NCBI GenBank assembly: GCA_004195635.1 | Contig: PSPT01000003.1 | Location: 38,146 to 102,145, forward strand | DNA from: Methanobacteriota archaeon | GTDB taxonomy: Archaea > Thermoplasmatota > Poseidoniia > Poseidoniales > Poseidoniaceae | Direction of reading: 5' to 3' | DNA length: 64,000 nucleotides | In this document: piece by piece, positions 1 to 64,000 of the stretch | Layout: each line of letters starts with the position of its first letter | How positions within the stretch are numbered: position 1 is the first letter of the stretch | Translations under genes and position numbers: made by a program | Notes under the pieces: generated by a model | The model's input: only the letters and a program-made list of their open reading frames with translations | What the model was told of the DNA's origin: nothing | Databases searched by the model: none

Positions 1-519
1 ATCCTTGTCCCAGTCAATACCTCTATCGTAAACGCCATTGCCGAAATTATCATCATCACCTTCTATCCACGATATTTCCTCTAAAATATTCTTGTTGGTG
101 ATATCATCACCCTCACCATTCCCAAGTTGAGCATTATTGGTTTGAATGTAGATGATAGATACATCAACCGTCCATTCATCTCTCACTTCGAGCAACAAAT
201 CGGTGGAATCAGCGCCTTCAGGAAGAAATATTTCTACATCATCAACAATTTGATCTTGGAAGCCTGAACCGACATATCCAAACCAGGTTGCCATGATTAA
301 CATTAACAAAACGGTTATTTTTGGAGTTTGAAGGAGGGTCCGATATAGACGGTCCATGCCGACATTTACCTTGTCCTGAACATCATCAATTATTACATCG
401 ATTTTATCGTTAGCAAGACTTATTCCATCTGAGGCTTTAGTGTACCATTCCTTGCTTTGGACTTCAGCAACAAGGCGGGCAACAGGGGTCGTCTTCCCCG
501 TGTCACTACCCTCGGCCAT
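1..519 (-). CDS. Partial membrane protein; N-terminus is in the window and the C-terminus runs off the left edge. Possible RND/MMPL-type exporter N-terminal region.
   Basis: Open frame on minus strand from ATG at 519 (MAEGSDTGKTTPVARLVAEVQSKEWY...) through position 1 without stop. A hydrophobic segment (ITVLLMLIMATWFGYVGSGF) is followed by an acidic periplasmic-like segment. It is absent from the ORF track because it is truncated. Confidence 0.4.
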   Translation of the reverse strand, partial: MAEGSDTGKTTPVARLVAEVQSKEWYTKASDGISLANDKIDVIIDDVQDKVNVGMDRLYRTLLQTPKITVLLMLIMATWFGYVGSGFQDQIVDDVEIFLPEGADSTDLLLEVRDEWTVDVSIIYIQTNNAQLGNGEGDDITNKNILEEISWIEGDDDNFGNGVYDRGIDWDKD

Positions 520-686
520 AGTCGGGGATTGACAGGTTAGCCATGAACATCACCCACAGTTTGCTTGAGAACACAAGATTATTCCAAAGATTCAGTAAGG
601 TCAGTAAATTGAAGATAAAGGTGGGGCTGCACTACAATAATTCATTCAATGCAAAAACATCAATGCGATGAAGGGCTTGGTGGGAA

Positions 687-1634
687 TCAATCTATTCCGA
701 ATTCCTTGACAATTAGAAGTTTGAGAATACTGCGTGCGCTTTGTAAAACAAGACCCGTTGCGATTAAAGATAGACCGAGAACCCCGATCCAAGCAGCGGT
801 TATTCCCGGGCCAATTGTCCCATCGGTAAATTCTCCAACGGAATCAATTGCTCGCAAGCCCATTGCAGCACCTGTTGCAAGCAAACCAAATCCAGGAATG
901 CCGAGAACGATTAGGGGCTTTTTCTGAGAGAGTGTGATTAAGGCGTAGGCGAGGACAGTAAAACCATGGCTTAGAGCGGTGAAACGACTGCCCTTTGGGA
1001 CATCATAGCGGATAACTGTTGGAATTTCAGCAACTTTCAACTCTTTTTCGTTCGCATCTTCCAGAATCTCAAGAGATAATTCCATTCCTTCACAATCAAA
1101 ACGAAGAAGTTCAAGGGCTTTAGCCGAAAAGGCTCTAAATCCACTTTGAGTATCCTTGATATTTAAATCAGAGGAAAGATTTGATGCGGCAGTAATTACC
1201 TTAATGCCGAGACGCCGGTAAGCAGGCATATCTACACTTGTACCGCCATCAATGAAGCGAGAACCGATGACGATATCGGCTTCACCTGAAAGAATTGGCT
1301 CGATGATTTTGGGAATGTCATTTGGGTCGTGTTGGCCGTCACTATCAAGAGTAATTAGGATATCAGCACCCATTTGACGTGATTTTACGAATAGAGTCTT
1401 TAGAGCACCACCATAACCTCTGTTTACACGATGCCGAGTGACTTGAGCGCCACATCTAGTGGCGAGGTGGGCACTTGAATCTGAAGAACCATCATCAATA
1501 CAAAGAACGGTATCGACATGACGAAGGGTTCTGCGAACAATTGTACCAATTGTTTCCTCCTCATTGTACATTGGCATACCAGCGACGATGAGGGGTTTTG
1601 AACTGACTTCATCCACTTCAGGCCCATCTCCCAT
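687..1634 (-). CDS. Glycosyltransferase family 2, dolichyl-phosphate sugar synthase (DPM1/GtrB-like) with C-terminal TM helices
   Basis: N-terminal GT-A motifs: MPMYNEEETIG, CIDDGSSDSS (DxD-type), DSDGQHDP, ADIVIGSRF. Two C-terminal hydrophobic helices are typical of polyprenyl-phosphate glycosyltransferases. Confidence 0.85.
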   Translation of the reverse strand: MGDGPEVDEVSSKPLIVAGMPMYNEEETIGTIVRRTLRHVDTVLCIDDGSSDSSAHLATRCGAQVTRHRVNRGYGGALKTLFVKSRQMGADILITLDSDGQHDPNDIPKIIEPILSGEADIVIGSRFIDGGTSVDMPAYRRLGIKVITAASNLSSDLNIKDTQSGFRAFSAKALELLRFDCEGMELSLEILEDANEKELKVAEIPTVIRYDVPKGSRFTALSHGFTVLAYALITLSQKKPLIVLGIPGFGLLATGAAMGLRAIDSVGEFTDGTIGPGITAAWIGVLGLSLIATGLVLQSARSILKLLIVKEFGID

Positions 1635-1817
1635 ACTATATCGGCGAAGCGGGTCCTATATCAGCGTTAAGCATCTAGGCAAACACCTTTTGCCTTTTGC
1701 CGACCCGTTTAGTGATTATTGTTTAATTCTATAGAGGGAGAGCAGATGCCCCGCAGGACACCCACTCTCATTACGCGGCATAAGCCGGAGTTGCATTATT
1801 TGCCCGTTTTCGCCGAC

Positions 1818-2078
1818 TTAGTCCTGTAAATGGCTAACAGTTGTAACTGCTCGCTCACCTGCAAGAACCTTGTTCAATGCACCAATACTGATCACAAGAG
1901 GCACGTATGTTTGGCCATCACTTGTGGTATAGGTCTCACAATCAGACAGAGCTGAGGTGTTTATTGACACCTTTAGGGCTCCGCCGGCATTGCTTCTTCG
2001 GGCATATCCGACCAAGAGCGAGGACATTACCTCTTCTTGGACCGGTTTGGTCTTGTTGTTTTTGCTCATTTTTTTCAC
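1818..2078 (-). CDS. Small hypothetical protein (86 aa)
   Basis: ORF with K-rich N-terminus; no family recognised with confidence. Confidence 0.3.
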   Translation of the reverse strand: MKKMSKNNKTKPVQEEVMSSLLVGYARRSNAGGALKVSINTSALSDCETYTTSDGQTYVPLVISIGALNKVLAGERAVTTVSHLQD

Positions 2079-2498
2079 ATCCTGGCACTTTTTCTCAAAT
2101 TGTCATCGGATACTCTCTCTCATTTGTGGGGTGTGCCTTTCACCGAAAATGGCATGACCCCTGTAACCTACTTATACCGTGATGAGGGGGGTAAGTGAAA
2201 GGCAAAACTGAACGGGATTGAAAACAAGCCAACTGAGGGCCATCGTGATAATCTGCAAACTGAAAGTGAAACAACAGCATCCTTTCTCAGGACAATAGTT
2301 GGCATCTGAAATAGAAAAATTTGTGTAATAATGAAATTAAAGAAAAGGCAATATTTTTTGAGCATTGGGGTGTTGAGAAAGCAAGATGTTGGGCTCAATA
2401 ATGCAAATTGGCGCAAGCGATTACAAAGAGGCTTACCTCGCACAAACCGGCTTCTGAATTGATGACAGTTAATCCAAAACCTCAAACCGAACCGGCCG

Positions 2499-3470
2499 GT
2501 GCCCTGCGACATGACAAGTCGTGTAATGGTCACCGGTGGCGCAGGATTCATCGGTTCACATTTGATAGATTTACTTGTTGAGGCCGGTAATGAAGTTGTG
2601 ATTTATGATAACTTTTCCAGTGGCCGACTTGAATTTATTGCAGATAATCTCAAGGACCCTGCAGTGAGCCTTGTGAAAGCAGACCTCCTTGATTTAGATT
2701 CACTAGTTGTTGCTATGAAAGGGGTTGACCAAGTTTATCATTTGGCGGCTAATCCAGATATTCGTCTTGGAACTGAAGTAACCGATACCGATCTAAAACA
2801 AGGAACGGTTGCCACATACAATGTGCTTGAAGCAATGCGTCTTGCCGGAACTAAAAAAATCGCTTTTGCATCATCTTCGGTAGTATATGGTGAGGCTGCA
2901 GTCATGCCAACTCCTGAAGATTATGGACCTCTTTTCCCGATTAGCCTTTACGGTGCAAGCAAACTTGCAGGTGAGGCTCTAATTACCTCTTGGGTTGGAA
3001 CTTTTGGTCTTCAAGCCTGGTTGTTCCGCTTCGCAAATATTGTCGGCGAGCGCGGAACACATGGTGTCATTTTTGACTTCATTCATAAGTTGAAAGCAAA
3101 CCCTGCTCGCTTAGAAGTGCTTGGTGATGGACACCAAGCGAAATCCTACATGGAAGTTCGCGATTGCGCACGAGCAATGGTCCACCTGGTTTCATCTCAA
3201 AATGAATCCGTTAATTTCTTCAATTTGGGAAGTGGCGATGTTTGTAGCGTTGCCCGAATCGCCGAGGTTGTAGTAGAAGAAAGCGGATTTCCCGAAGTAA
3301 GCATCGAATATACTGGTGGAAGCCGAGGCTGGGCAGGCGATGTGGCGAAGGCATCTCTTGCAGTTGAAAAACTAAATGCGACTAATTTCGCAACTAACTT
3401 TGATAGTGAGGCGGCGGTGCGCCACACAGCAAGGGCACTTATTCAGGAGATTGGATTACATGAAATATGA
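2499..3470 (+). CDS. NAD-dependent sugar epimerase/dehydratase (UDP-glucose 4-epimerase family, SDR extended)
   Basis: Rossmann motif VTGGAGFIGSHL near the N-terminus and a YxxxK-type catalytic region (YGASKLAGE). Length about 320 aa. The stop overlaps the start of the next gene. Confidence 0.85.
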   Translation: MPCDMTSRVMVTGGAGFIGSHLIDLLVEAGNEVVIYDNFSSGRLEFIADNLKDPAVSLVKADLLDLDSLVVAMKGVDQVYHLAANPDIRLGTEVTDTDLKQGTVATYNVLEAMRLAGTKKIAFASSSVVYGEAAVMPTPEDYGPLFPISLYGASKLAGEALITSWVGTFGLQAWLFRFANIVGERGTHGVIFDFIHKLKANPARLEVLGDGHQAKSYMEVRDCARAMVHLVSSQNESVNFFNLGSGDVCSVARIAEVVVEESGFPEVSIEYTGGSRGWAGDVAKASLAVEKLNATNFATNFDSEAAVRHTARALIQEIGLHEI

Positions 3471-4167
3471 GCAGAATAGTATACGTAGAATGAGAACTGA
3501 TGACTCCGCAGTAGGCCATATGGGTAGCCTTTTTCAAGTGATTGGAATCTTCTTTATTGGTATGATGATTATCGCCTTTTCAACCGATCCGGTAAAATTG
3601 GGTATTGACAAGGGTGAATTGCCACCAACAATTCAAGGTGATGCACATCACTATGTCCCTGGTTCTGAAGGCGGTAACTGGGAGAAAAATTGGAATCTGC
3701 ATGACCATTTTAACATGAGTTGGGATGCAGAGGAAGCGGAATCAGACAAGTGGTTTGTAATTGAATTCCTTGACACTGACTGCCCTTATTGCTGGACAGC
3801 AGGCGAAGCACAATCACAAATATCTGATTACTGGGGTGACAAAATCACTCAAGTTGGAGTGGTTGTGGCTTTGAACATTGACGGCCACTCTGGCTCCCGT
3901 GCAGAAATTGAAGCCTTCCAAGGAAAATTAGACTTTGAGGGATGTAAGACCACATCTAACTGTAAAGATCGACCTGGAGACCCGCATAATTTCATCTACA
4001 TCGATGACCTTGATGCTTCTTCCATGAGTGCTTGGAACCTTCGTGGAACTCCAAGTTGTTTCATCCTTCAACCCAACGGACTAGTTTATTTCGGACCAGG
4101 TCAAGGCACCTGTGACGACATTCCTGCCACATTGAACGAATTGTTCCCAATTGGCCAAGGTGCGTGA
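3460..4167 (+). CDS. Membrane-anchored thioredoxin-fold protein (CxxC thiol-disulfide oxidoreductase-like)
   Basis: The long ORF-track start at 3376 overlaps the epimerase. The in-frame ATG at 3460 (MKYEQ...) abuts the epimerase stop. N-terminal TM helix (LFQVIGIFFIGMMIIAF) followed by FLDTDCPYCW (CPYC active-site-like motif). Confidence 0.55.
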   Translation: MKYEQNSIRRMRTDDSAVGHMGSLFQVIGIFFIGMMIIAFSTDPVKLGIDKGELPPTIQGDAHHYVPGSEGGNWEKNWNLHDHFNMSWDAEEAESDKWFVIEFLDTDCPYCWTAGEAQSQISDYWGDKITQVGVVVALNIDGHSGSRAEIEAFQGKLDFEGCKTTSNCKDRPGDPHNFIYIDDLDASSMSAWNLRGTPSCFILQPNGLVYFGPGQGTCDDIPATLNELFPIGQGA

Positions 4168-4864
4168 TTTGATGGAATGGATATTTATTTACTCGGCACT
4201 AATTTTCTGCGGCGCATTGTTGTCTACTAATTTGGGAGAGACAATCGCTAATGCACTCGGTGCTTCAGAGGAGAAATTGTCTTGGATGTCAAATGTGAGA
4301 ACCCGTAAACTCGGCGCTATGCAACTAATGCTATTAGGTGGCTTTATTGCGAGCATTGACCTATTTTGGATTCAGAATAAATACATGGAGTACAGTGGAA
4401 TTACCGCAGCAAGTACTGCAATGGATATTTTTGGACTTAACTTTGACACCACGACCTTTGTTGGAGATTTGGAAAACAACAACTTTTTCGGTATCCCTTG
4501 GGGCTTTGGTGGAATGCTATTCTTTATCATTGTTGGCTGGTTCACTCTTTCTATTAAAGCAGAGCCGACGGCTTCATGGGTTGATCTTTTTCTCAAACTA
4601 GGGATTCTATCTTCTGGATTTGGAGGCATCGTTTCTTTGTATCTCGTATACATTCAAACATTTGTAATGGATGGAGTATACAGCCTAGAGGCAGCAATAA
4701 TCCAGTTGACAATTTTCTCTTTACTATTGGCCTTTACTTCACTTCAAAGAATGAAAAATGAAGGAATTTGGGTTGATAATAAGCTTGATTCAGATCCTCT
4801 TTACGAAAAACGCAAGCGACGTTCAAGTGGCTACATTGCGCCAACCGTTGATAGCGAAGAATAA
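4151..4864 (+). CDS. Polytopic membrane protein, unknown function
   Basis: Five or six hydrophobic helices and a basic C-terminal tail (KRKRRSSGY). No family recognised. Confidence 0.5.
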   Translation: MAKVRDLMEWIFIYSALIFCGALLSTNLGETIANALGASEEKLSWMSNVRTRKLGAMQLMLLGGFIASIDLFWIQNKYMEYSGITAASTAMDIFGLNFDTTTFVGDLENNNFFGIPWGFGGMLFFIIVGWFTLSIKAEPTASWVDLFLKLGILSSGFGGIVSLYLVYIQTFVMDGVYSLEAAIIQLTIFSLLLAFTSLQRMKNEGIWVDNKLDSDPLYEKRKRRSSGYIAPTVDSEE

Positions 4865-4889
4865 CCTACCAACGACGAAGTTGGCTGGC

Positions 4890-5265
4890 TCCGAGAACTC
4901 TCGACGATAGCCCTGCGGCCGGCAATTGCGTAACGCCTATGGCTAGAAATGGAGGTGCAGGGAGTAAGCCCCTTTCTGTTACCCGCTTTCACGGTTAGCT
5001 ACATTCAACTTAGCATCTTACCCGTCCCTCGGCGTGCCGCGTCAACAGGACTGTTTAGACTTGCTCCAGCGTGGGTGCTCGTTCCAGCAACAATAGGGCA
5101 ATCTCGTCCTTTCGGATTCATCGTACACACCCCTTGTCGTTCGTTTCTGCTGCACTACCAAACCATCTCTGGCTTACGACTTATGTCGCCCGCTTGCACT
5201 TTGGAGAGGGGACTTTCCTCAGAGTCGAACTCTGTCAGTAGCCCTCCTACGCCTCCAAACACTGC
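4890..5265 (-). ncRNA. rnpB: RNase P RNA (archaeal type), minus strand. Boundaries are approximate.
   Basis: Minus-strand transcript contains both universally conserved P4 strands. GAGGAAAGUCC is the reverse complement of plus 5207-5217 (ggactttcctc). ACAGAAAGGGGCUUAC is the reverse complement of plus about 4965-4982. They lie about 230 nt apart in the correct 5' to 3' order. A P3-like hairpin CAGAGUUCGACUCUG sits just 5' of the first P4 strand. The region is otherwise non-coding; the 113-aa plus ORF listed there is low-complexity. Confidence 0.75.
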
Positions 5266-5343
5266 TAGGAGGTCCCTCTTTTCAATCTAACCAAGCATTA
5301 CGATATGGGCCACATAACCTCATGAAGGCAGAAAAGAGCACTT

Positions 5344-8300
5344 TCAATCAAACAGGTCATCATCCATCCAAGTATTCTCTTTAGTACCACTTTGACGAAG
5401 TAGAGTCACTAAAACGACGAGGAGGAGGAGAGAAATTATCGCTCCAAGCCAAATATAAATTGAATCAATTCCAGCAACTGAACCCGTGAAAATGCTTTCT
5501 TCCTCGGCTTCAACGATTCTAATTGTTGGACCATTTGCTTCATTCTCTTCATCGGTTACCAAGTGAGCCTCAATCCACGCTGCACCTTCCCCCTCAAGAG
5601 TCCAATCAACATAGGTTGTATTGCTTGAATCTGCACCAATAGTCACATAACTTTGCTGCAATACAGTGCGTATTCCACCAGGTCGAACTTCCTCCACGAT
5701 TAGTTCAACTGTTCCTTCAAGGCGCCCGGTGTTGTGTACCTCAATGCTCACAGTCAACACCTCTCCTTCTGGCAAGTCTCCTAGTTTTGAATAACTAATA
5801 TCTGCTCTTTCAAGAGACCATTCTGGAGACCTCTGTTCAATATCCCATGAACCAACTGGGACTGCCTCTGAATTGAGGAGTGAATCAAAGTCGTTTCCAG
5901 CCATATCTGCACCAGTCACCCAAACAATCAATTCCAATGCTTCAAGGTCGGCACCTTCCTCGAGTGAAGAACCAATATCAAGTAACACCGCAAGCGGAAT
6001 TGATTGCCCAGAGAGGCGGTTTTCAATTACATTTGGAGTCATTTGTCCCTCGGCGATAAAAGCAGAACCGGCCTCAGCACCACGGGCTTGAACACGCCAA
6101 TGAATTTGCAATGTATCTGGATTCAATTGCTCAAGTTCGCTGACCCTCAACTCAATTTGTAAAGAGTCCAAGTCGTTGATTGTCAATAATGCATTTGATC
6201 GTGGAGAAAGAACATCATTCACCATAGGAGATTCACCATCAACTACTATCCACATTACTGGAGTAGAACGGTCGGTATAATCCACCGAATTAAGTGGGAG
6301 GTTAGACATTTCCACATTGAACGGATAAGCACCGGAAATCAAAGGCATGTCAATCTCTGCGCTAAAACCACCGTCTTGGGAAGTCACAATGTGCCTTACT
6401 CCGTCGATTAATAGTGCGACATCAAGGAGGGCTTGTGGATGAGTTCCATCTGTTGCCCAAACCACTTCACCACGTACTACTGCTTTTGCACCTGGCTGAA
6501 CCCATGCTCCTTCGCTATTGGGGACTGCCCCCTCAATGTCAATTGAAAGACTTGAAGTATCAACCATCATATCTGGAGAATATCTCCAGCGCAACTCGGG
6601 AAGAGTTACCCATGAACCTTGACCAGCGCGGTCAAGGATAGTAATTGAAGGCTCACGCGAAAGGTAAGTGTCGGCAACTAAAGTCCACTGTATTTCAAAT
6701 TCGATGCGCAATTCCAAATCTTCACTGAAAGGTGTAGTGTCATTTTGAGCCGAACCCAAGATGCAGGAGTTTATTACCAAATCTAGGCTTGCCGTAGTAC
6801 AGCGGTTTGTAGGCCCATCCCATTCTATAGACAGAGTGTCTGTTTGCGAATTACTTGCCAATTGCAAAGTTGCTGATGCAAGGTCTGAAAAACCATTTTG
6901 CTCTGTCAGTGGAACCACAATAGTGTATGCAACTTCGGGATGTAACCAAGGATGTGGGCCATCTTCAATCTCAATGTTTGTCATATCAAGGACTGGGGCA
7001 AAATCTCGGCGCACTTGATACATGAAGAGGTAATCTTCAGAAGTGGAGGAACCACCGCCAAATAACAAATTTCCAGCAGCATCTCCACCATATAACCATC
7101 CTGCAACATTTGAACCATCAGGAGCGTTTGTATCGTCATGAATATAGGAATATTCACCCGATGCGAGAGACATATCTTGAGGCAGAATAATGCTTGTTGG
7201 CCTATATTCATCGCTACTTGGCAAGCCATTGCCATCACTATCATCGAGCCATTCTCGCCAAATTTGCAAATGAATGCCACTTGGTAATATTGGCCTATCA
7301 ACTATTGTAAAAGTAAGTTTTTGGGAAATACTTGGTGCGAGGTGGTCATGACGTTCAATATTCATTGAGATTAACTCCGGAGAAAGTGAATCGGTTTGGA
7401 ACGTTTTTGACATTGCCTGAACAAATCCAGACCCACTTGAGCCATTATTTGTGCCTCCACCAGAACCACCAAGTATGGCTAGCCTGATTTCCCAGACAAC
7501 ATATGCACCTGAAGCAGGAACTGTTGCACCAATTGTAGCGAGTCCTTGATCTACAACTCTTGTACTATTGATGAGGTTGCCGTCTTGCAATAAATATACT
7601 TCAACATCATCAGTTCGCGGCGCCCATTGAGACCCTACATTTTCAAATCCGAGATCAATTTCCAATTCGACATCAGCACCTAGCTTGAGATATTGCGCAT
7701 TGCTTGGCACAATATTGCCGATTTGATTTATCACCCACCAATCATTGATTACCGGATCATTTTCAACTCCCAAAGTTGAACCTCCACCAAATGTAAACCT
7801 CACTGGCACACAATGAACTGAAGTTTGAGTGATCATTTGGATCATAATGTCTAGGGAATCCTCATCATCCCAGTCCTGCATTAGTCTAAACCGCCACAGT
7901 GTTTTGAATTTATCACCTGTTTGGTTTAGGAACCCGGGGTTCTCTGCCCATTCAATCAAATGTGAATCACCTCTTGAAACACAGTTTGCAGGGGGCTCGC
8001 CCACATTTTCAGGAGGTAGGAATATACTCCCAGTGCACTCAAAAGTCGCATAGTGACCTATTGCTGCAATTGTCAACTCGACTCTATTGGCACCTTCGGA
8101 AGTATTGAATGTCGCAAATACTTCATTCCATTGATAGGAGGGAGTCACTGGTTGAGTTTCACTCAGATTGAGCAAGTTTCCATAACTATCAGGGGCTCCA
8201 CCATTAGATTGTTGCGAAACGATTTGTACATTATATCCCGCAGGCCCAGTGCTTTGGAAGGGAATGGGGATCTTCTTACTACCTGGGAGGGACCAAAGTT

Positions 8301-10347
8301 GCCCCAATTCAAAATTGAGTTCTCTCAAAAGCGAGTGGCCATCTGAGGCATTCAAGATAACAGAGGATGTGTACGGGGCTGCAAGACCGCGAAGCAAAAT
8401 ATCGGGACCTGCATCCGCAGTAACTCGTAGATCAACTTGAGAAAAGGTCCAACCTTCGCCGTTTACCATTGAGGGGGAACCGGATAGTGCATAGTTGATT
8501 TGAGATATTTCGGCTTCGCTAAAGATTACATCTGTTGAACCAATTAATGTACCGATAGTTTGATTCAGTTCCTCAATTCCGTTAATGAATATTCCAATGG
8601 CGACACCAGTTGCGGCGAGACCAGTTGGGCATAATTGGAAAGAGAGGGAGTCAACACCTTGCCCAGGGAGCATAAAGCCAACTTGTTGAGTTGATGCAGT
8701 TTGATAAACCATTTTGGCTGATAGGTAACCATTTCCTAAGCGATCTTGCCACCCCCACTGCCCGAGGGCAGGGTCTGACATTGACCACTCATATCGACCA
8801 TCAGAGGCTACATCAATTCGTGGATTTGTCGGCATGCTACCGATAGCAATATCGATTTCAACATCCACTAATTGCCAACTGCTTCCAGTACCAACTATTT
8901 GGTAATCAACAGAAAATATTGTCCCTGCACCTACTGTGAGAATGGTATTTGATGCAACATCTGAGTAGTTTTCTCCGTTTATAGATGCCTGAATTTTTGC
9001 ACCACCGGACAAGCCGAAATTGTGACTGACGCGAGCAATAGGCGCCGCGGTTCGCAAAGTGGGAAGAGTCACAGTTTCACTACCACTTCCTTGCACCGAC
9101 TTGGCAGAAGATGACCAACTCGCAGTGCCGAGTTGCCAACCGATATCAGCTGGATCAGATGTCAAAGTGTCGGCATAGCGTCCTTGTAAATTAATACTAT
9201 GAATCACTGGATGGCCACCACTGCCAGAAACCAAATTTATTTCTAAGCGCAAAGCGGCATGTGTTTGCCAGTCAATAACACCGAGGTCGGCGACTCGGTC
9301 AACTCTATCGACGAAACCGGCGATTGGAGAACTAGTAAAGGCGTCAATTAATGTCCACTCAAGAGATGCACCAGAAGGCACTGTCATGTCAAGCGACATC
9401 AAACCGTAGGGCCCCGGCATCCCCTGAAATCCCGACTGAGCCTGTGGCCCGAAGTCGGGCGAAGTCCAGTTAGCCTCGCCAGTGGAAATACCGGTGCCAA
9501 CAGGCAATACTGACACATCATCAACATTCCAGCCGGTAAAAGTGACTGACCCGTCAGTTCGTCCCAAACCAAAACGAATTTGGAAGTTGGGATTACCGTT
9601 GATATAACTTGAGATTGAACTTGTTACTTGGTAAAAAGCACCATCATTTACTGTTCCTGTGCTTGAGTAAACCTGTGACCAAACGCCTTGAGCATTCTTT
9701 ACTTGAACATAAGCATGGTCGTAGGAATAGTATTCAACTCCAAGTCGCTTCCAATAGGATAATTCCCAGCTACCAGAACAACTACTGCAATCCATTGAGG
9801 GTGAGGTTGCCCAATAAGTCGTGCTCATATAATTAGGATAGTTTCCGTTGTAGGTATATATTGCACCTGTACCGCCATGAACTCCATTTGTTGGACCGAG
9901 GGCTGAATCATAACCATGTGCCCAGCCTCCACTTGCATCTAAAGTCCAACTCTGAGCAGAGCCTTCAAAATCATACAACCAGCCCTGAGGCAGAATTGTC
10001 AAGCCGGAATTGTTGTAATCCACATTATCAAAAACTGCGGCAGTGGTATTGAATTCGGCAGCGGAATCCCAAATCATTGACTCCACGCGGGGCAGCGGAG
10101 AGGGTGTGATATTGAGGTTAATGGCACCTAAGGTGTGCCCTTCTGAAATATCTACAGTCAACTGATTTGAAATGCCATCTGGGTATATTGGGATGTTTAA
10201 TGATTCCCACTCACCAACGTTTGAGTAAGCAGGACTCAATTCATCATCGAGTGATGTGGCATTCAAAGGCTGCGCTATCGGGACTAAAATCGAAAGCAGG
10301 TAGGTCAAAAGCAGGGCCATGGAGGCCATCGAGGCATGATGGGTTCG
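5344..10347 (-). CDS. Giant exported cell-surface protein (about 1670 aa) with N-terminal signal peptide and C-terminal TM anchor
   Basis: Single uninterrupted ORF. Likely start at the internal Met (MRTHHASMASMALLLTYLLSILVPIAQPLNA, a signal-peptide-like hydrophobic stretch); the track start is 10425. The C-terminus ends with a hydrophobic helix (IYIWLGAIISLLLLVVLVTLL) followed by a short acidic tail. Composition is Ser/Thr/Gly/Asn-rich and beta-rich. Confidence 0.7.
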   Translation of the reverse strand, partial: RTHHASMASMALLLTYLLSILVPIAQPLNATSLDDELSPAYSNVGEWESLNIPIYPDGISNQLTVDISEGHTLGAINLNITPSPLPRVESMIWDSAAEFNTTAAVFDNVDYNNSGLTILPQGWLYDFEGSAQSWTLDASGGWAHGYDSALGPTNGVHGGTGAIYTYNGNYPNYMSTTYWATSPSMDCSSCSGSWELSYWKRLGVEYYSYDHAYVQVKNAQGVWSQVYSSTGTVNDGAFYQVTSSISSYINGNPNFQIRFGLGRTDGSVTFTGWNVDDVSVLPVGTGISTGEANWTSPDFGPQAQSGFQGMPGPYGLMSLDMTVPSGASLEWTLIDAFTSSPIAGFVDRVDRVADLGVIDWQTHAALRLEINLVSGSGGHPVIHSINLQGRYADTLTSDPADIGWQLGTASWSSSAKSVQGSGSETVTLPTLRTAAPIARVSHNFGLSGGAKIQASINGENYSDVASNTILTVGAGTIFSVDYQIVGTGSSWQLVDVEIDIAIGSMPTNPRIDVASDGRYEWSMSDPALGQWGWQDRLGNGYLSAKMVYQTASTQQVGFMLPGQGVDSLSFQLCPTGLAATGVAIGIFINGIEELNQTIGTLIGSTDVIFSEAEISQINYALSGSPSMVNGEGWTFSQVDLRVTADAGPDILLRGLAAPYTSSVILNASDGHSLLRELNFELGQLWSLPGSKKIPIPFQSTGPAGYNVQIVSQQSNGGAPDSYGNLLNLSETQPVTPSYQWNEVFATFNTSEGANRVELTIAAIGHYATFECTGSIFLPPENVGEPPANCVSRGDSHLIEWAENPGFLNQTGDKFKTLWRFRLMQDWDDEDSLDIMIQMITQTSVHCVPVRFTFGGGSTLGVENDPVINDWWVINQIGNIVPSNAQYLKLGADVELEIDLGFENVGSQWAPRTDDVEVYLLQDGNLINSTRVVDQGLATIGATVPASGAYVVWEIRLAILGGSGGGTNNGSSGSGFVQAMSKTFQTDSLSPELISMNIERHDHLAPSISQKLTFTIVDRPILPSGIHLQIWREWLDDSDGNGLPSSDEYRPTSIILPQDMSLASGEYSYIHDDTNAPDGSNVAGWLYGGDAAGNLLFGGGSSTSEDYLFMYQVRRDFAPVLDMTNIEIEDGPHPWLHPEVAYTIVVPLTEQNGFSDLASATLQLASNSQTDTLSIEWDGPTNRCTTASLDLVINSCILGSAQNDTTPFSEDLELRIEFEIQWTLVADTYLSREPSITILDRAGQGSWVTLPELRWRYSPDMMVDTSSLSIDIEGAVPNSEGAWVQPGAKAVVRGEVVWATDGTHPQALLDVALLIDGVRHIVTSQDGGFSAEIDMPLISGAYPFNVEMSNLPLNSVDYTDRSTPVMWIVVDGESPMVNDVLSPRSNALLTINDLDSLQIELRVSELEQLNPDTLQIHWRVQARGAEAGSAFIAEGQMTPNVIENRLSGQSIPLAVLLDIGSSLEEGADLEALELIVWVTGADMAGNDFDSLLNSEAVPVGSWDIEQRSPEWSLERADISYSKLGDLPEGEVLTVSIEVHNTGRLEGTVELIVEEVRPGGIRTVLQQSYVTIGADSSNTTYVDWTLEGEGAAWIEAHLVTDEENEANGPTIRIVEAEEESIFTGSVAGIDSIYIWLGAIISLLLLVVLVTLLRQSGTKENTWMDDDLFD

Positions 10348-10543
10348 CATAGCAATACCTACTAGGCGTCTAAGTACTATAATACATCGCTTCATTCTCA
10401 TGAATAATTTATGCACAAAACGCACTACTTCGCTGCATATTTCAATAAACGTCTATTCAGCCAATTATACCTTTTCCATTTCGAACCGGACTCACTCCGC
10501 CACAATTATGGCCTAATTCCAAGTTCTTTTTGAGAGAATAATA

Positions 10544-11338
10544 GTGAAAAGTATTGAAGGCCGCCATCCTTACCCTTTGTACATGAGTGATGTTGAAGCG
10601 CAGAAGGAAGCCGCTGGAATTGCTGCTTGCGAGGTCGTCAAAACCGGAATGAATGTTGGCTTGGGTACCGGCTCAACTGTGAAGTACACGGTAATTGAAT
10701 TGGGACGGCGTATCGCAGAAGAAGGTTTAGAAATCATTGGTGTGCCTACCAGCATAGCAACTGAAAAACTTGCACTTGAAGTAGGCATCCCTTTAGCCGA
10801 CCTCGGAGATTTGGAAGGTTTGGATGTGGTAATTGACGGAACTGATGAATTTGATGGTGATTTTCAATTAATCAAGGGTGGTGGTGGAGCCCTACTTAGA
10901 GAAAAAATAGTTGCTCAAGCATCTGCCTCAATGATCGTTGTTGCTGATGGGCGAAAGAAAGTGAATACCTTAGGGGAATTCCCATTACCCATTGAAATAA
11001 CTCCTTTTTCTTGGGTCGAAACCAAGCGTCAGTTATCCATTTTATTTGCCACAGAAGGTTTTATTGGCGACATAACACTGAGGAGAAAGAAAGAACTTGG
11101 AACTGTATCCTGTGACGGTGTTGAATTCCCTGCAAATGAAAAGGGGGGAGTATTTGTTACAGACAATGGAAATGTAATTTTGGATTGCCATTTTGGAGCG
11201 AGTATTGTTGACCCAATTGGACTTGAAACGGCAATTCTTTCAAAAGCCGGCGTTGCCCAAGTAGGCCTGTTTAACAATATGTGTGATGCAGTATATTTGG
11301 CTGACCCAGCCGGAGTTCAAATTCTTCGCAAAAACTGA
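10544..11338 (+). CDS. rpiA: Ribose-5-phosphate isomerase A
   Basis: Motifs GLGTGST, DGTDE, KGGGGALLREK and the overall length match RpiA. The true start may be the internal Met at about 10583. Confidence 0.85.
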   Translation: MKSIEGRHPYPLYMSDVEAQKEAAGIAACEVVKTGMNVGLGTGSTVKYTVIELGRRIAEEGLEIIGVPTSIATEKLALEVGIPLADLGDLEGLDVVIDGTDEFDGDFQLIKGGGGALLREKIVAQASASMIVVADGRKKVNTLGEFPLPIEITPFSWVETKRQLSILFATEGFIGDITLRRKKELGTVSCDGVEFPANEKGGVFVTDNGNVILDCHFGASIVDPIGLETAILSKAGVAQVGLFNNMCDAVYLADPAGVQILRKN

Positions 11339-11458
11339 GTATGGCCCTAAGTTCAACTTGAATGTGAAGCATTTACGGCTTTGTTTTCCACCGCATTTAA
11401 AGGCTTTACTTATGCTCAGAATATTATTTTGACGGAAGGCTCGGAGTGTTGGAGGAAA

Positions 11459-11532
11459 CGGGTCTGACGGGGTTCGAACCCGCGGCCACCTGGTTAAGAG
11501 CCAGGTGCTCTACCTGACTAAGCTACAGACCC
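11459..11532 (-). tRNA. tRNA-Lys (anticodon CUU)
   Basis: Minus-strand sequence GGGTCTGTAGCTTAGTCAGGTAGAGCACCTGGCTCTTAACCAGGTGGCCGCGGGTTCGAACCCCGTCAGACCCG folds as a cloverleaf. Acceptor GGGTCTG/CAGACCC, anticodon stem CCTGG/CCAGG with loop CUCUUAA (anticodon CUU), T-loop TTCGAAC. No encoded CCA. Confidence 0.9.
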
Positions 11533-11553
11533 AATCCCTGCGGCAAGCCTCTA

Positions 11554-11566
11554 CCCTTTAGAAATA
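11554..11566 (-). promoter_or_regulatory. Putative archaeal TATA-like box (TTTCTAAAGGG) 22-34 nt upstream of tRNA-Lys(CUU)
   Basis: AT-rich element followed by a GGG run at the expected distance from the tRNA 5' end. A similar element (ATGAAAAGGGG) lies at the same distance upstream of tRNA-Pro. Confidence 0.3.
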
Positions 11567-11683
11567 GCGGTTGCATTTTCACCTTGAAATGTATGCAGTT
11601 GATGATAGGAAAATTTGCTGCCTTAGAATATGCTCACTTGGGTCTCAGCCAGAACGCACTTCTATGCGATGAAAAATCGGCTA

Positions 11684-13018
11684 TTATGGAGTTACGCGGC
11701 GAGAATCTCGAGGGAACGGAATTACTTCTCGTATATGTTCTGCGCCTGAAAGCCAACTAATGACACGGTCAACACCAAGGCCGAAACCGCCGTGAGGAAC
11801 ACCACCAAAGCGGCGTACATCAATGTAAAACTCATAGGCGTCACGTGGAGTTCCTTCTTCATCAATTCGCCGCAATATTTCCTCCTCAGACCAAGTGCGC
11901 TCGCCGCCGCCAATAATTTCACCATAGCCTTCAGGTGCGAGTAGATCGTGGCATAACACATACTTTTCATCATCAGGGTCAACTCTGTGATAGAATGGTT
12001 TGGCGACCTTTGGATAGTGAGTAAGGAAGTGTGGTACATCAAAATCCTGAGTTAAGATTTTCTCCTTGGAATAATCTAAATCTTGACCCCATTCAATATC
12101 AACATCCATGCCTTGCAAAGTCTCGACAGCCTCATCATAGCGCATTCTAGGGTACGGGTTATCTGCATATCTGGCAATTAATTCCAAATCCCTCCCCAAA
12201 CTTTCTAACTCGGGGGTGCGCTCATCAAGGAATGTCTGTGCAATGTGCCGGACTAACCCTTCGCCCTGTTCCATAATGTCATTATTTCCTGCCCAAGCCA
12301 TTTCCATTTCGGCATGCCAAAACTCGGTTAAGTGGCGACGTGTGCGTGATTTTTCTGCGCGGAAAGATGGAGCGATTGTGTAAAGTTTCTCAAGAGCAGG
12401 CATTGCTGCTTCAGCATATAATTGCCAAGATTGGGTTAGATAGACATCTTTGCGGCCGAAATATGGAACTTCAAACAGAGTGCTTCCACCTTCAACTGCT
12501 CCAGCGACAAAACAAGGCGCTTGATATTCAATGAAATCAGAATCACGGAAGTAAGAATGAATGGCACCAAATGCACTACTTCGCAGTTTGAGCATGGTAG
12601 TCATCCTGCTAGTACGAAGGTACAAGTGTCGGTTGTCCAGTAAGAATTCGGTTTCTCCACCATCTGCATTCTCCATTGCTGATTGGGTAATTGGAAAAGG
12701 GTTTTCCGGGTTAACTGGCCCGACAATAGTTGCACTTGAAACAACAATTTCATGACCACCTGGGGCCCGCTCATCAACATTAACGTGACCGTTAAGAATT
12801 ACACTTGACTCAATTAATGCGCCTTTTAATCCTTCAAAAATCTCATCTCCAACTGTGTCGCGCTTAGCAACACACTGAATCGTACCTGTTGAATCACGAA
12901 GGACAATAAAGCGGATTTTATTTGAACCGCGGGTGCGATAAATCCAGCCCTTTAGTTCAACTTCTTGGCCGTCATACATACCCGACTGAACCTCACCAAC
13001 CCAATGCGACTTCACCAT
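11684..13018 (-). CDS. aspS: Aspartate--tRNA ligase, archaeal/eukaryal class IIb type (possibly non-discriminating)
   Basis: N-terminal OB anticodon-binding domain (VELKGWIYRTRGSNKIRFIVLRD). Class II motifs FRAEKSRTRRHLTEFWHAEME (motif 2) and GGGERTWSEEEI / GGFGLGVDR (motif 3). About 440 aa, as in archaeal AspRS. Confidence 0.8.
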   Translation of the reverse strand: MVKSHWVGEVQSGMYDGQEVELKGWIYRTRGSNKIRFIVLRDSTGTIQCVAKRDTVGDEIFEGLKGALIESSVILNGHVNVDERAPGGHEIVVSSATIVGPVNPENPFPITQSAMENADGGETEFLLDNRHLYLRTSRMTTMLKLRSSAFGAIHSYFRDSDFIEYQAPCFVAGAVEGGSTLFEVPYFGRKDVYLTQSWQLYAEAAMPALEKLYTIAPSFRAEKSRTRRHLTEFWHAEMEMAWAGNNDIMEQGEGLVRHIAQTFLDERTPELESLGRDLELIARYADNPYPRMRYDEAVETLQGMDVDIEWGQDLDYSKEKILTQDFDVPHFLTHYPKVAKPFYHRVDPDDEKYVLCHDLLAPEGYGEIIGGGERTWSEEEILRRIDEEGTPRDAYEFYIDVRRFGGVPHGGFGLGVDRVISWLSGAEHIREVIPFPRDSRRVTP

Positions 13019-13278
13019 GAAAGACTCTCCTAAGCCTTGCCAGCCAGCCTCCTCTCTTGAAGGGTGTGGTTTTGCAATGAGGTAATTATGAGTTGAGTGT
13101 TTTCATGTCTGCATCACCGGTTTGCTGAAACATGCATGTATTCTAATTCCATTTCCATTGTCAACATTTGTCAAGTAAGACAACTAGATTTTATTGACCT
13201 GAGGTAATCTCATGTAAAAGTATCTTTTACGAAGCACAATTATGTAAGGTTCTTGAGGAGAGCAACCTAGCCAATGCC

Positions 13279-14265
13279 GTGGGAAGTAGCGAAACTTCTA
13301 AAGGCGGCCGAATCCGAATTGCAATTTATGCAATCGGAGGAAATGCTCTTTCTAATCCAAAGGGTGGAGATATTAAGGCTCAATCTCTTGCTCTTGCCAA
13401 GGTTCTCTCAGACATTGTGGATTTGCTTGAATCAGGTTATAGAGTCGTAGTTACTCATGGAAATGGCCCACAAGTTGGCGACCTATTGATGCTTGAAGAA
13501 AGGGCTACTCGAAATGATAGTAAAGATATCTCAGCCAGCACGTTTGTACGTAAGCGCATTGGTTTGGATTCATGGGTTGCGGCAACACAGGGAATGATTG
13601 GTCACGAATTAGCACTTAATTTGGAGTCAGTATTGCACAGGCGGGCACGTCCAGAAAGAACTGCAGTCGTCCTAACAAGAGTTGAGGTTAACCCCTCGGA
13701 CCCAGCATTTGACTTCCCAACAAAGCCCATAGGTCCCATTCTTTCCGACAAGGCAGTAATGAGTGAAGATTGGGATATTGCTGCAACTGCTAATGGTGCT
13801 CGTCGCGTAGTCGCCTCACCGAAACCGATTTCAATATTGGATTCAGAATTAATTCACACATTGGTACGTGAAGGAGCAGTCGTTTTTTGCGGCGGTGGCG
13901 GTGGCATCCCTGTTATTCGAAAGGAAAGCCATTGGGTTGGCATCCCTGCGGTTATTGATAAGGACCGATTGTCGGCCCTCTTAGCAATTGAATTGAATGC
14001 TGACCTATTTGTAATTAGTACGGCAATTGATTCACTACGAATCAACTTTGGTCAGCCAAACGAGGAAGTACTTACTCAACTAACTTGTCAACAAGCCGAA
14101 GCCGGCGTGAGTTCTGGAGAATTTCCCGCCGGTAGCATGGGTCCGAAAGTTGAGGCAATGGCTTGGGCGAAGATTTCCCTACCCGAATGTAAAGTGCTAA
14201 TGTGCCAACCGGGTGATGCAATGAAAGCAGTTCGCGGCATCACGGGCACGACATTGCAAAACTAA
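13279..14265 (+). CDS. arcC: Carbamate kinase (amino-acid kinase family)
   Basis: IAIGGNAL and VVTHGNGPQVG signature motifs. About 328 aa. The start codon is GTG as reported by the track. Confidence 0.8.
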   Translation: MGSSETSKGGRIRIAIYAIGGNALSNPKGGDIKAQSLALAKVLSDIVDLLESGYRVVVTHGNGPQVGDLLMLEERATRNDSKDISASTFVRKRIGLDSWVAATQGMIGHELALNLESVLHRRARPERTAVVLTRVEVNPSDPAFDFPTKPIGPILSDKAVMSEDWDIAATANGARRVVASPKPISILDSELIHTLVREGAVVFCGGGGGIPVIRKESHWVGIPAVIDKDRLSALLAIELNADLFVISTAIDSLRINFGQPNEEVLTQLTCQQAEAGVSSGEFPAGSMGPKVEAMAWAKISLPECKVLMCQPGDAMKAVRGITGTTLQN

Positions 14266-14357
14266 TCTACTGACCTCAGTGCCCCAATGAATGGTTATCT
14301 TTGAGTGAGGGTCTTTGGAGAACCTTTCAAAAAGTCATGGATTTTGGGAACTTCGAC

Positions 14358-15131
14358 CTATTTTGTGCCGAGGTAATTGTGAATAGCATCTGCAACTAAT
14401 GCGAGGTCTTTTTCCTCAATGATGAGATCGGAATGCTCAGCAGTTCGCTCATCCCATGGATTGAAATTGATTGCATACCCACTTTGAGTGAACATGGCGA
14501 TATCCCCTGGCGAATCACCAATTGAAACTGTTCTCTCGTAAGTGACACCCAATCGGCGCTGCAACATTTGAACGATTGCGTTTTTTCCACCCATTTGCAC
14601 TTGGTAGCGTCCCGTAGTTGGAATACTACCATCGTGATTTGACAACCATCCATTTGTGAAAACATGCAGACGAGTGTCCATTCCCCCGGCAAGGACTCTT
14701 GAGTTGTGGGGGTCTATTCCACCCCAGCGCTTTTGCCATTTTGAATTGGAAGGGAAAGCACAAGATATCTGTCTAGCAGTCTGTTGCATCCCACCCGAAA
14801 TAATTGCCACCTCCAAATCAGCATTCAACAAGGAGTCAATACATTCCCTCCAGCCCTTCATTAGTGGGGCATCTTCAATCCAGCCACGTAAATGTTCATC
14901 GCGCAATTCTTCTCCAAGCATTTTCATGCAACCATCCTTTATCAGAGCCAAATCAAGAATTATCCAATCCCATTCATCCAACTTGCCAGAATTATATAGA
15001 GCGAATGCCTCATCGTTATTTACGCCTAATTTATCATAGACCCATTGCCAATTTGACATGTGGTCAATCAATACACGATCCATGTCAAAACAGACTAAAC
15101 CCTGAGCCAAAAAATTCACTCCTTTGGCCAT
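14358..15131 (-). CDS. HAD-superfamily hydrolase (phosphoserine-phosphatase-like)
   Basis: HAD motif I CFDMDRVLID near the N-terminus and a C-terminal GDSPGD-type motif IV (SIGDSPGDIAM). Confidence 0.7.
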   Translation of the reverse strand: MAKGVNFLAQGLVCFDMDRVLIDHMSNWQWVYDKLGVNNDEAFALYNSGKLDEWDWIILDLALIKDGCMKMLGEELRDEHLRGWIEDAPLMKGWRECIDSLLNADLEVAIISGGMQQTARQISCAFPSNSKWQKRWGGIDPHNSRVLAGGMDTRLHVFTNGWLSNHDGSIPTTGRYQVQMGGKNAIVQMLQRRLGVTYERTVSIGDSPGDIAMFTQSGYAINFNPWDERTAEHSDLIIEEKDLALVADAIHNYLGTK

Positions 15132-15943
15132 TCTTGGTGTTGAAGTTGAACCTGTTTCACTTGCTTGCCAAGAATGTATAAAATGATCGCAATCATCATC
15201 GCCAACAATCCTACGATTGTGACGACAAAGGTGGCTAATGCAACCCCTAAACTGACTGAATTTATTTCTTCAAAAGATGAGATGACATCCCTCGATAAAA
15301 GGTACCCAACGGTAAAAAGTACTATCCCTGGCACACCGAAAGAAATCAGGGGATGACGACTTTCTATCATCCAATAAAATAGTTGGGCGAAGCGTGATGC
15401 GGTTGCGAGGCTCTCTCTTTGATTTACCGCTACACTTGTATTTTTCCTGATCACACGTACGAGTAATTCCTTGGGTAATTCCATGGGAAGGTCATGTGGG
15501 CCGGCGGCAGCCAATGCTGCTATCCCAGCGGGAGATGCAGATAATGTATGGAATATAGCGTCAGCATATGTTAGGGCCTCAGAAGCAATTGAATTTTCAT
15601 CCTTTGGATTGGATTTGAAGACTAACAGTACATCAGTTAATCCACGTGCTTGATTCACCCCTACTGGTAAATCGCGTAACTTCCACTCGAAGTCTAAATT
15701 TACTACAAGTGTATTACCATCAAATTCCTCTTCATCAAGAATTACTGCAACTTCAGGAAGACATGAATCGGGGTGCATCTCATGAACTTTTACCCCTTCC
15801 TCAATTGCCAATTGTTTTGACTCATCCTTGCTATCGAAATCAAAGATGTGAATGTTGTCAGAAAAATCTCTTGCCCGAGCAATTGCACTAACGATACGTA
15901 GGTCCTGCTCTTTGACAACAAAGGCAATCCGAACTGCTCGCAT
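15116..15943 (-). CDS. Hypothetical membrane protein (soluble N-terminal domain plus two C-terminal TM helices)
   Basis: ORF whose stop overlaps the start of the HAD gene. The C-terminal hydrophobic pair resembles the anchor of polyprenyl-phosphate sugar transferases, but no catalytic motif was recognised. Confidence 0.4.
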   Translation of the reverse strand: MRAVRIAFVVKEQDLRIVSAIARARDFSDNIHIFDFDSKDESKQLAIEEGVKVHEMHPDSCLPEVAVILDEEEFDGNTLVVNLDFEWKLRDLPVGVNQARGLTDVLLVFKSNPKDENSIASEALTYADAIFHTLSASPAGIAALAAAGPHDLPMELPKELLVRVIRKNTSVAVNQRESLATASRFAQLFYWMIESRHPLISFGVPGIVLFTVGYLLSRDVISSFEEINSVSLGVALATFVVTIVGLLAMMIAIILYILGKQVKQVQLQHQEWPKE

Positions 15944-16020
15944 GCCCTCCTGTCATACCTCATCTTTGTCAAGCCTTCGTAGGGACAAGGCCAAAGCAGA
16001 AGGATTGCCGCCCCCTCAAT

Positions 16021-17106
16021 ATGCACCACGGCTGGGCGGTAGGCGTCATCATACCTGCCCGTGATGAGGCTAATCATATTGCTTCACTGATAGTGCAAAT
16101 ACCTCAATGGGTTGATGCAATAATCTGTGTGGATGATGAATCAACCGATAATACTAGAGAAGTGGCAATGAAAGCAGCAGCGAGAAAAAAAGACGATGGG
16201 TGGGGAGGCCTTTTTCACTGCATCAATAATTCCTCTTTGCTGGGCGCAAGGGGTGAAAAAATACGCACAGGAGTGGGCGCTTCAATTGATAACGGGCAAC
16301 AAAAACTTCTTGAATTAGCCGAGGAAAAAAGATGGGCAGATGGTAAGCCCTGGTTAACTGTGATAATGGATGGAGATGGGCAGATGGACCCCTTGGACTT
16401 ACCCGTACTTGTGGCACCAATCATCAAGAATGAGGCGGAAATGACCAAGGGAAATCGCAGGGCAGGACCACAGGGATTTGGAAAAATGCCTATGCGGAGA
16501 AGGTTAGGGACGGTATTTCTAAAACACCTAACTAATTTGGCAAGTGGAAGAAAATTAGAGGACCCACAATGCGGTTATGTGGCGCTAAGTCATACGGCGA
16601 TAAAAGAATGGGATTTTAGCAAACGGTGGGACGGATATGGTTACCCAAACCATCGCATCCTAATGTCCAGCGATAAATTGTGGAGAATTACAGAAATCCC
16701 AGTTAGTTCTATTTACGAGGGGCAAAAATCAGGAGTCAAAATTTGGCGATTTTTGCCAAAAGTAGCCTGCCTTCTGTGGTCCGGTTTGATGAAAAGGGGT
16801 AGTCAATGGTACATTTGGCAACCTCTGCAAAAATTAACACATAGGTCGAAAGAAGGGGAAGGGCAATTAGAGGCAAGGAAGCCTTTTTATCCAATCCATG
16901 GAATGAAGGAGATTCTTCTTTCAACTGCCTTTTTCTTCGGATGGATTTCATTGGGGATTGGCGGCTTTTTCCTTTACCGGGGAGATTCTAGAGCCTTGCT
17001 GCTTCCTATTCTAGGCATCGTGGCTTTCTGGCTTGCCCGCCTTGCCGATAAGATATTCATTGAACAGAAACTCTTGCAACGGCATTATGAACGCAATAAT
17101 GAATGA
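16021..17106 (+). CDS. Glycosyltransferase family 2 with C-terminal TM helices
   Basis: VGVIIPARDEANHI, CVDDESTDNT and IMDGDGQMDP GT-A motifs, plus a C-terminal hydrophobic domain. Confidence 0.8.
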   Translation: MHHGWAVGVIIPARDEANHIASLIVQIPQWVDAIICVDDESTDNTREVAMKAAARKKDDGWGGLFHCINNSSLLGARGEKIRTGVGASIDNGQQKLLELAEEKRWADGKPWLTVIMDGDGQMDPLDLPVLVAPIIKNEAEMTKGNRRAGPQGFGKMPMRRRLGTVFLKHLTNLASGRKLEDPQCGYVALSHTAIKEWDFSKRWDGYGYPNHRILMSSDKLWRITEIPVSSIYEGQKSGVKIWRFLPKVACLLWSGLMKRGSQWYIWQPLQKLTHRSKEGEGQLEARKPFYPIHGMKEILLSTAFFFGWISLGIGGFFLYRGDSRALLLPILGIVAFWLARLADKIFIEQKLLQRHYERNNE

Positions 17107-17212
17107 AAAATATCTCCACAAACTCAACCCAAGTATGTAGGCGGATAGATGATTGGAGGGAACTCTATAGAATTTGGGAATGTTGAAGGGTTGAGTCAGC
17201 CTGCAAAGCAAT

Positions 17213-18007
17213 ATGTGGGGAGGGAGTAAAGAAATTCTCTTAGCCTACAAAAGCGACCTCAGCAATAATAGTCAGAAGACTCTTTGGGCAACCAGTCTGA
17301 CATTATTGGCCATTTTCTCCTTCTATGACTTGCAAATCGCACAGGCAATCAACCAACCTGCAAGTGGATTTGGCAATTTTCTCGCTGACTTCGGACTTAT
17401 TCTTGGACACATCCTAATTATCTGTGCAGCGATCATTTATTCCTTTCAAAATACAAAAAACGCAAAGATTTTTGCAACCTTAATTTTGCTCTTTGAGGCA
17501 TATTTGGTAAATGTGAATTATGGAGCAGTTGGCGGCACTGCAACTATTATTTTGTCCTTCATTGTAGCGAAGTTCTTTTTTCTGGCAAATCCACAATTGA
17601 CTCATCCGAATATAAAAACTGGCGCTAAATATTTGTGCATCTCAGCCTTAGTTTACCCCTTTATTTTTGTACATTCACTAAAGGTAGTTTGGGGACGAAT
17701 CCGATTTAGAAACCTCTCAACCGACTATTTAGAATTCTCAAGATGGTTTGAACCACAAGGAGTCACAGGCGGACATTCCTTCCCATCAGGACATACAGCG
17801 ATGGGGGTAATGGCTTGTTATGTAATACTATTACTTCCTAAAAAATACCATACTACCGCTCTTCTGCTGACTGTTCCTTGGGCTTTGGCCGTTGGCGCAT
17901 CACGAATGATTATTGGTGCACATTATGCAAGTGATGTGACTTTTTCATTGTTAATTGGTTTCAGCATCTTGTTGTTTCTAAATCGAAAACTCAACGAAAC
18001 CGTATGA
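17213..18007 (+). CDS. PAP2-family membrane phosphatase (candidate polyprenyl-pyrophosphate phosphatase)
   Basis: PAP2 signature motifs PSGH (FPSGHTAMG) and SRxxxxxHxxxD (SRMIIGAHYASDV) within a six-helix membrane protein. Confidence 0.75.
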   Translation: MWGGSKEILLAYKSDLSNNSQKTLWATSLTLLAIFSFYDLQIAQAINQPASGFGNFLADFGLILGHILIICAAIIYSFQNTKNAKIFATLILLFEAYLVNVNYGAVGGTATIILSFIVAKFFFLANPQLTHPNIKTGAKYLCISALVYPFIFVHSLKVVWGRIRFRNLSTDYLEFSRWFEPQGVTGGHSFPSGHTAMGVMACYVILLLPKKYHTTALLLTVPWALAVGASRMIIGAHYASDVTFSLLIGFSILLFLNRKLNETV

Positions 18008-18064
18008 GGAAATGGTAATCCGCAATCCATTTGCATCATACAATAGTTAGTGGTTGTCTGCGAA

Positions 18065-19501
18065 TCATCCAACATTTGCAACAGTTGGAGTCTGGTCTGC
18101 GTAGAGGAATTCAAGATACGCAGCCCACATCACAAATTCAATACTATTCTCTAATTCCTCTTGGCCTCCAACCATTTGCACCATGTTGTCAAGTGTGTCA
18201 GAGGGACTATGATAGGCATCGTAATCATCATCATATGCGCCAAGATGGAAAATTGTCTGGGCACCGAGATTTCTAAAAGTAACGTGGTCTGAACGACCAA
18301 AAGTATCCTCATGAACGTCAAGAGTCAAATTCTCATGCTCACCCCAGTGCTGGTCACAACCAGCGCCATAAGTGCCATCAATAGTCAAGTTTTTTGGCGC
18401 TTGAAGGATGTCAAAGTGTATGTATTCCATAACTTCTGTAATCGGTTGTTCAACCACCTCTGGGTCTTCATCGGGCCCACTCCAAGCATGGTATGGGTAA
18501 GGCTCACCAGTCGGTTTGAGAGCTGGCCAAGAAACACCCATCATATCCATATTTATGTAAAAGCGTAATTCTTTATCGTGTGGTAAGCAATAATCACAAT
18601 CATTAGTTGCAAAAGCCGAAGAACCTCGCAAGCCTTCTTCTTCAGAAGACCAAAGGCCGAGGAAAGTGTCGCATTCCACTTCCATGTTGACTAATTCGCG
18701 AGCGAAAAGCATCATTGAAACTGTTCCTGCCGTGTTATCGTATGCACCCTCGTAAGTACCTCCTCCTGGTGGGCCTCCCGGTGGAGCGATGTCCATGTGT
18801 GCACCCATGCCCTGCACACACTCGCTTGAGCGTCCGCGCTTCCAAGCGATGATGTTAACCGATTCGGGTTGAGTTGGATTTAGATGATCGATGACGCGTA
18901 AAATATGAGTTTCATAGCCAAGACCTTCAAAGTGTCCTTGGAAAAAAGATACCGCCCTTTCAAATGCTGGATTTGGCGTTCCCATCCATCTGTTAATATA
19001 GCCACCACATTCAGTTGAATCACTGCATACACTTGTGATGAAATCCATTTTTTCAAACCAATCTTTACCAGATATTATTGGGTCGCCAGCAACTATTTCC
19101 AATTTCATTGATTTGCCATTTACTTCAATGCTGACATTTCCAGTGGTTGTTGGTGGAACCATTATTTGTCCGTGGACATCGGTTCCATTTGCTACTATTT
19201 GACCCGAGAGAATGACACTGCCATTAACGATTAGAATTATTATCGCAGGAACTTGGATTGCTATGTCACCCCGCATAATGAAATCATGAGTTTCCCCACT
19301 GCGCAAGGGGTTCTCACCCGCCGGAGATTGCTCAATTTCAAACTCAAACTGCTTCAAAGTGCTTGAATCTTCGCTACCGAAGCAGCCGGATAATGGGGCA
19401 CTTAGCATTATCAATACTAAGAAAACCGGGGCGATAAAGCGCTGGCTCAAAGCAGAGTGCATGATGTGGGCCTTTAGCCTCTGTGTAATGACTCTTTGCA
19501 A
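18065..19501 (-). CDS. Secreted M28-family metallopeptidase (aminopeptidase-like) with N-terminal signal/lipobox-like motif
   Basis: M28 zinc-ligand motifs: AHMD, DNTAG (DN[ST]AG), SEEEGLRGS (EE pair), NMDMMG. N-terminus is a hydrophobic stretch ending in LSGCFGSEDSS. Confidence 0.8.
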   Translation of the reverse strand: MQRVITQRLKAHIMHSALSQRFIAPVFLVLIMLSAPLSGCFGSEDSSTLKQFEFEIEQSPAGENPLRSGETHDFIMRGDIAIQVPAIIILIVNGSVILSGQIVANGTDVHGQIMVPPTTTGNVSIEVNGKSMKLEIVAGDPIISGKDWFEKMDFITSVCSDSTECGGYINRWMGTPNPAFERAVSFFQGHFEGLGYETHILRVIDHLNPTQPESVNIIAWKRGRSSECVQGMGAHMDIAPPGGPPGGGTYEGAYDNTAGTVSMMLFARELVNMEVECDTFLGLWSSEEEGLRGSSAFATNDCDYCLPHDKELRFYINMDMMGVSWPALKPTGEPYPYHAWSGPDEDPEVVEQPITEVMEYIHFDILQAPKNLTIDGTYGAGCDQHWGEHENLTLDVHEDTFGRSDHVTFRNLGAQTIFHLGAYDDDYDAYHSPSDTLDNMVQMVGGQEELENSIEFVMWAAYLEFLYADQTPTVANVG

Positions 19502-19532
19502 ACCGAGTCAATGGAGGATTCAGGTAATCTGG

Positions 19533-19607
19533 TGGGTCCGTCCGGATTTGAACCGGAGTCCAAGCGTCCCAAACGCTCGAGTATAGGCCAAGCTAACCCA
19601 CGGACCC
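19533..19607 (-). tRNA. tRNA-Pro (anticodon UGG)
   Basis: Minus-strand GGGTCCGTGGGTTAGCTTGGCCTATACTCGAGCGTTTGGGACGCTTGGACTCCGGTTCAAATCCGGACGGACCCA. Acceptor GGGTCCG/CGGACCC, anticodon loop UUUGGGA (UGG), T-loop TTCAAAT. Confidence 0.9.
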
Positions 19608-19628
19608 GTATCCACGCCGACACGCCCA

Positions 19629-19642
19629 CCCCTTTTCATATT
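19629..19642 (-). promoter_or_regulatory. Putative TATA-like box (ATATGAAAAGGGG) 22-35 nt upstream of tRNA-Pro
   Basis: Same AT-rich plus GGG architecture and spacing as upstream of tRNA-Lys(CUU). Confidence 0.3.
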
Positions 19643-20115
19643 CACTCAAGAACAACCCATGAATTATCGCTCTTTCGAAGGATGAAACCTTCGGCTTCAG
19701 CCCAATCAATAACCTCAGTTGGAGTCAGGCTAATGTTGGCATTAAAGCAGGCGGTTGCAAGGTTATCAAAAGTAACGAGGCCATTATCACCCACGGATTC
19801 TCGCAAGATATTTACCGCCATTATTGGGTCGCGCAAGTCTTTCGCATTGGGTTCTTCAAGAGGGGGTAGTTTTGATGCGAAATCAGCACGTAATTGCTCA
19901 GGCATATTAGCTATTGAAATCGCCCGTTGGAGTTCTTGAGGAGAATTGGCATGGCCGACTACCGTAATGTGAATATCGGCAGTTCGCCCACATCTAGTGC
20001 AACGAGCATTTTTGCCCTTTGCTCGGCCATAGCATTGCTTGCATCCTGGGCAAAGCAAAACATCCCAATTTGGCGGTTCCACATCTTCCGAACAATGGCG
20101 ATAGAACTCAAACAT
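19642..20115 (-). CDS. Zinc-ribbon protein with C-terminal winged-helix-like domain, unknown function
   Basis: Four-Cys cluster CPGCKQCYG...CTRCGR near the N-terminus. The C-terminal segment has an alpha/beta pattern compatible with a wHTH. Confidence 0.45.
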   Translation of the reverse strand: MFEFYRHCSEDVEPPNWDVLLCPGCKQCYGRAKGKNARCTRCGRTADIHITVVGHANSPQELQRAISIANMPEQLRADFASKLPPLEEPNAKDLRDPIMAVNILRESVGDNGLVTFDNLATACFNANISLTPTEVIDWAEAEGFILRKSDNSWVVLE

Positions 20116-20160
20116 TGCGGTTGTAAAATAATTTTACTCGTGCTTTGGATACTTGCGTGA

Positions 20161-20853
20161 TTACATACTGAAATCAGTACCACTGTCATCCTGTTGACGA
20201 CGGGCACCTGGACGCATTGCTTTAGCAGCAGGCGCTTTGTGGGCAATCTCGGCTTTCTGGAAACCAGGAGAAGCACCACGGCTACGAGTTCGACCAGTTC
20301 CGCGACCTCCGCCGAAATTAAGAGAATTAGGCATAATCAAGGCAGCAATTGCAACACCATGATGATCAGGGCCGGCGGTTACTTCATCGACTGCGACATC
20401 AAATCCAGTAACTTCCAAATCACGGCTGGCTAAGCGGCGTTGTAAATTCCGCTTCAATAATAACTCGGTTTCCTCATAATCCAATTCCGTTGTTAAAGTA
20501 GCAACAATGGCACACTCATCTCCCTCAGGAGTGGTAGCACTTGCCCAAGCAACACCTGCACATGCAGTAGAACCATCATAAGCATTTGCGACCACCAAAT
20601 GGCACTCAACAAGAGAACCCATCGGAAGGTCCTCCGGAGGTACTGCAGAGAATCCCATAGGTAACATTGCACCCTCTACGCGGATGAGACGACTGTCTCC
20701 TAACCCAAGTTCAACCAGTCCTTGGTCATAGGCATCCACTTCATTTTCACCCCACGGGGCAACCGCAGTCATAAGCCAACCAGGGCATTCGGCGGTGGGT
20801 CGGGATGGCGAGGCGGCTGAGAACATAGGTGCACAGACAAGGGAGGGGTTCAT
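20161..20853 (-). CDS. PdaD-like protein (pyruvoyl-dependent arginine decarboxylase homologue) lacking the pyruvoyl-forming Ser, with RG-rich C-terminal tail
   Basis: Alignable to archaeal PdaD: [31 protein letters not shown] versus PdaD [31 protein letters not shown], and [10 protein letters not shown] versus PKLPMGALV. The SS self-cleavage site is replaced by EG. The C-terminus adds [13 protein letters not shown]... See findings. Confidence 0.6.
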   Translation of the reverse strand: [230 protein letters not shown]

Positions 20854-21181
20854 GAAACCGGTGGTTCACGAGCCCCTAATGCAGGCGATTTCGCGAGGTT
20901 TATTGTTCGGCGGTGGCGGAATCCTTCTGCTGGTTGCGGCGCTCCTCAATATTTCAGATTCAACTCAATTGTTGATTACTGTATTAATTATTTATGCTGC
21001 GGCACTTGTATTTGTAATTCTTTTTGGAAATAATCAAACACCTAACGAGAGCGAAACTGCGAATGTTGGCGTTCTTGGACACAACCTAAGCAATCAGGTA
21101 AATACTCAGGATTACGATGGGAGTGAAGAAAATCAGTTGGTTGATCCTTTGGATAATGGATTTGACATTCCACTCCTATAA
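20852..21181 (+). CDS. Small membrane protein (two TM helices), unknown function
   Basis: The track ORF starts at 20795 and overlaps the PdaD-like gene. The internal Met at about 20852 precedes the first hydrophobic helix. Confidence 0.4.
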   Translation: MKPVVHEPLMQAISRGLLFGGGGILLLVAALLNISDSTQLLITVLIIYAAALVFVILFGNNQTPNESETANVGVLGHNLSNQVNTQDYDGSEENQLVDPLDNGFDIPLL

Positions 21182-21262
21182 TGTGAGTGGGTGAGGGACA
21201 TCCGTGTTCACTCTGCCGAGGTAGAGTGTGTCTATTTCGTGTTGTATGTGAGATTTGTTGCA

Positions 21263-23353
21263 TTAAGAATAGGTGAATGTGTGTTCAATATCCATTGCCC
21301 ATAGTTCTATGCCGCTGCTTCCATCATCCGCATCAAAGTAGATTGTAGCACCGACCAATATTGCTTCCATGCCATATCCAGGGACACTGTCGCCACTCCC
21401 GCTGTTGATATCAGCCACCTGCCAAGTTGAAGAGGAGGTGGTGCCATGCGCCCATAATTCGTAGCCGCTGCTTCCATCATTCGCACCGAAGTAGAGCGTA
21501 TCACCGACTAATATTGACATGTAAATTCCAACTTGACTGCTGCCGGTGCCGCTGAAGATATCAGCCACCTGCCAAGTTGAGGAGGTGGAGGTGTCATGCG
21601 CCCACAGTTCGCTACCACTACTTCCATCGTCCGCACTGAAGTAGATTGTATCACCGACTAATTTAGCCATAATTCTTGATTGGGCTGGGGTCCATCCGGG
21701 GTGACTGCCATTGCTCCCGCTATTGATATCAGCCACCTGCCAAGTTGAGGAGTTGGAGGTGTCATGCGCCCATAGTTCGTTGCCGCTGCTTCCATCATCC
21801 GCATCAAAGTAGATTGTATCACCGACCAATATTGCTTCCATGTGTTGTCCGGGATAACTGCCCGTAAGGCTGCCGCTGTTGATATCAGCCACCTGCCAAG
21901 TTGAGGAGTTGGAGGTGTCATGCGCCCACAGTTCCTTGCCGCTGCTTGCAGTATTCGCACTGAAGTAGAGCGTATCACCGACTAATATTGCCATGTAACT
22001 TCCAACTTGACTGCTGCCGGTGCCGCTGAAAATATCAGCCGCCTGCCAAGTTGAGGAGTTGGAGGTATCATGCGCCCACAGTTCTCTGCCGCTGCTTCCA
22101 TCTTGAGCACTGAAGTAGATTGTATCACCAACTAATATTGACATGTGGTCACCGGGGTCACTGTCGCCACTCCCACTGTTGATATCAGCTGCCAGCCAGG
22201 TTGAGGAATTGGAGGTGTCATGCGCCCACAGTTCCTTGCCGCTGCTTGCAGTATTCGCACTGAAGTAGATTGTATCGCCGACCAAAATTGATATGTCTTG
22301 TCCGATATAACTTTGAAGAGAGCCGCCGAAATCAAGCACCTGCCAAGTTGAGGAGTTGGAGGTATTATGTGCCCATAGTCCGCCACTCGCACTGAAGTAG
22401 AGCGTTTTGCCAACCAATAGTGACATGTAATATCCGGGGTCACTGTCGCCACTCCCACTGTTGATATCAGCTGCCAGCCAAGTTGAGGAGTTGGAGGTAT
22501 CATGCGCCCATAGTTCCGCACCGTTGCTATATTCAAACGCACTGAAGTAGAGCGTGTCACCAACCAATATCTTCATGCCCAAAGAGCCGGGATAACTGTT
22601 GGTGGTGAAACCATTACCGTTATTGATATCGTCAATTTGCCAGACTACGGGTTTGCTGCAATAGGTTGTTGTATAGTCAACTTCTCCTGATTCAAGTACG
22701 CTATTTTGGGCAGTCCCACCACCATCGCCGTCGTCAAGACCTTGCATCGTCACTCGCCCACCGGCAGTGCATCCTAATGATGCTGCTGGGGCTGAAATGC
22801 TGGTAAGCATGATGTTGGGAGAAGCGCTTCCATTTGTGCCGCCATTTTGACCAGGTATTCCTTGTGGTCCTGCGGCTCCATTACAAATATCTACCGACAT
22901 AATAACTTCAGTCATGTCGAGAACTCCATCTCCATTACTATCATCACCGATTTCAAAGGAGTTTCCTCCGGTAGTGCAAGTAGTGCTTGATAGGATTCTA
23001 ATTAGGGTGGAAATACCGTCAGTTCCATTTGCACCATCTGCACCGGCGACACCATCTGCACCGGCGACACCATCTTGACCTGAAATATCAATTACTTGCC
23101 ATCCGCTACTTGTGCAAACTTGAAATTCTGAATCTGCATCAATATAATACAATCGGCCGTTTGTCGTTGAATCACAAGTAGGTAAATCAGATGCAGTAGA
23201 GGCAAAATGAACTTGCCAGTCATCTAAAGTATCTGTTGGCGTGTCATCTGGATTATCATCGACTGGATCATCGCCACCGAAGCATCCTGTAAGCGGGGCA
23301 AGCAAAAGTATCAGGCATAAAAGCAGAGGTGTTGTGTTCTTCATGTGCCGCAC
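21263..23353 (-). CDS. Secreted ELWxxDGT-repeat beta-propeller protein with lipobox-like N-terminus and short collagen-like (GVAGAD) repeats
   Basis: Signal-like N-terminus ending LTGCFGGDDP. About nine tandem 50-aa repeats with the consensus ELWAHDTSNSSTWQVADINSGSGDS.PG..M.ILVGDTIYFSA.DGSSG, which matches the ELWxxDGT repeat type. Confidence 0.75.
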   Translation of the reverse strand: MRHMKNTTPLLLCLILLLAPLTGCFGGDDPVDDNPDDTPTDTLDDWQVHFASTASDLPTCDSTTNGRLYYIDADSEFQVCTSSGWQVIDISGQDGVAGADGVAGADGANGTDGISTLIRILSSTTCTTGGNSFEIGDDSNGDGVLDMTEVIMSVDICNGAAGPQGIPGQNGGTNGSASPNIMLTSISAPAASLGCTAGGRVTMQGLDDGDGGGTAQNSVLESGEVDYTTTYCSKPVVWQIDDINNGNGFTTNSYPGSLGMKILVGDTLYFSAFEYSNGAELWAHDTSNSSTWLAADINSGSGDSDPGYYMSLLVGKTLYFSASGGLWAHNTSNSSTWQVLDFGGSLQSYIGQDISILVGDTIYFSANTASSGKELWAHDTSNSSTWLAADINSGSGDSDPGDHMSILVGDTIYFSAQDGSSGRELWAHDTSNSSTWQAADIFSGTGSSQVGSYMAILVGDTLYFSANTASSGKELWAHDTSNSSTWQVADINSGSLTGSYPGQHMEAILVGDTIYFDADDGSSGNELWAHDTSNSSTWQVADINSGSNGSHPGWTPAQSRIMAKLVGDTIYFSADDGSSGSELWAHDTSTSSTWQVADIFSGTGSSQVGIYMSILVGDTLYFGANDGSSGYELWAHGTTSSSTWQVADINSGSGDSVPGYGMEAILVGATIYFDADDGSSGIELWAMDIEHTFTYS
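21290..22600 (-). repeat. Tandem coding repeats of about 150 bp (around 9 copies, high nucleotide identity) encoding the ELW propeller blades
   Basis: Recurrent DNA strings such as gatatcagccacctgccaagttgaggag and catgcgcccacagttc... at roughly 150-bp spacing. They generate spurious same-strand ORFs in another frame (21307-21504, 21658-21978, 22132-22563). Confidence 0.8.
23044..23090 (-). repeat. 18-bp tandem repeat (2.5 copies) encoding GVAGAD collagen-like triplets
   Basis: ccatctgcaccggcgaca repeated exactly twice, then a partial copy. Confidence 0.8.
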
Positions 23354-23463
23354 AAAGAGTATATATTAATAAGATTTCTTGCGACATACCTCTATTTCTG
23401 AGGTGAGGATTTACGCAGTAGATTACTATTAGCGGTTGCCCAATAAGGAACCGATTGCAGAAA

Positions 23464-23760
23464 TTATGTGAGTGGGTGGGGAACTCCCTTCTCTCCAAGA
23501 GTCCACTTGAGAGTCTTAACGACCCCTTCAAGTGCTTTGAAATTCCTTGCTCCCTCTTTCATACCGTCGCGGTCACCATCTCGTTGGCATTGTTCAAACC
23601 AAGATTTCCACTCGGCCATCCTCGCTTCTGCCTTTACCAGCATTTCCTCAATCTCCTCCCAAGTTCGGTTATATGACCTCTCGGGGGTGGAGTCTTCCCA
23701 TCCAGTCATAAATATTCGCACTTTATTTTGGTATATGAAGGAAGTCCCGACATTAGTCAA
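23464..23760 (-). CDS. Hypothetical protein (98 aa)
   Basis: ORF preceded by an AT-rich region (23761-23912). No family recognised. Confidence 0.35.
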   Translation of the reverse strand: MTNVGTSFIYQNKVRIFMTGWEDSTPERSYNRTWEEIEEMLVKAEARMAEWKSWFEQCQRDGDRDGMKEGARNFKALEGVVKTLKWTLGEKGVPHPLT

Positions 23761-23912
23761 AACACAAAAATTGTCATTTTAGAAAAATGATTGATTATCG
23801 CCTTCAAAGTGGTACAAAATAAAAATAATTTGTACACCTTTTGGAAATTAATTTCCGTAAAGCGGAAGTTAATGTGAAAAACTATCAATTTACAATTATT
23901 AACTGAAATCCA

Positions 23913-25010
23913 CTAATCTTTCTTTACTGAACGACCTCGATTTCCACGAGCGGTAGCAAAGGAACTCACTCTGGCCTTCTTTTTTGGCTTTGTTCGTCGC
24001 GTCCCATCTCCTCCCAAAGAATCAGTAGAAGTTGTGCCTCCAACCGATAGAGAACCGGAAGAAAGTAATTCACTCACCAGTTCATTAGCGACATCCTCAT
24101 CATCAGCCCCACTTTTCAACTCATCAGTAACTGCCGCATTATGTTCGGTCATCCAAGACTTGCGCTCTTCATGTTGTACCTTTAACTCATTTCGGGCTTC
24201 GGTAACTTGGTCCATTAATTCAGACATTTTACCATGAATCTCATCTGCTTTTCCTCTCTCTTCAAGGAAACCATTGTGAAGTCGGTCGCCCTCTGCTTTT
24301 AGGAAGTCGCGTTGCTCAAACATTCCATCTAACACCTCACTCATAGCATCTGAAATCTTTACTTGCTCAATCATTGCTTGGTGGGAAACATCTGCTTCAG
24401 CCTTTAGTGTTGCAATTGCTTCGTCAATATTAGACAAGTCAATCTTTACCATCTCAAATTTCTTTATTGAGGGCTCCAATTCTGCTTGCCTTCGCTTTAA
24501 CTCCTTAATTGCCTTGATCATGTTCTTTTCTTTTGATGGAGTTAATGTACCACCAGTTTCAAACCTTTTTTCTAACATTGAAACTTCGGACAAAATTTTA
24601 TTGTATTCCCCAACAACTGAACCCTCTTTCTTGGAATTACCACGGTTTCCGCTCTGTTGTGCATAGAGGTCGCGTAGTTGTGCTTGCATTGCATTACGGC
24701 GCTCCTTATGTTGATTGATTAATTCGCGAACTGCTTTTCGTTCTTCGAGTTTTTCATCAAGTGCAATACGATGATCTTTGTAATGTGTTTGCACAGCATT
24801 TCTCTGTTCTGCAAAACGCTTCGCAGCATCATTGAAATTATTTCGCACATCGCGCATCTTGCGCACCTTTGCTTCCATCTCATGCAACCTATCATGCAGG
24901 TCTGCATCGGGGCGTTCTTCCTTTTCCTGACCTTTGGCCATGAGCCTTGCGAAGTGCTTTATGGTTTCAAACCTACCCTGCCCAGTCGATTTCAATAATA
25001 CGATTGCCAA
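23913..25010 (-). CDS. Coiled-coil protein with Lys/Arg-rich C-terminal tail (paralogue of the three coiled-coil genes at 30265-35252; resembles uncharacterised archaeal coiled-coil proteins of the COG1340 type)
   Basis: Long heptad-pattern charged helices (KAEADVSHQAMIEQV...). The tail is TRRTKPKKKARVSSFATARGNRGRSVKKD. Confidence 0.55.
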   Translation of the reverse strand: MAIVLLKSTGQGRFETIKHFARLMAKGQEKEERPDADLHDRLHEMEAKVRKMRDVRNNFNDAAKRFAEQRNAVQTHYKDHRIALDEKLEERKAVRELINQHKERRNAMQAQLRDLYAQQSGNRGNSKKEGSVVGEYNKILSEVSMLEKRFETGGTLTPSKEKNMIKAIKELKRRQAELEPSIKKFEMVKIDLSNIDEAIATLKAEADVSHQAMIEQVKISDAMSEVLDGMFEQRDFLKAEGDRLHNGFLEERGKADEIHGKMSELMDQVTEARNELKVQHEERKSWMTEHNAAVTDELKSGADDEDVANELVSELLSSGSLSVGGTTSTDSLGGDGTRRTKPKKKARVSSFATARGNRGRSVKKD

Positions 25011-25113
25011 GTGCCCTGCCTCGACACTGCGATAGACAATTACAGTGGTTCATTTCAATGAGTCAATGAATGATTCACTCTATTTTTAGAAGGAAATAAC
25101 ATTCTGCTGAATA

Positions 25114-26868
25114 TTAAAAGAAACCAAACTGCTTCAATAATGCACTAACAAGAACGATTATTCCTGTAGCAAAAGAAAGGACTCCGGTACCAGATGAAAG
25201 TCGACGATTATATTCAGAGCGAACTCGGACATTGATTTGACGACCCGAAATTAGGTCTCCATCCATTTCTTCAAGCCGAATTGTAACTGTAGCTTCACCT
25301 AGACGTTCTGGTAATAGAGTTTGCCAAACGAAGGTACCCATGTCTAATAGATTTGACATTAGATCGAGGCCTTCATCAGCCACCGCGACTCCCTCTATAG
25401 AATTGTCAGAAGGCATGATAATCCCCTTCCCCGGTTTTAATGCACAGGTGAAAGAGAAATTACTCGGACGGAAATCAGGACTCAGAATACGAATTACTAC
25501 TTTACGCTCCACATCACTATTGTTGAATAATAGGCAAAAGAGATTTGCACTATCAAAGACAATGTTTTCCATATCAACATCAAAAATTAGTTCCTTTTGG
25601 TTTAAATCATTGAGCGAATTCTTGAGTTTGATTCGTAGTCGTTCAACCAGCCGGAAGAAAGCAGGGACTCTTTCGGTTACTCGGCGTAACAGATGAGTCC
25701 ACAATTCTTCATCAAAAACTGAGTGATGGGCAATAGACTCCCATGTTTCATCTCTAATTATTTTAAGTAATTCGTTACGGAATAATTTGGTGTTTAGCAA
25801 ACCTTCGCGATGGAAGTAGTGCAGGGCCAAAAATCGTTCAGTTGCCATGATTGGACTAATGCCTTGACGTAGAGATGAATTGAATTGAACCAAGAATTCC
25901 TCAAATTGGCTGGCCAATCGAGGGTCCATGTGAGTAGTCAGTAAATCGGTCCACACGCGGTCCAATGTAGCTGGGTGAATTGGAGGGTCGTATGCATCAA
26001 TTAGACCCCAGCGTTCACTGGCATTGTAAGGGCGACGGCTAAGTATCAAATGATGTCCAATGCTAAAAAGGCCAAATGAAGTAGCCAATAAGACTAGAGT
26101 TGACGCAATATTGCTCGTTATGCTAACCCAAAGTGCAGAGAGGTTAAGAATCAATAAACAAGTGATAATTCCAATCGCCATATTTCGTTGTTGAATAACC
26201 CCAGATGTATGATGTTTCAATGTACTTGTCCCATGCATGCTTTCCAACGGGCGACCTTCAAGGCGATACCTTTTTGTTTCTAATCGGAAGATTTTGTGAG
26301 TCACTACATACCTCTGTCTAACAATTACTAGGGTTATGAGATGGCCAATAAATATTACAAAGGCCAACAGAGATGTAGCCGTTGCGAAATTTATCCCTAA
26401 AGAACCTTCAGCACTATCCAGCCACCATGCCGGCGAGGAGGATAGGTTGAACCATGCCATGAACATCATCAAAGTGCCTACGGTAGGAAGGATTACCAAT
26501 AGGTGGATTCCTTCGGTTAGTAATAGACGATCTAACTTCACCAGTTTTTGCTCCTGATAAAGCAGTTTGTCTCGAGAAATAATCGTATCATTTATTCTTG
26601 CTTCAGCATTTACATTTAGAGGTAATGCATCATCCAATTCATCAGATGGCGGCTCATCATGTGGTTTCGCATCACCAATAGTAGCATCTGACTGTTCGGC
26701 AGATTCAGTTGAAACTGCACTTTCGTCTCCCTCACTTAGTAATTCCATATGCTGAGCTAATTCAGCATCACCAGACTTTTCGATGGTCGGTGGTGCAGAA
26801 TGGGCTGGAGTGGAAGGAACTGTTTGATCAATGGGTTGCGGTAAGTTCTCATCGTCCATTCTACTCAC
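25114..26868 (-). CDS. Membrane protein with acidic N-terminal region, central TM helices and a C-terminal soluble domain. Unknown function.
   Basis: ORF immediately downstream (12-bp gap) of the DtxR-like gene on the same strand. Confidence 0.5.
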   Translation of the reverse strand: MSRMDDENLPQPIDQTVPSTPAHSAPPTIEKSGDAELAQHMELLSEGDESAVSTESAEQSDATIGDAKPHDEPPSDELDDALPLNVNAEARINDTIISRDKLLYQEQKLVKLDRLLLTEGIHLLVILPTVGTLMMFMAWFNLSSSPAWWLDSAEGSLGINFATATSLLAFVIFIGHLITLVIVRQRYVVTHKIFRLETKRYRLEGRPLESMHGTSTLKHHTSGVIQQRNMAIGIITCLLILNLSALWVSITSNIASTLVLLATSFGLFSIGHHLILSRRPYNASERWGLIDAYDPPIHPATLDRVWTDLLTTHMDPRLASQFEEFLVQFNSSLRQGISPIMATERFLALHYFHREGLLNTKLFRNELLKIIRDETWESIAHHSVFDEELWTHLLRRVTERVPAFFRLVERLRIKLKNSLNDLNQKELIFDVDMENIVFDSANLFCLLFNNSDVERKVVIRILSPDFRPSNFSFTCALKPGKGIIMPSDNSIEGVAVADEGLDLMSNLLDMGTFVWQTLLPERLGEATVTIRLEEMDGDLISGRQINVRVRSEYNRRLSSGTGVLSFATGIIVLVSALLKQFGFF

Positions 26869-26880
26869 TCCTATTTCTGT

Positions 26881-27552
26881 CTAACACTTACGCAACAATA
26901 TTTGAATGCCAAATTTTGCAGCAATTTTCAATTCGGACCCGCCAATACTCCAAGTATCGGCGGCGACTTTATTCATGATACACCCAATGCTGATTCCTAA
27001 TGCAGCACATGCATCACCCTCGGACTTAGAAAGCAAAAATGCTACTACTTCGCCCTTTTGGCCAACTTCAAGAGTGGCTGCTGAAAAAAGCATATCAGTA
27101 TCTGATAATTGCACACCATCGGTTTCCGAAAAACTAGGAATTGGTTTACCCTCTGGATTTGTTTCAGGATAATTGAGGATTTTGGCAAATGTCATTTCCA
27201 AATCATCATTTACTGCATGTTCTAACATGCAAGCAGTTTCATGAACATCACCTTGGAAGTGGAGAACATCAATGAGAAAGGTTTCAATTATGCGATGTCG
27301 GCGCTTCACTGCCCGCCCCCTTGACAATCCTATTTTTGTGAGTGATGACCCCTTATATTTTTCATAATTAACAAAACCATTTCTTGCAAGACGTTGAACC
27401 ATTTCAGTCACTGAGGCAGGACTTACTCCTAGGGCCTTTGCCATGTCGCCAGTTCGCACAGAAAGTTCGGAATTCTTTTCATAGAACTCGTACATTGTTT
27501 CCAAATACTCCTCCTCAAATTCCTTAAAATGTCCTTCGCCCATCGATTTCAC
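26881..27552 (-). CDS. DtxR/MntR-family metal-dependent transcriptional regulator with C-terminal FeoA/SH3-like domain
   Basis: N-terminal wHTH (LSVRTGDMAKALGVSPASVTEMVQRLARNGFV). Metal-binding/dimerisation region with conserved HxxxxH/E positions (RRHRIIETFLIDVLHF...HETACMLEHA). C-terminal FeoA-like segment (LEVGQKGEVVAF). Confidence 0.8.
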   Translation of the reverse strand: MKSMGEGHFKEFEEEYLETMYEFYEKNSELSVRTGDMAKALGVSPASVTEMVQRLARNGFVNYEKYKGSSLTKIGLSRGRAVKRRHRIIETFLIDVLHFQGDVHETACMLEHAVNDDLEMTFAKILNYPETNPEGKPIPSFSETDGVQLSDTDMLFSAATLEVGQKGEVVAFLLSKSEGDACAALGISIGCIMNKVAADTWSIGGSELKIAAKFGIQILLRKC

Positions 27553-27553
27553 C

Positions 27554-30238
27554 TCATCCGATTATTGCCATAAATTCTTTCTTACAGGCAGGGCATCTCG
27601 CCCTTGCCGGTCGCTTTTCAAGCGGGACTCGAAGTCTGGAATCACAAGAAGGACAGGATAAAATATCCTCAGTGCTAGATACCACTGAATCATTTTCGCC
27701 CTCATCATTATTTGTCGCAACTGGGCCTCTCCCTTTTGAATTGGGCAGTTCCTTTGAATCTACAGAATCAGCCTGACTGGTGGGTGATGGTGCCGGAGTA
27801 GTTTTAGTGGCCGGTGCTTCAACAAGTGCTGTGACAGGGAATTGATGTTTACATGCGGGGCATCTAGCAGTCCCGCCAAATGTTTCTGGAACTGAAAGAC
27901 GTTGTGAACATGCAGAGCATTCAACTTCACGGTTTTTCACTTTTTGTTTCCCCTCGCCCTTAGAAATCGATGAACTCGAAGAATGCCCTTTTGTTTGACG
28001 AGTAACTTTTAACTTACCTGTGGAAGAATCGGCATCACCTTCTTGCTTCCAAGTATATACGAGACGGGAGACAATTGCGATGACAATCGCTACTACCAGA
28101 CCAATTCCAATATCGAACCAGGGTATTTCAAAACTCGCTGAATCATCAACAAGCATGGAGCCTGAAAGATAACTTTGATCAGATGAAATAATTTCATTTC
28201 CAACTGCCCACATGCATGTCAAATCAACAACAGTTTTCCCTGGCCATGATTCAACTGTCAATTCTTGGCTCATTGTCGCTTCTTTGGCTATTGGTTCAGT
28301 TTCTATTTCTGCCAATAATACTCCATTGGAATTTTGCAGGCGTAACACTCCGGCTGAACTTGCAGCACCACCGTCATTTATCAAATTGCAAGTTACTACG
28401 GCAGAAGTGCCTTCATCTGGGCGAGGCGGAGATGGCATTTCATTGAGAGATAATGAAAGTTCAGGACGGGCTGAAGGTATTGTAGCAGTAGCAATATTAT
28501 CTCCGATATTTTGCCAGTTAATTGGGGATAGGCGAACAAAAACCTCGCCTTGAGACTGTAAATCTCCAACTTGAGAAGTAATTTGACGCATCCCACTTTC
28601 TAGATTCAAAGAGTAAGATTGCCGAATTTCTTCTGAACCATCTATTACGACTCCTAATTCCACACCGACTTCACGCGATTTCCCTGAGGATAATTGAATT
28701 GACCAGATAAAAGACACTCCATCGTCAACATCCCAAGCAACCGCTTCAATAGAATGACTAAGGCTTTGGGAAGGGCTGATGTCAAGGGTACGCACACCAC
28801 CTAATTCAGTTGAAACCAAACCATCAAGACTTTCCACATACCACGAAATGTTAGTACTTGAAGAATCGGCTAATACATATTCTACGAATAATTCTGCAGA
28901 TGCGCCTGCTTCAATACTGACTGGCTGCCCAACACCAGATGCTGAACTGCCAAAGACGAGGGCGGCTGAACCGGACTGATCTCCTGAATTATGGACGAGT
29001 ACAGAGACTCGAAGAAGGTCACCCACATGCCAAGGACCTCCTTGTAAAACTAGACCACCACCGCCGGCCATTCCGAATTCTGCTGCTTCCATGTCAAAGA
29101 AATAGGTCACTGAGGAAGTTGAAGAGGAGGAAATTCGCCCCCCATTTAGTAAACTACAGGATAAATTGCCTGGGCTCGCACTGACATTTAGTGAGTGCTG
29201 CCATACCTGCCCAACTTGGATGGATAGGGCTGAAGAAAAAACTTCGGTTTGATTTGTTGGCAAGGTGCAAACAATATCACCACTCCAATCATCTTCACCG
29301 CTATTGCTGGCATTAAGTAAGAAATTAGCGGCGGAGCCAATTTCAGCGGCGGCGGCATCATCACTACTTATTTCAATGGAAAGTAGAGGCAGTGGCGGCG
29401 GCGCAATAACAAGAGAATATGCGACATTATTGTCTGAACCATCTGTATCTCCACTTACATTAATACTAGCATTAAGGAAAATCATCCCCTCAAGAACCAC
29501 ACCAACTGGAACTTCAACTAGATAGGTAGAATCCGCAAGAATAGAAAAAGTAGAATTATTGTATACATTACTTCCTTCCCATGCTGAAAAGGAAACCGTT
29601 GCATTAACATCGCCGAGATTTACCACTGGAACCATTACTCGCAATTCATCACCATCGCGAACCGAGGCGCCGGTTTCCGAACCATTGGAATCAAAAGCAA
29701 TATCTGTCCACTGGTTTGAATCGGCAAGGCCTACAGAAAGAGGGCGCAAACGCATCACATAGAAATTTTCACTCACCGACCACCCAGTAGAGGGAGAAGA
29801 AGAAATATCTCCGGATAGAGTTAGATTAAGTGAATAAACTCCAACAGGAAGATTTGAAATTTCACGCGAAACAATAACGGCTGAATCATTCGTCAGATTG
29901 ATTACCTCATCAACTTCGAATACTGCAATGCCTTCTGGCGTCTGTAAACTGAGATTCAATACACCATCTGCTGAATCACCGCCAACCTCTGAAACAGTAA
30001 GGTTTACCCAAACGCTTCCAACTCCGACGTCACCATTGCCCTCAAGAGATACTGAGTTCAATTCAAAGGCTAAGCTGCCGGCGCCTGCTGCATTCACTAT
30101 AGGGGCTAATAAGGTAAAAACGAGAAGCCCCAAAATGAGTCCGACAAGCCTACCTCTACCGCCCACAAAACCACCTCCGCCTATGAGCCTCAAATGTGTT
30201 GCCCCATTTAGTAGGGTTTCGCTAACATTTATCCCCAC
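27554..30238 (-). CDS. Exported large surface protein with a single TM helix and a cytoplasmic tail carrying two zinc-ribbon motifs
   Basis: N-terminal hydrophobic signal/anchor, about 700-aa Ser/Gly/Val-rich ectodomain, TM helix IGIGLVVAIVIAIVSRLVY, then ECSACSQRLSV...CPACKHQF and CPSCDSRLRV...CPACKKEF (two Cx2C...Cx2C ribbons). Separated from the DtxR gene by 1 bp. Confidence 0.65.
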   Translation of the reverse strand: MGINVSETLLNGATHLRLIGGGGFVGGRGRLVGLILGLLVFTLLAPIVNAAGAGSLAFELNSVSLEGNGDVGVGSVWVNLTVSEVGGDSADGVLNLSLQTPEGIAVFEVDEVINLTNDSAVIVSREISNLPVGVYSLNLTLSGDISSSPSTGWSVSENFYVMRLRPLSVGLADSNQWTDIAFDSNGSETGASVRDGDELRVMVPVVNLGDVNATVSFSAWEGSNVYNNSTFSILADSTYLVEVPVGVVLEGMIFLNASINVSGDTDGSDNNVAYSLVIAPPPLPLLSIEISSDDAAAAEIGSAANFLLNASNSGEDDWSGDIVCTLPTNQTEVFSSALSIQVGQVWQHSLNVSASPGNLSCSLLNGGRISSSSTSSVTYFFDMEAAEFGMAGGGGLVLQGGPWHVGDLLRVSVLVHNSGDQSGSAALVFGSSASGVGQPVSIEAGASAELFVEYVLADSSSTNISWYVESLDGLVSTELGGVRTLDISPSQSLSHSIEAVAWDVDDGVSFIWSIQLSSGKSREVGVELGVVIDGSEEIRQSYSLNLESGMRQITSQVGDLQSQGEVFVRLSPINWQNIGDNIATATIPSARPELSLSLNEMPSPPRPDEGTSAVVTCNLINDGGAASSAGVLRLQNSNGVLLAEIETEPIAKEATMSQELTVESWPGKTVVDLTCMWAVGNEIISSDQSYLSGSMLVDDSASFEIPWFDIGIGLVVAIVIAIVSRLVYTWKQEGDADSSTGKLKVTRQTKGHSSSSSISKGEGKQKVKNREVECSACSQRLSVPETFGGTARCPACKHQFPVTALVEAPATKTTPAPSPTSQADSVDSKELPNSKGRGPVATNNDEGENDSVVSSTEDILSCPSCDSRLRVPLEKRPARARCPACKKEFMAIIG

Positions 30239-30264
30239 CCGTCCGGTCGCCGCAGCCGTTCCCC

Positions 30265-31080
30265 ATGGATGCAGAGACGCTTTTAAAAATCACGCCCGAG
30301 TTTTTGGCCAAGGCAATCATGCATAAACACGAGCGTTTAATTGAGGAATTGCCCCCAATTATTGCGGCCCGTCAAAATGAATTGGACACTTCTGAACCTT
30401 TGGCAAAACAGGCACGAAAACAACGAGACGAAATCAATGTAAAAGTTGCCAAACTAAAGACAGAAAGAAATGACTGCACCGCTAAAGCGAAGGTTCAAAG
30501 ACTATTGGCTAATGACCTAAGAGCGACCTTAGAAAGTGAAGGGAAATTGAAGAATCCAGACCCAAAATGGGCTCGTGAAAAGTTAAATGATGACATAATT
30601 AATTTGGAAAATGAATTGCAAACTCAAGCAGGTGACCACAAGAGTGAACAGAAGGTTTTGCGCAAAATTCGCAACCTCCAAGCGGAGCACGGCGTGTGGG
30701 TAGCCAGTAGAGTGGCAAATAATCCTGAAATGAAGGATTTCGCCGATGCCAGTGAGAGTATGAAGCGACTTTACGACCAAGCCGATAAGGCACATCAAGC
30801 AATGCTTGAATTGGTAGAGGAAAATGAGCAACAACATGAATTTTATTCCATGCACGAGGAGGCGCGAAGAGGTGCAAATAGCCAACTACAACGCACCGAG
30901 GCTGCCTTAAAGACCTCCACAATCGCAATCAATAATTGGCAAGGACGTCTTGAAAAGGGATTTGTAAATTTGCTCAAAGATGCTGAGCAAGTAAAAGCCG
31001 GTGGAAATTCAACCATCGCAATTCGCAGAAAGGCAAAACTTGCCGCTGAAGCAGCGGTTGAAGTACAGGAGGAGGAGTAA
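30265..31080 (+). CDS. Coiled-coil protein (COG1340-like paralogue)
   Basis: About 270 aa of charged heptad helices, similar in architecture to 34377-35252 and 23913-25010. Confidence 0.55.
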   Translation: MDAETLLKITPEFLAKAIMHKHERLIEELPPIIAARQNELDTSEPLAKQARKQRDEINVKVAKLKTERNDCTAKAKVQRLLANDLRATLESEGKLKNPDPKWAREKLNDDIINLENELQTQAGDHKSEQKVLRKIRNLQAEHGVWVASRVANNPEMKDFADASESMKRLYDQADKAHQAMLELVEENEQQHEFYSMHEEARRGANSQLQRTEAALKTSTIAINNWQGRLEKGFVNLLKDAEQVKAGGNSTIAIRRKAKLAAEAAVEVQEEE

Positions 31081-31082
31081 TC

Positions 31083-32348
31083 ATGTCTGATGAAGAATCT
31101 CAACCTGAAGAAATACCCACTCAAACCGAGGCTGAAGTCCAAGAGGCAACAGATGTACCCGCTGTACCACAAGACACCTCTACAACCGAAGAAAACTCTG
31201 CATCCGAGTCATCCTCCGAAGTGGTTATTACCGCTGCGGAAGAATCCTCTGAAGCAAACGACGACGATTCTAGCAAACAAGCCGAAGGGAAATCGAAGCA
31301 GGCTGCAAAATCTGCAAAGAAAGAGGCAGGAAAGGACAAAAAGAAACCTCGCAAGGACTTATTCAAGGACCTTAGAGACCGCCCCAAGCATGAAATTGAA
31401 GAAGAATTGAAAGTGCTACGCCGCCGTCAATCCGTGGCAAAGGCTGAATTTGAATCGTTAAGTAATGAACGGCAACGCCAGATTAGCATCGTTCAAGCAA
31501 TTCGCGGTGCGATTGCCGAAACCAAGGGCATCAGATCAGAACACAAAGGGATAATTGGCACAATAGGCGGGCGTGAAAAGGATATTCGTGAACTTAGAAG
31601 CACAAGGGATTCCATTAATGCAAAAGTCGTATTACCACTTCAAAATATTGAGGAAGAATTACTTAGAACCTATGAGAACCTGACCGCAGAAATGAAAAAT
31701 ATGCGCTACCCCGGAGTTAAGCAAGAAGAAAAATTATTTTCCTTTTTCTTTGAACTTCAAGAAATGCACAAACTCGCAACTATATCAAATGACTCTCACC
31801 AAATGATGATTACAGAAATCACCGACCAACGAACTGCAATTGCAAACCTGCGCCTAAAAGAAGCCGAACACGATGATGTTGTAGGTAAATTGTCTGATGA
31901 AAAGCCAGGGATGAAGGGTGTGAAAGCAACACCTTGGGAAGAAAAGGCATACAATAGGCAGATAATGAAATTACTCGACGAGATAAAAAATAAGCGCAAG
32001 GAAGTTCACGGAATTAATCGCGAAGTTGGGCGCTTAGATGCTTTCATTCGAGTTGACCGCAAAAAATCGCAACAATCCGGCGGCCGAGGTGGAAATTCAT
32101 ACAAAGGACGCCAGCACAAAGGGCCAAACGTAAGTGAAATTCGGCGCAAGGCAGCATCTGGCGAATCAATGTCGCTAGCTGATCTTGGTGCATTGATGAG
32201 TTCTGGTGGTCTTTCAACAATCAAACCAGAGCACTCAAAGGATACCCGCCGTTCAAAGAAAAAATCACTAGCACAAAAGAAAATTGGGGCATCACGAGGT
32301 TCGCGTAGTAGCCGTAAGCCAAGTGCTGATGCAAAGCGTAAACGCTGA
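31083..32348 (+). CDS. Coiled-coil protein with acidic low-complexity N-terminus and Lys/Arg/Ser-rich (RGG-like) C-terminal tail
   Basis: Begins 3 bp after the previous stop. The N-terminal 70 aa are E/S/T/A-rich. The C-terminus is ...SGGRGGNSYKGRQHKG...RRSKKKSLAQKKIGASRGSRSSRKPSADAKRKR. Confidence 0.55.
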   Translation: MSDEESQPEEIPTQTEAEVQEATDVPAVPQDTSTTEENSASESSSEVVITAAEESSEANDDDSSKQAEGKSKQAAKSAKKEAGKDKKKPRKDLFKDLRDRPKHEIEEELKVLRRRQSVAKAEFESLSNERQRQISIVQAIRGAIAETKGIRSEHKGIIGTIGGREKDIRELRSTRDSINAKVVLPLQNIEEELLRTYENLTAEMKNMRYPGVKQEEKLFSFFFELQEMHKLATISNDSHQMMITEITDQRTAIANLRLKEAEHDDVVGKLSDEKPGMKGVKATPWEEKAYNRQIMKLLDEIKNKRKEVHGINREVGRLDAFIRVDRKKSQQSGGRGGNSYKGRQHKGPNVSEIRRKAASGESMSLADLGALMSSGGLSTIKPEHSKDTRRSKKKSLAQKKIGASRGSRSSRKPSADAKRKR

Positions 32349-32379
32349 TTCAATACTTCGCCGCAATACCACAGCGCAT

Positions 32380-32394
32380 TTTTCCTTCGGAAAA
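32380..32394 (+). terminator. Perfect hairpin TTTTCC-TTCG-GGAAAA (UUCG tetraloop) embedded in a T-run 30 nt after the stop of the coiled-coil gene
   Basis: Seen directly in the sequence: gcgcatttttccttcggaaaatg. Archaeal termination typically uses oligo-T, which is present. Confidence 0.3.
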
Positions 32395-32490
32395 TGAGGG
32401 CGCCGCTAATCTCTCACCCTACCTATTGCATCCAACCCTATGTGAGAAGGGAGAGGCGTTGGTTTCTTCACCCACTACACCCTCCGGCAT

Positions 32491-32955
32491 TTGATGGAGG
32501 AATATTCATGGGTGCCATCTCCTCCAACGAGTGACTTGACTCATGGACAATTACTTGCAATTCGTGATTTGTTAGTAGCAGAAACTGACGAGTACTATGC
32601 CCTTGCAGCGCTATATTCACTCCCTATTAGTTCCGCTGCAGGAAGTCTAATTCTAATTGATTCAAAGGAAAATATCAAGGGTATTTTGTGGTCAATGATT
32701 ATTGATGAAAATACAGTACGGATTCTTGCCTTTTGCATCAATAGCGACTTGCAAAATATTGGATTGGGAACACAGGCTTGGAATGAGTTTGCCATTTTAG
32801 TTAAATCCAAGGGTAAATCAACTGTATATTTAGAAGTAAAGGCAGAAAATGAAGGTGCAATTAATTTCTATAGAAAGGTTGGCTTAAATGAAATTGCAAT
32901 TCTATCAAAATACTATCATAGCAGCATTGGAATCATCATGCAGGGCAATCTCTAA
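32491..32955 (+). CDS. GNAT-family N-acetyltransferase (RimI-like)
   Basis: Acetyl-CoA-binding motif A region QNIGLGTQAWNEF... and motif B ...NEGAINFYRKVGL. About 150 aa. Confidence 0.75.
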   Translation: MMEEYSWVPSPPTSDLTHGQLLAIRDLLVAETDEYYALAALYSLPISSAAGSLILIDSKENIKGILWSMIIDENTVRILAFCINSDLQNIGLGTQAWNEFAILVKSKGKSTVYLEVKAENEGAINFYRKVGLNEIAILSKYYHSSIGIIMQGNL

Positions 32956-33004
32956 GCAGCCGAATATTCAGAAACCAAGGGCAATAAATATGGAGTAATC
33001 ACTC

Positions 33005-33385
33005 GTGGAATGCCTGATGCTGAAGTCCCTCCTTGCAGATATCGTCGCACAAGACGATGTTTATGGTGCAGCAATTATTGACCAATCGGGCTTTGCAATT
33101 GAAGCAAATCCCCAGGGACCAGGGCTTGAAAAGATGGCGGCGAATGTCACAATGTTACTCATTGAAACCCAAAGACTCAATGCACAGAATTCACATACCG
33201 AAACTGATGCAAAGCAAAATGAAAATCAGACCACCCTTACTCTTCTTGCAGAACGAGGAAATATTCTCCTCTTTCCTTTAGCCAACAACTGTAATTTGCT
33301 AATCCATACCTCGCATGGAACTAATTTGGGAAAAATTCGTAACCATGCACAAAAACTGAGCCCACGAATATCGGCACTTCTCTAG
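33005..33385 (+). CDS. Roadblock/LC7 (MglB-like) domain protein
   Basis: LLADIVAQDDVYGAAIIDQSGFAIEANPQGPGLEKMAANVTMLLIET fits the Roadblock/LC7 pattern: a hydrophobic G[AS]xhhDxdGhhI stretch followed by the ...MAA...L helix. About 120 aa. Confidence 0.6.
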   Translation: MECLMLKSLLADIVAQDDVYGAAIIDQSGFAIEANPQGPGLEKMAANVTMLLIETQRLNAQNSHTETDAKQNENQTTLTLLAERGNILLFPLANNCNLLIHTSHGTNLGKIRNHAQKLSPRISALL

Positions 33386-33474
33386 CGTTCTACTGCCAGC
33401 CTTCAATCTATCAATCATTATGCTTTGCTTGCAAATACTCCCTGCATTTGGCAGGAATGAAAATATACATTATA

Positions 33475-34185
33475 TTAGTCAAATAATGGACCCAATATTA
33501 TTGGCCCATGTGGCCCAACATCAAGCGCTTGCTTTTCCATTGAATGGCGGACATGGCGCAGTTTTTCCACCTGCATTGTTCGAACGATTTGTCCATTTCT
33601 GCGGTCAACTCCCATCTTGATAATTCCATCTGCCAAGAAACCTTCATTCCCTTGCAATTCAGCATATTCGCCATATTGGCGCTCGGTCAATATTATCACA
33701 TTTAGTTTCTGTTGGCGCAAAAAGTCAAAGAACTCAAACATCTTATTTCGCATGCTGTCATTAACAGTTGTTAAACTGTATATTGCACCAAGTGAATCCA
33801 AGACAAAGGTTGTAAATCTCTCACCATGTTGTTGCTTAAAATGTTCGATCATTCTGCGGGTGAACTTTAGATAATCCATGCCTGCATTTTCACGACGTAA
33901 TTCCGTGAAATCAGTGATTTGAAGGTTGTGAGGTGGATGTATCCCCAATGACTCCGCACCTCGCAATAAAGATTCAACAGTTTCTTCAATCGTACAATAC
34001 AATCCAAACTCGCCTGTGCGCGACAAATGATTACTCATTACGGTAAGAGCAAATCCTGTTTTCATCGAACCCGGCGGGCCAGTCACCAATGTGACATATG
34101 GTGCACGAATATCTCCAGTCATCACTCGGTCCATTCCTTCAATCCCATTTAGCAACATATGAACGATACCTCCCACCCACATCAA
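33475..34185 (-). CDS. Single-domain KaiC/RadA-like RecA-superfamily ATPase
   Basis: Walker A GPPGSMKTGFA, Walker B-like hhhhDS (FVLDSLGA). Length about 236 aa, typical of archaeal KaiC-like signalling ATPases. Confidence 0.75.
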   Translation of the reverse strand: MMWVGGIVHMLLNGIEGMDRVMTGDIRAPYVTLVTGPPGSMKTGFALTVMSNHLSRTGEFGLYCTIEETVESLLRGAESLGIHPPHNLQITDFTELRRENAGMDYLKFTRRMIEHFKQQHGERFTTFVLDSLGAIYSLTTVNDSMRNKMFEFFDFLRQQKLNVIILTERQYGEYAELQGNEGFLADGIIKMGVDRRNGQIVRTMQVEKLRHVRHSMEKQALDVGPHGPIILGPLFD

Positions 34186-34376
34186 TCGCTTAACTATTGG
34201 CCTTATACAATTGCAATTATTTCATTATTACAATATTATTATTTTGCGGCAATTGTTGAAAAATAATATGTTTATGGGTGCAAAGAAATGAAATCAAAGC
34301 CGCATGGATTAAAGAGGGGGGTCGGGTCGGCAGAATGGCCGAGATAGAGATATCTCGCCCGCGGAGTTGATGCAAT

Positions 34377-35252
34377 ATGGCAACATTGAAGGATATTCTT
34401 GATGAACCACGAAAATTAGTTGATAAAAAAGCAACTGAATTCCGCAACATCCGCGATGAATGGAATGCGAAAACTAAAGAACACCTCATCAAGAGAAATA
34501 CCCTAAATGGTGAGGTCCGTGAACTCATTGAAAATGTAAAGCAACAACGTGAAATTCGGGAGAGAATGAACGAGGAAGTCCGCGCCCGGAAGTCAGAACG
34601 AAATGTTATTGACAAGAAAATTAGAGAAATGAAGGACTCAATGGATACTGGAAAGGATGAAACTAAGAAAAAGGAGGGCCCTCGCGACAAGAAAGGACGC
34701 CCAATCACAATCCATACTCTTCGCCGAGAATCTGAACGTCTTGACAGAGAATTCGGAATGGGCTTCCATACGGGGAAAAATGAGAAAAAGGTAATGAAGC
34801 GAATGAAGGAAATTCGCCAACAAATCAAAACCATGGAAAAAACTCAAGCCGCAGCAGAAGGTACTGACGAAATGAAGGAAGCGCTTAGTGTAATCAATGC
34901 AGAACAAGACGTTGCCCACAATCTAGTCCGCGAAGCAGCATCACAAGCACAACAAGCACACGACCTAATGATCGAGTGGAATGAGCAAGTTGATGCACGA
35001 CGTGAACTCGCTGAAAGCGCACATCGTAAACTTCGTCGTTCAAAGAAGGAAGCAGATGTCACCCATCACTCATACATACTCTCCTTGAGGTGTTTACATA
35101 GCATTCTAAACATGTCACGGGCAATGAGGGAACGGGAGAGAGGAACGGCCCCAACCATGACTGCCAAAGAAGGAACAACTGATTTGATGCAAAAGTTAAT
35201 GTCAGGACAGACACTTTCTACCGACGAACTTCTGTCATTACAGAAATTCTAA
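34377..35252 (+). CDS. Coiled-coil protein (COG1340-like paralogue)
   Basis: Charged heptad helices with a KKKEGPRDKKGRP basic insert. Similar architecture to 30265-31080. Confidence 0.55.
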   Translation: MATLKDILDEPRKLVDKKATEFRNIRDEWNAKTKEHLIKRNTLNGEVRELIENVKQQREIRERMNEEVRARKSERNVIDKKIREMKDSMDTGKDETKKKEGPRDKKGRPITIHTLRRESERLDREFGMGFHTGKNEKKVMKRMKEIRQQIKTMEKTQAAAEGTDEMKEALSVINAEQDVAHNLVREAASQAQQAHDLMIEWNEQVDARRELAESAHRKLRRSKKEADVTHHSYILSLRCLHSILNMSRAMRERERGTAPTMTAKEGTTDLMQKLMSGQTLSTDELLSLQKF

Positions 35253-35286
35253 GATGGGTGAAGTCTTTTAGCCGACTTGAATACCA

Positions 35287-36459
35287 ATGGATGGGAGAGA
35301 CATGCTCAACCAAGATGACATAGCTGCAATCGTAGAGGACTACGACCGCATGAAACTCCGCATCGGTATGACTGCAAGTCATTCTGCACTGGATATTTGT
35401 GACGGTAGCATTGAGGAAGGTTTCCAAACTGTAGCCTATTGCCAAAAAGGCCGAGAAAAAACATACTCACAATATTTTAGAACCCAAAGAACCGCAAGCG
35501 GGAGAGTAAAGAGAGGCATGGTTGACAAGGCAATCGTATTAGATAATTTCTCAGATGTACTTTTTCCTGAATTCCAACAGGGTATGCGCGACCGTAATAT
35601 CATTTACATCCCAAACCGTTCATTCACCTCTTACTGTGGGATTTCTGAAATTGAAAACAACTTCCGTGTCCCAATGTTTGGCAGCAGAAATATGCTACGA
35701 ATGGAAGAACGAACCGAAGAGCAGGATTATTATTGGATTCTAGATAAAGCAGGATTACCATACCCTGAGGCAATCGCAGACCCACAAGACATTGACTGTT
35801 TGGTAATCGTGAAACTTCATCATGCTGAGAAAAAACTTGAGAGGGGATTCTTTACCTGTGCATCCTATGAGGAGTACATGGAGAAATCGCAAATCCTAAT
35901 TAATTCTGGAGTTATAGATGAAGCAAGTCTTGCAGGGGCTCGTATTGAGCGTTATGTAATTGGCCCTGTTTTCAATCTAAACTTCTTCTACTCACCTCTA
36001 GAGGAAGAAATGCCAAAACTTGAGTTGCTAGGTGTTGATTGGCGTTTTGAGAGTAGTCTTGATGGGCATGTTCGCTTGCCTGCGCCTCAACAAATGACCA
36101 TGCCTGCCGACCAAGCAATTCCAGAAATGACTGTAGTTGGACACAATTCTGCTACAATTCGTGAAAGCCTATTGGAAGAGGCGTTCTCGCTTGGTGAAAA
36201 ATTCATTGAAGCAAGTAAAGAGCATTATGACCCTGGGATCATTGGACCATTCTGCTTACAAACCTGTATTGACAAAGATATGAATTATTCGATATATGAT
36301 GTTGCTCCGAGATTGGGTGGCGGCACAAATGTTCACGTTAGTGTTGGCCATCCATACGGCAATGCCACATGGAGACAAACAATGAGTAGTGGGAGGAGAA
36401 TTGCTCTTGAATTGAGAAGAGCTGCAGAGCAAGATAGGCTCCTTGAAGTGCTTACTTAG
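35287..36459 (+). CDS. purP: 5-formaminoimidazole-4-carboxamide ribonucleotide (FAICAR) synthetase PurP (archaeal ATP-grasp enzyme)
   Basis: The N-terminus MTASHSALDICDGSIEEGFQTVAYCQKGREKTY matches the PurP signature IATLGSHSALQIL.GAK.EGF.T...C.KGREK.Y. ATP-grasp length about 360-390 aa. Confidence 0.85.
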   Translation: MDGRDMLNQDDIAAIVEDYDRMKLRIGMTASHSALDICDGSIEEGFQTVAYCQKGREKTYSQYFRTQRTASGRVKRGMVDKAIVLDNFSDVLFPEFQQGMRDRNIIYIPNRSFTSYCGISEIENNFRVPMFGSRNMLRMEERTEEQDYYWILDKAGLPYPEAIADPQDIDCLVIVKLHHAEKKLERGFFTCASYEEYMEKSQILINSGVIDEASLAGARIERYVIGPVFNLNFFYSPLEEEMPKLELLGVDWRFESSLDGHVRLPAPQQMTMPADQAIPEMTVVGHNSATIRESLLEEAFSLGEKFIEASKEHYDPGIIGPFCLQTCIDKDMNYSIYDVAPRLGGGTNVHVSVGHPYGNATWRQTMSSGRRIALELRRAAEQDRLLEVLT

Positions 36460-36569
36460 TCACCTTTCTCAGCACATCCATTGAAACAAGAGAAAAATTA
36501 TTGGGCTTAAAAGCGCCGCAGTTAAGTGCTATTTCACCCAGTGGATGAAATAGTTTCAAATTGTTGAGA

Positions 36570-39500
36570 TTATATTCTTCTAACCCATTGGAAGGTTGTT
36601 TGATCTCGAGCATGCCACATTCCTGAACCTACGGGGTATTCCATCCATTCATTTCCGTCTGAACGAACTTCACCGGTCATGTTTGCAGTAGGTGTAGTTG
36701 GAGTCATGGCTTGATCTGAAGCAGTTGGCATCATTACTGCATGAGCGGTTTGGGCAACAGGTCTGCCAAAGGCATCAACTTGCTGAGCAGGTTGGACTGG
36801 CTGGGCATAGGCAGGTTGGACTGGCTGGGCATAGGTAGGTTGGGCTTGCGCACCATAATCCCCGGCTACTTGCTCGGCATACATTTCTTCCTCCCAACTA
36901 TCATCATCATCATCATCATCACCCCGCCGCATTATTGTAAATAGCATAATTAGTACTACTGCAATGATGACAAGAACGACTCCAATGATGGCTAGAGTCG
37001 TCGTTGACATTCCAGCAATTCCATCGGAATCGCCAAACAATCCACCAGATGAGGTTCCATTTCCTCCTCCATCATTATTATCCTCAATTTCAATTATCAT
37101 TTCTGGCGGGCAGCCAAGCCACTCAATTGCAGTAGAGGTGCCGTAATTATCGGGACATACATCAGCATCAAGCCCAGTAGTATTATCACCAAATCCATCA
37201 CCATCGGCATCGGCCCATTGAGTTACATCAGTTCTAAAGGCATCAGCCCCGTTGGTTGTAAACCAAGTCAATCCATCGGGGTCAGAATAACCATCGCCAT
37301 CAGTATCAACACAACCTTCTCTATCCTCGGAAGAAGTACCACTTTGGTTTGGACAGGCATCCTTTGAATCACCAATTCCATCACCGTCTATATCTCGGTA
37401 ATCATCTACATCATTAGGGAAGGCATCGAGAACATCAGCATAACCATCGTCATCGGTATCTCGGCAACCATAGAATTCATCCTTCCAAGAACTACCAAAT
37501 TCCAAAGGACAAGCATCCTGCATATTTGCAAGGAATAAATACTCGCCAGGCCAATTTTCATTTCTAGTGACTTGCCAAGACTCATTTCCAAAATTGTCTC
37601 CATATCCATCTTCATCAAAGTCGGTCCACTGGGTTGAATCATTAGCAACTGCATCTGCTCCATCCTCAACTAACCAAAATGAATCTGGGTCGGAATAACC
37701 ATCGGAATCCATATCTGGGCAACCCCATCTGTCATCAATCGAAGAACCGGCATCATTCGGGCAATCATCTGGACGAATCCCATCTTGGTTATCACCAAAC
37801 CCATCACTATCACTGTCTATCCACTGAGTTGAATCAAGAGGAAGGGCATCTTCACTATCTGCCCATCCATCTCCATCTCCGTCTAAACAACCATCCAAGG
37901 TTCCGTTATTGGAGGACCCAAATACATCTGGGCAATCATCTGTGATGTTGGCCCAGCCATCACCATCATCGTCGGGGCAACCGAGGTAAGCACCGAGGCT
38001 AGAATTTCCGGCCTCGTCAGAACAAGCATCAGAAGAATCATTGACGCCATCACCATCATCATCCGAATCTTCATCTGCATCACGACAACCATCACCATCA
38101 ATGTCAGATGAAGGCTCACTGACCCACACTGGACGTTGCAATATGGCATGATCCCAATTACTCTTAGGACAGGAATCGTTTGTGTCTTCAACATTATCAT
38201 TGTCATCATCTAAATCTTCATTTAAGTCGCGGCAACCATCTAAATCCCAATCGGTAGAAGTGTTTTTATCAAGTGGGTCTGAATCTGAAATCCAGCCGAT
38301 CTCGCCTTGTGGGCAATCGTCACCGGAATTATCAAGGATTGTGTCATTATCATCATCATAATCACATGCATCACCATCTAAATCCTGATCTAAATCTTCC
38401 TGCAAGGGGTTTGCATCATTTGGACAATTATCTAAATCATCTGGGATTCCATCTCCATCAGCATCAGCAGCGAGAAGACCTGATGAACTCCAAATATAGG
38501 GGTTGATAGAAGCCAATGCGGTTTGTGAACCAGAATTTGTTGAACTGAAATCAATACTGCCACTGAATGTGCCAACAATAGAAATATTCCCTCCATTATC
38601 AACTGCAATATCAGCAGCATTATTATCTGCACTTGAATTTGCTCCAAATGCGGAAACCCATGAACCTGAATTGGAGATAATAGCCAAAGCACTATCGTTT
38701 GCACCTTGGGAACTGATTGTGTCGGGCCCGAGAGTAATTGAACTTGCACTGGAAATTGACAGAACGCCATTGTCTGACATTGGGTCAACAGCGACATCGG
38801 TGACGCGGTCGTAAGTACTACCTCCAACAAGAGCAGACCAACTCCAAGTGTTTGGAGTTGCAAGTTTTGCAACCCACCCACTCGTATCCCCGCCAGGTGA
38901 ATTGAGGGTAGTGGAACCAAAAGTAATGCTCGAAGTGAAAGTCCCCCCGAGGAATAAATCGCCGTTTGTAAATTCATCAATTCCATAGATAAAACTGTCC
39001 GCTCCAGAAATCGACATCGCTGATTTCCATGCTCCAGTGGAATCAATTTGCGCAAGAACTGGAGTTGAATCACCAGGTGTTCCGGTAACTGAATGGGAGC
39101 CGAAATTCATATTTCCATCAAAGGTACTCGAAATCCATGTATCTCCATTTGATTCCATATACATCGCTTGAGTTTCTTGGAATGCAGGACCTCGCGCTTC
39201 AGCAGTCCACTGTAGACTACCTGATGAAGCATATTTGGCAACGAAAATTTCAGCATCATCTCCGCTTGTTCCGCCGCTATCTACTGCTGTTCCTACATCG
39301 GTATTGCCGATGAATAGTCCCGACACCACAACGCCTGAATTGGATGCTACAATAGCAGTTGGCCATACTGCATCAAGAGTTGTTACTGTCGTACCATCAT
39401 AATCACCATTTCCTTGCAATGCACTTGCCCATTGCCATTGACCAGCAGAGTTGGCCTTTGCAGTATATGTATCATAATAACCAGTCGAGGTAAGGCTATG

Positions 39501-40061
39501 GCTACCAAAATCAATTGTACCATAAAACATACCAGTCACATACATATCTCCGTTTGCCGATACTGCGATACCAGATAGAGTTGATTCAGAATTAGTTCCA
39601 GCACCAACTCCAGTTTCAGCCGTTTCAGCCCATTGCCAATTGCCCGATGAATCAGATTTGCCAAACCATGGTTGAATATAATTTGCTGAAGAAACTGCAT
39701 TTGGACCGAGGGACAATGAAGAACTACCACTAAATATTCCTGCGGAATATATGTTTCCAGAGACTGGCTCAACTGCAACGGCACTGCCCACTGCAGGGGA
39801 TGAACTAGCTCCAATATCAGACCAGCCCGCAATAGCACGGGCGCCTGAGCGAGCAGCAGCAAAAGAAGAGGAATCAAGAGCAGTGATACTACTTCTGTCA
39901 TCACTTGTAACTGGCGAGTCCACAGAATCTAGAGAGAAGGTTGAACTATCGTCCGAAAAGAAGGCAAAATTAGCCAAAATACTTGTGAGTAATAGTAAAG
40001 TAAGAACACCTGCAATTCCAGTTCGGCTGGTTGCCTTTGGAGTTTGAATAGAGGTCGCCAT
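36570..40061 (-). CDS. Giant exported surface protein with SBBP-type beta-propeller repeats, thrombospondin-type-3-like Ca-binding repeats, a C-terminal TM anchor and a cytoplasmic poly-Asp plus QPxYAQPV-repeat tail
   Basis: N-terminal signal (GIAGVLTLLLLTSILANFAF). Repeats of the form G.FxG.IDFGS...S.G..D.YVAK (SBBP-like). Multiple DxDxDGxxDxxDxCP units (TSP3-like). TM helix LAIIGVVLVIIAVVLIMLFTI followed by RRGDDDDDDDSWEEE and YAQPVQPAYAQPVQPAQQ. The track start is 40106; an internal Met at 40061 precedes the signal peptide. Confidence 0.75.
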   Translation of the reverse strand: MATSIQTPKATSRTGIAGVLTLLLLTSILANFAFFSDDSSTFSLDSVDSPVTSDDRSSITALDSSSFAAARSGARAIAGWSDIGASSSPAVGSAVAVEPVSGNIYSAGIFSGSSSLSLGPNAVSSANYIQPWFGKSDSSGNWQWAETAETGVGAGTNSESTLSGIAVSANGDMYVTGMFYGTIDFGSHSLTSTGYYDTYTAKANSAGQWQWASALQGNGDYDGTTVTTLDAVWPTAIVASNSGVVVSGLFIGNTDVGTAVDSGGTSGDDAEIFVAKYASSGSLQWTAEARGPAFQETQAMYMESNGDTWISSTFDGNMNFGSHSVTGTPGDSTPVLAQIDSTGAWKSAMSISGADSFIYGIDEFTNGDLFLGGTFTSSITFGSTTLNSPGGDTSGWVAKLATPNTWSWSALVGGSTYDRVTDVAVDPMSDNGVLSISSASSITLGPDTISSQGANDSALAIISNSGSWVSAFGANSSADNNAADIAVDNGGNISIVGTFSGSIDFSSTNSGSQTALASINPYIWSSSGLLAADADGDGIPDDLDNCPNDANPLQEDLDQDLDGDACDYDDDNDTILDNSGDDCPQGEIGWISDSDPLDKNTSTDWDLDGCRDLNEDLDDDNDNVEDTNDSCPKSNWDHAILQRPVWVSEPSSDIDGDGCRDADEDSDDDGDGVNDSSDACSDEAGNSSLGAYLGCPDDDGDGWANITDDCPDVFGSSNNGTLDGCLDGDGDGWADSEDALPLDSTQWIDSDSDGFGDNQDGIRPDDCPNDAGSSIDDRWGCPDMDSDGYSDPDSFWLVEDGADAVANDSTQWTDFDEDGYGDNFGNESWQVTRNENWPGEYLFLANMQDACPLEFGSSWKDEFYGCRDTDDDGYADVLDAFPNDVDDYRDIDGDGIGDSKDACPNQSGTSSEDREGCVDTDGDGYSDPDGLTWFTTNGADAFRTDVTQWADADGDGFGDNTTGLDADVCPDNYGTSTAIEWLGCPPEMIIEIEDNNDGGGNGTSSGGLFGDSDGIAGMSTTTLAIIGVVLVIIAVVLIMLFTIMRRGDDDDDDDSWEEEMYAEQVAGDYGAQAQPTYAQPVQPAYAQPVQPAQQVDAFGRPVAQTAHAVMMPTASDQAMTPTTPTANMTGEVRSDGNEWMEYPVGSGMWHARDQTTFQWVRRI
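36787..36850 (-). repeat. 24-bp perfect tandem repeat (2 exact copies plus a degenerate third) encoding the cytoplasmic QPAYAQPV repeat
   Basis: gcaggttggactggctgggcatag occurs at 36787-36810 and again at 36811-36834, followed by gtaggttgggcttgcg. Confidence 0.85.
36899..36922 (-). repeat. (ATC)7 trinucleotide microsatellite encoding the poly-Asp stretch
   Basis: tcatcatcatcatcatcatc seen directly. Confidence 0.8.
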
Positions 40062-40210
40062 GTGTTGCCGTGGAGGTTTTAGGTGTTGAAACCTACCCTT
40101 TCGCAATTTTGATAATTATCTGCAATAATAAACAGTGAAGCCAATAATGGATAATTTTTCAACCTTCAAAGAAAGGAAAAATCCACCCCTCATCCAAAAG
40201 ATGGCAGGAA

Positions 40211-41197
40211 TTACGAAAACGGCAACTCTGTGCCCGAAATGCCGTGAATAATAGTGGGGCCTTCAATTGGCAATTTTGTTAGCCAAGCGGGTATCATTAA
40301 TTTACGCGCAATTACAGTAACGCTTTGTGGATTCAATCTCCACCAGCGCAATAATCCCCCACTAACATGAGAATCAACATCACCGCTGCTCAATACTTCG
40401 GCCCTTCTTTCTTCTACCAATGAAGGCAAACCATGTAATAATTCCATTTCGGTTAGTTGGCTGATCGCTGGCAAAGAAGTAATATTGGGAATTGTCTGCA
40501 TTGGAGTGATTTTTTCAGTCACAACACAAGTATTAGAAAATGAATCTTCAACAATAATCCATTCCATTTGTGCGCTATTCTCGGCAGATTCAAGGCTACC
40601 TCTTACTAACCAAAGGGTAGCCTCAAGTAAAACAGGGTTTAGTGATAGCCCCGATCTGCCTCTTTCTTTCATCAATGCGTGAACATCTACCACTGGAGGA
40701 ATAGAAATGGTGGAATCTCCAAGTTCGAGAGAAGTGAAAGGTGAATCATGAGTGGGAGAAACTGGGAGAGAGCCATCAATACTGGCTGGAATTATTGGAA
40801 CGACCGGCGAAGTGGGTGAAGTAATAGACAACTCGTTGGAAAGAACGGCATCGCCAATTATTTGTGAATATTTGTTTGGAGTCCAAATTATTAGTGAAGT
40901 TTCACTTGCAAAATGGTCGGCGTCAAAATCTATAGATGAGCGTTGGCAGATGATTAAATGATCTCCTTGACTCACATCTACAAGCCATCTCTCAATTTCG
41001 GTTACTCCCAAAGGCACCCAACCTTCACCTGAAGACCAAATGTCACATCCGCTAAAGATTCCATGCTTCGCTAATGCGCGAGGTGAATTTTCCAACCTGC
41101 CTATCCAATGAAGAGAACCACTGGGTATTTGTGGGGCATTTTGCGTGCTGAGTTCAGCACCAACGGCGCCCAGTAATTCAACAAGGCTCAGCCCCAT
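40211..41197 (-). CDS. Hypothetical protein (328 aa) occupying the position where nusA-rps12-rps7 normally follow rpl30e
   Basis: ORF with no recognised motifs. It is Ser/Pro/Leu-rich and is not NusA-like (no KH motifs). Confidence 0.4.
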   Translation of the reverse strand: MGLSLVELLGAVGAELSTQNAPQIPSGSLHWIGRLENSPRALAKHGIFSGCDIWSSGEGWVPLGVTEIERWLVDVSQGDHLIICQRSSIDFDADHFASETSLIIWTPNKYSQIIGDAVLSNELSITSPTSPVVPIIPASIDGSLPVSPTHDSPFTSLELGDSTISIPPVVDVHALMKERGRSGLSLNPVLLEATLWLVRGSLESAENSAQMEWIIVEDSFSNTCVVTEKITPMQTIPNITSLPAISQLTEMELLHGLPSLVEERRAEVLSSGDVDSHVSGGLLRWWRLNPQSVTVIARKLMIPAWLTKLPIEGPTIIHGISGTELPFS

Positions 41198-41241
41198 GAA
41201 GTAATGACCATCGGGCCAAGCCCTTCAATAAGTCGGAGATT

Positions 41242-41541
41242 TCACTCGAGATTTGTAGCCAAGGAAAGCAAATCACTTTTTCCAGCATCAAGGATACAGA
41301 GAGTGCTTACCGAGAAAGGTTTAGCACAAGCAGTTCCAAGGTCACGGTTGACCATTAGAACGCGGTGCTTTACCACATCAGGGTGGCGTGCGTGTAACTC
41401 ATCGATGTAATCTTGAGGGCAATTTGCTGCCAAAATTACAAGTTTTGCTTCGCCTCGTGCACATGCATCCATTGTTTGACGCTGTCCGAAAAGTAGTGAA
41501 CCACTACTTATTGCTGTCTTTAGTTGTCTTGTCATATCCAT
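41242..41541 (-). CDS. rpl30e: Ribosomal protein L30e
   Basis: About 99 aa with KLVILAANCP and LGTACAKPFSVSTLCILD motifs characteristic of the L30e/L7Ae fold. Canonical position downstream of rpoA''. Confidence 0.9.
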   Translation of the reverse strand: MDMTRQLKTAISSGSLLFGQRQTMDACARGEAKLVILAANCPQDYIDELHARHPDVVKHRVLMVNRDLGTACAKPFSVSTLCILDAGKSDLLSLATNLE

Positions 41542-41587
41542 AATTATTCCTCCATACTCTGCATTTGCTTCTCATGGTTTGAGTGTT

Positions 41588-43150
41588 TCAGTTCTCCCGA
41601 GGGACATAGTACAGTTCAACACTACCTGTTCCCAAAGAGATTGGCTGACCAACAATGATGTTTTCTGCAACACCAGTTAAGCGATCACGCTCTCCTACAA
41701 TTCCTGCTCTTAGCAAGTGATTAACAGTAACTTCGAAAGCAGCACGGGCAAGAATACTGTGCTTTGTTCCAGACACACCGTGGCGGCCGATTGCTCGGAC
41801 TGCACCTTCGCTGGTCATTACATCAGCGACCATCAACAAGTGGCGGTCATCAACTTCCAAACGGGCTCCTTCAAGCGTCAACTTCAATTCATTTACTATT
41901 GCTTGACGAGCGGCTTCAATACCCAAGAAATCATAAATTTCCATGATATTATTTGTATATGTACGGCTTCGGTCAATTCCATCCATGTCAGAAACGCGGG
42001 TGAGATTACTTCCTATAGTAGAGAGATAATACTCACCTGTTTCATCATCAAGTTGAACATTGGCTCGTTGAATACTTGGGACGCCTTTTAATCGCAGGTC
42101 CTTTACCTTGTCTTCAAGTTGGAGCAATTCTGTATAAGAAGGGATTACATCTTTATCAGATTCAGTTTGTCGTCCTGGAACGATTGTCAATACCTTTGGA
42201 TTGCTTTCCTTATCTGCTTCGATGTAAAGGCGGAGGGCACGACCTAACTTGTCACGGACTTCGTCAGCAGTCATATTTCTCTGCTTCAGATTTCCCTTGT
42301 GCAGGTTCAAAACCAAACGGCGTTGTGCTACGTCGGTATTTAAGTCGGCAATATTCTTTGTAAGAGTTACTTCAAGTGCTGCTGCCATTTTCTTGGCTTC
42401 AAGTGCATTCTTTGAATCATCTTCAGATCTCTTTGAATCATCCAAATAAATTGTCATTGTTGGAGTCTGTGGTATCTTTCGAGCATCAACAACTTCGATA
42501 ATACGAGGCAAACCTTGAGTCACGTTAACTGTCGCAACACCCGCATAGTGGAAAGTACGCATAGTCATCTGAGTACCGGGTTCTCCAATTGATTGTGCTG
42601 TAAGAATTCCTGCTGCTTCGTGCGGGTCAATACGTGCGCGAGCAAAAGCAACTCGGGCTTGCTCAATGATAGATTCAGCCTGCTTCTTGGTAATCTTGAC
42701 CTTGTCTCTAGCAATAACTGCCTTTGTTAGGTCTGATAGAACTCGCTCGGTTAACATTGGGCTACCGGTGGCTTCATCAGCCTTTTCAAGGGCATTGAAA
42801 ATGGGGTTTTCAACAAATTCATGCAAATTTCCAATCATCTTTCGCTCATAGTCATAGGACTCCAACTCCTGCTCCACCTTAGGGCGAACAGTTCGTCGCT
42901 TTCGTCGGCGAACGACAGTAAGATTTCCTCCATCAATTGAACTTGAACGGGCAGACTTGGTTGCATTAACAATAATTTGATGCACCTTTGCAGCAGTTTC
43001 GCTATCTGTTTCGCAGATTTTTGCGATTTCCTGAGCAGTAAGAACTTTTACATTATCCCACTTTCTGTCATCTGCAAGAAGATGAGCAAATTCTTCAGGT
43101 ACAAGCATATCCATTAGTTTCTTCTTGGTTGCACTCTTTACTACCATCAA
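41588..43150 (-). CDS. rpoA2: DNA-directed RNA polymerase subunit A'' with an extra N-terminal domain of about 120 aa
   Basis: Conserved A'' core [28 protein letters not shown], and so on to the C-terminus. The core starts at about residue 185 instead of about 60. The N-terminal extension is paralogous to the N-terminus of the RpoH gene product (see findings). Confidence 0.95.
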
Positions 43151-46100
43151 ACTTCACCTCCATCGGTTTCTGCTGGGCTATCCTCATAACCGCCAAGGTC
43201 ATCTTCATCGCGGTTATATGAATCACGTTCTTCGGAACGCTTCTTTGGGCCAATTACTTTATCGATAATTACATCAAAGTTAACGGGGTTACCGTGGTTA
43301 GAACGAGTTGGGTCGATACCATCCTCTCCGTATTCGAATTGAATGATACGATCTGCGGTATTTCGTACCGACAACTTTTCATCCTTGAAAACTTTTAAGT
43401 CATCCATTGCGTTAATTAGACGGCGTTGCATATAACCAGACTTACTGGTACGAACCGCAGTATCAACTAACGATTCACGACCTGAAACTGAAAGCATAAA
43501 GAATTCAGTAGGCTGCAAACCACGTTTGAAGGAACTGCTGATGAAACCTTTTTGTCGAGCTCCTTTGTCTCCTCGCTTGAAGTGTGTCAGTACACGGTCT
43601 TGGTATCCGCGCTCTAATCTCTTTCCACGCACCTTTGCCTGACCAATAGAACCAGCCATCATGGTCAAGTTGTCCATTGAACCACGAGCGCCAGAAACAG
43701 CCATGCTAACTGCAGCGTTATCTTCGCCGCTTGCGAGTAATTCTTCCTTCGCAACATCACCAGTTTTTCCCTTTTGCTTGTCAAGAATCATCATGATGTT
43801 TTCCTCAAGAGTTTCCTTTAAAGTGCGGCCAGGACGGGCTTCATAACCTCTTCCGGTTTTTCCGTACTTTGCCATTTCCTCTCTTACGAGTTCACGAGCA
43901 TCTTCATTGATTTGCTCAATTTGTTCAAGAGCACCAGGAGTTAAATCCTCATCATCAATACCTGTTGTGAAACCTAACGCAGTACATGCAGCAATAGTGA
44001 TTTTTGTCATTTCGTTGAGGAATTTTGCACCTTCGTCTGGTCCATTTGTTTGAACAACAGCATCCAATAGACTTCCATCTTCAGCACCAATCGCTCTCTT
44101 GTCAAGAGTACCTGAAAGGCTGCGGCCGTTAACCACAACTTCCTCTCCACTTCGATTATTAAATCGTAGACTGATGTTTTCGGGAACAATTAGGCCTAGC
44201 AGATCGTGTCCACTAAATCCCTTTACTCCTTCCTTTAGAATCATCTTTGGCATTTTTCCTACATAGCCGATTCTTCCGATGATTTCCATAGCAGTTGATT
44301 CATCAACCCAAGTGTCGCCGCGTGTAAGTAGGTAAGCACCAGAAATGTGGTCGTGTATTCCACCAATTACTGCTCCACCATAACGGGGGGTTAAGATGTG
44401 TTCTTGGACTCTCATCAAAATTTGAGCCTCAGCACGGGCCTCTTCTCCCTGAATAACGTGCAAATTCATCTCATCACCATCAAAATCCGCGTTGTATGGA
44501 GTACATACTGCTAGATTGAAACGGAATGTTCTACCTGGCATTACACGAACTTCGTGAACCATCATAGACATTCGGTGTAGAGATGGCTGCCGGTTAAAGA
44601 TAGCAACATCACCATCGATTAGGTGACGTTCAACGATTAGACCGGGCTTTGGCAAACCATCTTGATCTACAGTAGATAGACGGTCATCTGTTCGTGAAGG
44701 GAAACCATTAGTTTCAGGTGAACCACAGTGAGGGCAAGTAACTTCCAAATGTTCAGGATAGTCGTCATCTGGATTAGCCAAATCCCACTTCCAGCGATAG
44801 TGCAAGATAGCACGAGGGTCTTCTTCGGGGAGAATCTGACGCTTGTCATCTTCACCACGGAGGTTTAGTAGAGTTGCCTTTTCGTCAACAATAAAGTAAT
44901 CCTCAGACTCTGGCTCTCCACCAATAGTAGTTTCAACCCGGCGAGTCATCTGTTTGATAACAAGTCCTGGTAGGAAGTTAGGTGCAGGTAGAACGCTGTG
45001 AAGGTCATGGCGCAATGTTGTTTCTTCCATGCAATCTGGGTTGAAACAACGGAAACCGGAATTGATTAGACGGCTGCGGTCATTAATTCTCACACGGCGA
45101 CCATCATTTCGAAGAACATAGTTTACACCTGGGTGCTTTTCTGGACCCTTGAAAATCATCTGGCGCAATTCCTCTCGGTTACGGCGGGTAACACGAATAG
45201 GCACAGTAAGTTCACGGGCAACCCATTCAGGTACACCTACTTCGTTGATGCTTAGGAATGGGTCTGGTGAGATAACAGAACGGGCACAGAAATTAACACG
45301 CTTACCGGACAAGTTACTACGGAAACGTCCTTCCTTACCTTTGAGACGTTGTGTGAGCGTCTTTAATGGGCGGCCAGAACGGTGTCTGGCCGGTGGGATT
45401 CCACTTGTTTGGTTGTCAAAGTAAGTTGTAATGTGGTATTGCAGTAATTCCCACAAATCCTCAACAATTAGTTGCGGAGCACCAGCATCACGATTTTCAC
45501 GAAGGCGCTGATTAATTCGAAGAACGTCAACTAACTTGTGAGTCAAATCATCCTCAGAACGGTCTCCACTATCTAGGGTGATAGAAGGTCGAACTGTAAT
45601 TGGTGGTACTGGTAATACCCGCATTACAACCCATTCAGGGCGGTTTGAACGGTCCATGCCGAGGAAGATTAGGTCATTTGGTGGAATTCGTTCCAGCCAT
45701 TCACGAACATCGCGAGCATTTAATTTCTTTTCAGTGATCTTGCTTGCTCCCTTTACATCCATCTTTTCCTTGAAAGTTGTTGGCTTATCCAATTGAATCT
45801 TACCTTGGCTTGCTCCGCAATGCATACAAACCGCACGCTTTGCAGAGGCGGTTAACTTCTCAATATCCTTAATCGCCTTGGCGAATTCTTTAGAACCTAC
45901 ACCGTGCTTCAAATTGACATCATTCACTCGGGCTCGGTAGTAATCTTGCTCAGATAATTCAGGATTTGAAGGGTGAGTTCCTGCTGCTTCGTGCAAAAGA
46001 ACACGGCTACAAACATTACAAGTCACCTTTAGAGCAGTCTTGATTAGATTCACGAAACCGATGTGAGTGACTGGAAGTTCAAGTTGGATGTGCCCAAAGT

Positions 46101-46332
46101 GACTAGGGCATTCATCGTACTTATTTCCACATGTATCACAACGAATCCCCGGCTCAATAACACCCATCTTAGGGTCCATCAATCCTTGGCGGAATGCATG
46201 TCCGTCATCTTTGTAAGTATCTGCTGTCTTAACTTCAACTGCAGACATTTTACGGATTTCATTTGGGTCCATTAAGTTGAACCTAATGCTTGAAATTCGC
46301 TTTGGAATCATGGTAATTGAACTTTGCTTCAT
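43147..46332 (-). CDS. rpoA1: DNA-directed RNA polymerase subunit A' (1061 aa, with acidic C-terminal extension)
   Basis: N-terminal zinc-binding clamp [17 protein letters not shown] and the catalytic [10 protein letters not shown] motif. The stop overlaps the rpoA'' start (ATGA). Confidence 0.95.
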
Positions 46333-49300
46333 CTTGAATCCTCCAGCTCTAAGCGCATGGCCACACCTAACGATTTCATTTCGTCAAGTAATAACTTAAA
46401 TGCGTAAGAAGTTTGTACTTCGTGAACTTCAGCACCTGGGCCGAGTACCGGTGACACATAGGTGCGTCTTCGCCAATCATACCAAGCGATATGCCCAGAT
46501 TCTGAACATACCAGCAATTTTTCTCCATCCGACTGATCGAGTAAACGGTCCTTGATGACCATTGATGCGCCGTGAGCAATCAAACAATCACGCTCCATTT
46601 CACCAAATCTTAGTCCACCCTGACGAGCACGACCTTCTGTTGGTTGACGAGTTAGGATTTGCACACGACCACGGCTTCTAGCGTGGATTTTACTGCTTAC
46701 CATGTGGTGCAACTTCTGATAATAAATGACACCAACAAAAATATCTACGGGGTATGCCACTCCAGTTTCACCATTTATCATGACTTCACGACCAGTGTGG
46801 TTGAAGCCATTTCGCACTAATCCTTCACGGAGGCTGGTTTCCTTCTCACCGCGGAACGCAGTTCCATCGATGAAGCGTCCTTCAAGACTACCTACTTTGC
46901 CAGCAATCATTTCCATTACGTGAGCAACAGTCATTCTACTTGGGATAGCGTGAGGATTGATAATTAGGTCTGGGATGACTCCATCTCGAGTGAAAGGCAT
47001 ATCCTCTTGATTGACCAAGCGACCAATAACTCCCTTCTGTCCGTGACGACTAGAGAATTTGTCACCTACTTCAGGAATCTTATGTGAACGAACGGTTAGG
47101 CGTACGAGGCGTCCGCTATCCAAACTCTCAGTGAGATAAACATTGTCAACATAGCCCTTTTCACCATGGCGAATTGCCATGGAAGATTCACGTCGTTCTT
47201 GGGCTTGTAAGAAGGCACCAGCGCCGGTTTCTTCGAGGAAACGAGGAGGGCTTGTCTTTCCAACAACAACATCTCCGCCTTCGAGATAAACTTCCGGGGT
47301 CGGCAATCCATCATTTTCAAGGTGTTCATAGCAGCTAAGGGGTTTTAATCCCTTGATTTCTTCCTTCCCTGTTCCGGGAATTTCAATTTCATCGACTTGT
47401 CCACCTGGGAATCTACGGCGTTCAGCATTGTATGTACGCATGAAGGTTGAACGGCCCATTGCACGGTCAATACTTGACTTATTCATTGCAACTGCGTCCT
47501 GCATGTTATATCCGTGGTGAGACATAATAGCGACAACGAAATTCTGACCTCCGGGGCGCTCATTGAAGTTTGTAGTCTTCATAGCACGAGTTTGCGTAAT
47601 GGAACGTTGTGGGTAGTGGAGTAAGTGCATTCGGGTATCTGGGCGAAGGCGGTAGTTTGCACTCGGCAAACCAAGACTCTGCTTGACCATTGCTGTACCA
47701 CCAGTAACACGTGGGGTAGAATTGTGTTCGGGGTAAGGAATTAGACTTGCACAAACTCCAAGAATTAGTTGAGGGTCAATTTCAACGTGAGTGAACTCAC
47801 TGTCAAAGTTTAGAGGTAAGGAAAAAGATTCCTCTACCCATTCACCATTTGAAAGTTGAACTTTTGCAGTAACCTTTGCTTCAGTAGCGCCATCTTCACC
47901 AAGATTATCCCAACGGACATTCTCAGGAGCGATTGGGCGCTTCAACTTGGGAGTCAAATTAGGAAGATTGAATGGTTTAGGTGAAACATAGAGATCTTCT
48001 TCTTCCTCAGCATCAATCCACTCTACTATACCCTTGTGTAGAAGATCACGGAAGGTAATTTCACCAGCCTTTAAACCTTCCAAATCATCATTTGTGAGTA
48101 AGGGTGAACCATCGCGAAGAATCAATAATGGGCGCAGAATACGTCCCTTGTCAGTACTAATGAAAATATCACTGTTTGCAGCATCATAACGAATACTTAC
48201 TTCAGGGCGGATTGCTCCACGACGACGTGCATTCTTGAATTGGCGAACTAAACTTTTACCGCGCTTGTGGACTCCGTAAATGTCACCATTCACGTGAACA
48301 CGGTCTCCATCAGTCCAGTCCTCTGGCTGGAAAACATCGAATTCGTCTAGTTGTTCACGAACTTCCTCAACATTTGCTTCTTCTGAGATATCAACCATCA
48401 AAGCAGCATTCTTTACAAGACCACAGTTCTGTCCTTCAGGGGTTTCGTTGGGACATAGGCGACCCCATTGTGTTGGGTGCAAATCACGTGCTTCAAAGTG
48501 AGGTTGACTGCGAACAAGGGGGCTTGTTACGCGACGCATGTGGCTCAATGCCGAGGTATAGGTAGTTCTGTCAAGTAATTGACTGACACCACTTCGTCCA
48601 CCGACCCAGTTACCTGTTGCCAGTGCATGCATAATTTTGGAAGTCAAAACATCTGGGCGTAAACAGGAAGTGATTTTCAATTCACGCTTTCGGTTGTGGT
48701 GGCGCTCAAGTTGGTACTTCAAATCACGAGCAAGTTGGTTAAGTGAAACACGGAATAAGTCCTCGAATAAGTCACCTGCAAGACGAACACGCTTGTTTGC
48801 ATAGTGGTCTTTATCATTTGGCCCTTTGTCTGAAATAGCCATATCCAATACTTGGCGGACGATACGTCCTAGGAATACTGCCTTTTTCTTTCGGTCTTCA
48901 TAATCGCCACCTAGGTGAGGTAGTAATTCACGGTCAAGTAGTTGGGCAACTCTTGCTTCACGGTATTCTTTCTGCTGTCCAGCAGCGAATTTCTTCTCAA
49001 GCCATTGATGAGCATCATCGGTAGATTCTACTTCATATTCCTTGTTGTCCTTCACTTCGTTGATGTTTGCTACGATGAACTTGAAGGTTTCAGTTTCTCC
49101 AGCAATAGCTTGGAAAATCTCCTGGTCATTCTCAATACCAAGCGCACCCATCAAAAGCACAACTGGTATTGCAGTAGTCCCTGCAGTGCTGATTTTAACC
49201 ATCAACATACCATCACGGCGCTTTTCAACAGAAAGTGGTTTTCGCACACCATCTTTTTGTGAGAATATCTTAGCCATCTCGGTCTTCTTCTTGTATCTCT

Positions 49301-49928
49301 TATTGAGTTCAACAGTAACTCGGTTTGGCGCTAAGTCTTCCATTGAAATGAGAACTCTTTCTGTTCCATTGATAATGAAATATCCACCTTGGTCAAGAGG
49401 ATCTTCTCCTTTTTCTCTCCAAAGGCGGAAAGCAGTTTCCTTGTCATCTTCATTTGTATTAGGATGCAAGACGCGGTCATTTAGCAAGTGAGAGGGGTGT
49501 AGGTTACAACGGCGGCTTCGCACCATGGTTGGTAAATTACCAATAGCAACTCCTTTTTCAACAGGAGATGGGATTCCATCACGGAAAATAGTGAAATCAA
49601 TTGTAACTGGAGACATGTATGTCAACTTTCGCAGTCGGCATTCCATTGGTGAAGAATCGTGCTCACTACCGTTTGCTTCTCGGATAACTGGAGAACCAAG
49701 TGTAATGTTACGTAGGCGAATAAATATTTCTTGGTCGATTACGTCGAGTTTGATAACTCCACCTTCTTCATCCTCAAAAATATCGTCGGTACCAACACGG
49801 ATTCCACGAACAATCCTTTCCATTCTGGAATTGCGGTTGCTACTTGAGGGTATACAGTCATCGTATGACGCTACTTGGTGGTTCACTAGTGAACGCTCTT
49901 TGAAATATGCTTCAATAATTTCTTGCAT
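46329..49928 (-). CDS. rpoB: DNA-directed RNA polymerase subunit B (unsplit, 1199 aa)
   Basis: Rpb2-type motifs throughout (GQKGVIGRLV..., C-terminal Zn-site region). B' and B'' are fused in one ORF. The stop overlaps the rpoA' start. Confidence 0.95.
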   Translation of the reverse strand: MQEIIEAYFKERSLVNHQVASYDDCIPSSSNRNSRMERIVRGIRVGTDDIFEDEEGGVIKLDVIDQEIFIRLRNITLGSPVIREANGSEHDSSPMECRLRKLTYMSPVTIDFTIFRDGIPSPVEKGVAIGNLPTMVRSRRCNLHPSHLLNDRVLHPNTNEDDKETAFRLWREKGEDPLDQGGYFIINGTERVLISMEDLAPNRVTVELNKRYKKKTEMAKIFSQKDGVRKPLSVEKRRDGMLMVKISTAGTTAIPVVLLMGALGIENDQEIFQAIAGETETFKFIVANINEVKDNKEYEVESTDDAHQWLEKKFAAGQQKEYREARVAQLLDRELLPHLGGDYEDRKKKAVFLGRIVRQVLDMAISDKGPNDKDHYANKRVRLAGDLFEDLFRVSLNQLARDLKYQLERHHNRKRELKITSCLRPDVLTSKIMHALATGNWVGGRSGVSQLLDRTTYTSALSHMRRVTSPLVRSQPHFEARDLHPTQWGRLCPNETPEGQNCGLVKNAALMVDISEEANVEEVREQLDEFDVFQPEDWTDGDRVHVNGDIYGVHKRGKSLVRQFKNARRRGAIRPEVSIRYDAANSDIFISTDKGRILRPLLILRDGSPLLTNDDLEGLKAGEITFRDLLHKGIVEWIDAEEEEDLYVSPKPFNLPNLTPKLKRPIAPENVRWDNLGEDGATEAKVTAKVQLSNGEWVEESFSLPLNFDSEFTHVEIDPQLILGVCASLIPYPEHNSTPRVTGGTAMVKQSLGLPSANYRLRPDTRMHLLHYPQRSITQTRAMKTTNFNERPGGQNFVVAIMSHHGYNMQDAVAMNKSSIDRAMGRSTFMRTYNAERRRFPGGQVDEIEIPGTGKEEIKGLKPLSCYEHLENDGLPTPEVYLEGGDVVVGKTSPPRFLEETGAGAFLQAQERRESSMAIRHGEKGYVDNVYLTESLDSGRLVRLTVRSHKIPEVGDKFSSRHGQKGVIGRLVNQEDMPFTRDGVIPDLIINPHAIPSRMTVAHVMEMIAGKVGSLEGRFIDGTAFRGEKETSLREGLVRNGFNHTGREVMINGETGVAYPVDIFVGVIYYQKLHHMVSSKIHARSRGRVQILTRQPTEGRARQGGLRFGEMERDCLIAHGASMVIKDRLLDQSDGEKLLVCSESGHIAWYDWRRRTYVSPVLGPGAEVHEVQTSYAFKLLLDEMKSLGVAMRLELEDSR

Positions 49929-49940
49929 CTTAATTCCTCC

Positions 49941-50564
49941 TTAATTTGTTCCCTCTACGATAAGGCGGTAAGCCACTGAAGTGCCTGCAGAAGGGCTCTT
50001 GCGAATCACTCGCAAAACTCGGTCGGCTAACCATCCAGCAGGGAGTGGGGTGTGCCCCTCATCTTCCAGCGATTTTGCCATGTCTTCCTTTTCGGCTATT
50101 TCTTTGATCACTTGAATGACGGGGTCGGTCATTAGGATCTTTGGGAGTAATTCTTTTCGCAGGCGATGCTCGCCTGTTTCCTCATCTATTTCACCGAGGT
50201 TCCATGGTGCTAGTGCATCTTCTTCCTCTTCCTCAGGAACCAATTCTTGATGAGGGACGATTACGTGATTAAGAACATTAAACTTGGTAAGCCCCATTGG
50301 GAAGTCATCAATGTCAACTGCGCGCGCATTGATAGTAATTTTCTTGGATGCCTTTTTACGGCGGTTAGTGGTAAGTTCACGAATAACATTCATGATGTTT
50401 GCAAAGCGGTCATCTTCTTTGCTCATTCCAACGGCTTTTGCGACCTCGTCAATTGACATCTGCTTGATATCAGCCATGTTTCGATCAGTAGCGAGTTTGT
50501 GAGCGTGTTCCTCAGCAATCCCCATTTCTTGCAGTCGCTTTTTTGTTGCGCTCTTTACCACCAT
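49941..50564 (-). CDS. rpoH: DNA-directed RNA polymerase subunit H (Rpb5-like) with N-terminal extension of about 100 aa and an internal insertion
   Basis: C-terminal region FNVLNHVIVPHQELVPEEE...LPKILMTDPVIQ...RVLRVIRKSPSAGTSVAYRLIV matches RpoH/Rpb5 (HxLVPxH and ...R.S.tAG..v.YR). Typical RpoH is about 80 aa; this ORF is 207 aa. Confidence 0.9.
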   Translation of the reverse strand: MVVKSATKKRLQEMGIAEEHAHKLATDRNMADIKQMSIDEVAKAVGMSKEDDRFANIMNVIRELTTNRRKKASKKITINARAVDIDDFPMGLTKFNVLNHVIVPHQELVPEEEEEDALAPWNLGEIDEETGEHRLRKELLPKILMTDPVIQVIKEIAEKEDMAKSLEDEGHTPLPAGWLADRVLRVIRKSPSAGTSVAYRLIVEGTN

Positions 50565-50615
50565 TTTGCTAACCCCAATACCCTTCTCGTCACCGGCCTG
50601 TATCCCAGCCAGAAG

Positions 50616-50689
50616 CGGGCCTGACGGGGTTCGAACCCGCGACTAACCGGTTAAAAGCCGGTTGCTCCACCTGGCTGAGCTACAGGCCC
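50616..50689 (-). tRNA. tRNA-Lys (anticodon UUU)
   Basis: Minus-strand GGGCCTGTAGCTCAGCCAGGTGGAGCAACCGGCTTTTAACCGGTTAGTCGCGGGTTCGAACCCCGTCAGGCCCG. Anticodon loop CUUUUAA (UUU), T-loop TTCGAAC. It lies 51 bp upstream of rpoH on the same strand. Confidence 0.9.
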
Positions 50690-50878
50690 AAATGACACTC
50701 TGGGCCACCCGCCGTCCTACATCTCCCCTAAAAACACTACGGTGCGAAAAACATAGACCACGCTGGGCATCCTCGACGTATTGACGCCCGGAGTTAACTA
50801 AACCTTAGACCTCCGATGCAATAAAGCCTTCGTGCCTCCTCCCATTGATTATTCCACCTGCAATAGGGGCTCAGTACC

Positions 50879-52381
50879 ATGGTTAGACATAGTCTTTTCA
50901 CAAACTCAGAGGTTGAACGAGAAAGAGAAATCTTGCAATCTAGGGGTAGGAAAGTCATCTGGTTGACACCCGATAATCAGGAAATAGAGGCTCAAATACC
51001 CCCCACGACCTACCCCCCGAGAAAGGACACCTCAATGCTCGCCGAAGCGATTTTTTCTTTGGGTGAAGGAAGGGGGCGAAAAATGCTTGAAATCGGTTGT
51101 GGAAGTGGAGTAATAGGCACTTGGGCAAATCAAAGAAATTGGCGATGTTCGGCTTGTGATATTAACCCGTATTCTGTAGCCGCAACTAGGGCATTATTCA
51201 GCAACTACGGATTCCCTCCAGAAATGGTCCGAGAAGGAGGGCCAGGTGAAGGAGCGAACTCTGCTTGGGCTGGAGATGAAAATTACGACCTTATCGTCTG
51301 GAATTTACCTTATATGAGTCCACCCCAAAATGCCACGGAATTACTTGGACCTCTCGAAGAATCAGCATTGCTTGACCTTGAAAAGGACGGCACTGATTCG
51401 CTATTGCTCAACTCACTCCAAACTATTGAACCTAACTCAGCAAGCATTTCGCACACTAAAACCCAGCACCCAACCGCAGCAGATGCCCTCAACATCTCAG
51501 CCTCTGCACAAACCCAGCAAACCTCATTCAAGGGAAGTCGATTGCTTGCAAAAGGTGGCTTGATATTATTAGTTCACTCATCAAATGAAAACGGACGAAG
51601 AATATCTGGGAAATGGGCCAAAAAGGGTTGGGCGAGTAAAATCATTCATTCAACTTCTTTTGCAGATGGAGAAGAATTGTTTGTTTTGGCTCTTTGGCGG
51701 GCTTTTTCTGAGGCCCGAGTAGAACGCGTTGATTCAATTGATTCTACCAATCGCTACTTACTGGAAAAGGGTGGTCGACTCGGAAGCAGGATCTGTGCAA
51801 TCCAGCAAACGGAAGGCCGCGGCATGTCAAACAATAAGTGGGATACAAGAGATGGAAGTTTTGCTTGCTCTTGGGTTTTACATGATGGAATGCAAACTCA
51901 ATTCAAACCTGGGCAGGCGCAATTGCTCGCAGGCCTAGCCACTCTAAAGGCAATAAACTTCCTTACCGATGACACAGGCGGTACAAAAAAAGAGGGCGTT
52001 TTCAAAGGAATTGAAATATTCCAAAAATGGCCGAATGACATTTGGTCAAAACACGGAAAGGTAGCAGGAATTCTCATTGAAGGGCGCTCGGATGGGACAA
52101 AGCAAACTATCGTCTTAGGAATCGGCGTCAACCTATGCGAAATAGCAAGCGGCCCCTCATCTGCATACTCCAAGCAAAATACTGCGCATGAACACAAATA
52201 CCCTCATGATTCTTTGCAAAATATGCCACCCTCGCCAGTTATTTTGAAAATCCCCCACTGCAAATTCTACCCACAGAAAAGGAAAATATTATCCCACAAA
52301 CCGACATTAGTTTCATCGCTGAAAAAGCACAGATTTTTTCCAACATTACACACTACTTGCACCATCACTCTAAACCTATGA
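50879..52381 (+). CDS. Fusion protein: N-terminal HemK/PrmC-like SAM-dependent methyltransferase domain plus C-terminal biotin--protein ligase (BirA-like, BPL_LplA_LipB) catalytic domain
   Basis: N-terminal half: LEIGCGSGVIG (SAM motif I) and YDLIVWNLPYM ([ND]PPY-type motif IV). C-terminal half: VDSIDSTNRYL, QTEGRGMSNNKW (degenerate GRGRxGRxW) and KWPNDIWSKHGKVAGILIEG (the KWPND...GK.aGIL.E BirA signature). Single uninterrupted 500-aa ORF. Confidence 0.7.
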   Translation: MVRHSLFTNSEVEREREILQSRGRKVIWLTPDNQEIEAQIPPTTYPPRKDTSMLAEAIFSLGEGRGRKMLEIGCGSGVIGTWANQRNWRCSACDINPYSVAATRALFSNYGFPPEMVREGGPGEGANSAWAGDENYDLIVWNLPYMSPPQNATELLGPLEESALLDLEKDGTDSLLLNSLQTIEPNSASISHTKTQHPTAADALNISASAQTQQTSFKGSRLLAKGGLILLVHSSNENGRRISGKWAKKGWASKIIHSTSFADGEELFVLALWRAFSEARVERVDSIDSTNRYLLEKGGRLGSRICAIQQTEGRGMSNNKWDTRDGSFACSWVLHDGMQTQFKPGQAQLLAGLATLKAINFLTDDTGGTKKEGVFKGIEIFQKWPNDIWSKHGKVAGILIEGRSDGTKQTIVLGIGVNLCEIASGPSSAYSKQNTAHEHKYPHDSLQNMPPSPVILKIPHCKFYPQKRKILSHKPTLVSSLKKHRFFPTLHTTCTITLNL

Positions 52382-52605
52382 TTAACGGTGTAGTAGTCAA
52401 ACCAACAGACATCAATTCCGATGGAGAGTTAGTAGTTACTCACAAAGGAGAGAGCATCTCAATAGACTCGCCATCTCAACTTACTTGGCCACACAAAAGC
52501 CAACCCTAAACTCGTGATGTTTAACCAACTCATTCTCATTCAGACAATGCTCACTTCAGCAAGTAGCATCGATCATTATTGATTGCTAATAAACCTGAAA
52601 ATGAA

Positions 52606-53205
52606 TTATTTTGGTGGCTCTTGAGATTCATCCTCGAGGCGCTTGTGCTGCATACCTTGCCAAACCCCCCAGCCCAATAATGCTGCACCGATAATAGGCA
52701 TGAGGAAAGGTTGCATCCATCGGCGTTCAAGATAAATTGACCATTCAAGTTCACCATCTAATTCGTATGCAATAGAGTACGTTCCACCTTCTTCAATATC
52801 AAATGTGACTCCATTTTCATCGCCCTTCGCGAGAAAGATATCATCGAATGTTTGAACAGCATCGCCATCTTCATTGACTAATGAAAACTTTGCATCAATG
52901 CAAGAAGTTGATTCGGGAAAACACTTTGTCCCTTTGAATTCAAGGCGAATAGAATCTCCTTTTGCAACATCTATAGATAATAACTCCCCTCGGACATTTC
53001 GCTGGACCTCACCATTTTCGCCCTCTATTGCACCAGCATCATGAGTGACGGGAATAAACATCAAGGAAAGCGAACCTAAAAGTAATACTGCACCAATAAT
53101 TGTTGCAACATCATGGAGAGAAATTGCAGGTGCATGTCCACCGCCGGCCATGAACCCTCCAAATGCATCGAGCACATGAAATGCGCACCTCAAACAATTG
53201 TTCAA
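52606..53205 (-). CDS. Membrane protein with N- and C-terminal TM helices flanking an acidic beta-rich ectodomain
   Basis: ORF with TM helices at both ends. No family recognised. Confidence 0.4.
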   Translation of the reverse strand: MNNCLRCAFHVLDAFGGFMAGGGHAPAISLHDVATIIGAVLLLGSLSLMFIPVTHDAGAIEGENGEVQRNVRGELLSIDVAKGDSIRLEFKGTKCFPESTSCIDAKFSLVNEDGDAVQTFDDIFLAKGDENGVTFDIEEGGTYSIAYELDGELEWSIYLERRWMQPFLMPIIGAALLGWGVWQGMQHKRLEDESQEPPK

Positions 53206-53261
53206 TAATTATTGCAGACTAAGGAGTCACCCCAAACGTTCACGAGCAAAGGGGCAAATCC

Positions 53262-53750
53262 TCAGTTACTTTTCCTTGGTGGCTTTTGCAAACCCATACG
53301 CTTGCGAACCATGGCGATTTTCCCCGATGCAGTTACGGAAGAAAATATGCTGGAAACCGAAAGATTTTCTTCCCCTTCCAGTCTTACAGAAATATCAATT
53401 TCGGCACCATCAACAGATGAATTGGTGGCGGCAGAAAATATACCTCGCAACAGAGAATAGTCTTTCAAATCAATTCTAACAATCGCCCTGCCGTGATGAA
53501 CGGAATTATCTGAAATATCTGCTGAATCTGTTGAAGATAGGGAGGAATTAGTTTGCTTTGGTGCATAATGGCAATCAAAGAGGCGCCATTTGAATTGATC
53601 AGCAACGAATTTGGCAAATTTTTGCTCAAAAATAGTTCGGCTTTGAATGTCAGCGTCAAACTCAACTCCAACCCAACGCCACTTCGGGCGCAAGGCCTTG
53701 GTCAATTTCCGCTTACCCAAATTGGGGTTGGAATTGCCGCTCATGCGCAT
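53262..53750 (-). CDS. Hypothetical basic protein. Start reassigned to an internal Met; the track ORF extends to 54221.
   Basis: The upstream 470 bp of the track ORF are antisense to the N-terminus of the plus-strand membrane protein and encode Ser-rich low complexity. Starting at MRMSGNSNPNLGKRK... (53750) removes the overlap and creates a 46-bp divergent intergenic region. Confidence 0.4.
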   Translation of the reverse strand: MRMSGNSNPNLGKRKLTKALRPKWRWVGVEFDADIQSRTIFEQKFAKFVADQFKWRLFDCHYAPKQTNSSLSSTDSADISDNSVHHGRAIVRIDLKDYSLLRGIFSAATNSSVDGAEIDISVRLEGEENLSVSSIFSSVTASGKIAMVRKRMGLQKPPRKSN

Positions 53751-53796
53751 CCGAGGGCCGCACCCCTTAACATGCTTAGACCTCCGGCAACAGTTC

Positions 53797-55452
53797 ATGG
53801 TTGCATCGAACGACCCATCGCTTGATGGCGGGGAAGAGGCAGATGACTTATTGAGTGATCTAATTGATTCAAGTGATGAATCCACTGAAACAACTGACGG
53901 ATCAACAGACTCATCATCATCCGGCGAAACAAATCCCCTCACCCCAGCAGTCGGAGAAAAGGAATTCAATGAAGATATTGACTCCTTTGGGATTTTTACA
54001 CTTCTAAGGACTATATTAGCACGAAATACGATGCCGCACATTCTTCTTTTGGCGACTTCCGCCTTTTTCCTTAACATATTGGCAAATAGTTCGGCAGATG
54101 GTTCTGCAGAGTTTGCGGCAATGGGCTTTATTTCACTTGCCGGAGCATATGCAATCGTCGCCTTACTTTCAAAGAAAGAGTCAATGCAACGAATGCTACA
54201 TACAAGCCCTTTCTCTCTCACCGAGGGGGAAGAAAAATCATTCTCAAATGTAATGATTCATAAAACAAAGCAGATAGTCAAAGTTTGGGCATTACCACTA
54301 GTTATTACTGGAGCACTTCTAATGCTACTAATGGTATCATTTAGCGATGATAGTCCGCTTGGTTCTGTTCGCAGTTACCTGCCTTTTGGATTAGGGTCTC
54401 TTTTTGTCGCATGGTCTATTGGCCAGGGAGTTTCATTTAGAGCATCAATCGCTACAATGATCAAAGAGAAAGTCTCGGAAAAATCAACTGAGATAAGCCC
54501 TCCACATTTTTGGCCGATAGCAATTACGATGATGGTGGCAAACCTAATTGTGGGTGTACTCCTCATCATTTTATTCTCAGCAATTCAAGATAAGGAATTA
54601 ACAACATCTCTTGACCAAGCAAGCACTTCAATTGGAGGACATGTGTTATTCATTGTACTGATTTTGGCATCGCAGGGTGGATTATTGTGGTGGTCAAAGG
54701 CATTTGTGGAAAGTGCAAGTACTAACAAGCAAAGTAATTCCTTTTCCCTGCGTTGGGGAATAGCAGTTCAAGCATTTGCAACATGGCACCTAATGTCTGT
54801 ATATCGACAATACATGATGGCATCACCATCTACTTTCACCGCAATTGAAGAAGGACTCCTAATGATAATCACCGTTTTGCTTGCCATTTGGGGAATGACG
54901 ACAAAAGGAATCGCCAAAGAAAACAGTATTTTTACTAAGGATAATGCGCTCTTTTGGGGATTGGCATTTGGCTTTGGATATGCTGGGTCAATCGCGATGG
55001 TAGCGAATGTATTGGGCGACGTCAAGGGAGTCTTAATCGCCGGTCACCTAATCACCTGGATGACCCTTCAACTCCTCCACCGCGCCGCATTAAAGGACTT
55101 CCTAATCTCAAAAGGCCAAATTGATAAGGCTGGAAATGATAAGACCGAACCAAGTGACACCCCATCTGAAAATTCCGGCTCTGAGGCAATTGCCGCCGCT
55201 GGAAAAGAAGCAGGAGATGGTGAAGAGGACGAGGCTCCAGTTGGCGAAAATATAGATTTGGATGGAGATGCAATTGGTGATGATTCAAATGTTGATTGGA
55301 GCGGAGAAATACCCGATCCAATCGTTGCAGATGAGGATTGGGGCGGAGACGAGCAAAATGAGAATCCGCCAGTCAATACTGATGAAGAAGATTCAAGTGA
55401 CCAAGATGAAAGCAATGGTTCATTTGACGATGATTTGGAATTACTAGATTGA
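53797..55452 (+). CDS. Polytopic membrane protein with acidic N- and C-terminal tails, unknown function
   Basis: About 10 hydrophobic helices. The C-terminus is DWGGDEQNENPPVNTDEEDSSDQDE... Start taken at the in-frame ATG at 53797 (MVASNDPSLDGGEE...); the track start is 53647. Confidence 0.5.
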   Translation: MVASNDPSLDGGEEADDLLSDLIDSSDESTETTDGSTDSSSSGETNPLTPAVGEKEFNEDIDSFGIFTLLRTILARNTMPHILLLATSAFFLNILANSSADGSAEFAAMGFISLAGAYAIVALLSKKESMQRMLHTSPFSLTEGEEKSFSNVMIHKTKQIVKVWALPLVITGALLMLLMVSFSDDSPLGSVRSYLPFGLGSLFVAWSIGQGVSFRASIATMIKEKVSEKSTEISPPHFWPIAITMMVANLIVGVLLIILFSAIQDKELTTSLDQASTSIGGHVLFIVLILASQGGLLWWSKAFVESASTNKQSNSFSLRWGIAVQAFATWHLMSVYRQYMMASPSTFTAIEEGLLMIITVLLAIWGMTTKGIAKENSIFTKDNALFWGLAFGFGYAGSIAMVANVLGDVKGVLIAGHLITWMTLQLLHRAALKDFLISKGQIDKAGNDKTEPSDTPSENSGSEAIAAAGKEAGDGEEDEAPVGENIDLDGDAIGDDSNVDWSGEIPDPIVADEDWGGDEQNENPPVNTDEEDSSDQDESNGSFDDDLELLD

Positions 55453-55476
55453 TACTATAGGTCCGAAAAACGTTAT

Positions 55477-56412
55477 TCAAGATGGTAAGCCAGCACCACT
55501 AATCACTGCAACTACTCTTATTTTTCCTTCCAATTCGGATGTTGTTCTGGCTCCGAGGATTACTTGAGCATCCCTGTGTAATCCCGAAGTAAAAGCACTT
55601 GCTACGGCTTCAAGTTGCTGAATAGTCATGCCAATTCCACCTTCAACTTGAATCAAGCAACCTCTCGCTCCTTGTATTTGCACATCGTAAAGTGGTGCTC
55701 GCACAGCATTTTGGAAAATCAACATTGGAGAATCGGGGTCGCCTTCAGCTACAAGCAATGTAGAACGGCCGTCTTTTTGAACGATAGAACGAAGGTCCAT
55801 GAGGTCCAAATTGATGAGCCCTATCTTTGAAATTGTCGTTACCAAGCCTTCGACTAATTCTTCGATCCATGCTGCCCCTAAACGCCAATCTACGCCTCTT
55901 TCACGTGCCTGCCATGCCAACCGGTCCAATGATAGTCGCACACAAACGTCTGAGTATTTCTCCAGTTTTACGCAGGCTTCCTCGGCAACTTGTCGCCGAG
56001 AAGGTTGTGCATCAAAAGGCAAAGCAGCGATAGATAGCACAAGTGCGCCGCGGCGCTTTGCTTGCCGGGCCATGTCGGGCGCAGCGCCACTTCCGGAACC
56101 GCCCCCAAGAGCGGTCAAAAGAATTACCAATTCAACCGGTTCGAGAACTCGGTTAACAAATTGAGTCAAATTACGCATACGTTGTTCACCAAGTTCGGGT
56201 AAAGAAGCACAACCAGAAGAATCGGGACTATCACCCAAAGTAAGCACATGAGCCTGCGTAGGTGAATCAACTCCACTAGGGTCAGCGTCAATCAGTAGCA
56301 AATCAACATTTGTACCACAACGTGTTTTGGCCCGATTGGCCCACGTACACCCCAATCCTCCGACACCAACAAGGAGCAGAGAAGCGTCTTTCATAGGGTG
56401 GACCTCAAACAC
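55477..56412 (-). CDS. Divergent FtsZ/tubulin-superfamily GTPase (short, 311 aa, FtsZ-like paralogue)
   Basis: Tubulin/FtsZ signature GGGSGSGAAP (T4), LSIAALPFDAQP (matching VTKPFsFEG), NLDLMDLRSI (T7 N.D..D) and a G1-like LLLVGVGGLGCTWANR segment. No long C-terminal tail. Confidence 0.75.
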   Translation of the reverse strand: MFEVHPMKDASLLLVGVGGLGCTWANRAKTRCGTNVDLLLIDADPSGVDSPTQAHVLTLGDSPDSSGCASLPELGEQRMRNLTQFVNRVLEPVELVILLTALGGGSGSGAAPDMARQAKRRGALVLSIAALPFDAQPSRRQVAEEACVKLEKYSDVCVRLSLDRLAWQARERGVDWRLGAAWIEELVEGLVTTISKIGLINLDLMDLRSIVQKDGRSTLLVAEGDPDSPMLIFQNAVRAPLYDVQIQGARGCLIQVEGGIGMTIQQLEAVASAFTSGLHRDAQVILGARTTSELEGKIRVVAVISGAGLPS

Positions 56413-56500
56413 CCCTAAACCCCATAGTCAATGAACTTACACCCAATTATTACAGGTTCAAAGTAAAATTAGTAAAACAAATAATTCGTCGTATTTCGAC

Positions 56501-56815
56501 TCAATCATAAGTAAGGAAACGCTGATATTTACGGCGCTGGTCTCGTGCCCAAGCATTATCTGGCTCTAAATCAAGAACTCTCTGATAATATCCTACCGCC
56601 TTTTCAAACTCCGACAAATGTTTGCCGTACAAGTGTCCTAAATTGTTCAACACAGGGATGCAATCCGCTTCTTCCTCCAGCATAGCGAGAAACATATTCT
56701 CGGCTGCTGTTAAGTCCTGCTTTTCCATCTTATCCTCTGCCTCATCCAAATCTTGTAATTGTTTTGCAGAGAGTGAATAGGTATTCTTGAAGGGTGTTTC
56801 AACCATGCTGACCAC
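56501..56815 (-). CDS. Small TPR-repeat protein
   Basis: Two TPR-like helical hairpins (LNNLGHLYGKHLSEFEKAVGYYQRVLDLEPDNAWA). Lies 88 bp upstream of the FtsZ-like gene on the same strand. Confidence 0.55.
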   Translation of the reverse strand: MVSMVETPFKNTYSLSAKQLQDLDEAEDKMEKQDLTAAENMFLAMLEEEADCIPVLNNLGHLYGKHLSEFEKAVGYYQRVLDLEPDNAWARDQRRKYQRFLTYD

Positions 56816-57019
56816 GCACTACCACAGAGCAGCACACTTTCAACCCAGCGGAGAAAATTTTTAGCGTCGGGCAGGGAAAAAATACTCGGTGGTGAGCCCA
56901 ATAGACACCTGGAAATCTGATAATTGTAATAAATAGCATTCCCATAATCGAAGAACTGTCCTCTTTACCCTACATTATTTGTTGCCGGTGAATGAGAGAG
57001 AGGGAGGGTAATCCTCAAT

Positions 57020-58285
57020 ATGGCTCGGCGTTTGGCGGGAAACATGGCATTACCTGAAGTCGTAGTAGTAGGCGGAGCAAGAACCCCATTTTGTGAATGG
57101 GCTGGTGGAAAAAGAGGAGATGGAAAGCCTGGCGGATTGCTAGCCGAAGTCAGTGCTGAAGATTTAGGTGCAGCCGCTATTCGCGGTGCTCTTGAAAAGA
57201 CTGGATGCGACCCTGCGTCGGTTGACCATGTCGTAATGGGATATGCACTACAAACCTCAGATCAAGCGATTTTTGGTGGCCGACACGCAGGACTCAAAGC
57301 GGGTATCCCTCAAGAAGTGCCGATGTTAACCCTCAGCCGAATATGTGGGAGTGGGGCTCAATCAATTGTTTCTGGCGCTCAAATGATCATGCTTGGAGAA
57401 GCCGAAGTCGTAGTTGCCGGAGGCATGGAAAACCTAAGCCAAGCTCCTCATGTTTTGCGCGGAATGCGTTCAACATACCGTTTGGGTCGTCCTCCACGGG
57501 CTGGAGATGAGTTGCCCAAAAATATGGAAGATTACCTTTTCACAAACCTGTTGGATGGGATGTGTGGCTCATTTATGGCACAGACTTCCGATGAACTTTG
57601 CCGACGCAAAGGAGTTACTCGCGAGGAAACTGATGCCTTCGCTGCACTATCACAAAATCGCACTGAAAAATCAATAGACGAGGGCATTTGGCATCAGGAA
57701 ATTGTTGAAGTTGAAACTCCATCTGGTGTTGTTGGTGCAAAAGATGAAGACCATGTTGTACGCAACACAACTCCCGAATCTCTTGCAAGTTTGCGAACAG
57801 CCTTTGGAGAGGATAGCCTAGTTACTGCCGGAAATGCTTCTGGCGTAGTAGATGGCGCCGCTGCGGTGGTCATCAAGTCGGCTGAACGAGCAAAGGCTGA
57901 TGGTGACGATGTTATTGCAAAGATTGTCTCTTGGGGAATTGTTGGACTTGAACCTGCAATCATGGCTTATGGGCCAGTGCCGAGTAGCCGACTTGCTCTT
58001 AAAAAAGCCGGACTGACCGTTAATGATATTGATCGCTGGGAAATTAACGAGGCTTTTGCCGGTCAAGCAGTAGCTTGTATTAACGATCTTGAAATCGATG
58101 TAGAAAAAGTAAATGTCAATGGTGGTGCAGTTGGATTAGGACACCCGCTAGCAGCAACAGGAACCCGGCTAGTTCTTACTTTAGCATATGAATTACGTCG
58201 CTGCGGCGGCAAATATGGCGTTGCTACTGCATGTATTGGTGGCGGTCAAGGAATTGCAGTAATTATTCAAAATCCATCAGTCTAG
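57020..58285 (+). CDS. Acetyl-CoA C-acetyltransferase (thiolase)
   Basis: N-terminal VVVVGGARTPF, active-site Cys region SRICGSG, and C-terminal thiolase signatures NVNGGAVGLGHPLAATG and GVATACIGGGQGIAVII. Confidence 0.9.
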   Translation: MARRLAGNMALPEVVVVGGARTPFCEWAGGKRGDGKPGGLLAEVSAEDLGAAAIRGALEKTGCDPASVDHVVMGYALQTSDQAIFGGRHAGLKAGIPQEVPMLTLSRICGSGAQSIVSGAQMIMLGEAEVVVAGGMENLSQAPHVLRGMRSTYRLGRPPRAGDELPKNMEDYLFTNLLDGMCGSFMAQTSDELCRRKGVTREETDAFAALSQNRTEKSIDEGIWHQEIVEVETPSGVVGAKDEDHVVRNTTPESLASLRTAFGEDSLVTAGNASGVVDGAAAVVIKSAERAKADGDDVIAKIVSWGIVGLEPAIMAYGPVPSSRLALKKAGLTVNDIDRWEINEAFAGQAVACINDLEIDVEKVNVNGGAVGLGHPLAATGTRLVLTLAYELRRCGGKYGVATACIGGGQGIAVIIQNPSV

Positions 58286-58451
58286 AGTGAATCTGTCACA
58301 CCCGCCTATTGCTGCAGGCCAGTGAAGTGAGGCTGGTGAGGTACAGGCCTGAATGCTCTCTTGCTTGAATCAATTCAACTATAGGGACATGAAATTGGCG
58401 TCGCCACTATAAGGGAACTTAGTCGAGCCTCATCTATTCAGATAGAAGGGG

Positions 58452-58700
58452 ATGCTAATGCTGGAAACATCAATGTACGGTGCCTATCTTGGAATGGCAC
58501 TTATTCTTGCAGCATTCGCACTTGAAACCCGCGGCAAAATTTCTAGTCGTGCACCTGCATATCTATGGACTATGGCAATTGGCCAAATCCTTCTCGGCAT
58601 ACGAGCGGGAGTTACTCAAGAATGGCCCTTCGTCGCCCTCTCTGTAGTTTGGGCTGGTTTCGCCTTTTACGCAATATTTGTACCCAATAGTGCCGAATAA
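58452..58700 (+). CDS. Small membrane protein (2-3 TM), unknown
   Basis: Hydrophobic 82-aa ORF. Confidence 0.35.
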   Translation: MLMLETSMYGAYLGMALILAAFALETRGKISSRAPAYLWTMAIGQILLGIRAGVTQEWPFVALSVVWAGFAFYAIFVPNSAE

Positions 58701-58750
58701 CCAGATATCCCATTACCCCTCGCCGAATTTTTTTCTTGCCAAATAATGAA

Positions 58751-61147
58751 TTATTGTGTATTTGAGGGCTCATTTGCATTTTTGCTTATTGTTTTCGCTA
58801 ACCACCAAGTGCCAGCAACTGCGATTACCCAGAAAAGAATATTCACTCGATATGTCATGTGGTATGCATCCAATTCGCTCATGCCTTTGCCCAAAAAACC
58901 ATTCATCAATACATATCCAATTGCAATTCCAACTGCTTGACCAGCAAGAGCAACTGCACCAGCAACACCCATCCCGCGGTTTCGCTCTTTTTCAGTTGTA
59001 AATCTCGCCAACAAGGAATCATTTGAAACTAATAACATTGGATACACCGGAATTACAAAGATGAATACCGCCAAAAAGGGAGGCAAACCAATACTGTAAA
59101 TTGACCATAAAGTTCCGTAGGCAATAGCCGACCAAAGAAGCACATTTTGCGCACCAATTGAATCACATATTTTCCCGATTATCGCATACAAAATCAATAC
59201 TGCAAGAACTGCCCACGCCTCCAATAGACCTGAAAAGTCGATGTCAAAACCAACTATTTCGAGATAGCGCAGAGTGGTCAATACTACTGCACCCCTGGGG
59301 ATTGCGACCAGAAGAACTCCGGCCATGACAAACTTTGGCCACTTACTTTCAAAGGTGAATAATTCCTTCAACGCCGACATCATTGCCGACAAACGACCTA
59401 TACCTTCCCCCCTTGGCGTTGGACCTTCCTCTCCCTTTATCTGCCATATTGGCAGGGTAAATTCTTCGCCTTCTAAATGCCTAACTAAGTATGCCGCAAT
59501 TGTAAGCATTGGAATTGAAATAGTAATTGCTCCGAGCATTGCAGAACTTACACCGTTTGAATCTAACAAATACTTGTACAACCAACCATTTGCCATCGAA
59601 CTGGCTGCTGCAAACAAACTGGAAACCGCATAAAGCATACCAATGAATTCACCTTTGTGTTCGGGAAACCACTCAGTTCCAACTGCGAAAGCAATTCTTG
59701 ACGACCCGAATAAGGTAGTTTGAATGAGAGTTAGTGGTATGAATAGTTCCAGCGGTGCCCACGGGAATGCAAACATTACTACCGCTGCCCCTATTAGAGA
59801 AATACTAAGAATTTGCTTTCGTCGACCAATACGATCGGCCAAGGCCCCCCACAAAGGCCCCGAAATACCGTATGTGAGTATTAGGAGTCCGCCATGCAGG
59901 AGAACCAGGTCTTCACTGGCTCCAAGTTTACGCGAATGGAAGGAATAGAGAATCATCGCATTGGCAATACCCATCACCAAAAATGCACCAATCGTAAGCA
60001 TCCTCGGTAAGTCGCTAATATTTTTTGGCCCGTGCCCTAATTCTTCAGCAGCATCAACTAATGAAAAGTATCGCTTGCGAAGCCAAATACCAACAACGAT
60101 TAATGCCGGCAGTGTCAACAAATATAGAATTGTGATAGTCCCATCCCCTAGCAAACTGGGGCCGTCACCTACAAATGATTCAGTCGATTGCCCACTTTGA
60201 TAGTGGTTGCCAGAGGTATCATTAAACATCACATTTGCAGATAATTGTTCCCCATGTTCAACATCAATTTTCCAGTACAAAATAGTTGATTCGTAAGAGA
60301 ATGGTTCTGAACTTTCCACACTAAACGAGCGAAAATGTTCACCCTCGGTAACATTCAGTTCATAGGTCGAGAAGTTGATTTGAGACTCGTCAAGACTCCA
60401 TCTTACTTGGGCAGCCCACTCCACATTCTCTCTCGCATAATCACTTTGATCAGAAGTTACCGACACTCCTTTATTGACCAAATAGGGCTTATCAACTTGC
60501 ATCATTGCTGCTGAGAAAGAAAAATTTGATGGGACTTCAGAAGTACCCCAGAATGCTTCACAATTACTATTCGTCCCAGGAAATGCGTTGCTATTAACTG
60601 TCCATTGCAGAGAAATCGCACTTTCGTTATTGATAATTTCAGGCAATTCCATACCGCTGAAAGTCACTTGACTCTTAGAAGCACTCAAGGTGAAATCACC
60701 ACTATTCACTTGGTCAATCTCATTTCCATCAATCATTACTGATAGGTCAATATCCACACTACCGCTACCACTTACCCACAAAGAAAACTGCCAATCCTCT
60801 CCACCAATTGAGGTATTGCGGACAAATCCCTCAGTACTCATCAGTGGCCCATCTGATGGATTAGAAAGGGAACCGAAAGGGAAATTATGCGAGGAAGATT
60901 GCTCGCCCCCAGTGATGAACGAGGATAAGGCATCGCTATTGGCCGCAAAAATGCTAGTTTGGCGAAATTCTGGATTATACTCAACTTCGGGAGGAGGTGG
61001 GGATTCCATAGATGCAGATGCAGCCGAGGTAGCAAAGGTACCTTGTAATAATATGCCAAAAAAGAATATTACAACGATGGTTGCAAATCTTGCATGGAAA
61101 ATAGAATTATTATGTCCCCCAATAGCATTCTTTACTGAATTGCCCAT
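58751..61147 (-). CDS. MFS transporter fused to an N-terminal extracellular domain of about 350 aa
   Basis: The C-terminal 12-TM region has the MFS loop motif GALADRIGRRK and a transporter-like helix pattern. The N-terminal part has a signal/TM helix then a Ser/Asn-rich beta domain. The likely start is the internal Met (MGNSVKN...). Confidence 0.7.
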   Translation of the reverse strand: MGNSVKNAIGGHNNSIFHARFATIVVIFFFGILLQGTFATSAASASMESPPPPEVEYNPEFRQTSIFAANSDALSSFITGGEQSSSHNFPFGSLSNPSDGPLMSTEGFVRNTSIGGEDWQFSLWVSGSGSVDIDLSVMIDGNEIDQVNSGDFTLSASKSQVTFSGMELPEIINNESAISLQWTVNSNAFPGTNSNCEAFWGTSEVPSNFSFSAAMMQVDKPYLVNKGVSVTSDQSDYARENVEWAAQVRWSLDESQINFSTYELNVTEGEHFRSFSVESSEPFSYESTILYWKIDVEHGEQLSANVMFNDTSGNHYQSGQSTESFVGDGPSLLGDGTITILYLLTLPALIVVGIWLRKRYFSLVDAAEELGHGPKNISDLPRMLTIGAFLVMGIANAMILYSFHSRKLGASEDLVLLHGGLLILTYGISGPLWGALADRIGRRKQILSISLIGAAVVMFAFPWAPLELFIPLTLIQTTLFGSSRIAFAVGTEWFPEHKGEFIGMLYAVSSLFAAASSMANGWLYKYLLDSNGVSSAMLGAITISIPMLTIAAYLVRHLEGEEFTLPIWQIKGEEGPTPRGEGIGRLSAMMSALKELFTFESKWPKFVMAGVLLVAIPRGAVVLTTLRYLEIVGFDIDFSGLLEAWAVLAVLILYAIIGKICDSIGAQNVLLWSAIAYGTLWSIYSIGLPPFLAVFIFVIPVYPMLLVSNDSLLARFTTEKERNRGMGVAGAVALAGQAVGIAIGYVLMNGFLGKGMSELDAYHMTYRVNILFWVIAVAGTWWLAKTISKNANEPSNTQ

Positions 61148-61196
61148 GACCTCACCTTCCTTCTCTATTCCAATGCTGAAGTACAATCAAGCCATC

Positions 61197-62672
61197 TCAC
61201 AGAGTAGCAGGACCACCGAGTGGCATTGAGTTTAGAGCAGTAAGGTTCTCTCCACGCAGGGAAGGTCCATCTGTAAATGTCGCAAAAATGCCCATCTCAC
61301 CTCCAAGGTTGTGGGCGAGGGCGAACCAAGGTCGCCCATGCTGGTCCACTCGCATATCGAGGAAATCGCCGAGTCCGCCGCAGCGATTATAGCCGCAATC
61401 GGCAGTGGTGTCTATCGGGTCCTCAGGTAAATTAACCTGCACTGTAGTGAATAAAGGATTTTCTGAAAACGCATCGGTGAGTATGGTGATGTATGCATTC
61501 CACGAGTCTCCTCCACCATCACCCACATAGCCAAAGGCCACTTTGCCTCCATCTCCTGCGGTCACCACAGGGAAACCAGTTCCATTGAGCCCTGCAGGGG
61601 GAGCAATCATCATTGCCTCGCTCCAAGTATCTCCGTTATCTCTTGAGTATGCGTAGTATGGCATATTATCGAGTCCCATCCACATTGCATGTAAGTTATT
61701 GTCCTCATCAACTCCAATTTGGGCTTCTTCGCCATTCCAAGTATCAGCAGAACCAGAGACTTCAGTAGGCAGAGGATGTTCTGTCCAAGTAAGGCCGCCA
61801 TTTGTACTTCTATAGATTGAATATCCCTCTCCATTACAACCGATGTTTCCACGGTAAAAATTACCATTATTTGCACCCTCAATATGTGCAGTGAGTCCTC
61901 CGCTTTGACAGTCAAGAGGTGCACCCGAAACTTCGGGAGTCCAAGTCCACCCACCATCAAAACTAGTTGAACAAAGAGGATGTGGAGCGTTGCCATTAAT
62001 GCAGTAAACCCAAGTGGTTTCGTATAGTGCTGCTTCATATGGAGATGAACCAATAGTTTGGTGGTCCTGCACTGAATAGACAGAAGTTGCGATAGTTGAA
62101 GGTTTCCAAGAATCTCCTTCATTGTCAGACCATTCAACAGTCATTCCGAGAAGGGCGTGCATGTCAAATTTCATTATGCGGTCAGTCCACGGATCAACAT
62201 AGATATAGGGGTCATTGCTATTAACAATAGGAATTGTCGGATTGTAGGCATTTTGGCAGGCATAATCGACCAACGAGACCATCTCAATTAGACCGGAGCA
62301 TTGCACAACTGCAGTTGAGCCACCAGGACCATTGCCGTAACTTGCCATGTAGAGGTTGTCGGCAGAAGTAATCCCCATCGTCGGCTCAAATGTGGTCATA
62401 CCGATGCTGTAGTATGACCCTTGGCTCCAAAATGGCGTATTATTTTCAGTTAAGTTTGCAGTAATGTTTGCTGCCGAGACCGCGCTTTGATTGAGCGCAT
62501 CAATGCCGCCTGCGTAATGATACCATGTGGTCATGGGGATTGATTTTTCAAAACTGAAAGGGGAAGATATTTCCTCTATTTCGGGCTTGTCATCGTTGCC
62601 GAAACAGCCAGAAAGTGATGTGAGAGAAATCATCAGGACAACGATTGTTGTCATCAGCACACGCACTTGCAT
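61197..62672 (-). CDS. Secreted BNR/Asp-box repeat beta-propeller protein (sialidase/glycoside-hydrolase-like fold) with lipobox-like N-terminus
   Basis: Four SxDxGxTW Asp-boxes (SDNEGDSWKP, SFDGGWTWTP, STNGGLTWTE, SRDNGDTWSE). The N-terminus is a hydrophobic stretch ending LSGCFGNDDKPE. Confidence 0.7.
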   Translation of the reverse strand: MQVRVLMTTIVVLMISLTSLSGCFGNDDKPEIEEISSPFSFEKSIPMTTWYHYAGGIDALNQSAVSAANITANLTENNTPFWSQGSYYSIGMTTFEPTMGITSADNLYMASYGNGPGGSTAVVQCSGLIEMVSLVDYACQNAYNPTIPIVNSNDPYIYVDPWTDRIMKFDMHALLGMTVEWSDNEGDSWKPSTIATSVYSVQDHQTIGSSPYEAALYETTWVYCINGNAPHPLCSTSFDGGWTWTPEVSGAPLDCQSGGLTAHIEGANNGNFYRGNIGCNGEGYSIYRSTNGGLTWTEHPLPTEVSGSADTWNGEEAQIGVDEDNNLHAMWMGLDNMPYYAYSRDNGDTWSEAMMIAPPAGLNGTGFPVVTAGDGGKVAFGYVGDGGGDSWNAYITILTDAFSENPLFTTVQVNLPEDPIDTTADCGYNRCGGLGDFLDMRVDQHGRPWFALAHNLGGEMGIFATFTDGPSLRGENLTALNSMPLGGPATL

Positions 62673-62790
62673 GGTTTAGCGGAGTGGAGAGGTGTTTATG
62701 GTGGCTCCGCCTAAGATGATAATTATCCGATCCGCCTCTGTAGAGCAACATGGCTTTATCAGCCAAAGACAGATATTGATGGCGAGTTGT

Positions 62791-63366
62791 TCAGAACTCA
62801 ACCTTTGGTGCTTGTCGCTCAATTTGAGAAGTTACTTCAAAGAGATCTCGGCGGATAGCGCCCATGAATCCAGCAACGATGTTGGTTGGAACCATCTGTA
62901 TGGCAGCATTCCAGTTGGTAGCACTAGAGTTGTAGAACTCACGGCGGTCGGCAACTTGGTTTTCAATTGAGACAATTTGTTTTTGTAATTCAAGGAAGTT
63001 AGTGTTGGCCTTTAGATCAGGATAGGCTTCCGAGAGGGCGAAGATTTTTGGCATCATACCTGAAAGCATACCTTCTGCTTGGGATACACCTTTGACATCT
63101 CCGCCAGCGAGGGCGTTAGATGCGGTGTTGCGGGCTTGGGCGAATTGTTCAAACAAGTCTTTTTCGTGGGTTGCATAGCCCTTGACTGTGTTGATTAGAT
63201 TGGGTAGCATGTCGTATCTTTGCTTTAGAAGAACGTCAATGTTTGCCCAAGATTGGTTGGCGTTTTCACGTAGACGGATAAGACGGTTCCAAGTTGAGAA
63301 GAACCAAAATACAATCATTAGAAAGAGTATTCCAGCTATTATTAGAACGACATATATAGGGTCCAT
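62791..63366 (-). CDS. LemA-family protein
   Basis: N-terminal TM helix, then WNRLIRLRENANQSWANIDVLLKQRYDMLPNL and FYNSSATNWNAAIQMVP, both characteristic of LemA. Start taken at the internal Met (MDPIYVV...); the track start is 63471. Confidence 0.8.
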   Translation of the reverse strand: MDPIYVVLIIAGILFLMIVFWFFSTWNRLIRLRENANQSWANIDVLLKQRYDMLPNLINTVKGYATHEKDLFEQFAQARNTASNALAGGDVKGVSQAEGMLSGMMPKIFALSEAYPDLKANTNFLELQKQIVSIENQVADRREFYNSSATNWNAAIQMVPTNIVAGFMGAIRRDLFEVTSQIERQAPKVEF

Positions 63367-63437
63367 AGTAAACTGGCGGTAGCGGTAGAAGTTAATGAAA
63401 TGTGCCCAGTAATAATACCTGCTCAAAAAGAATAAAC

Positions 63438-64000
63438 TTAGATGGCAATAAGTCCAGCTGCAGCAATCCATGCTCCTAACATTGAACCGACATTCGTTAA
63501 TGCAGTAACCAGTAATACCTTACCTGCCTTATTTTTCCAAAACAGATTCATCTCATCCAATTTCATGAAATCCTGTAAATCCTGCGCAGTCGGCTCAGCC
63601 ATCCTCATCTGAACATATCCGGCAAACCAACCCGCCGCTAGAGTCGGGTTGAGTGAAGTAATTGGACTGGCGAGGGCAGCGGTAATAATCGCCAAGGGAT
63701 GCCCTCTTGCTAACAAACAAAATAATGCCGCAGCACCGGCATTGAATGCAGTCCAGACAGTAAAAGTATGCAATAGCGCCTCCTTATCACCCGTATAAAT
63801 GAAGTATCCAGCAAGTGCCATTATTGCAATTGGCAGACCCCAAGTAACCACTTTCCACATTGGATTTGGCTTAGGAACCGTTGATAATTCACGCAATTTT
63901 TCTTCGTCAGGTGCCTCCTTAGATAAGTAATCTTCAATCCCATTAAGGTGTCCGGCACCGACAACTGCTAGCACTTTCCCATTACCCCTTAGTGCTGCGA
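63438..64000 (-). CDS. TraB/PrgY-family protein, C-terminal part. The N-terminus is beyond the right window edge.
   Basis: The frame stays open to position 64000; the track start is an internal GTG. It contains LAVVGAGHLNGI (the TraB GxGHxxG motif) followed by four hydrophobic helices. Confidence 0.55.
   Translation of the reverse strand, partial: AALRGNGKVLAVVGAGHLNGIEDYLSKEAPDEEKLRELSTVPKPNPMWKVVTWGLPIAIMALAGYFIYTGDKEALLHTFTVWTAFNAGAAALFCLLARGHPLAIITAALASPITSLNPTLAAGWFAGYVQMRMAEPTAQDLQDFMKLDEMNLFWKNKAGKVLLVTALTNVGSMLGAWIAAAGLIAI

Follow-up and report, generated by a model that had tools for sequence, protein, structure and literature searches.

What becomes of a pyruvoyl-dependent arginine decarboxylase (PdaD, or PvlArgDC) once the serine that gives rise to its cofactor is gone? 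A gene on the reverse strand of a genome of Ca. Poseidoniales, archaea of Marine Group II, raises this question. In the 64-kb window (the whole stretch of DNA that was analysed, 64,000 nucleotides), its maximal open reading frame in the ORF list spans 20161..20853 (-) and encodes 230 amino acids. A sequence-only reading had taken the product for a PdaD paralogue in which Glu-Gly replaces the Ser-Ser self-cleavage site and which carries an arginine/glycine-rich tail, and had suggested either a pseudoenzyme repurposed for binding or an enzyme of different chemistry. Here we examine these proposals by profile and structure comparison, conservation across the order, gene context and the literature on agmatine synthesis.

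The coding sequence is likely to start inside the maximal frame, at 20826, because close relatives (215-228 aa) begin at the second Met. This gives a probable coding sequence at 20161-20826 (-) of 221 amino acids plus stop, and residues are numbered from this Met throughout. The longest ORFs of this gene and of a divergent neighbor both begin inside a palindromic TCATGA at 20851-20854, with ATG codons at 20852 (+) and 20853 (-). If translation begins where homologues indicate (20879 and 20826), the divergent intergenic region is only 52 nt long, so that the promoters would overlap coding sequence or the mRNAs would be leaderless. A sigma-70 promoter and terminator scan is uninformative for an archaeon.

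A remote homologue of PdaD

The proposed homology to PdaD is weak by sequence and firm by profile-profile and fold comparison. The NCBIfam model TIGR00286 aligned to the protein with an E-value of 1.7e-7 and a score of 31.1 bits, failing the curated cut-off of 106.95. HMMER matched PDB chains 1n2m and 2qqd at an E-value of about 1e-5. Pfam PF01862 gave no match to the protein at E<=1 and weakly matched 21 of 42 relatives. When a profile of 42 family members was aligned with a profile of 19 canonical PdaDs using hhalign, the two were related with a probability of 99.4% (E 1.4e-21, 141 columns).

An AF2 model of the protein had a mean pLDDT of 77.6, with most of the core between 84 and 96. Foldseek superimposed this model on M. 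jannaschii PdaD (2qqd/1n2m) with a TM-score of 0.88, an rmsd of 2.1 Å and an E-value of 4.5e-14; pyruvoyl histidine decarboxylase was the next fold match after PdaD. The predicted PdaD-fold core, an alpha-beta-beta-alpha sandwich, comprises residues 14-166 (20329..20787 (-)), as delimited by pLDDT, Foldseek and hhalign, and has a net charge of about -14. The order of its secondary-structure elements is identical to that of PdaD (PF01862/TIGR00286; M. jannaschii MJ0316, PDB 1mt1/1n2m/2qqd), and the two families share Asp35, Gly42, Gly70, Ala91 and Arg134 in PdaD numbering. As judged from sequence profiles and the predicted structure, the protein is thus confirmed as a true but remote PdaD homologue.

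Loss of the self-cleavage site and catalytic residues

The region equivalent to the PdaD self-cleavage site reads V50-E51-G52-A53-M54-L55-P56 (20659..20679 (-)) in place of the canonical V-S-S-I-L/M-P. The motifs quoted for this region are present in the translation, and no Ser, Thr or Cys stands at the site in HMMER, hhalign or MAFFT-merge alignments, which bears out the replacement of Ser-Ser by Glu-Gly. The methods place the residues differently: HMMER pairs Ser52-Ser53 with Glu-Gly, whereas hhalign and MAFFT-merge set Glu at Ser52, treat Gly as a one-residue insertion and set Ala at Ser53. G52 and A53 are invariant in the family alignment, and the position of Ser52 varies freely among Q, K, E and H. 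A site motif of [QKEHR]-G-A-[MF]-L-P occurs in 117 of 119 matched family proteins, the other two having V or R for G, and in all 82 genome loci. The Ser-Ser pair is present in 19/19 canonical PdaD sequences.

Further residues of the active site differ as well. In the M. jannaschii enzyme, as reported by Tolbert and colleagues (2003), S53 is the pyruvoyl precursor, processing and catalysis depend on N47, S52, S53, I54 and E109, and agmatine is held by Asp35 together with backbone carbonyls of the adjacent protomer. Invariant across the 19 canonical PdaDs are D35, A41, N47, S52, S53, G70, A91, G105, E109 and R134. In our alignments, the family has an invariant arginine, Arg46 (20689..20691 (-)), at the position of the self-processing Asn47; the position of the catalytic Glu109 is Thr110 here (20497..20499 (-)) and T, K or S in 80, 33 and 4 members, respectively. 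G105 is replaced by Ala, and D35, G70, A91 and R134 are kept. Asp34 (20725..20727 (-)), invariant in the family and in canonical PdaD, is the equivalent of Asp35, which we take to be the residue that binds the guanidinium group of the substrate. Going by these reported roles in the M. jannaschii enzyme, the residues for the chemistry have been lost, and the single side chain that is known to bind substrate has been retained.

With Ala or Gly in place of Ser53, and with Asn47 and Glu109 also lost, the earlier expectation that the protein cannot self-process in the manner of PdaD, and so forms no pyruvoyl group by serinolysis, holds up. We consider it very probable from the alignments that the protein has neither a pyruvoyl cofactor nor arginine decarboxylase activity, and we predict that it does not cleave itself into beta and alpha chains. 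It scores below the family threshold and lacks both the Ser-Ser site and the Asn47/Glu109 pair, and by its sequence is not a functional PvlArgDC member. In its wild-type form it resembles the non-processing S53A mutant of M. jannaschii PdaD (PDB 1n2m). It differs from PdaD in the x-G-A that stands for Ser-Ser, in the Asn47 to Arg and Glu109 to Thr/Lys exchanges and in an extra basic tail of 53 residues, and its gene has different partners. We also considered whether Cys75, Cys105 and His155 form a new metal site and rejected this, as these residues also occur in canonical PdaDs.

An order-wide family under purifying selection

Relatives of the protein are encoded in 232 species-level genomes in a search of species representatives, and the nearest of its protein relatives bear the names Poseidoniales or Poseidoniaceae. 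All 80 of the 80 fetched loci were of Poseidoniales type, from Poseidoniales (both families) or unclassified euryarchaeal MAGs, and two contigs with bacterial labels share the archaeal synteny. These two, CAXQWT010000051.1 and CALDQY010000278.1, carry the full Poseidoniales gene order and are deposited as Salipiger bermudensis and Rhodobiaceae bacterium; the names most likely reflect binning contamination. A profile search of 1.84 billion representatives found the family to be an isolated island: the score drops from 413 bits to 56 bits where the first canonical PdaD appears, and Ser-Ser was present in each of the full-length canonical matches that we inspected. The search also turned up a protein of 316 aa in which G-V-[GS]-W-x-x-C-C-P-P-[DN]-G-N-K-x-A-I is repeated five times and which weakly matches a 20-residue segment of the profile (E 1e-4). 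No relatives were found in a scan of viral contigs.

Members from across the order are 64-70% identical and have 80 invariant columns, and 67 positions are invariant in this family only. By the Nei-Gojobori method, dN/dS is 0.024 in the core and 0.12 in the tail. These data bear on two sceptical readings, namely that the gene is decaying into a pseudogene or that the serine is missing because of an error in sequencing or assembly. Nothing beyond the missing serine itself favors either idea. The site motif recurs in about 200 independent sequences, its presence in 117/119 proteins and 82/82 loci excluding a local error at the EGAM codons; the frame is intact in 232 species genomes, and dN/dS lies between 0.02 and 0.12, which refutes the proposal. 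Because strong purifying selection maintains a gene that has lost its catalytic residues, the label of pseudoenzyme or repurposed fold fits. Core conservation as high as this would suit a real enzyme too.

A basic tail with discrete motifs

The C-terminal extension (residues 167-221, 20164..20328 (-)) is absent from canonical PdaD and is predicted to be disordered, with pLDDT below 50 at residues 172-174 and 184-221. The 53 residues after the last strand contain 13% R and 17% G and have a net charge of +6, compared to about -14 for the core; family-wide, tails contain 12% R and 13% G. There are four RG/GR dipeptides here against a family median of two. The dense RG run is partly specific to this lineage, and discrete motifs rather than RG-richness are what the family conserves.

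Three such motifs stand out. G178-R-T-R181 (20284..20295 (-)) represents a family motif G-x-[V/I/T]-R found in 117/117 tails, with G178 and R181 invariant. Residues K197 to 207 (20206..20238 (-)) correspond to a family motif KAPAAP-A-x-RPG, of which KAPAAP is present in 106 and RPG in 105 of 117 tails. The protein ends in T-D-F-S-M (20164..20178 (-)), the local form of x-D-F-[S/T]-L-COOH, a motif of 106/117 tails in which D218 and F219 are invariant. The most divergent members keep G-x-[V/I/T]-R and the C-terminal motif, with the endings SFQL, SFAL or NFSL, and lack KAPAAP. Short linear motifs set in a flexible basic linker point to docking sites more than to a generic tail that binds nucleic acids through RGG repeats. 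We considered the PIP-box, HbYX and class-I PDZ-ligand motifs as candidate readings of DF[S/T]L, and it seems to fit the consensus of none of them.

A conserved three-gene module

Two small genes accompany the PdaD-like gene. Downstream, at 19642..20115 (-), lies a gene for a 157-aa protein in which homology and an AF2 model predict a basic CxxC...CPHCG zinc ribbon, a helix with the conserved sequence A-N-x-P-E-x-L-R and, at the C-terminus, an acidic winged-helix domain. In about 74 of 83 loci it is the next gene downstream, separated from the PdaD-like gene by -4, 9 or 35 nt (here by 45 nt), and the two are probably co-transcribed in the same operon. Loci that seemed to lack the partner gene, and seeming tandem duplicates, proved to be ORF-calling artefacts. 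The partner is 138-157 aa long across loci and has about 25-30% identity among relatives, compared to 64-70% for the PdaD-like protein. Neither a Pfam family nor a named homologue was found for it in our searches, and Foldseek with the AF2 model, which was built from database homologues, returned only weak winged-helix matches (Fur/Zur, MecI, IclR, MCM, cullin, Rpa2 WH). The winged helix is acidic (median net charge -5) and the zinc ribbon basic; for an acidic winged helix, protein binding fits better than classical DNA binding, as far as charge can indicate.

On the other side, at 20795..21181 (+) with a likely start at 20879 from alignment, is a divergent gene that adjoins the PdaD-like gene in 68/83 loci and whose small product has two predicted membrane helices. 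The product has no Pfam family. Its C-terminus is conserved as L-P-D-P-x-x-x-G-F-[D/E]-[I/T]-P-[L/M]-L, with L-P-D-P-x-x-x-G-F-D-I-P-L-L as the main form, and may be similar to the peptide D-I-P-x-F-L at the C-terminus of bacterial FtsZ. Divergent loci on contigs of 52% and 63% GC keep the arrangement. In locus L086 the membrane-protein gene adjoins at 915-1205 (-), and in L087 a similar upstream ORF is truncated by the contig end. The PdaD-like, zinc-ribbon/winged-helix and two-helix membrane genes form a conserved three-gene module. From gene order alone, we infer that the PdaD-like protein may associate with the products of its neighbors.

The wider neighborhood is made up of housekeeping genes, including aCPSF1, a proteasome subunit, a ZPR1-like gene, aminoacyl-tRNA synthetases and glycosyltransferases. 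No polyamine-metabolism genes were found in it, and the flanking genes give no pathway clue. A tRNA-Pro (UGG) with an encoded CCA end, called by ARAGORN at 19530-19607 (-), lies directly downstream of the zinc-ribbon gene; in an E-value scan of Rfam it was below the gathering threshold, with only a sub-threshold tRNA/tmRNA clan match. An antisense ORF over this tRNA recurs in other loci and is an artefact. Upstream of the module, the aCPSF1-proteasome synteny that is conserved elsewhere is interrupted in this genome by two genes, at 21263-23353 (-) and 18065-19501 (-), whose products have the lipobox-like N-termini L-T-G-C-F-G-G and L-S-G-C-F-G-S. One of these proteins has 696 aa, about ten repeats of '(E)LWAHDTSNSSTWQVADINSGSG.S.PG...LVGDT(I/L)YFSA' and a match to DUF7151; the other is an M28 peptidase. 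Elsewhere in the window, the region 41242-50564 (-) looks like an RNA polymerase operon from the sizes and order of its ORFs (1199, 1061 and 520 aa, followed by ribosomal-protein-like and NusA-like small ORFs), and an archaeal RNase P RNA is present.

Agmatine synthesis in the order

Li et al. 2023 (PMC10407285) verified arginine decarboxylase activity biochemically for SpeD homologues (SpeDA) of a Ca. Poseidoniales MAG and of an MGII/III fosmid, in which the genes are clustered with speB and speY. SpeDA is a neofunctionalised S-adenosylmethionine decarboxylase with a fold unlike that of PdaD, and the genomes with such anomalous SpeD homologues are reported to have neither the canonical arginine decarboxylase SpeA nor the ornithine decarboxylase SpeC (PMC10407285).

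Tblastn found no second PdaD homologue or canonical pdaD within the 64-kb window. Among the named canonical PdaD matches there were no Poseidoniales, most matches being without a taxon; the named canonical PdaDs nearest to the family came from Altiarchaeota, Thermofilum and Thermoplasmata. The term paralogue used in the sequence-only reading is therefore not established. Because canonical pdaD is absent from the window, because Poseidoniales are absent from the named canonical matches, and because the characterised arginine decarboxylase of the order is SpeD-derived and of another fold, the gene seems to be a displaced orthologue more than an additional copy. We infer that PdaD may have been displaced non-orthologously by SpeDA, and its scaffold then repurposed.

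Possible roles of the PdaD-like protein

We put the chance that the protein is a non-catalytic binding or scaffold descendant of PdaD at roughly 60%, and regard it as similarly probable that it plays its non-enzymatic part within the three-gene module. With SpeDA taking over arginine decarboxylation, the PdaD scaffold would have been repurposed for binding or scaffolding. The protein would stay uncleaved and probably trimeric, like the S53A proenzyme, and its tail motifs, together with a basic helix that is invariant and specific to the family, could engage both module partners. The pocket around the retained Asp35 (Asp34 here) may hold a guanidinium group, which could be that of free arginine, of agmatine or of an invariant tail arginine acting as a built-in pseudo-substrate. 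That the old pocket still recognises guanidinium or arginine is a tentative idea, on balance doubtful. A more elaborate proposal, which we consider decidedly unlikely, is that the three genes encode a Poseidoniales-specific membrane-associated complex in which the dead trimer acts as an arginine/agmatine sensor; movement of the tail arginine into or out of the pocket would switch the binding of DF[S/T]L to the zinc-ribbon/winged-helix partner and the membrane anchor.

The protein could instead act mainly in nucleic-acid binding, a role close to the RNA binding suggested in the sequence-only reading; the basic Arg/Gly tail, perhaps jointly with the partner's zinc ribbon, would contact RNA or DNA, and the trimer would serve only for oligomerisation. 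The net charge of +6 of the tail, its family-wide content of 12% R and 13% G, the basic zinc ribbon and the information-processing genes nearby (aCPSF1, tRNA synthetases and tRNA-Pro) are consistent with such a role. However, RG/RGG density is low in most members, with a median of two RG/GR dipeptides, and the conserved positions cluster in discrete motifs and in a hydrophobic peptide at the C-terminus, a pattern typical of protein docking. The core is also very acidic (-14) and conserved beyond the need of a mere oligomerisation scaffold, and the winged helix of the partner is acidic, so that we hold a primary function in nucleic-acid binding to be unlikely. Alternatively, the protein could still be an enzyme, with a pyruvoyl-free chemistry built from residues that are invariant in this family, such as Glu74, His76, Arg46, Glu27/Asn28 and His155. 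The unusually strong constraint on the core (dN/dS 0.024, 67 family-only invariant positions) is the sole factor in the data that favors an active enzyme, along with the general knowledge that some annotated pseudoenzymes prove active. Against this, searches of Pfam, NCBIfam and the PDB revealed no cofactor-binding or catalytic motif, the position of Ser52 is variable (Q/K/E/H) and that of Glu109 is T, K or S, and no metabolic genes are linked to the locus. We judge an active enzyme to be improbable.

The protein might also be a prozyme-like regulatory subunit in the manner of the dead AdoMetDC paralogue in trypanosomes: the dead protomer would assemble with a catalytically active PdaD from another locus and contribute Asp35 to an active site formed between the two. 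The active sites of PdaD reportedly lie between protomers, with Asp35 coming from the neighboring one (Tolbert et al. 2003), Asp34 is invariant in the family, and dead paralogues are generally known to recur as regulators of polyamine synthesis. Such a subunit would need a partner, yet no canonical pdaD is present within the 64-kb window, Poseidoniales are absent from the named canonical PdaD matches, and the family has its own conserved partners. The verified arginine decarboxylase of the order does not share the PdaD fold, and SpeA is reported to be missing from such genomes (PMC10407285). Going by the 64-kb window and the named matches, a regulatory subunit of this kind seems very improbable, and a non-catalytic binding or scaffold protein is the reading that we prefer.

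Relation to known systems

Dead paralogues are well represented in polyamine metabolism, in which the Trypanosoma brucei AdoMetDC prozyme, antizyme inhibitor and the deoxyhypusine synthase prozyme are examples. Like these, the PdaD-like protein has a fold of the pyruvoyl/polyamine pathway, has lost catalytic and processing residues and appears to be under selection for a non-catalytic role. Unlike these, which pair with an active paralogue in the same cell, it has no such counterpart evident in the 64-kb window; its fold family differs, and it has its own tail and operon partners. Degenerate domains are also found in the C-terminal SpeDC portion of the Victivallis vadensis SpeD-SpeDC fusion and in the C-terminal half of eukaryotic AdoMetDC (PMC10407285). 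In both cases the degenerate domain is joined to an active enzyme that has the AdoMetDC fold, whereas the PdaD-like protein stands alone and has the PdaD fold.

Within the PdaD family, the homologue aaxB is inactivated in Chlamydia trachomatis serovars (PMC2720952), and there too a PdaD-family gene no longer gives an active, cleaved enzyme. The changes in aaxB are recent nonsense or single missense substitutions that amount to gene decay (PMC2720952), while the PdaD-like family is ancient, extends through the whole order and evolves under strong purifying selection. Full-text literature searches returned no description of a Ser-less PdaD family, of a dead PvlArgDC member kept by selection or of the three-gene module. 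The order-wide pseudoenzyme is thus apparently undescribed; the concept of the dead paralogue in the polyamine pathway is already established.

Implications

In the surface ocean, Marine Group II ranks among the most abundant archaea. JGI gene names and precomputed PF01862 matches label the gene as a pyruvoyl-dependent arginine decarboxylase. Because some annotation pipelines apply this label, metabolic reconstructions could wrongly credit agmatine synthesis to a protein that is very probably unable to make its cofactor. The analysis also defines a conserved three-gene module in an uncultured lineage. If the sensor complex outlined above were real, a decarboxylase displaced by SpeDA would have been turned into a signalling device. 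Taken with the published SpeD-derived enzyme of the order, the family suggests that PdaD underwent non-orthologous displacement and, instead of being lost, was remodelled into something else.

Follow-up and report, generated by a model that had tools for sequence, protein, structure and literature searches.

The window, a stretch of 64,000 nucleotides from a Poseidoniales (marine group II) archaeon, carries on its minus strand a cluster of RNA polymerase genes in which rpoB and rpoA' (43147..49928) sit between rpoH and rpoA'' in one operon. Each of the two flanking genes encodes an additional N-terminal domain (Table 1). According to Pfam labels the gene order rpoH-rpoB-rpoA'-rpoA''-L30e is also present in contigs L090-L094. 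The rpoA'' reading frame is listed from a TTG but its true start is likely the ATG at 43147. This ATG overlaps the rpoA' TGA stop codon by one base, its A, and has a Shine-Dalgarno sequence 6 nt upstream; an rpoA'/rpoA'' junction with an overlap or a 1-nt gap recurs in L090, L093 and L094.

Table 1. Polymerase genes, start signals and predicted protein regions in the window
Feature	Position	Strand	Details
rpoH	49941-50564	minus	207 aa (ORF list)
RpoH N-terminal five-helix domain (predicted)	50367..50564	minus	residues 1-66; AlphaFold2, paralogy, conservation
RpoH basic flexible linker (predicted)	50289..50366	minus	about residues 67-92; sequence NRRKKASKKITINARAV...
RpoH canonical Rpb5-C core	49941..50288	minus	residues 93-207 plus stop
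rpoB	46329-49928	minus	1199 aa, unsplit (ORF list)
rpoA'	43147-46332	minus	1061 aa (ORF list)
rpoA'' translation-start signals	43145..43161	minus	GGAGGTGA 43161-43154, ATG 43147-43145 (read from sequence)
rpoA''	41588-43150 as listed from TTG	minus	519 aa when counted from ATG at 43147
RpoA'' N-terminal five-helix domain (predicted)	42950..43147	minus	residues 1-66 from ATG at 43147
RpoA'' basic linker	42815..42949	minus	about residues 67-111, ~45 residues; charge, precedes aligned A'' part
RpoA'' canonical body	41588..42814	minus	Rpb1 domain 5; Pfam and PDB phmmer

The RpoH subunits of M. jannaschii (1hmj) and T. kodakarensis (4qiw_H) comprise 78-82 residues, and their residues 3-5 pair with residues 93-97 of the Poseidoniales protein, which thus has an extension of ~90 residues. 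Pfam PF01191 matches residues 95-202 (E 3e-11, 43.4 bits against a gathering cut-off of 23.5). The earlier note on this DNA had assigned the canonical RpoH core to the last 100 residues or so; the core additionally holds two lineage-specific inserts, at about residues 123-134 and 154-181. In RpoA'', PF04998 covers residues 133-464 (E 4e-49, 167.9 bits, cut-off 28.5) and phmmer against the PDB aligns residues 128-514 with Sulfolobus A'' (2pmz_C, E 5e-88). Residue 128, opposite Sulfolobus A'' residue 17, is the first to align with solved A'' chains and the extension is ~111 residues long. The note had the A'' core begin at about residue 185. The trigger-loop motif SIGEPGTQM is indeed found at about residue 186, but homology to the solved chains already starts at residue 128.

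Both proteins open with an identical MVVKSATKK, RpoA'' being counted from the ATG, and BLASTP aligns the two N-termini without gaps at 23 of 43 positions identical (53%) and 72% positives, with E 1e-10. When each N-terminus is compared with the six-frame translated window using tblastn the other copy is retrieved (E 8e-10 and 3e-10); there is no third copy in the window, the next matches having E > 0.3. The homology proposed from inspection of the letters is therefore upheld, and the two are true paralogues. The DNA of the two copies is 58% identical and synonymous differences are saturated (pS 0.78), so the likeness resides at the protein level and does not reflect a recent DNA duplication or gene conversion. 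Each paralogue also has its own conserved signature, ATDRNM.DIK in RpoH and ADDRKWDDVK in RpoA''.

Might the extensions be an annotation artefact, with the true starts at internal methionines such as Met90 of RpoH and the upstream sequence untranslated? One NCBI record with 100% identity (P0070) is indeed called from an internal methionine, as a 118-residue protein. Against this, of the 120 best RpoH homologues 101 are full-length and every one of these has the extension, as do 117 RpoA'' fragments. Residues 1-35, that is the N-terminal strand, helix 1, hairpin, helix 2 and connector helix, are the best-conserved part of RpoH, with a mean majority-residue frequency of 0.90 compared to 0.77 for the Rpb5-like core. 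Over codons 2-45 at 82 loci pN is 0.17 and pS 0.79. More than 100 homologues have an open, gap-free frame from Met1 onwards. The start of rpoA'' is linked to the stop of rpoA' and follows a strong Shine-Dalgarno sequence, and AlphaFold folds both stretches confidently. The conservation data led us to reject a wrong-start artefact, which is scarcely conceivable; judged by codon-level comparison both extensions truly encode protein and are subject to strong purifying selection. As to co-occurrence, a check that the earlier note suggested, the RpoH copy was accompanied by the RpoA'' copy in all contigs checked, namely that of the window and L090-L092, L093 and L094.

AlphaFold2 monomer models place the same five helices in RpoH and RpoA'' (in RpoH residues 5-13, 18-25, 30-34, 38-45 and 52-66; pLDDT 81-86 in the full-length model). 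They suggest a lineage-specific domain of SAM-like or (HhH)2 fold, one copy on each of two single-copy subunits, in which two helix-hairpin-helix units are joined by a connector helix. In the RpoH model pLDDT falls below 50 at residues 68-80 and 88-98, and this linker is predicted to be disordered over about 30 residues; that of RpoA'' is equally basic. The HhH-like module suggested by the earlier note is thus borne out at the level of the predicted fold but not as membership of an HhH sequence family. The hairpins of (HhH)2 domains follow the consensus h-x-x-h-x-G-h-G-x-x-x-A and touch DNA phosphates through backbone amides. Here the second glycine of the GhG signature is missing throughout the members. 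Hairpin 1 reads LG[VI]xEE in most of them and MLVPEE, devoid of glycine, in RpoA'' of the window, and hairpin 2 reads LG[VI]SKD or CETDSET. In Pfam one of 26 members hits HHH_5 (PF14520; E 0.023) but none reaches significance, whilst a search of PDB sequences with the domain profile matched nothing relevant. Some features count against the docking role that we prefer below: the invariant basic residues could make up a patch that binds nucleic acid, both linkers have a strong positive charge, and DNA is bound by many proteins of neighbouring fold (Topo V, XPF, Hef, ligase, DisA).

An exhaustive HMM search found the domain in 209 of 1.84 billion representative proteins. Among the 150 best matches 56 have a non-polymerase partner sequence, counted only where it spans at least 70 residues, and single linkage sorts these tails into 29 families, 12 with at least two members. 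They include a TFIIB (TFB) cyclin repeat (PF00382, E 1e-5, in P0284) and an AAA_15/AAA_21 ATPase (P0288). In one family a C-terminal acidic stretch precedes a terminal GLGSLFG-COOH, with GFRGLGSLF occurring internally. The non-polymerase carriers are encoded on contigs of at most 17 kb, rich in orphan genes, with neighbours that include an AEP-primase-like gene, a complete TFB, a DNA methyltransferase, a 5'-3' exonuclease and a Cas4-like nuclease. These contigs look virus- or plasmid-like by gene content; searches of IMG/VR and of GenBank phage records did not retrieve the tag, so a viral nature is read from gene content only. A syntenic element (L095/L096) encodes an orthologue of a tagged protein without the tag, which indicates that the module comes and goes as a whole. 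MVVKSATKK is identical between the host subunits and these fast-evolving mobile-element proteins.

What might such a domain do? Its occurrence at the start of many non-polymerase proteins on virus-like contigs tips the balance towards a role in protein docking, and the domain has the look of a portable module for docking and not just of a clamp for DNA. Our preferred reading, held tentatively and with considerable doubt, is that the two domains are tethered docking modules in the manner of the bacterial alpha-CTD, with protein docking as the main job. As small, independently folded modules on flexible tethers they would sweep the space around the polymerase. Their anchor points on RpoH and RpoA'' we take, from Pol II architecture, to belong to the 'shelf' module by the downstream-DNA channel. 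A contact between A'' and RpoH is stated in PMC13257274. The domain might pair with another of the same fold, RpoH with RpoA'' or polymerase with factor; alternatively it might bind a common conserved partner. Any tag-bearing protein, those of mobile elements included, would thereby be brought to the polymerase. In the TFB-cyclin fusion the tag could stand in for the zinc ribbon, which normally recruits the polymerase. The basic N-terminal helix and basic linkers would probably add non-specific DNA or RNA contacts nearby. A bolder proposal, which we consider unlikely, is that the MVVKSATKK domain associates with itself and serves as an 'address tag': the host polymerase would show two on flexible arms, and viruses or plasmids of Poseidoniales would have copied the tag onto about two dozen different effectors (among them the TFB cyclin fragment, the ATPase and a protein with tails like those of the ribosomal stalk) that plug directly into RNAP and redirect or shut off transcription. 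If true, this would be a previously unseen route by which archaeal mobile elements take control of transcription, and the archaeal polymerase would have a natural system for recruitment in modular form.

The charge distribution bears on a different role, akin to the DNA contact suggested by the earlier note: a non-specific clamp in which (HhH)2-like domains and basic linkers hold the downstream duplex, or RNA, near the jaw as Rpo13 of Sulfolobus or the eukaryotic Rpb5 jaw might, the module having been reused by DNA-handling proteins of mobile elements. Lys4, Lys8, Lys9, Arg28 and Lys34, plus His22, are invariant, residues 1-12 carry a charge of +4 and the linkers average +4.2 (RpoH residues 63-90, 101 homologues) and +6.4 (RpoA'' residues 63-100, 24 homologues). 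Some tagged proteins adjoin DNA-metabolism genes, and RpoH is near the downstream DNA, with Rpo13 (PMC2675907, PMC2847245) as an earlier case of a helical, DNA-contacting addition that one lineage has placed next to RpoH. However, the phosphate-contacting GhG motif is degenerate or absent (in RpoA'' of the window MLVPEE, then ETDSETA in the second hairpin), and no HhH Pfam profile was matched. Acidic residues follow both hairpins and the five-helix domain as a whole is slightly acidic, with a net charge of -1.6 to -2.3; together with the unconserved glycines this argues against plain DNA binding. Nor would nine N-terminal residues be expected to stay invariant across paralogues and mobile-element proteins in a non-specific binder. 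We regard the clamp as somewhat unlikely, but as a serious competitor of the docking reading.

The strict pairing of the two copies in all contigs checked and their paralogue-specific signatures would fit a specific heterotypic pair, an intramolecular staple in which the RpoH and RpoA'' domains associate like XPF/ERCC1, mainly for assembly or stability of the polymerase, and take the place of the eukaryotic Rpb5 jaw, the mobile copies being incidental captures of 5' gene ends. According to PMC13257274, Rpb5 touches the largest subunit in its C-terminal portion. A long disordered RpoH tether is, however, needless in a fixed staple, and retention of the tag in 29 tail families, 12 of them with at least two members, and in the TFB cyclin fusion would go unexplained; this possibility is improbable. 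The tag could instead be an address for a target other than the polymerase, for example ribosomes or translation factors, which would couple transcription to translation, or a location on chromatin or at the membrane. In archaea the stalk of the ribosome contains aP1, which binds aEF1A and aEF2 and has a C-terminal signature, Leu103/Leu106/Phe107/Gly108 (PMC4267659), that the GLGSLFG-COOH ending of one tagged family matches. The resemblance is confined to one motif in a single family, and no ribosomal or translation protein with the tag occurs among the 209 matches, making such a destination very unlikely.

We know of no model archaeon with two tethered interaction domains on its polymerase and, to our knowledge, few lineages have polymerase additions of their own such as Rpo13; these are informative on how transcription is tuned. 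We found no literature description of an N-terminal domain shared by RpoH and RpoA'', in line with the earlier view that it is not a described feature of the archaeal enzyme. PMC3906176, a paper on RpoH, states that the archaeal subunit is without an N-terminal extension. The literature picture is of a bare 80-residue Rpb5-C domain, from which the Poseidoniales subunit departs. The presence of the domain on many mobile-element proteins provides a testable handle on transcription regulation in Poseidoniales and on how their poorly known viruses or plasmids take over the host.

Comparison with established domains sets this one apart. Identity to the (HhH)2 domains of XPF/ERCC1, Hef, FANCM/FAAP24 and Topoisomerase V and to the NusA acidic repeats is 11-18%, and profiles give no match; further differences are the degenerate GhG hairpins and the invariant N-terminal strand, which is without counterpart in those domains. 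The size and shape, a compact five-helix bundle of about 65-70 residues, resemble SAM domains, which are mainly eukaryotic, but Pfam gives no SAM_1 or SAM_2 match even at E up to 10.

Rpo13 is a separate small subunit with a helix-turn-helix, restricted to Sulfolobales and Desulfurococcales. It lies next to RpoH/Rpo5 as a helical addition whose highly basic tail is proposed to extend to the downstream DNA, and orthologues are absent from Euryarchaea (PMC2675907). The Poseidoniales domain is likewise a lineage-specific helical addition beside RpoH. Unlike Rpo13 it forms part of two existing subunits, consists of five helices and hangs on a tether instead of being wedged in. It occurs also on mobile-element proteins, and there is no sequence similarity to Rpo13. 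The N-terminal jaw of eukaryotic Rpb5 contacts downstream DNA and several transcription factors (PMC2675907, PMC13257274) and is an N-terminal extension in the same subunit family. The Poseidoniales fold, an all-helical bundle, differs and there is no homology: Pfam gives only PF01191 for the 207-residue RpoH with no match to PF03871, the eukaryotic Rpb5 N-terminal family. A paralogue is also present on RpoA''. The RpoH extension is an acquisition independent of the Rpb5 jaw.

The closest likeness in architecture is to the bacterial alpha-CTD, also a small helical (HhH)2-like domain, independently folded, with two copies per polymerase and a flexible linker (in Poseidoniales, from the RpoH model). 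The alpha-CTD is a contact point for DNA and regulators. It is C-terminal on a homodimeric subunit, whereas the Poseidoniales copies are at the N-termini of two different subunits of a Pol II-like enzyme in an archaeon; Pfam finds no match to PF03118 and hence no sequence relationship, and the Poseidoniales linker is strongly basic. The arrangement would represent an archaeal counterpart to the bacterial solution of recruiting factors with flexible arms.

RpoH and RpoA'' of this Poseidoniaceae archaeon share an N-terminal domain of about 66 residues, hereafter the N-domain or tag. The earlier note had proposed that the two N-termini are homologous and the alignment bears this out, with 53% identity over 43 residues, ungapped, and an E-value of 1e-10. 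Searched against all six frames of the 64-kb window, each N-terminus matches only its counterpart. From the sequence, both subunits most likely begin MVVKSATKK. The ORF listing starts rpoA'' at a TTG and the ATG is the following codon; the A of this ATG is the final base of the rpoA' TGA stop and GGAGGTGA lies 6 nt upstream, which argues for the shared start. In alignments to solved structures, RpoA'' residue 128 corresponds to Sulfolobus A'' residue 17. For RpoH, whose counterparts in M. jannaschii and T. kodakarensis have 78-82 aa, residues 93-97 correspond to residues 3-5. The extensions measure approximately 111 and 90 residues, respectively.

Location of the polymerase genes, their neighbours and the tagged loci
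Feature	Location	Strand	Detail
RNA polymerase operon	window 41588-50564	minus	archaeal
rpoH	window 49941-50564	minus	207 aa
RpoH core inserts	window 50163-50198, 50022-50105	minus	residues ~123-134 and 154-181, relative to M. jannaschii RpoH
rpoB	window 46329-49928	minus	unsplit, 1199 aa
rpoA'	window 43147-46332	minus	1061 aa
RpoA' insertion	window 44644-45069	minus	~140 residues (~422-563)
rpoA''	window 41588-43147	minus	519 aa
L30e gene	window 41242-41541	minus	
ORF downstream of operon	window 36570-40106	minus	1178 aa
tRNA-Lys(UUU)	window 50615-50689	minus	50 nt upstream of rpoH ATG, same strand
MTS/PrmA-like and biotin/lipoate ligase fusion	window 50879-52381	plus	divergent from rpoH
Same fusion in relatives	L090 8226-9689; L093 8205-9743; L094 1579-3066		contigs with the polymerase operon
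Carrier contig L081	1-8412		
Carrier-related contigs L095, L096	1-12119; 1-17586		syntenic with L081
P0282	L083 1884-5762		1292 aa, largest tagged protein; tag and 1230 residues with no Pfam match
Gene after P0282	L083 5759-6958		
P0301	L084 283-960		
P0284			tag and one TFIIB cyclin repeat (PF00382, E 1e-5)
P0285			tag and zinc ribbons
P0288			two C2H2 fingers, tag, AAA_15/AAA_21 ATPase

Are the extensions genuine? Every full-length protein in the set of 120 top RpoH homologues (57-100% identity) has the extension from the same Met, as do 117 RpoA'' sequences from theirs. Residues 1-35 of RpoH are more conserved than the Rpb5-like core (0.90 against 0.77 in a 30-sequence alignment), and codons 2-45 across 82 loci give a pN of 0.17 against a saturated pS of 0.79. 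These conservation data rule out an internal start codon, a concern of the earlier note, and we give an artefact of that kind practically no credence. The same note had allowed for unrelated low-complexity sequence; this too is discarded, given models in which both copies are predicted to fold confidently. Recent gene conversion between the copies is ruled out by the saturation of synonymous sites. The duplication is old, since the two copies in the window share only 58% identity in DNA. The paralogues also differ in a conserved signature, which is ATDRNM.DIK for RpoH and ADDRKWDDVK for RpoA''.

Both extensions co-occur, as the earlier note had suggested should be surveyed, in every contig long enough for checking. 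This holds in a divergent lineage where RpoH reads MVVKSSTKKRLIELGVPEDHAHRLADDANMDAIK and the RpoA'' N-terminus is retained. From GTDB genomes, the scan covered 80 loci of RpoH type, those nearest the query, each with 3 kb of flanking sequence. Named relatives are all Poseidoniales (marine group II) or unclassified Euryarchaeota/Thermoplasmatota MAGs, and one GTDB contig, labelled 'Methanobacteriota archaeon SI053_bin59', matches the RpoH N-terminus at 100% identity. Two GTDB contigs with this archaeal rpoH, L006 and L009, are filed as bacteria (Yoonia sp. and Deltaproteobacteria bacterium) and are probably mis-binned or contaminants.

Public gene calls for this RpoH are inconsistent, and the identical protein is listed in several versions. 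The database protein P0001 has three extra residues (MSKMVVKS), P0070 starts at an internal Met and is entered as a 'hypothetical protein' of 118 aa, and 195-aa forms start at M12. Frameshifts truncate many RpoA'' entries from contigs of 0.18-1.9 Mb (P0135, P0166, P0175, P0186, P0210, P0234), probably through long-read assembly errors. Several tagged database 'proteins' end in translated sequencing-adapter sequence (…CLLYTSPSPRDRTRSRMPSSA).

The gap between tRNA-Lys(UUU) and rpoH has no obvious AT-rich promoter and the two may be co-transcribed. The divergent neighbour of rpoH is a conserved fusion of a small methyltransferase domain with a domain of the biotin/lipoate ligase family. Enzymes of the PrmA type methylate lysines and protein N-termini; connecting the fusion with the invariant lysine-rich N-terminus would be pure speculation. 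The ORF downstream of the operon encodes many Asp-rich repeats of calcium-binding type (DxDxDGxxDxxD) and a C-terminal transmembrane segment, and its L093 homologue gives a weak thrombospondin type 3 match. The product is likely a cell-surface protein.

An AlphaFold2 model of RpoH, built from the full RpoH alignment, places helices at residues 5-13, 18-25, 30-34, 38-45 and 52-66 with pLDDT of 81-86, followed by a linker (68-98, pLDDT below 50) and the Rpb5-C fold. The RpoA'' domain modelled alone has the same five helices (mean pLDDT 80.8). The suggestion in the earlier note that the domain resembles a helix-hairpin-helix (HhH) module holds for the fold, on the strength of these models, but not for the sequence. 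A Pfam scan of 26 domain sequences with E-values up to 10 returned only scattered, non-significant HTH or HhH matches, HHH_5 once at 0.023 and a few HTH models at similar levels. A profile of the domain found nothing relevant among PDB sequences, and Foldseek found no match to the domain model with E ≤ 0.001 among viral predicted structures (BFVD). At the sequence level the N-domain thus stands as a separate family. Its GhG hairpins, the phosphate-binding elements, are degenerate, with LG[VI]xEE at hairpin 1 (MLVPEE in RpoA'' of the window) and LGxSKD or CETDSET at hairpin 2. The domains are slightly acidic overall (net charge -1.6 and -2.3), the first 12 residues carry +4, and the linkers are strongly basic (+4.2 in RpoH, +6.4 in RpoA'').

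The polymerase displays other changes. The RpoA' insertion, relative to Rpo1N of P. furiosus and T. kodakarensis, falls at their residues 399-409 and contains two Cys pairs (CFNPDC ... CPHCG) with only a weak zinc-ribbon match. This insertion and the acidic tail at the RpoA' C-terminus are further lineage-specific elaborations. The second RpoH core insert is modelled as a long helix (148-167), and one RpoH subgroup (216 aa) has an additional nine-residue insert after VPHQELV.

A HMMER profile of the 66-residue domain gave only 209 matches at E ≤ 0.001 among 1.84 billion representative proteins. Many are one or other of the two subunits, whole or in fragments, and on megabase contigs several of the RpoA'' entries are frameshifted calls. 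In 56 of the best 150 matches, a partner sequence of at least 70 residues is dissimilar to both polymerase subunits. These form 29 single-linkage families, 12 with at least two members. Nearly all have the domain at the extreme N-terminus, starting MVVKSATKK, and in many tagged proteins the profile match is limited to residues 1-45. Two entries, P0283 (547 aa, domain near the C-terminus) and P0299, are apparent chimeric or frameshifted calls and were excluded as evidence. Homologues of the TFB-cyclin fusion P0284 were found in only two clusters, P0282 has no PHROG match, and several families of 120-340 residues contain no known domain. The gene after P0282 encodes an HCxxGxxR(T) phosphatase-like motif and has a PHROG match annotated thymidylate synthase.

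One tagged family (P0301, P0297, P0303 and P0365; 210-225 aa) has an internal GFRGLGSLF, and its C-terminus is an acidic stretch followed by GLGSLFG-COOH. This tail matches the C-terminal L103/L106/F107/G108 signature of aP1, the archaeal ribosomal stalk protein that binds aEF1A and aEF2 (PMC4267659). The tail may thus mimic that of the stalk; no ribosomal stalk gene for comparison was found among the retrieved sequences.

The tagged non-polymerase proteins (carriers) were found only on contigs of 17 kb or less, whereas polymerase genes are also present on far longer ones, exceeding 1 Mb. Carrier contigs are crowded with orphan genes on the same strand, and L097 is 17 kb of orphans. L081 encodes an AEP-primase-like protein (PF01896, E 4e-5, below cut-off), a WYL_2/phrog_2267 protein and a complete TFB with zinc ribbon and two cyclin repeats (phrog_20431, E 6e-49); L084 has a 5'-3' exonuclease gene. 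To this set L095 and L096 add genes for a DNA methyltransferase and for a Cas4-like nuclease, as well as one weak match of tail-fibre type. Elements of the L081/L095/L096 type are about 17-32 kb or longer. The family-1 protein is tagged in L081 whilst its L095/L096 orthologue lacks the tag and starts MDYQEWYWWTPFD; a metagenome scan with the family-1 tail recovered two loci only. One member of the P0282 cluster derives from a TARA 0.1-0.22 μm size fraction.

In IMG/VR viral contigs, neither a profile-guided scan nor a pair of degenerate DNA patterns for MVVKSATKK(KLMD) produced a confirmed match; tblastn of the tag against 50,697 GenBank phage records gave none, and the L081/L095/L096 element is absent from both collections. 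Two papers on magroviruses describe nothing resembling the tag. On these grounds we reject known magroviruses and take the carrier contigs to represent mobile elements of a viral or plasmid-like kind, as yet uncharacterised. Their host is most probably Poseidoniales, the basis being only the shared domain and habitat.

How might the N-domain work? The polymerase carries two paralogous modules that fold independently, and a basic linker comes after each; the RpoH linker is modelled as disordered. The strongest constraint is on the first 35 residues and the module is portable onto unrelated proteins. In the Pol II architecture the A'/A'' split lies within the Rpb1 'foot', which together with Rpb5 constitutes the 'shelf' module. 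RpoH/Rpb5 makes contact with the C-terminal portion of the largest subunit (PMC13257274), and two papers position it near downstream DNA (PMC2847245; PMC2675907). With linkers of 30-45 residues and this shared position, both domains could reach one another, and also the downstream DNA channel along with factors bound at that site.

We tentatively favour a tethered docking module akin to the bacterial alpha-CTD. The same fold class docks in NusA-AR2/alpha-CTD, XPF/ERCC1 and SAM heterodimers, and nine invariant N-terminal residues persist in mobile-element proteins despite their fast evolution. The tag of P0284 sits in place of the TFB zinc ribbon, which normally recruits the polymerase. A plain DNA or RNA clamp would be consistent with the basic patch and basic linkers, as well as with the DNA binding of many fold neighbours; the hairpins, lacking the DNA-binding signature, argue for docking instead, and we consider the clamp less likely. 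That the domains serve as a fixed staple between RpoH and RpoA'' seems distinctly improbable, and a connection with some other machinery, for instance the ribosome, has a slimmer chance still.

The N-domain has several parallels. The nearest functional analogue is the bacterial alpha-CTD, the nearest by position are Rpo13 of Sulfolobales and the eukaryotic Rpb5 jaw, and by structure the SAM and (HhH)2 domains; the N-domain is a sequence member of none of these. One paper on RpoH states that the archaeal subunit is without N-terminal extensions (PMC3906176), and a survey from 2026 of how small subunits vary among archaeal polymerases deals with Rpo6 and Rpo8, mentioning neither Poseidoniales nor the N-domain (PMC13257274). 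We therefore rate the N-domain as a lineage-specific accessory domain on the polymerase, a known kind of feature in a new variant. The part that could prove really new is its mimicry by mobile elements.

What the first reader, a model, noticed from the sequence alone, without database searches (positions are those of the whole stretch)
50879..52381. Single ORF fusing a HemK-like methyltransferase domain to a biotin-protein-ligase catalytic domain
Residues 60-150 or so have class-I SAM MTase motifs, including an NLPY ([ND]PPY-type) catalytic motif typical of N-methyltransferases acting on Gln/Lys/adenine. The C-terminal 230 residues have the BirA catalytic-domain signatures (DSTN, QTEGRG..KW, KWPNDIW...GKVAGILIEG). 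I am not aware of a described MTase-BPL fusion. It could couple protein (or tRNA/rRNA) methylation with biotin/lipoate attachment. Alternatively the BPL domain may be a degenerate ligand-sensing module: GRGMSNNKW deviates from GRGRxGRxW.
Basis: partly seen in the sequence, partly recalled or inferred. Interest (0 to 1): 0.6.

Follow-up and report, generated by a model that had tools for sequence, protein, structure and literature searches.

The report
Methyltransferase–biotin ligase fusion of marine archaea
The ORF is a real single gene, found throughout Marine Group II archaea (Poseidoniales), that joins a release-factor-type protein methyltransferase to a biotin-attaching enzyme; nobody has characterised it, and the copy in this window is broken near its end by a 46-base deletion.

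Summary
ORF 50879-52381 encodes an N-terminal class-I SAM methyltransferase and a C-terminal biotin protein ligase (BPL) catalytic domain in one frame.

Three corrections:
1. The 3' end is an artefact. Four intact sequences from independent assemblies of the same clade show that the window lacks 46 bp at 52222/52223. The last 52 residues of the ORF are therefore out of frame. The BPL C-terminal domain lies in the shifted frame up to 52509.
2. The fusion is not a one-off. It is a syntenic single-copy gene in at least 343 species genomes; the 80 best hits are Poseidoniales or unclassified marine euryarchaeal MAGs. It always diverges from tRNA-Lys–rpoH–rpoB. IMG already annotates it as a ligase/methylase.
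3. The odd GRGMSNNKW loop belongs only to the window's small clade. Most of the family keeps GRG/GHG-RRGRxW, KWPND and GxGxN, so the "degenerate sensor" idea is not supported family-wide.

By profile and by predicted fold, the methyltransferase half is a divergent HemK2/Mtq2 (N6AMT1-like) enzyme with an invariant N-x-P-Y motif. The ligase half is a class-I BPL (TM 0.81 to Aquifex BPL).

The most likely function is a bifunctional housekeeping enzyme, methylating aRF1 or another protein and biotinylating a carboxylase carrier domain. Functional coupling between the halves remains untested.

This is a new variant of known kinds, of moderate interest.

The parts
50879..52509 (+). Whole gene as reconstructed: MTase, BPL catalytic domain and BPL C-terminal domain, interrupted in this window by a 46-bp deletion and frameshift at 52222/52223
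   Evidence: ORF; three-frame translation; intact orthologues P0001/P0002; DNA alignments
50879..51703 (+). HemK2/Mtq2-like class-I SAM methyltransferase domain (residues 1-275), with an N-terminal helix and beta-hairpin extension (residues about 9-40)
   Evidence: Pfam MTS. Profile against PDB: N6AMT1 E 5e-14, end to end. AF2 model pLDDT 84.5. In Foldseek the top 9 hits are all N6AMT1/HemK2, TMt 0.68-0.76. Scores 126 bits against an HMM of stand-alone HemK2-like proteins
51008..51031 (+). Motif X, TYPPRKDT (family consensus TVYPPREDT; HemK2 has VYEPAEDT)
51086..51112 (+). Motif I, the SAM-binding loop LEIGCGSGV
   Evidence: E71, G73, G75 and G77 are invariant
51296..51313 (+). Motif IV, VWNLPY: an N-x-P-Y variant of the NPPY catalytic motif
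   Evidence: WNLPY in 113 of 120 family clusters, NPPY in 2. W141, N142, P144 and Y145 are invariant. Stand-alone relatives also vary at position 2 (NAPY, NQPF and others)
51428..51538 (+). Clade-specific low-complexity insertion in the MTase domain (residues 184-220), predicted disordered
   Evidence: Alignment gap in all other family members; pLDDT below 50
51692..51751 (+). Domain junction, LWRAF-SEARVERV-DSIDSTN: the last MTase strand runs into the first BPL strand with a linker of about 6 residues
   Evidence: W273 invariant and P275 nearly invariant; DSSP strands 266-274 and 281-287 and full-length pTM 0.86
51704..52222 (+). BPL catalytic domain (residues 276-448), in frame with the MTase
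   Evidence: PF03099 51.6 bits; TIGR00121 62.6 bits, below its cutoff; profile against PDB E 3e-27 to Aquifex BPL; Foldseek TMt 0.81 to 3efs
51803..51841 (+). Biotin-binding loop QQTEGRGMSNNKW. It deviates from GRGRxGRxW; the two Arg after GRG are replaced by Met and Ser, and a further Arg by Asn
   Evidence: this loop occurs in only 2 of 120 clusters, whereas most of the family has GRG/GHG-RRGRxW-type loops
52025..52084 (+). KWPNDIW (catalytic-Lys motif) and GKVAGILIEG strand
   Evidence: P385, N386, D387, K394 and G397 are invariant; KWPND in 104 of 120 clusters
52118..52132 (+). GIGVN (GxGxN nucleotide-binding motif)
   Evidence: G414, G416 and N418 are invariant
52222..52223 (+). Site of the 46-bp deletion relative to the intact alleles (ATTTTCACTAAATCCGTATCCAGGAAAGAACTTGAACGAACTCTAA is missing); only 2 nt (AT) of microhomology
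   Evidence: the junction sequence occurs in no JGI metagenome contig, while an intact allele was found
52223..52381 (+). Out-of-frame tail of the annotated ORF (residues 449-500, MPPSPVILK...TLNL*); not a real protein sequence of the family
52225..52509 (+). BPL C-terminal domain (helical linker plus small beta domain), encoded in the shifted frame; identical at the nucleotide level to the intact allele L002
   Evidence: 0 differences in 93 codons; beta strands 523-544 in the P0002 model; Foldseek alignments of 278 columns cover whole class-I BPLs; no Pfam BPL_C hit on its own

Best explanation
The gene encodes a bifunctional protein that arose once, at or near the base of Poseidoniales (Marine Group II archaea), and has been inherited vertically.

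N-terminal half. This is a divergent HemK2/Mtq2-type SAM-dependent protein N-methyltransferase. It keeps motif X, motif I, DINP and an N-x-P-Y catalytic motif. By homology, its most likely target is the glutamine of the GGQ motif of release factor aRF1; a protein lysine or glutamine elsewhere is possible.

C-terminal half. This is a class-I biotin protein ligase. It makes biotinyl-5'-AMP and transfers biotin to the carrier-domain lysine of a biotin-dependent carboxylase. That fits an organism reported to be a biotin auxotroph.

Relationship between the halves. They are joined by a very short, conserved junction and are predicted to pack rigidly. I infer that each still performs its own housekeeping reaction.

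The copy in this window. A 46-bp deletion at 52222/52223 puts the BPL C-terminal domain out of frame. This copy is either a very recent loss-of-function allele of the ligase half or an assembly artefact.

Shown here: domain identities, motif conservation, order-wide distribution, synteny, purifying selection and the deletion.
Inferred only: the substrates, and the independence of the two activities.
For: Domain identities:
- Pfam hits both domains above their gathering scores.
- All 67 aligned homologues hit birA_ligase, PRK14968 and hemK_rel_arch.
- Family profile against PDB: class-I BPLs at E 1e-27 to 1e-23; N6AMT1/HemK2 at E 1e-13 over the whole MTase domain, ahead of PrmC (about 1e-7 with the full-length profile, 8e-10 with the MTase-only profile) and PrmA (about 5e-7 to 8e-7).
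- AF2 models: pLDDT 83-84, pTM 0.86 for the full length.
- Foldseek: the BPL half matches 3efs with TMt 0.81. For the MTase half, the top 9 hits are all N6AMT1/HemK2, followed by PrmC and E. cuniculi Mtq2.
- The nearest non-fused relatives are proteins of about 200 aa; 9 of 10 tested pass the TIGR00537 HemK2/MTQ2 cutoff. The window protein scores 126 bits against their HMM.

Motif conservation:
- Catalytic motifs are conserved across 120 clusters.

Distribution and context:
- Encoded relatives were found in at least 343 GTDB species genomes. The 80 best are labelled Poseidoniales or unclassified marine euryarchaeal MAGs, plus one SAG labelled Deltaproteobacteria that carries archaeal rpoH/rpoB.
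- 81 of 84 loci show both motif sets in one ORF. The other 3 have ORFs of 496-547 aa.
- rpoH lies divergently upstream in 70 of 70 loci with room to see it. tRNA-Lys lies in between in 21 of 21 loci checked.

Selection:
- dN/dS within the clade is 0.15 (MTase), 0.26 (BPL) and 0.26 (C-terminal domain).

Biology:
- MGII archaea are regarded as unable to make biotin (PMC10160649, citing Iverson 2012).

The deletion.
Against: - No substrate was examined. No BCCP-like ORF lies in the 64-kb window.
- The window protein scores below the NCBIfam equivalog cutoffs for both HemK2/MTQ2 (32 vs 87 bits; PRK14968.1-3 48 vs 162) and birA_ligase (62.6 vs 83.1). Both halves are therefore divergent.
- The MTase domain is a sharply separated clade. 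That would also fit a change of substrate.
- The rigid predicted packing and the invariant junction hint at more than a casual fusion.
- The window clade lacks the Arg residues of the biotin-binding loop. In addition, 15 of 120 family clusters have R, H or Q in place of the KWPND lysine.
Confidence: 0.6

Rival explanations
1. The fusion is functionally coupled, in one of two ways.
(a) One domain is an obligate structural or allosteric partner of the other. For example, the BPL domain could replace Trm112 as the stabiliser and activator of the Mtq2-like MTase. Alternatively, the MTase domain could take the place of the N-terminal domain that supports ligase activity in class-II BirA and make it SAM-responsive.
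(b) The MTase could methylate the biotin-dependent carboxylase, its carrier domain, or the ligase itself.
For: - The junction is very short and conserved (W273 invariant, P275 nearly invariant).
- The full-length pTM of 0.86 implies a confidently fixed inter-domain orientation.
- The fusion has been kept as a single ORF in every locus examined across a whole order.
- Eukaryotic and haloarchaeal Mtq2 need Trm112, while some archaeal orders lack Trm112 altogether (PMC6144793).
- The MTase clade is sharply separated from stand-alone HemK2 proteins.
Against: - There is no direct evidence of any kind.
- BPL and HemK-family enzymes are both known to fuse with unrelated partners: BirA/CoaX (NF009862), PrmC/TrmB (NF002421) and PycA-BPL (PMC11237513).
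- I could not inspect model coordinates or PAE to see which MTase surface the BPL covers.
Confidence: 0.2
2. The MTase half is a neofunctionalised paralogue rather than the aRF1 GGQ methyltransferase. It would target another protein Gln or Lys, such as a ribosomal protein, or a small molecule. A separate canonical Mtq2 would exist elsewhere in the genome.
For: - It scores below the TIGR00537 and PRK14968 cutoffs.
- NLPY replaces NPPY in 113 of 120 clusters.
- The family has its own EGGP motif and an N-terminal helix-hairpin extension.
- There is a large score gap to stand-alone HemK2 proteins.
- The human homologue N6AMT1 is also deposited as the lysine methyltransferase KMT9 (PDB titles).
- PGAP names some members 'L11 methyltransferase'.
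Against: - The best profile and fold matches are HemK2/Mtq2 over the whole domain. PrmA matches cover only the SAM-binding part and are much weaker.
- Stand-alone HemK2-like relatives also vary at position 2 of N-x-P-[YF].
- No other HemK-like ORF lies in the window. That covers only 64 kb.
Confidence: 0.2
3. This is the first reader's alternative: the BPL half is a catalytically dead, ligand-sensing module.
For: - In the window clade the biotin-binding loop is GRGMSNNKW, which lacks the conserved arginines.
- In this window the C-terminal domain is also out of frame.
- The BPL half has a higher dN/dS than the MTase half (0.26 vs 0.15).
Against: - Family-wide, the loop is mostly canonical, and the PND, GK and GxGxN motifs are invariant.
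- The window clade's BPL half is no more diverged from the family than average (37.7% vs a mean of 37.3%).
- A dN/dS of 0.26 is still purifying selection.
- The fold is that of active class-I BPLs, including the C-terminal domain.
Confidence: 0.07
4. The 46-bp deletion is an assembly or sequencing artefact, and the gene is intact in the living organism. The competing reading is that it is a real, very recent disrupting allele.
For: - Four intact sequences from independent assemblies of the same clade exist (L001/L005, L002, L087).
- No JGI metagenome contig contains the deletion junction.
- The out-of-frame C-terminal coding sequence shows zero decay relative to L002.
Against: - A clean 46-bp loss is not a typical base-calling error.
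- Over the roughly 8 kb that could be aligned to L005, all other indels are 1 or 3 nt, and the long ORFs across the window are intact. The assembly is therefore not generally indel-prone.
- De Bruijn assemblers need reads that span the junction.
- The clade is rare in the collection: only one intact hit was found. Absence of the junction there is weak evidence.
Confidence: 0.4

Closest known systems
Class-I (monofunctional) biotin protein ligases, e.g. Aquifex aeolicus BPL (PDB 3efs/2eay) and Pyrococcus horikoshii BPL (1wnl)
   Same: - Same catalytic fold plus small C-terminal domain (TMt 0.75-0.81; profile E 1e-27 to 1e-24).
- Family-wide it keeps GRGRxGRxW-type loops, KWPND and GxGxN.
- It has no DNA-binding domain.
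   Different: - It carries a methyltransferase domain of about 275 residues fused directly to its N-terminus.
- The window clade has GRGMSNNKW.
- The window protein falls below the TIGR00121 cutoff (62.6 vs 83.1 bits).
- The linker between the catalytic and C-terminal domains is longer and poorly conserved.
HemK2/Mtq2/N6AMT1 (KMT9) release-factor N5-glutamine methyltransferases; archaeal PRK14968/TIGR00537 proteins
   Same: - End-to-end domain match.
- Best fold matches.
- Motif X (V)Y-P-x-x-D-T, GxGxG, DINP and N-x-P-Y are all present.
   Different: - NLPY replaces NPPY, and the family has its own EGGP motif.
- It has an N-terminal extension of about 40 residues.
- It scores below the family cutoffs.
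- It is fused to a BPL rather than being a free protein of about 200 aa that, in eukaryotes and Haloferax, pairs with Trm112 (PMC6144793).
Other BPL fusions: class-II BirA (wHTH repressor + BPL), BirA/type III pantothenate kinase (NF009862), PycA-BPL of Methanocella (PMC11237513)
   Same: A BPL catalytic core joined to a second functional module in one polypeptide; in BirA the extra module is also N-terminal.
   Different: - The partner here is a protein methyltransferase. It is not a DNA-binding domain, a CoA-pathway kinase or a biotin-dependent enzyme.
- No metabolic link between the two partners is known.
Bifunctional PrmC/TrmB (NF002421): a HemK-family MTase fused to another enzyme
   Same: It is a precedent for a HemK-family release-factor methyltransferase existing as part of a bifunctional fusion (listed).
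   Different: There the partner is another translation-related methyltransferase, and the fusion is bacterial.

Membership tests
Biotin protein ligase (BPL_LplA_LipB, PF03099; birA_ligase, TIGR00121) | BPL/LplA catalytic fold recognised by the family profile | tested here: met
   PF03099 scores 51.6 bits against a cutoff of 21. Foldseek TMt 0.81 to Aquifex BPL. PDB profile E 3e-27.
Biotin protein ligase (BPL_LplA_LipB, PF03099; birA_ligase, TIGR00121) | Score above the NCBIfam TIGR00121 equivalog-domain cutoff (83.1 bits) | tested here: not met
   The window protein scores 62.6 bits and P0002 scores 65.2 bits. The best family member reaches E 1.3e-29.
Biotin protein ligase (BPL_LplA_LipB, PF03099; birA_ligase, TIGR00121) | Biotin-binding loop GRGRxGRxW | tested here: not met
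   The window has GRGMSNNKW. Most of the 120 family clusters do have GRG/GHG-RRGRxW-type loops. The feature therefore fails in the window clade only.
Biotin protein ligase (BPL_LplA_LipB, PF03099; birA_ligase, TIGR00121) | Catalytic lysine motif KWPND and the GxGxN motif | tested here: met
   KWPNDIW at residues 383-389 and GIGVN at 414-418. P385, N386, D387, G414, G416 and N418 are invariant.
Biotin protein ligase (BPL_LplA_LipB, PF03099; birA_ligase, TIGR00121) | C-terminal small beta domain in frame with the catalytic domain | tested here: not met
   It is present and in frame in P0001, P0002 and other family members. In the window it is displaced to another frame by the 46-bp deletion.
Biotin protein ligase (BPL_LplA_LipB, PF03099; birA_ligase, TIGR00121) | Biotinylates a BCCP or biotinyl domain encoded in the same genome | not testable with these tools
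   No BCCP-like ORF lies in the 64-kb window.
HemK2/Mtq2 release-factor glutamine methyltransferase (TIGR00537, PRK14968) | Class-I MTase fold with motif X (VYxPxEDT/S), motif I (GxGxG) and DINP, matching HemK2 end to end | tested here: met
   TYPPRKDT, LEIGCGSGV and CDINP are present. The profile aligns to residues 10-200 of 203 in N6AMT1, E 5e-14. The Foldseek top 9 hits are all N6AMT1.
HemK2/Mtq2 release-factor glutamine methyltransferase (TIGR00537, PRK14968) | NPPY catalytic tetrapeptide | tested here: inconclusive
   The window has NLPY. N, P and Y are invariant in the family but position 2 is Leu. Stand-alone HemK2-like relatives also show NAPY, NQPF and NVPF.
HemK2/Mtq2 release-factor glutamine methyltransferase (TIGR00537, PRK14968) | Score above the NCBIfam cutoffs (TIGR00537: 87 bits; PRK14968.1-3: 162 bits) | tested here: not met
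   The window protein scores 32.1 and 48.2 bits. The best family E-values are 8.8e-21 and 1.3e-25.
HemK2/Mtq2 release-factor glutamine methyltransferase (TIGR00537, PRK14968) | Methylates Gln of the aRF1/eRF1 GGQ motif; often works with Trm112 | not testable with these tools
   There are no biochemical data, and the presence of Trm112 or a second Mtq2 in Poseidoniales genomes could not be checked.
Class-II bifunctional BirA (repressor/ligase) | N-terminal winged helix-turn-helix DNA-binding domain | tested here: not met
   The N-terminal 275 residues are a methyltransferase. BirA models match only from about profile position 75 onward.
PrmA ribosomal protein L11 methyltransferase (the PGAP name given to some members) | Full-length match including the N-terminal L11-binding domain | tested here: not met
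   Matches cover only the SAM-binding segment: PDB 1ufk residues 104-178, E 8e-7. NCBIfam prmA gives E 0.0078 for the window protein.
BioC malonyl-ACP O-methyltransferase (considered because of the biotin link) | Match to TIGR02072 BioC; no N-x-P-Y N-methyltransferase motif | tested here: not met
   BioC is not among the best 25 NCBIfam families for the window protein or for the 67 homologues. The N-x-P-Y motif is present.

The most novel reading that the evidence does not exclude
The two halves could form an obligate functional unit peculiar to Marine Group II archaea.

One version: the BPL domain acts as a built-in Trm112 substitute that activates the Mtq2-like MTase, or conversely the MTase domain acts as a SAM-responsive N-terminal regulatory domain of the ligase. 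This would link translation-factor or protein methylation to biotin status in one of the ocean's most abundant archaeal groups.

A bolder version: the MTase methylates the biotin-dependent carboxylase or its carrier domain.

The evidence does not exclude either version. The junction is invariant, the predicted packing is rigid, the fusion is retained order-wide, and the MTase clade is sharply separated from free HemK2 proteins. Nothing tests either version directly.
Probability: 0.17. Interest if true: 0.65.

Novelty: new variant of a known kind. Interest (0 to 1): 0.4.

Why it matters

An order-wide, vertically inherited fusion of an Mtq2-type methyltransferase with the biotin ligase matters in four ways:
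- It is a clean lineage marker.
- It corrects misleading automatic names such as 'L11 methyltransferase' and 'hypothetical protein'.
- It gives a natural test case for two questions: whether Mtq2-type enzymes can dispense with Trm112, and what an N-terminal domain does for a BPL.
- If the halves turn out to be coupled, it would be a new regulatory link between SAM-dependent protein methylation and vitamin (biotin) use in biotin-auxotrophic plankton.

The window's own copy also shows that a plausible-looking ORF end can hide a 46-bp deletion.

Tried and rejected
- Misassembly or gene-caller fusion of two genes. Rejected: 81 of 84 independent loci carry both motif sets in one ORF, the other 3 have ORFs of 496-547 aa, and the junction is conserved.
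- Programmed frameshift at 52222. Rejected: the orthologues are simply in frame and carry 46 extra nucleotides.
- BioC-like methyltransferase, which would be a biotin-synthesis link. Rejected: no BioC signal, and an N-x-P-Y N-methyltransferase motif is present.
- PrmA, the PGAP name. Rejected: the match is partial and weak.
- Accelerated decay of the BPL half in the window clade. Not seen; dN/dS is 0.26.
- BCCP or a second HemK-like gene in the window. None found.
- Literature searches for a described MTase-BPL fusion and for Poseidoniales biotin enzymes. Nothing specific turned up. The archaeal fusion survey PMC11237513 mentions only PycA-BPL.
- Scan for the deletion junction in JGI metagenomes: 0 hits. 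The intact-allele pattern gave 1 hit. The clade is rare there, so this is weakly informative.
- Context of the nearest stand-alone HemK2 protein, P0210. It lies in an unrelated archaeal genome next to SpoU and L10e, which does not help for Poseidoniales.
Full report
**The observation**

The ORF 50879..52381 (+) exists: ATG start, 500 aa. Pfam places an MTS-type class-I methyltransferase at residues 61-183 (PF05175, 29.8 bits, cutoff 23). It places a BPL_LplA_LipB domain at residues 287-418 (PF03099, 51.6 bits, cutoff 21), in the same frame. NCBIfam agrees, although below its equivalog cutoffs: birA_ligase 62.6 bits (cutoff 83.1), archaeal HemK-like PRK14968.1-3 48.2 bits (cutoff 162), PrmC and hemK_rel_arch.

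**The 3' end of the ORF is wrong**

After about residue 448 the translation turns into low-quality sequence. A neighbouring frame reads a typical BPL C-terminal region up to 52509. The near-identical proteins P0001 and P0002 (555 aa) read ...HDSLQNIFTKSVSRKELERTLNATLASYFENPP... through this point.

DNA alignment shows that the window lacks 46 nt between 52222 and 52223. This holds relative to L002 (99.2% nt identity), L001/L005 (about 91%) and L087. The deletion has only 2 nt of microhomology.

Over the roughly 8 kb of the window that could be aligned to L005, every other indel is 1 or 3 nt.

The displaced C-terminal coding sequence has zero differences from L002 over 93 codons. The event is therefore either very recent or an artefact.

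No JGI metagenome contig contains the junction. One further intact allele was found. I cannot decide between a real allele and an artefact without reads.

**The fusion is real and widespread**

A homology search with the repaired protein returned at least 187 clusters of 420-555 aa. Most carry both Pfam domains on record. Several carry the IMG name 'biotin-(acetyl-CoA carboxylase) ligase/methylase of polypeptide subunit release factors'.

The 80 best are Poseidoniaceae, Thalassarchaeaceae, Poseidoniales or unclassified marine euryarchaeal MAGs, including the original MG-II genome CM001443.1. One hit is a SAG labelled Deltaproteobacteria that nevertheless carries archaeal rpoH and rpoB.

In 81 of 84 loci both motif sets lie in one ORF. 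The remaining three have ORFs of 496-547 aa that simply miss my regular expression.

The gene sits in a fixed place. It is divergent from rpoH-rpoB-rpoA'-rpoA'' in 70 of 70 loci with room to see it. A tRNA-Lys(UUU) lies in between in 21 of 21 loci checked. This is a vertically inherited core gene of the order.

**The ligase half**

- The family profile matches Aquifex and Pyrococcus class-I BPLs and E. coli BirA at E 1e-27 to 1e-23.
- An AlphaFold model of P0002 (pLDDT 83, pTM 0.86) superposes on Aquifex BPL with TMt 0.81 and on PhBPL with about 0.78. These alignments include the C-terminal domain.
- S289, T290, Q310, G313, G315, W321, P385, N386, D387, K394, G397, G414, G416 and N418 are invariant in 67 sequences.
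- Across 120 clusters the biotin-binding loop is mostly GRG/GHG-RRGRxW, and KWPND occurs in 104. R, H or Q replaces the lysine in 15.
- GRGMSNNKW occurs only in the window's small clade.
- That clade's BPL half is no more diverged from the family than average.
- It evolves under purifying selection, with dN/dS 0.26.

The 'degenerate sensor' idea is therefore not supported family-wide. The missing arginines may lower biotinyl-AMP affinity in this clade. That inference rests on what is known of the equivalent arginines in BirA and PhBPL; I did not test it.

**The methyltransferase half**

- A profile of the N-terminal domain aligns end to end with human N6AMT1/HemK2 (E 5e-14). It does so from motif X (VYEPAEDT against TVYPPREDT) through GxGxG, DINP and NPPY to the last two strands.
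- This is ahead of PrmC (8e-10) and PrmA (8e-7, SAM-binding part only).
- A model of window residues 1-278 (pLDDT 84.5) has N6AMT1/HemK2 as its nine best PDB neighbours (TMt 0.68-0.76). E. coli PrmC and E. cuniculi Mtq2 follow.
- An exhaustive phmmer search of 1.84 billion representatives found only 88 proteins at E <= 1e-10. Most are fusions of 430-560 aa, and the shorter ones are probably fragments.
- Below that comes a separate tier of proteins of about 200 aa. Nine of ten tested pass the HemK2/MTQ2 cutoff.
- The window protein scores 126 bits against an HMM of 38 such proteins. These proteins themselves vary at position 2 of N-x-P-[YF].

The domain is therefore a divergent, well-separated offshoot of HemK2/Mtq2. 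N142, P144 and Y145 are invariant, and Leu occupies position 2 in 113 of 120 clusters.

The domain also has:
- a family-specific EGGP motif;
- an N-terminal helix-hairpin extension;
- in the window clade only, a disordered insertion of 37 residues (51428-51538).

**How it most likely works**

Both halves keep their catalytic residues under purifying selection. Within the clade, dN/dS is 0.15 for the MTase and 0.26 for the BPL, against 0.02-0.07 for the neighbouring genes.

The simplest reading is a bifunctional housekeeping enzyme with two activities:
- an Mtq2-type protein N-methyltransferase, whose most probable target by homology is the GGQ glutamine of aRF1;
- a class-I BPL that charges the carrier domain of a biotin-dependent carboxylase.

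The host group is regarded as unable to make biotin (PMC10160649).

The substrates are inferred, not shown.

Some features hint at more than a casual fusion. The linker is only about six residues, W273 at the boundary is invariant and P275 nearly so, and the full-length pTM is high. Mtq2 needs Trm112 in eukaryotes and Haloferax, whereas some archaeal orders lack Trm112 (PMC6144793). The BPL domain could therefore be a built-in stabiliser, or the MTase could act as an N-terminal regulatory domain of the ligase. I give this coupled reading about 0.2.

**What I could not test**

I could not check whether Poseidoniales genomes carry a separate Mtq2, Trm112, a second BPL or a BCCP. The 64-kb window holds no BCCP-like or second HemK-like ORF. 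The literature searches found no description of the fusion and no statement on Poseidoniales biotin enzymes.

**Comparison with known systems and verdict**

The ligase works like, and folds like, a class-I BPL. The MTase works like, and folds like, HemK2/Mtq2. Neither half of the window protein reaches the curated equivalog thresholds. The window copy also fails two BPL features: the arginine loop and the in-frame C-terminal domain.

Precedents exist for each partner being fused to something else:
- class-II BirA;
- BirA/CoaX (NF009862);
- PycA-BPL in Methanocella (PMC11237513);
- PrmC/TrmB (NF002421).

I found no precedent for this particular pairing. It is best filed as a new variant of known kinds. 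It is present in databases but uncharacterised, and is of moderate interest (0.4). The interest would rise if the domains prove to be functionally coupled.

Noticed in passing
window 50615-50689 (-); also L003-L084 at the equivalent position: A tRNA-Lys(UUU) gene lies between rpoH and the fusion gene. It is conserved at that position in 21 of 21 Poseidoniales loci checked, so the conserved block is fusion gene, then tRNA-Lys–rpoH–rpoB–rpoA'–rpoA'' on the opposite strand.
   Followed up: partly
window 49941-50564 (-) and 41588-43147 (-): The RpoH-like protein (207 aa; the Rpb5_C domain covers only residues 95-202) and RpoA'' (519 aa) both begin with a homologous extension of about 43 residues, MVVKSATKK[RK]L... 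(53% identity, E 4e-10). It has no Pfam match. The same N-terminal module is therefore duplicated on two RNA polymerase subunits.
   Followed up: partly
window 51428-51538 (+): A 37-residue low-complexity insertion (EPNSASISHTKTQHPTAADALNISASAQTQQTSFKGS) sits inside the MTase domain. It is found only in the window clade (window, P0001, P0002, L087) and is predicted disordered.
   Followed up: partly
L018 (JAOMAZ010000008.1): This single-cell genome contig is labelled 'Deltaproteobacteria bacterium AH-558-G13'. It nevertheless carries archaeal rpoH and rpoB (73-81% identity to the window) and the fusion gene. The record is probably mislabelled or contaminated.
   Followed up: no
P0064, P0117 (NCBI records); P0011, P0062, P0079: Public annotations of family members are inconsistent. 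PGAP calls some '50S ribosomal protein L11 methyltransferase' and others 'hypothetical protein'. IMG uses 'biotin ligase/methylase of release factors' or 'release factor glutamine methyltransferase'. The PrmA name is not supported by the profile or fold evidence.
   Followed up: yes
family clusters P0013, P0024, P0060 and others: 15 of 120 family clusters replace the lysine of KWPND with R (10), H (4) or Q (1), and one has KPPND. By analogy with BirA and PhBPL this lysine is considered catalytic, so BPL activity may be altered in some Poseidoniales lineages.
   Followed up: no
window 50879-52509 compared with 49941-50564 and 55477-56394: Between the window and its close relative L005, the fusion gene evolves much faster than its neighbours. 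Its protein identity is about 90%, against 99.5% for RpoH and 97% for FtsZ. Its dN/dS is 0.21, against 0.016 and 0.07.
   Followed up: partly
P0194 (2494 aa): A 2494-residue protein in the representative library carries a HemK-like segment (residues 1318-1450, 29% identity, E 2e-10) that matches the window MTase domain. It was not examined.
   Followed up: no

What the first reader, a model, noticed from the sequence alone, without database searches (positions are those of the whole stretch)
55477..56815. Short divergent FtsZ/tubulin-family GTPase with a degenerate G1 loop, preceded by a TPR protein
The 311-aa protein retains the T4 (GGGSGSGAAP), T5-like (ALPFDAQP) and T7 (NLDLMDL) elements of FtsZ. 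Its N-terminal glycine loop is VGVGGLGCTWANR rather than GVGGGGNNAVN, and it lacks the C-terminal linker/tail used by canonical FtsZ for membrane-tether binding. This fits the FtsZ-like families that are not the main division protein. A small TPR protein is encoded 88 bp upstream on the same strand and could be its partner.
Basis: partly seen in the sequence, partly recalled or inferred. Interest (0 to 1): 0.55.

Follow-up and report, generated by a model that had tools for sequence, protein, structure and literature searches.

The report
Tail-less FtsZ paired with TPR protein
Marine Group II archaea, among the most abundant archaea in the surface ocean, carry a second, stripped-down copy of the cell-division protein FtsZ that has lost both tails and rebuilt its nucleotide pocket, and it is always encoded next to a small TPR partner protein whose role has never been studied.

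Summary
A 101-aa TPR gene lies directly upstream on the same strand.

The short length is genuine. Hundreds of Poseidoniales (Marine Group II) homologs are 299-310 aa, and the AlphaFold model is a complete FtsZ core (TM about 0.85) with no N- or C-terminal tails.

The "degenerate G1 loop" is a misdiagnosis. The T1 and T4 glycines and the catalytic T7 motif N-x-D-x-x-D are intact. What changed is the base-, ribose- and gamma-phosphate-contacting set in T1 (Asn), T2, T3, T5, T6 and H7, mostly to new residues that are invariant in the family.

The protein is neither CetZ nor FtsZ-like-1. MGII genomes also hold a canonical FtsZ1 with a C-terminal tail, plus SepF. The short protein is a long-branch paralog, most likely derived from FtsZ2. 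Its nearest relatives (MGIII's second FtsZ and P0147) sit behind CdrS-like RHH genes, whereas MGII has the TPR gene there.

TPR-FtsZ adjacency holds in 88 of 88 loci and survives three flank rearrangements.

Verdict: a new variant of a known kind, moderately interesting, with its function inferred rather than shown.

The parts
55477..56394 (-). Tail-less divergent FtsZ paralog (305 aa plus stop). The mechanical ORF extends to a GTG at 56412, but the true start is probably the ATG at 56394.
   Evidence: Pfam Tubulin and FtsZ_C. PDB and Foldseek matches to FtsZ cores. AF2 pLDDT 84.7. All homologs start at this Met.
56402..56406 (-). Shine-Dalgarno-like GAGGT, 7 nt upstream of the FtsZ ATG.
   Evidence: Read directly from the sequence. 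It supports the Met7 start. Inference only.
56395..56500 (-). Intergenic spacer between the TPR and FtsZ genes. It is 106 bp and AT-rich here, and 8-39 bp in other lineages.
   Evidence: Whether it holds an internal promoter or a terminator was not tested.
56501..56806 (-). Small TPR protein (101 aa plus stop; the ORF extends to a GTG at 56815). It has two TPR repeats plus an Arg-rich capping helix.
   Evidence: Pfam TPR_8/TPR_1. AF2 pLDDT 93.3 with five helices. Foldseek matches to consensus and peptide-binding TPRs. Directly upstream of the FtsZ gene in 88/88 loci. The family is confined to MGII.
53647..55452 (+). Convergent multi-pass membrane protein with a hyper-acidic C-terminal tail (ends ...DDDLELLD). 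It is a candidate third component and is not established. Homologs align only from about residue 110, so the N-terminus may be over-called.
   Evidence: No Pfam family. 6-8 predicted TM segments. Adjacent and convergent in 77/77 loci, but not in L098. Acidic tail motif.

Best explanation
This is a Poseidoniales-specific FtsZ paralog reduced to the bare globular core.

Shown:
- It coexists with a canonical, tail-bearing FtsZ1 and with SepF in MGII genomes.
- It has lost the N-terminal extension and the C-terminal linker and peptide through which archaeal FtsZ binds SepF.
- It keeps the phosphate-binding glycine loops (T1 GxGGxG, T4 GGGxGxG) and the complete T7 catalytic motif N-x-D-x-x-D.
- It has replaced the residues that read the base, the ribose and the gamma-phosphate with a new set that is itself invariant in the family.
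- It is always encoded directly behind a small MGII-specific TPR gene on the same strand.

Inferred:
- It descends from the archaeal FtsZ2 lineage, whose usual upstream partner, the RHH regulator CdrS, has been replaced by the TPR gene.
- It still binds a nucleotide through its phosphates, with altered or relaxed base specificity.
- It still makes FtsZ-type head-to-tail contacts, either with itself or with FtsZ1.
- The co-expressed TPR protein supplies the protein-protein link that the missing tail used to provide, acting as an adaptor to a membrane anchor or to the FtsZ1/SepF ring.
For: Fold and family.

Conserved short length and loss of both tails.

Pocket: of 48 positions that are at least 85% conserved in 48 canonical FtsZ sequences, 27 are kept (including every T1 and T4 glycine and T7 N/D/D). 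Ten are replaced: N51, N70, T71, G98, F126, E165 to Q, G176, N192 to L, A207 deleted, F208 to W. Most of the replacements are invariant residues (D42, A69, Q136, L162, W176).

A second FtsZ plus SepF in MGII: Pende et al. Suppl. Data 1, and the EHR75921.1 sequence with an intact pocket and the tail ...NRHIEFVN.

FtsZ2 affinity:
- In one published ML tree the clade is sister to MGIII's second paralog, inside a Thermoplasmatota clade.
- My NJ tree puts it on the FtsZ2-like side.
- All 9 members score best on the FtsZ2-type HMM, 186 against 164-166 bits.
- It has the FtsZ2-like T5 spacing.
- No canonical MGII homolog appears between MGIII's paralog family and unrelated archaea.
- The nearest relatives, P0147 and the MGIII paralog, sit 1-17 bp behind tandem-RHH genes, which is the published cdrS-ftsZ2 hallmark (PMC7439475).

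TPR partnership: 88/88 adjacency on the same strand, with 8-39 bp gaps in most lineages. It persists in subfamilies only 41-45% identical and across three independent flank rearrangements. The TPR protein is 60-95% identical across MGII.

Precedent for a TPR protein encoded in an operon with a tubulin-family filament: Bklc with BtubAB (PMC5372463).
Against: - There is no functional, expression or interaction data of any kind.
- The FtsZ2 origin is not robust. The clade's stem is 1.0-1.9 substitutions per site, and its position differs among the three published trees (sister to MGIII, to Methanocella, or to Nanopusillus). My bootstraps do not resolve a sister group. The HMM preference is only about 20 bits. 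MGIII's own paralog lacks the T5 deletion. The genomic position differs between MGII and MGIII (against 54).
- The whole neighbourhood is frozen across Poseidoniales, so adjacency alone is weaker evidence than 88/88 suggests.
- In this window the spacer is 106 bp and AT-rich, so co-transcription is not certain here.
- Loss of the Asn, Asp and Glu contacts could mean that no nucleotide binds at all.
- I could not scan whole MGII genomes to prove that canonical FtsZ2 and cdrS are absent. One genome in Pende's table lists three FtsZ hits.
Confidence: 0.5

Rival explanations
1. Filament capper or regulator (a pseudo-GTPase). The protein uses its intact T7 face to dock onto the GTP pocket of the terminal FtsZ1 subunit, but its own remodelled pocket cannot hold GTP or recruit the next subunit. 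It therefore caps or destabilises FtsZ1 filaments, and the TPR protein modulates or localises that activity. This would work like plant ARC3, whose FtsZ-like domain inhibits FtsZ assembly (comparison from my own knowledge).
For: T7 N-x-D-x-x-D is invariant, while the base, ribose and gamma-phosphate contacts (N51, NTD, GAGG, E165, N192, D212) are all changed. There is no tail for independent membrane attachment. A canonical FtsZ1 is present as a potential target.
Against: The T1 and T4 phosphate-binding glycines are fully conserved, and the replaced pocket residues are invariant rather than drifting. Both argue for a pocket that still binds a ligand. No interaction data exist.
Confidence: 0.2
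2. A cytoskeletal role outside division, analogous to CetZ in haloarchaea: cell shape, motility-linked morphology or positioning of a membrane complex. It would have evolved independently from an FtsZ duplicate, with the TPR protein and the neighbouring membrane protein as its attachment system.
For: It is a lineage-specific extra paralog alongside a complete FtsZ1/SepF set. It is uncoupled from SepF by loss of the tail. The conserved neighbours are membrane and respiratory genes.
Against: It shows no sequence or structural affinity to CetZ. Its closest relatives are division-type FtsZ2 genes linked to cdrS. If it is the FtsZ2 ortholog and MGII has no other FtsZ2, a division role is the simpler expectation.
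Confidence: 0.15
3. An ordinary FtsZ1 or FtsZ2 that only looks short because of a mis-called start or stop, or a decaying pseudogene.
For: The mechanical ORF start was indeed off, by 6 codons.
Against: Hundreds of homologs from 314 species-level genomes are 299-310 aa, with stops immediately after the last strand. Mean column identity is 61-66%, with about 50 invariant positions. The model is a complete, confident fold. In several lineages the downstream convergent gene overlaps or abuts the stop codon.
Confidence: 0.02

Closest known systems
Archaeal FtsZ2 (e.g. Haloferax volcanii HVO_0581), encoded in the cdrS-ftsZ2 operon
   Same: It has the two-domain FtsZ core with Pfam Tubulin and FtsZ_C. 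FtsZ2-type sequences give the best profile score, and it shares the FtsZ2-like T5 spacing. It sits immediately downstream of a small same-strand gene. It is the second FtsZ in a genome that also has FtsZ1 and SepF.
   Different: It has no N-terminal extension and no C-terminal linker or 'GID' peptide. The nucleotide-contact residues in T1 (Asn), T2, T3, T5, T6 and H7 are replaced. The upstream gene is a TPR protein, not the RHH regulator CdrS. Identity to any FtsZ2 is only about 30%, and the tree placement is unstable.
Second FtsZ paralog of Marine Group III (e.g. OIR21729.1)
   Same: It comes from the sister order within class Poseidoniia. It is sister to the MGII short clade in one published ML tree (UFBoot 70). 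It is also preceded by a tightly linked small gene.
   Different: The MGIII protein keeps all canonical GTP-binding motifs and a 26-residue C-terminal tail. Its partner is a tandem-RHH protein. It lies in a different chromosomal neighbourhood and is only about 26% identical to the short family.
BtubA/B with Bklc in Prosthecobacter (PMC5372463)
   Same: A tubulin-superfamily filament protein is encoded in an operon with a TPR protein, which is proposed to link the filament to membranes.
   Different: BtubA/B are true tubulins, Bklc is a long kinesin-light-chain-like TPR protein encoded downstream, and the host is a bacterium. The resemblance is one of architecture only, not of homology.
   Same: They are additional, non-canonical tubulin-superfamily paralogs in archaea.
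   Different: CetZ structures match only at E 0.03-0.2, and Tubulin_2 scores 12 bits against a cut-off of 27. The C-terminal domain here is of the FtsZ_C type. It is not a member of either family.

Membership tests
FtsZ/tubulin superfamily, FtsZ branch | Tubulin/FtsZ GTPase domain followed by an FtsZ-type C-terminal domain | tested here: met
   PF00091 scores 57.2 bits (cut-off 33) and PF12327 scores 62.3 bits (cut-off 27). Foldseek TM is 0.83-0.87 to FtsZ cores.
Canonical cell-division FtsZ (TIGR00065 equivalog) | Score above the curated equivalog cut-off | tested here: not met
   142.3 bits against a cut-off of 295.2.
Canonical cell-division FtsZ | Conserved GTP-contact residues: T1 Asn, T2 N-T-D, T3 G-A-G-G, T5 Glu, T6 Asn, H7 Phe/Asp | tested here: not met
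   All are replaced in the short family, while the T1/T4 glycines and T7 N-x-D-x-x-D are kept.
Canonical cell-division FtsZ | T7 synergy loop N-x-D-x-x-D | tested here: met
   N201, D203 and D206 are invariant in 68 sequences.
Archaeal FtsZ1 / FtsZ2 | C-terminal linker plus the conserved 'GID' peptide that binds SepF (PMC8178401) | tested here: not met
   0-9 residues follow the last strand and carry no GID-like motif. MGII FtsZ1, MGIII FtsZ2 and others have 24-30.
Archaeal FtsZ2 | Placement inside the FtsZ2 clade in a phylogeny | tested here: inconclusive
   It falls on the FtsZ2-like side in my NJ tree and is best on the FtsZ2-type HMM in 9/9 members. It is sister to the MGIII paralog in one of three published trees and elsewhere in the other two.
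Archaeal FtsZ2 | Upstream co-transcribed RHH gene cdrS (PMC7439475) | tested here: not met
   The upstream gene is a TPR protein with no similarity to the RHH partners of P0147 or MGIII.
CetZ | Sequence or structural affinity to CetZ rather than to FtsZ | tested here: not met
   CetZ chains 4b45, 3zid and 4b46 match at E 0.028-0.22, against 1e-31 for FtsZ. The 50 best Foldseek matches listed are all FtsZ.
FtsZ-like group 1 (Tubulin_2, PF13809) | Match to the Tubulin_2 model and large N- or C-terminal extensions | tested here: not met
   12.3 bits against a cut-off of 27. The protein has no extensions.
TPR repeat proteins (the upstream gene) | Helix-turn-helix TPR repeats | tested here: met
   TPR_8 scores 26.6 bits against a cut-off of 25.7. 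The AF2 model has five helices at pLDDT 93. It matches consensus TPR structures over 74-83 aligned columns at rmsd about 1 A.

The most novel reading that the evidence does not exclude
The three conserved neighbours form a SepF-independent tethering module. The multi-pass membrane protein presents a hyper-acidic C-terminal peptide (...D-[VIL]-E-[LIV]-x-[DE]), which resembles both EEVD-type TPR ligands and the archaeal FtsZ 'GID' tail. The small TPR protein clamps this peptide with its invariant Arg-rich helix and simultaneously binds the tail-less FtsZ. The anchoring peptide has thus been moved from the filament protein onto the membrane partner. In addition, the rebuilt pocket may have changed nucleotide specificity away from GTP.
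Probability: 0.15. Interest if true: 0.75.

Novelty: new variant of a known kind. Interest (0 to 1): 0.55.

Why it matters
[quoted passage not shown] Current models of archaeal division (FtsZ1, FtsZ2, SepF and CdrS) come from haloarchaea and methanogens.

This locus indicates that a whole, ecologically dominant order has kept FtsZ1 and SepF but has swapped the cdrS-ftsZ2 module for a tail-less FtsZ with a remodelled pocket plus a dedicated TPR protein.

If the protein still polymerises, it is a natural experiment in which FtsZ contacts are dispensable for nucleotide binding and how a filament can be tethered without its C-terminal peptide. If it does not, it is a naturally evolved FtsZ pseudo-enzyme. 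Both possibilities can be tested with recombinant proteins.

The family already sits unremarked as a very long branch in a published FtsZ/tubulin tree. Recognising its peculiarities also matters for phylogenies of this superfamily, where it is a source of long-branch artefacts.

Tried and rejected
- Second FtsZ nearby: none in the window and none within +/-10 kb in 89 loci.
- Positional orthology with MGIII's second paralog: rejected, because the neighbourhoods differ completely (against 54).
- Homology between the MGII TPR protein and the MGIII/P0147 upstream RHH proteins: rejected (hhalign probability 0.3%, phmmer E > 0.3).
- Viral origin or carriage: no relatives on IMG/VR contigs.
- CetZ or Tubulin_2 membership: rejected.
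- Mis-called start or stop, or pseudogene: rejected.
- Pfam assignment of the MGIII small proteins as RHH: sub-threshold (E 0.05-0.14). Their identity rests instead on a full-length alignment to the Pfam-confirmed RHH partner of P0147.
- The T5 one-residue deletion as a clean FtsZ2 synapomorphy: only partly holds, since MGIII's and P. horikoshii's paralogs lack it.
- Pfam annotation of the rest of the window found no SepF, MinD, CdrS or other division gene.
Full report
**What is there.** The window is archaeal: it contains an archaeal RNase P RNA at 4953-5254. It is ordinary chromosome, with RNA polymerase subunits, tRNA synthetase and glycosyltransferase genes.

The larger protein matches Pfam Tubulin (57 bits) and FtsZ_C (62 bits). 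Its best match among solved structures is M. jannaschii FtsZ1 (E 3.7e-31). It reaches only 142 bits on the FtsZ equivalog model, whose cut-off is 295. CetZ structures match at E 0.03-0.2 and the Tubulin_2 (FtsZ-like) model scores 12 bits, so those two families are excluded.

**Gene boundaries.** The product is therefore 305 aa (55477..56394). The TPR gene most likely starts at the ATG at 56806, giving 101 aa, the commonest family length.

**The short length is real.** A search of 5.8 billion proteins returned 598 cluster representatives. The 120 listed are 300-347 aa long, and the named ones are from Poseidoniales (Poseidoniaceae, Thalassarchaeaceae). The exhaustive search of representatives shows an isolated family. 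Four full-length representatives of 299-310 aa score 346, 256, 233 and 213 bits. Apart from two Altiarchaeales fusion proteins with two FtsZ domains, scores then fall to 148 bits or less, at about 30% identity, for a mixture of archaeal and bacterial FtsZ.

A scan of one genome per species found relatives in 314 genomes. The AlphaFold model (pLDDT 84.7, pTM 0.85) is a complete two-domain FtsZ core that superposes on bacterial and archaeal FtsZ at TM 0.83-0.87. In the alignment, 5-7 residues precede strand S1 and 0-9 follow the last strand. Canonical FtsZ has 9-57 and 24-77. The protein is essentially the crystallographic core with nothing attached.

**What has changed in the active site.** I took 48 canonical FtsZ sequences (archaeal FtsZ1-like, FtsZ2-like and bacterial) and listed the 48 alignment positions that are at least 85% conserved among them. 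The short family keeps 27 of them. These include every glycine of T1 (GxGGxG) and T4 (GGGxGxG), the P-F of T5, and N, D and D of the T7 loop. Eleven are partly kept and ten are replaced.

The replaced positions, in M. jannaschii 1FSZ numbering:

| Canonical position | Element | In the short family |
|---|---|---|
| N51 | T1 | variable |
| N70-T71 | T2 | D-A (NTD becomes DAD; D42 invariant) |
| G98 | T3 | A (invariant) |
| F126 | | I/L |
| E165 | T5 | Q (invariant) |
| G176 | | mostly A, variable |
| N192 | T6 | L |
| A207 | H7 | deleted |
| F208 | H7 | W (invariant) |

The H7 aspartate D212 aligns with A/S/G.

A non-glycine at the fifth position of GxGGxG is normal in archaeal FtsZ (GGAGCN, GGMGCN). 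From established knowledge of FtsZ structures, the lost residues are those that contact the guanine base, the ribose and the gamma-phosphate, while the retained glycine loops bind the phosphates. Because most substitutions are fixed to new invariant residues, the pocket looks remodelled under selection rather than decayed. Whether it still binds GTP, binds another nucleotide or binds nothing cannot be decided from sequence.

**Other FtsZ genes in these organisms.** There is no second FtsZ in the window, nor within +/-10 kb in 89 related loci. Supplementary Data 1 of Pende et al. (PMC8178401) lists one to three FtsZ hits, mostly two, plus one SepF for four of the five Poseidoniales genomes.

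The supplement of Santana-Molina et al. (PMC9871819) gives the sequence of one of the two hits in the first assembled MG-II genome, EHR75921.1. It is a canonical FtsZ with a long N-terminal extension, an intact GGAGCN / NTD / GAGGDP / GGGSGTG / PF..EG / PNERLL / NLDFED set, and a tail ending ...NRHIEFVN. It groups with Methanobacterium and other FtsZ1 sequences. The short protein is therefore the other hit, EHR75994.1. So MGII has FtsZ1 plus SepF plus this protein.

**Which paralog is it?** The same supplement shows that short-family members (PXF22034.1, MBJ28927.1 and others) were already in the published FtsZ/tubulin/CetZ trees. They form a clade on a stem of 1.0-1.9 substitutions per site. 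In one tree it is sister to MGIII's second paralog inside a Thermoplasmatota clade (UFBoot 70), in another it is sister to a Methanocella sequence, and in a third to Nanopusillus. No Poseidoniales or Marine Group term occurs in the paper's main text.

My own analyses agree on the direction but not on a firm placement:
- In a gamma-corrected NJ tree the family is monophyletic in 300/300 bootstraps. It lies on the FtsZ2-like side, away from the M. jannaschii FtsZ1 / T. volcanium / MGII-FtsZ1 / bacterial group, and its sister is unresolved.
- All nine members tested score best against an HMM of FtsZ2-type sequences: 186 bits, against 164-166 for the other archaeal sets and 138 for bacteria.
- The family shares the shorter T5-H5 spacing seen in most FtsZ2-like sequences, but MGIII's own paralog does not.
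- Searching with MGIII's second paralog recovers its own family (47-92% identity) and then drops to about 42% identity in unrelated archaea, with no canonical Poseidoniales copy in between.
- The named neighbours in that part of the tree include Thermoplasmatota (Natronoplasma, a Thermoplasmata archaeon).

Synteny adds an independent line of evidence. MGIII's second paralog (three lineages) and P0147, the most frequent bootstrap sister, are each preceded at 1-17 bp by a protein of 113-133 aa. That protein is a confident Pfam RHH_1 match in P0147's genome and aligns end to end with the MGIII proteins. This is the cdrS-ftsZ2 arrangement described as widely conserved in archaea (PMC7439475).

I conclude that the short protein most likely descends from FtsZ2, with moderate confidence. 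The chromosomal position differs between MGII and MGIII, so positional orthology is not shown.

**The TPR partner.** In 85 of 85 family loci with enough upstream sequence, a homolog of the window's TPR protein (52-95% identical) lies directly upstream on the same strand. The same holds in three further loci from the most divergent subfamilies (41-45% identical FtsZ), where the gap is only 8-9 bp.

The whole block is conserved across the order: cyt b, two unknown genes, TPR, FtsZ, the convergent membrane protein, BPL-methyltransferase and rpoH. Adjacency by itself is therefore less telling than the count suggests. However, the pair survives three independent rearrangements. The upstream flank is replaced by thiolase and MFS genes in the window's own lineage, and the downstream flank is replaced in L097 and L098.

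The TPR family is confined to MGII (340 clusters, all about 100 aa, 60-95% identical). Its model (pLDDT 93) has two TPR repeats plus a capping helix, and it resembles consensus TPRs and the peptide-clamping TPR domains of Hsp90 co-chaperones. The last helix, NAWARDxRRRYxRY, is invariant and arginine-rich. It is not related to the RHH partners of FtsZ2.

**How it probably works.** This section is inference. A protein that keeps the longitudinal T7 face and the phosphate loops is likely still to make FtsZ-type head-to-tail contacts, with itself or with FtsZ1. Having lost the C-terminal peptide, it cannot be recruited by SepF in the usual way (PMC8178401). The obligatorily linked TPR protein is the obvious candidate to provide the missing protein-protein link. 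Bklc, the TPR protein of the bacterial tubulin operon that connects BtubAB filaments to membranes (PMC5372463), is a precedent for such an arrangement.

The main rival is that the protein is a capper or regulator: its T7 docks onto FtsZ1-GTP while its own altered pocket blocks further growth. A non-division, CetZ-like role is a third possibility.

**A lead noticed in passing.** The convergent membrane protein has 6-8 predicted TM segments and no Pfam family. It carries a C-terminal tail with a mean net charge of -15 over 40 residues, and the tail usually ends in D-[VIL]-E-[LIV]-x-[DE], as in ...DDDLELLD in the window. This resembles both EEVD-type TPR ligands and the archaeal FtsZ tail motif. 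It suggests, but does not show, a three-part tether of membrane protein, TPR protein and FtsZ. The membrane gene is absent from the adjacent position in L098.

**Novelty.** The family is in public databases, mostly labelled "hypothetical protein" or "cell division protein FtsZ", and it appears unremarked in one published tree. Full-text searches found no paper that discusses FtsZ in Marine Group II / Poseidoniales, and none that pairs an archaeal FtsZ with a TPR protein. None describes its tail-less architecture, its remodelled pocket or the replacement of CdrS by a TPR protein. It is a new variant of a known kind. No relatives occur on viral contigs.

Noticed in passing
window 53647-55452 (+); homologs in L001-L097: The conserved convergent multi-pass membrane protein has no Pfam family. 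Its C-terminal tail is hyper-acidic (mean net charge -15 over the last 40 aa) and usually ends in D-[VIL]-E-[LIV]-x-[DE] (...DDDLELLD here). This resembles EEVD-type TPR ligands and the archaeal FtsZ 'GID' tail. The first ~110 residues of the window ORF are not covered by homologs and overlap a 319-aa antisense ORF (53262-54221), so the start may be over-called.
   Followed up: partly
L090:7604-7999, L092:7583-7984, L094:7601-7999, L099:5657-5998: Marine Group III's second FtsZ paralog and an unnamed divergent FtsZ (P0147) are each preceded at 1-17 bp by a 113-133 aa protein with two ribbon-helix-helix halves. This is a tandem-RHH version of the CdrS partner of ftsZ2. Pfam recognises it in only one of the four.
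   Followed up: partly
proteins P0124 (826 aa) and P0126 (744 aa): Altiarchaeales (Candidatus Altiarchaeum hamiconexum and WOR_SM1 bins) encode proteins with two FtsZ domains in tandem in a single polypeptide.
   Followed up: no
window 50879-52381 (+): This is a fusion of an N-terminal small methyltransferase domain (MTS/PrmA-like) with a biotin/lipoate protein ligase domain. It is conserved next to rpoH across Poseidoniales.
   Followed up: no
window 56816-58285 versus L001-L089: The window's lineage (and the 97%-identical contig L010) has a rearrangement breakpoint immediately upstream of the TPR gene. Thiolase and an 811-aa MFS-fusion protein replace the cytochrome b / CCG-ferredoxin cluster found there in all other Poseidoniales loci examined.
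   Followed up: partly
window 33475-35252 and 23913-25010: A KaiC-like ATPase gene sits next to a DUF7121 protein, with a second weak DUF7121 match about 10 kb away. Their function is unknown.
   Followed up: no
window 5344-10425 (-), 36570-40106 (-): Two very large ORFs (1693 aa and 1178 aa) have no or only trivial Pfam matches (a thrombospondin type-3 repeat in the latter). They are probably secreted or surface proteins.
   Followed up: no
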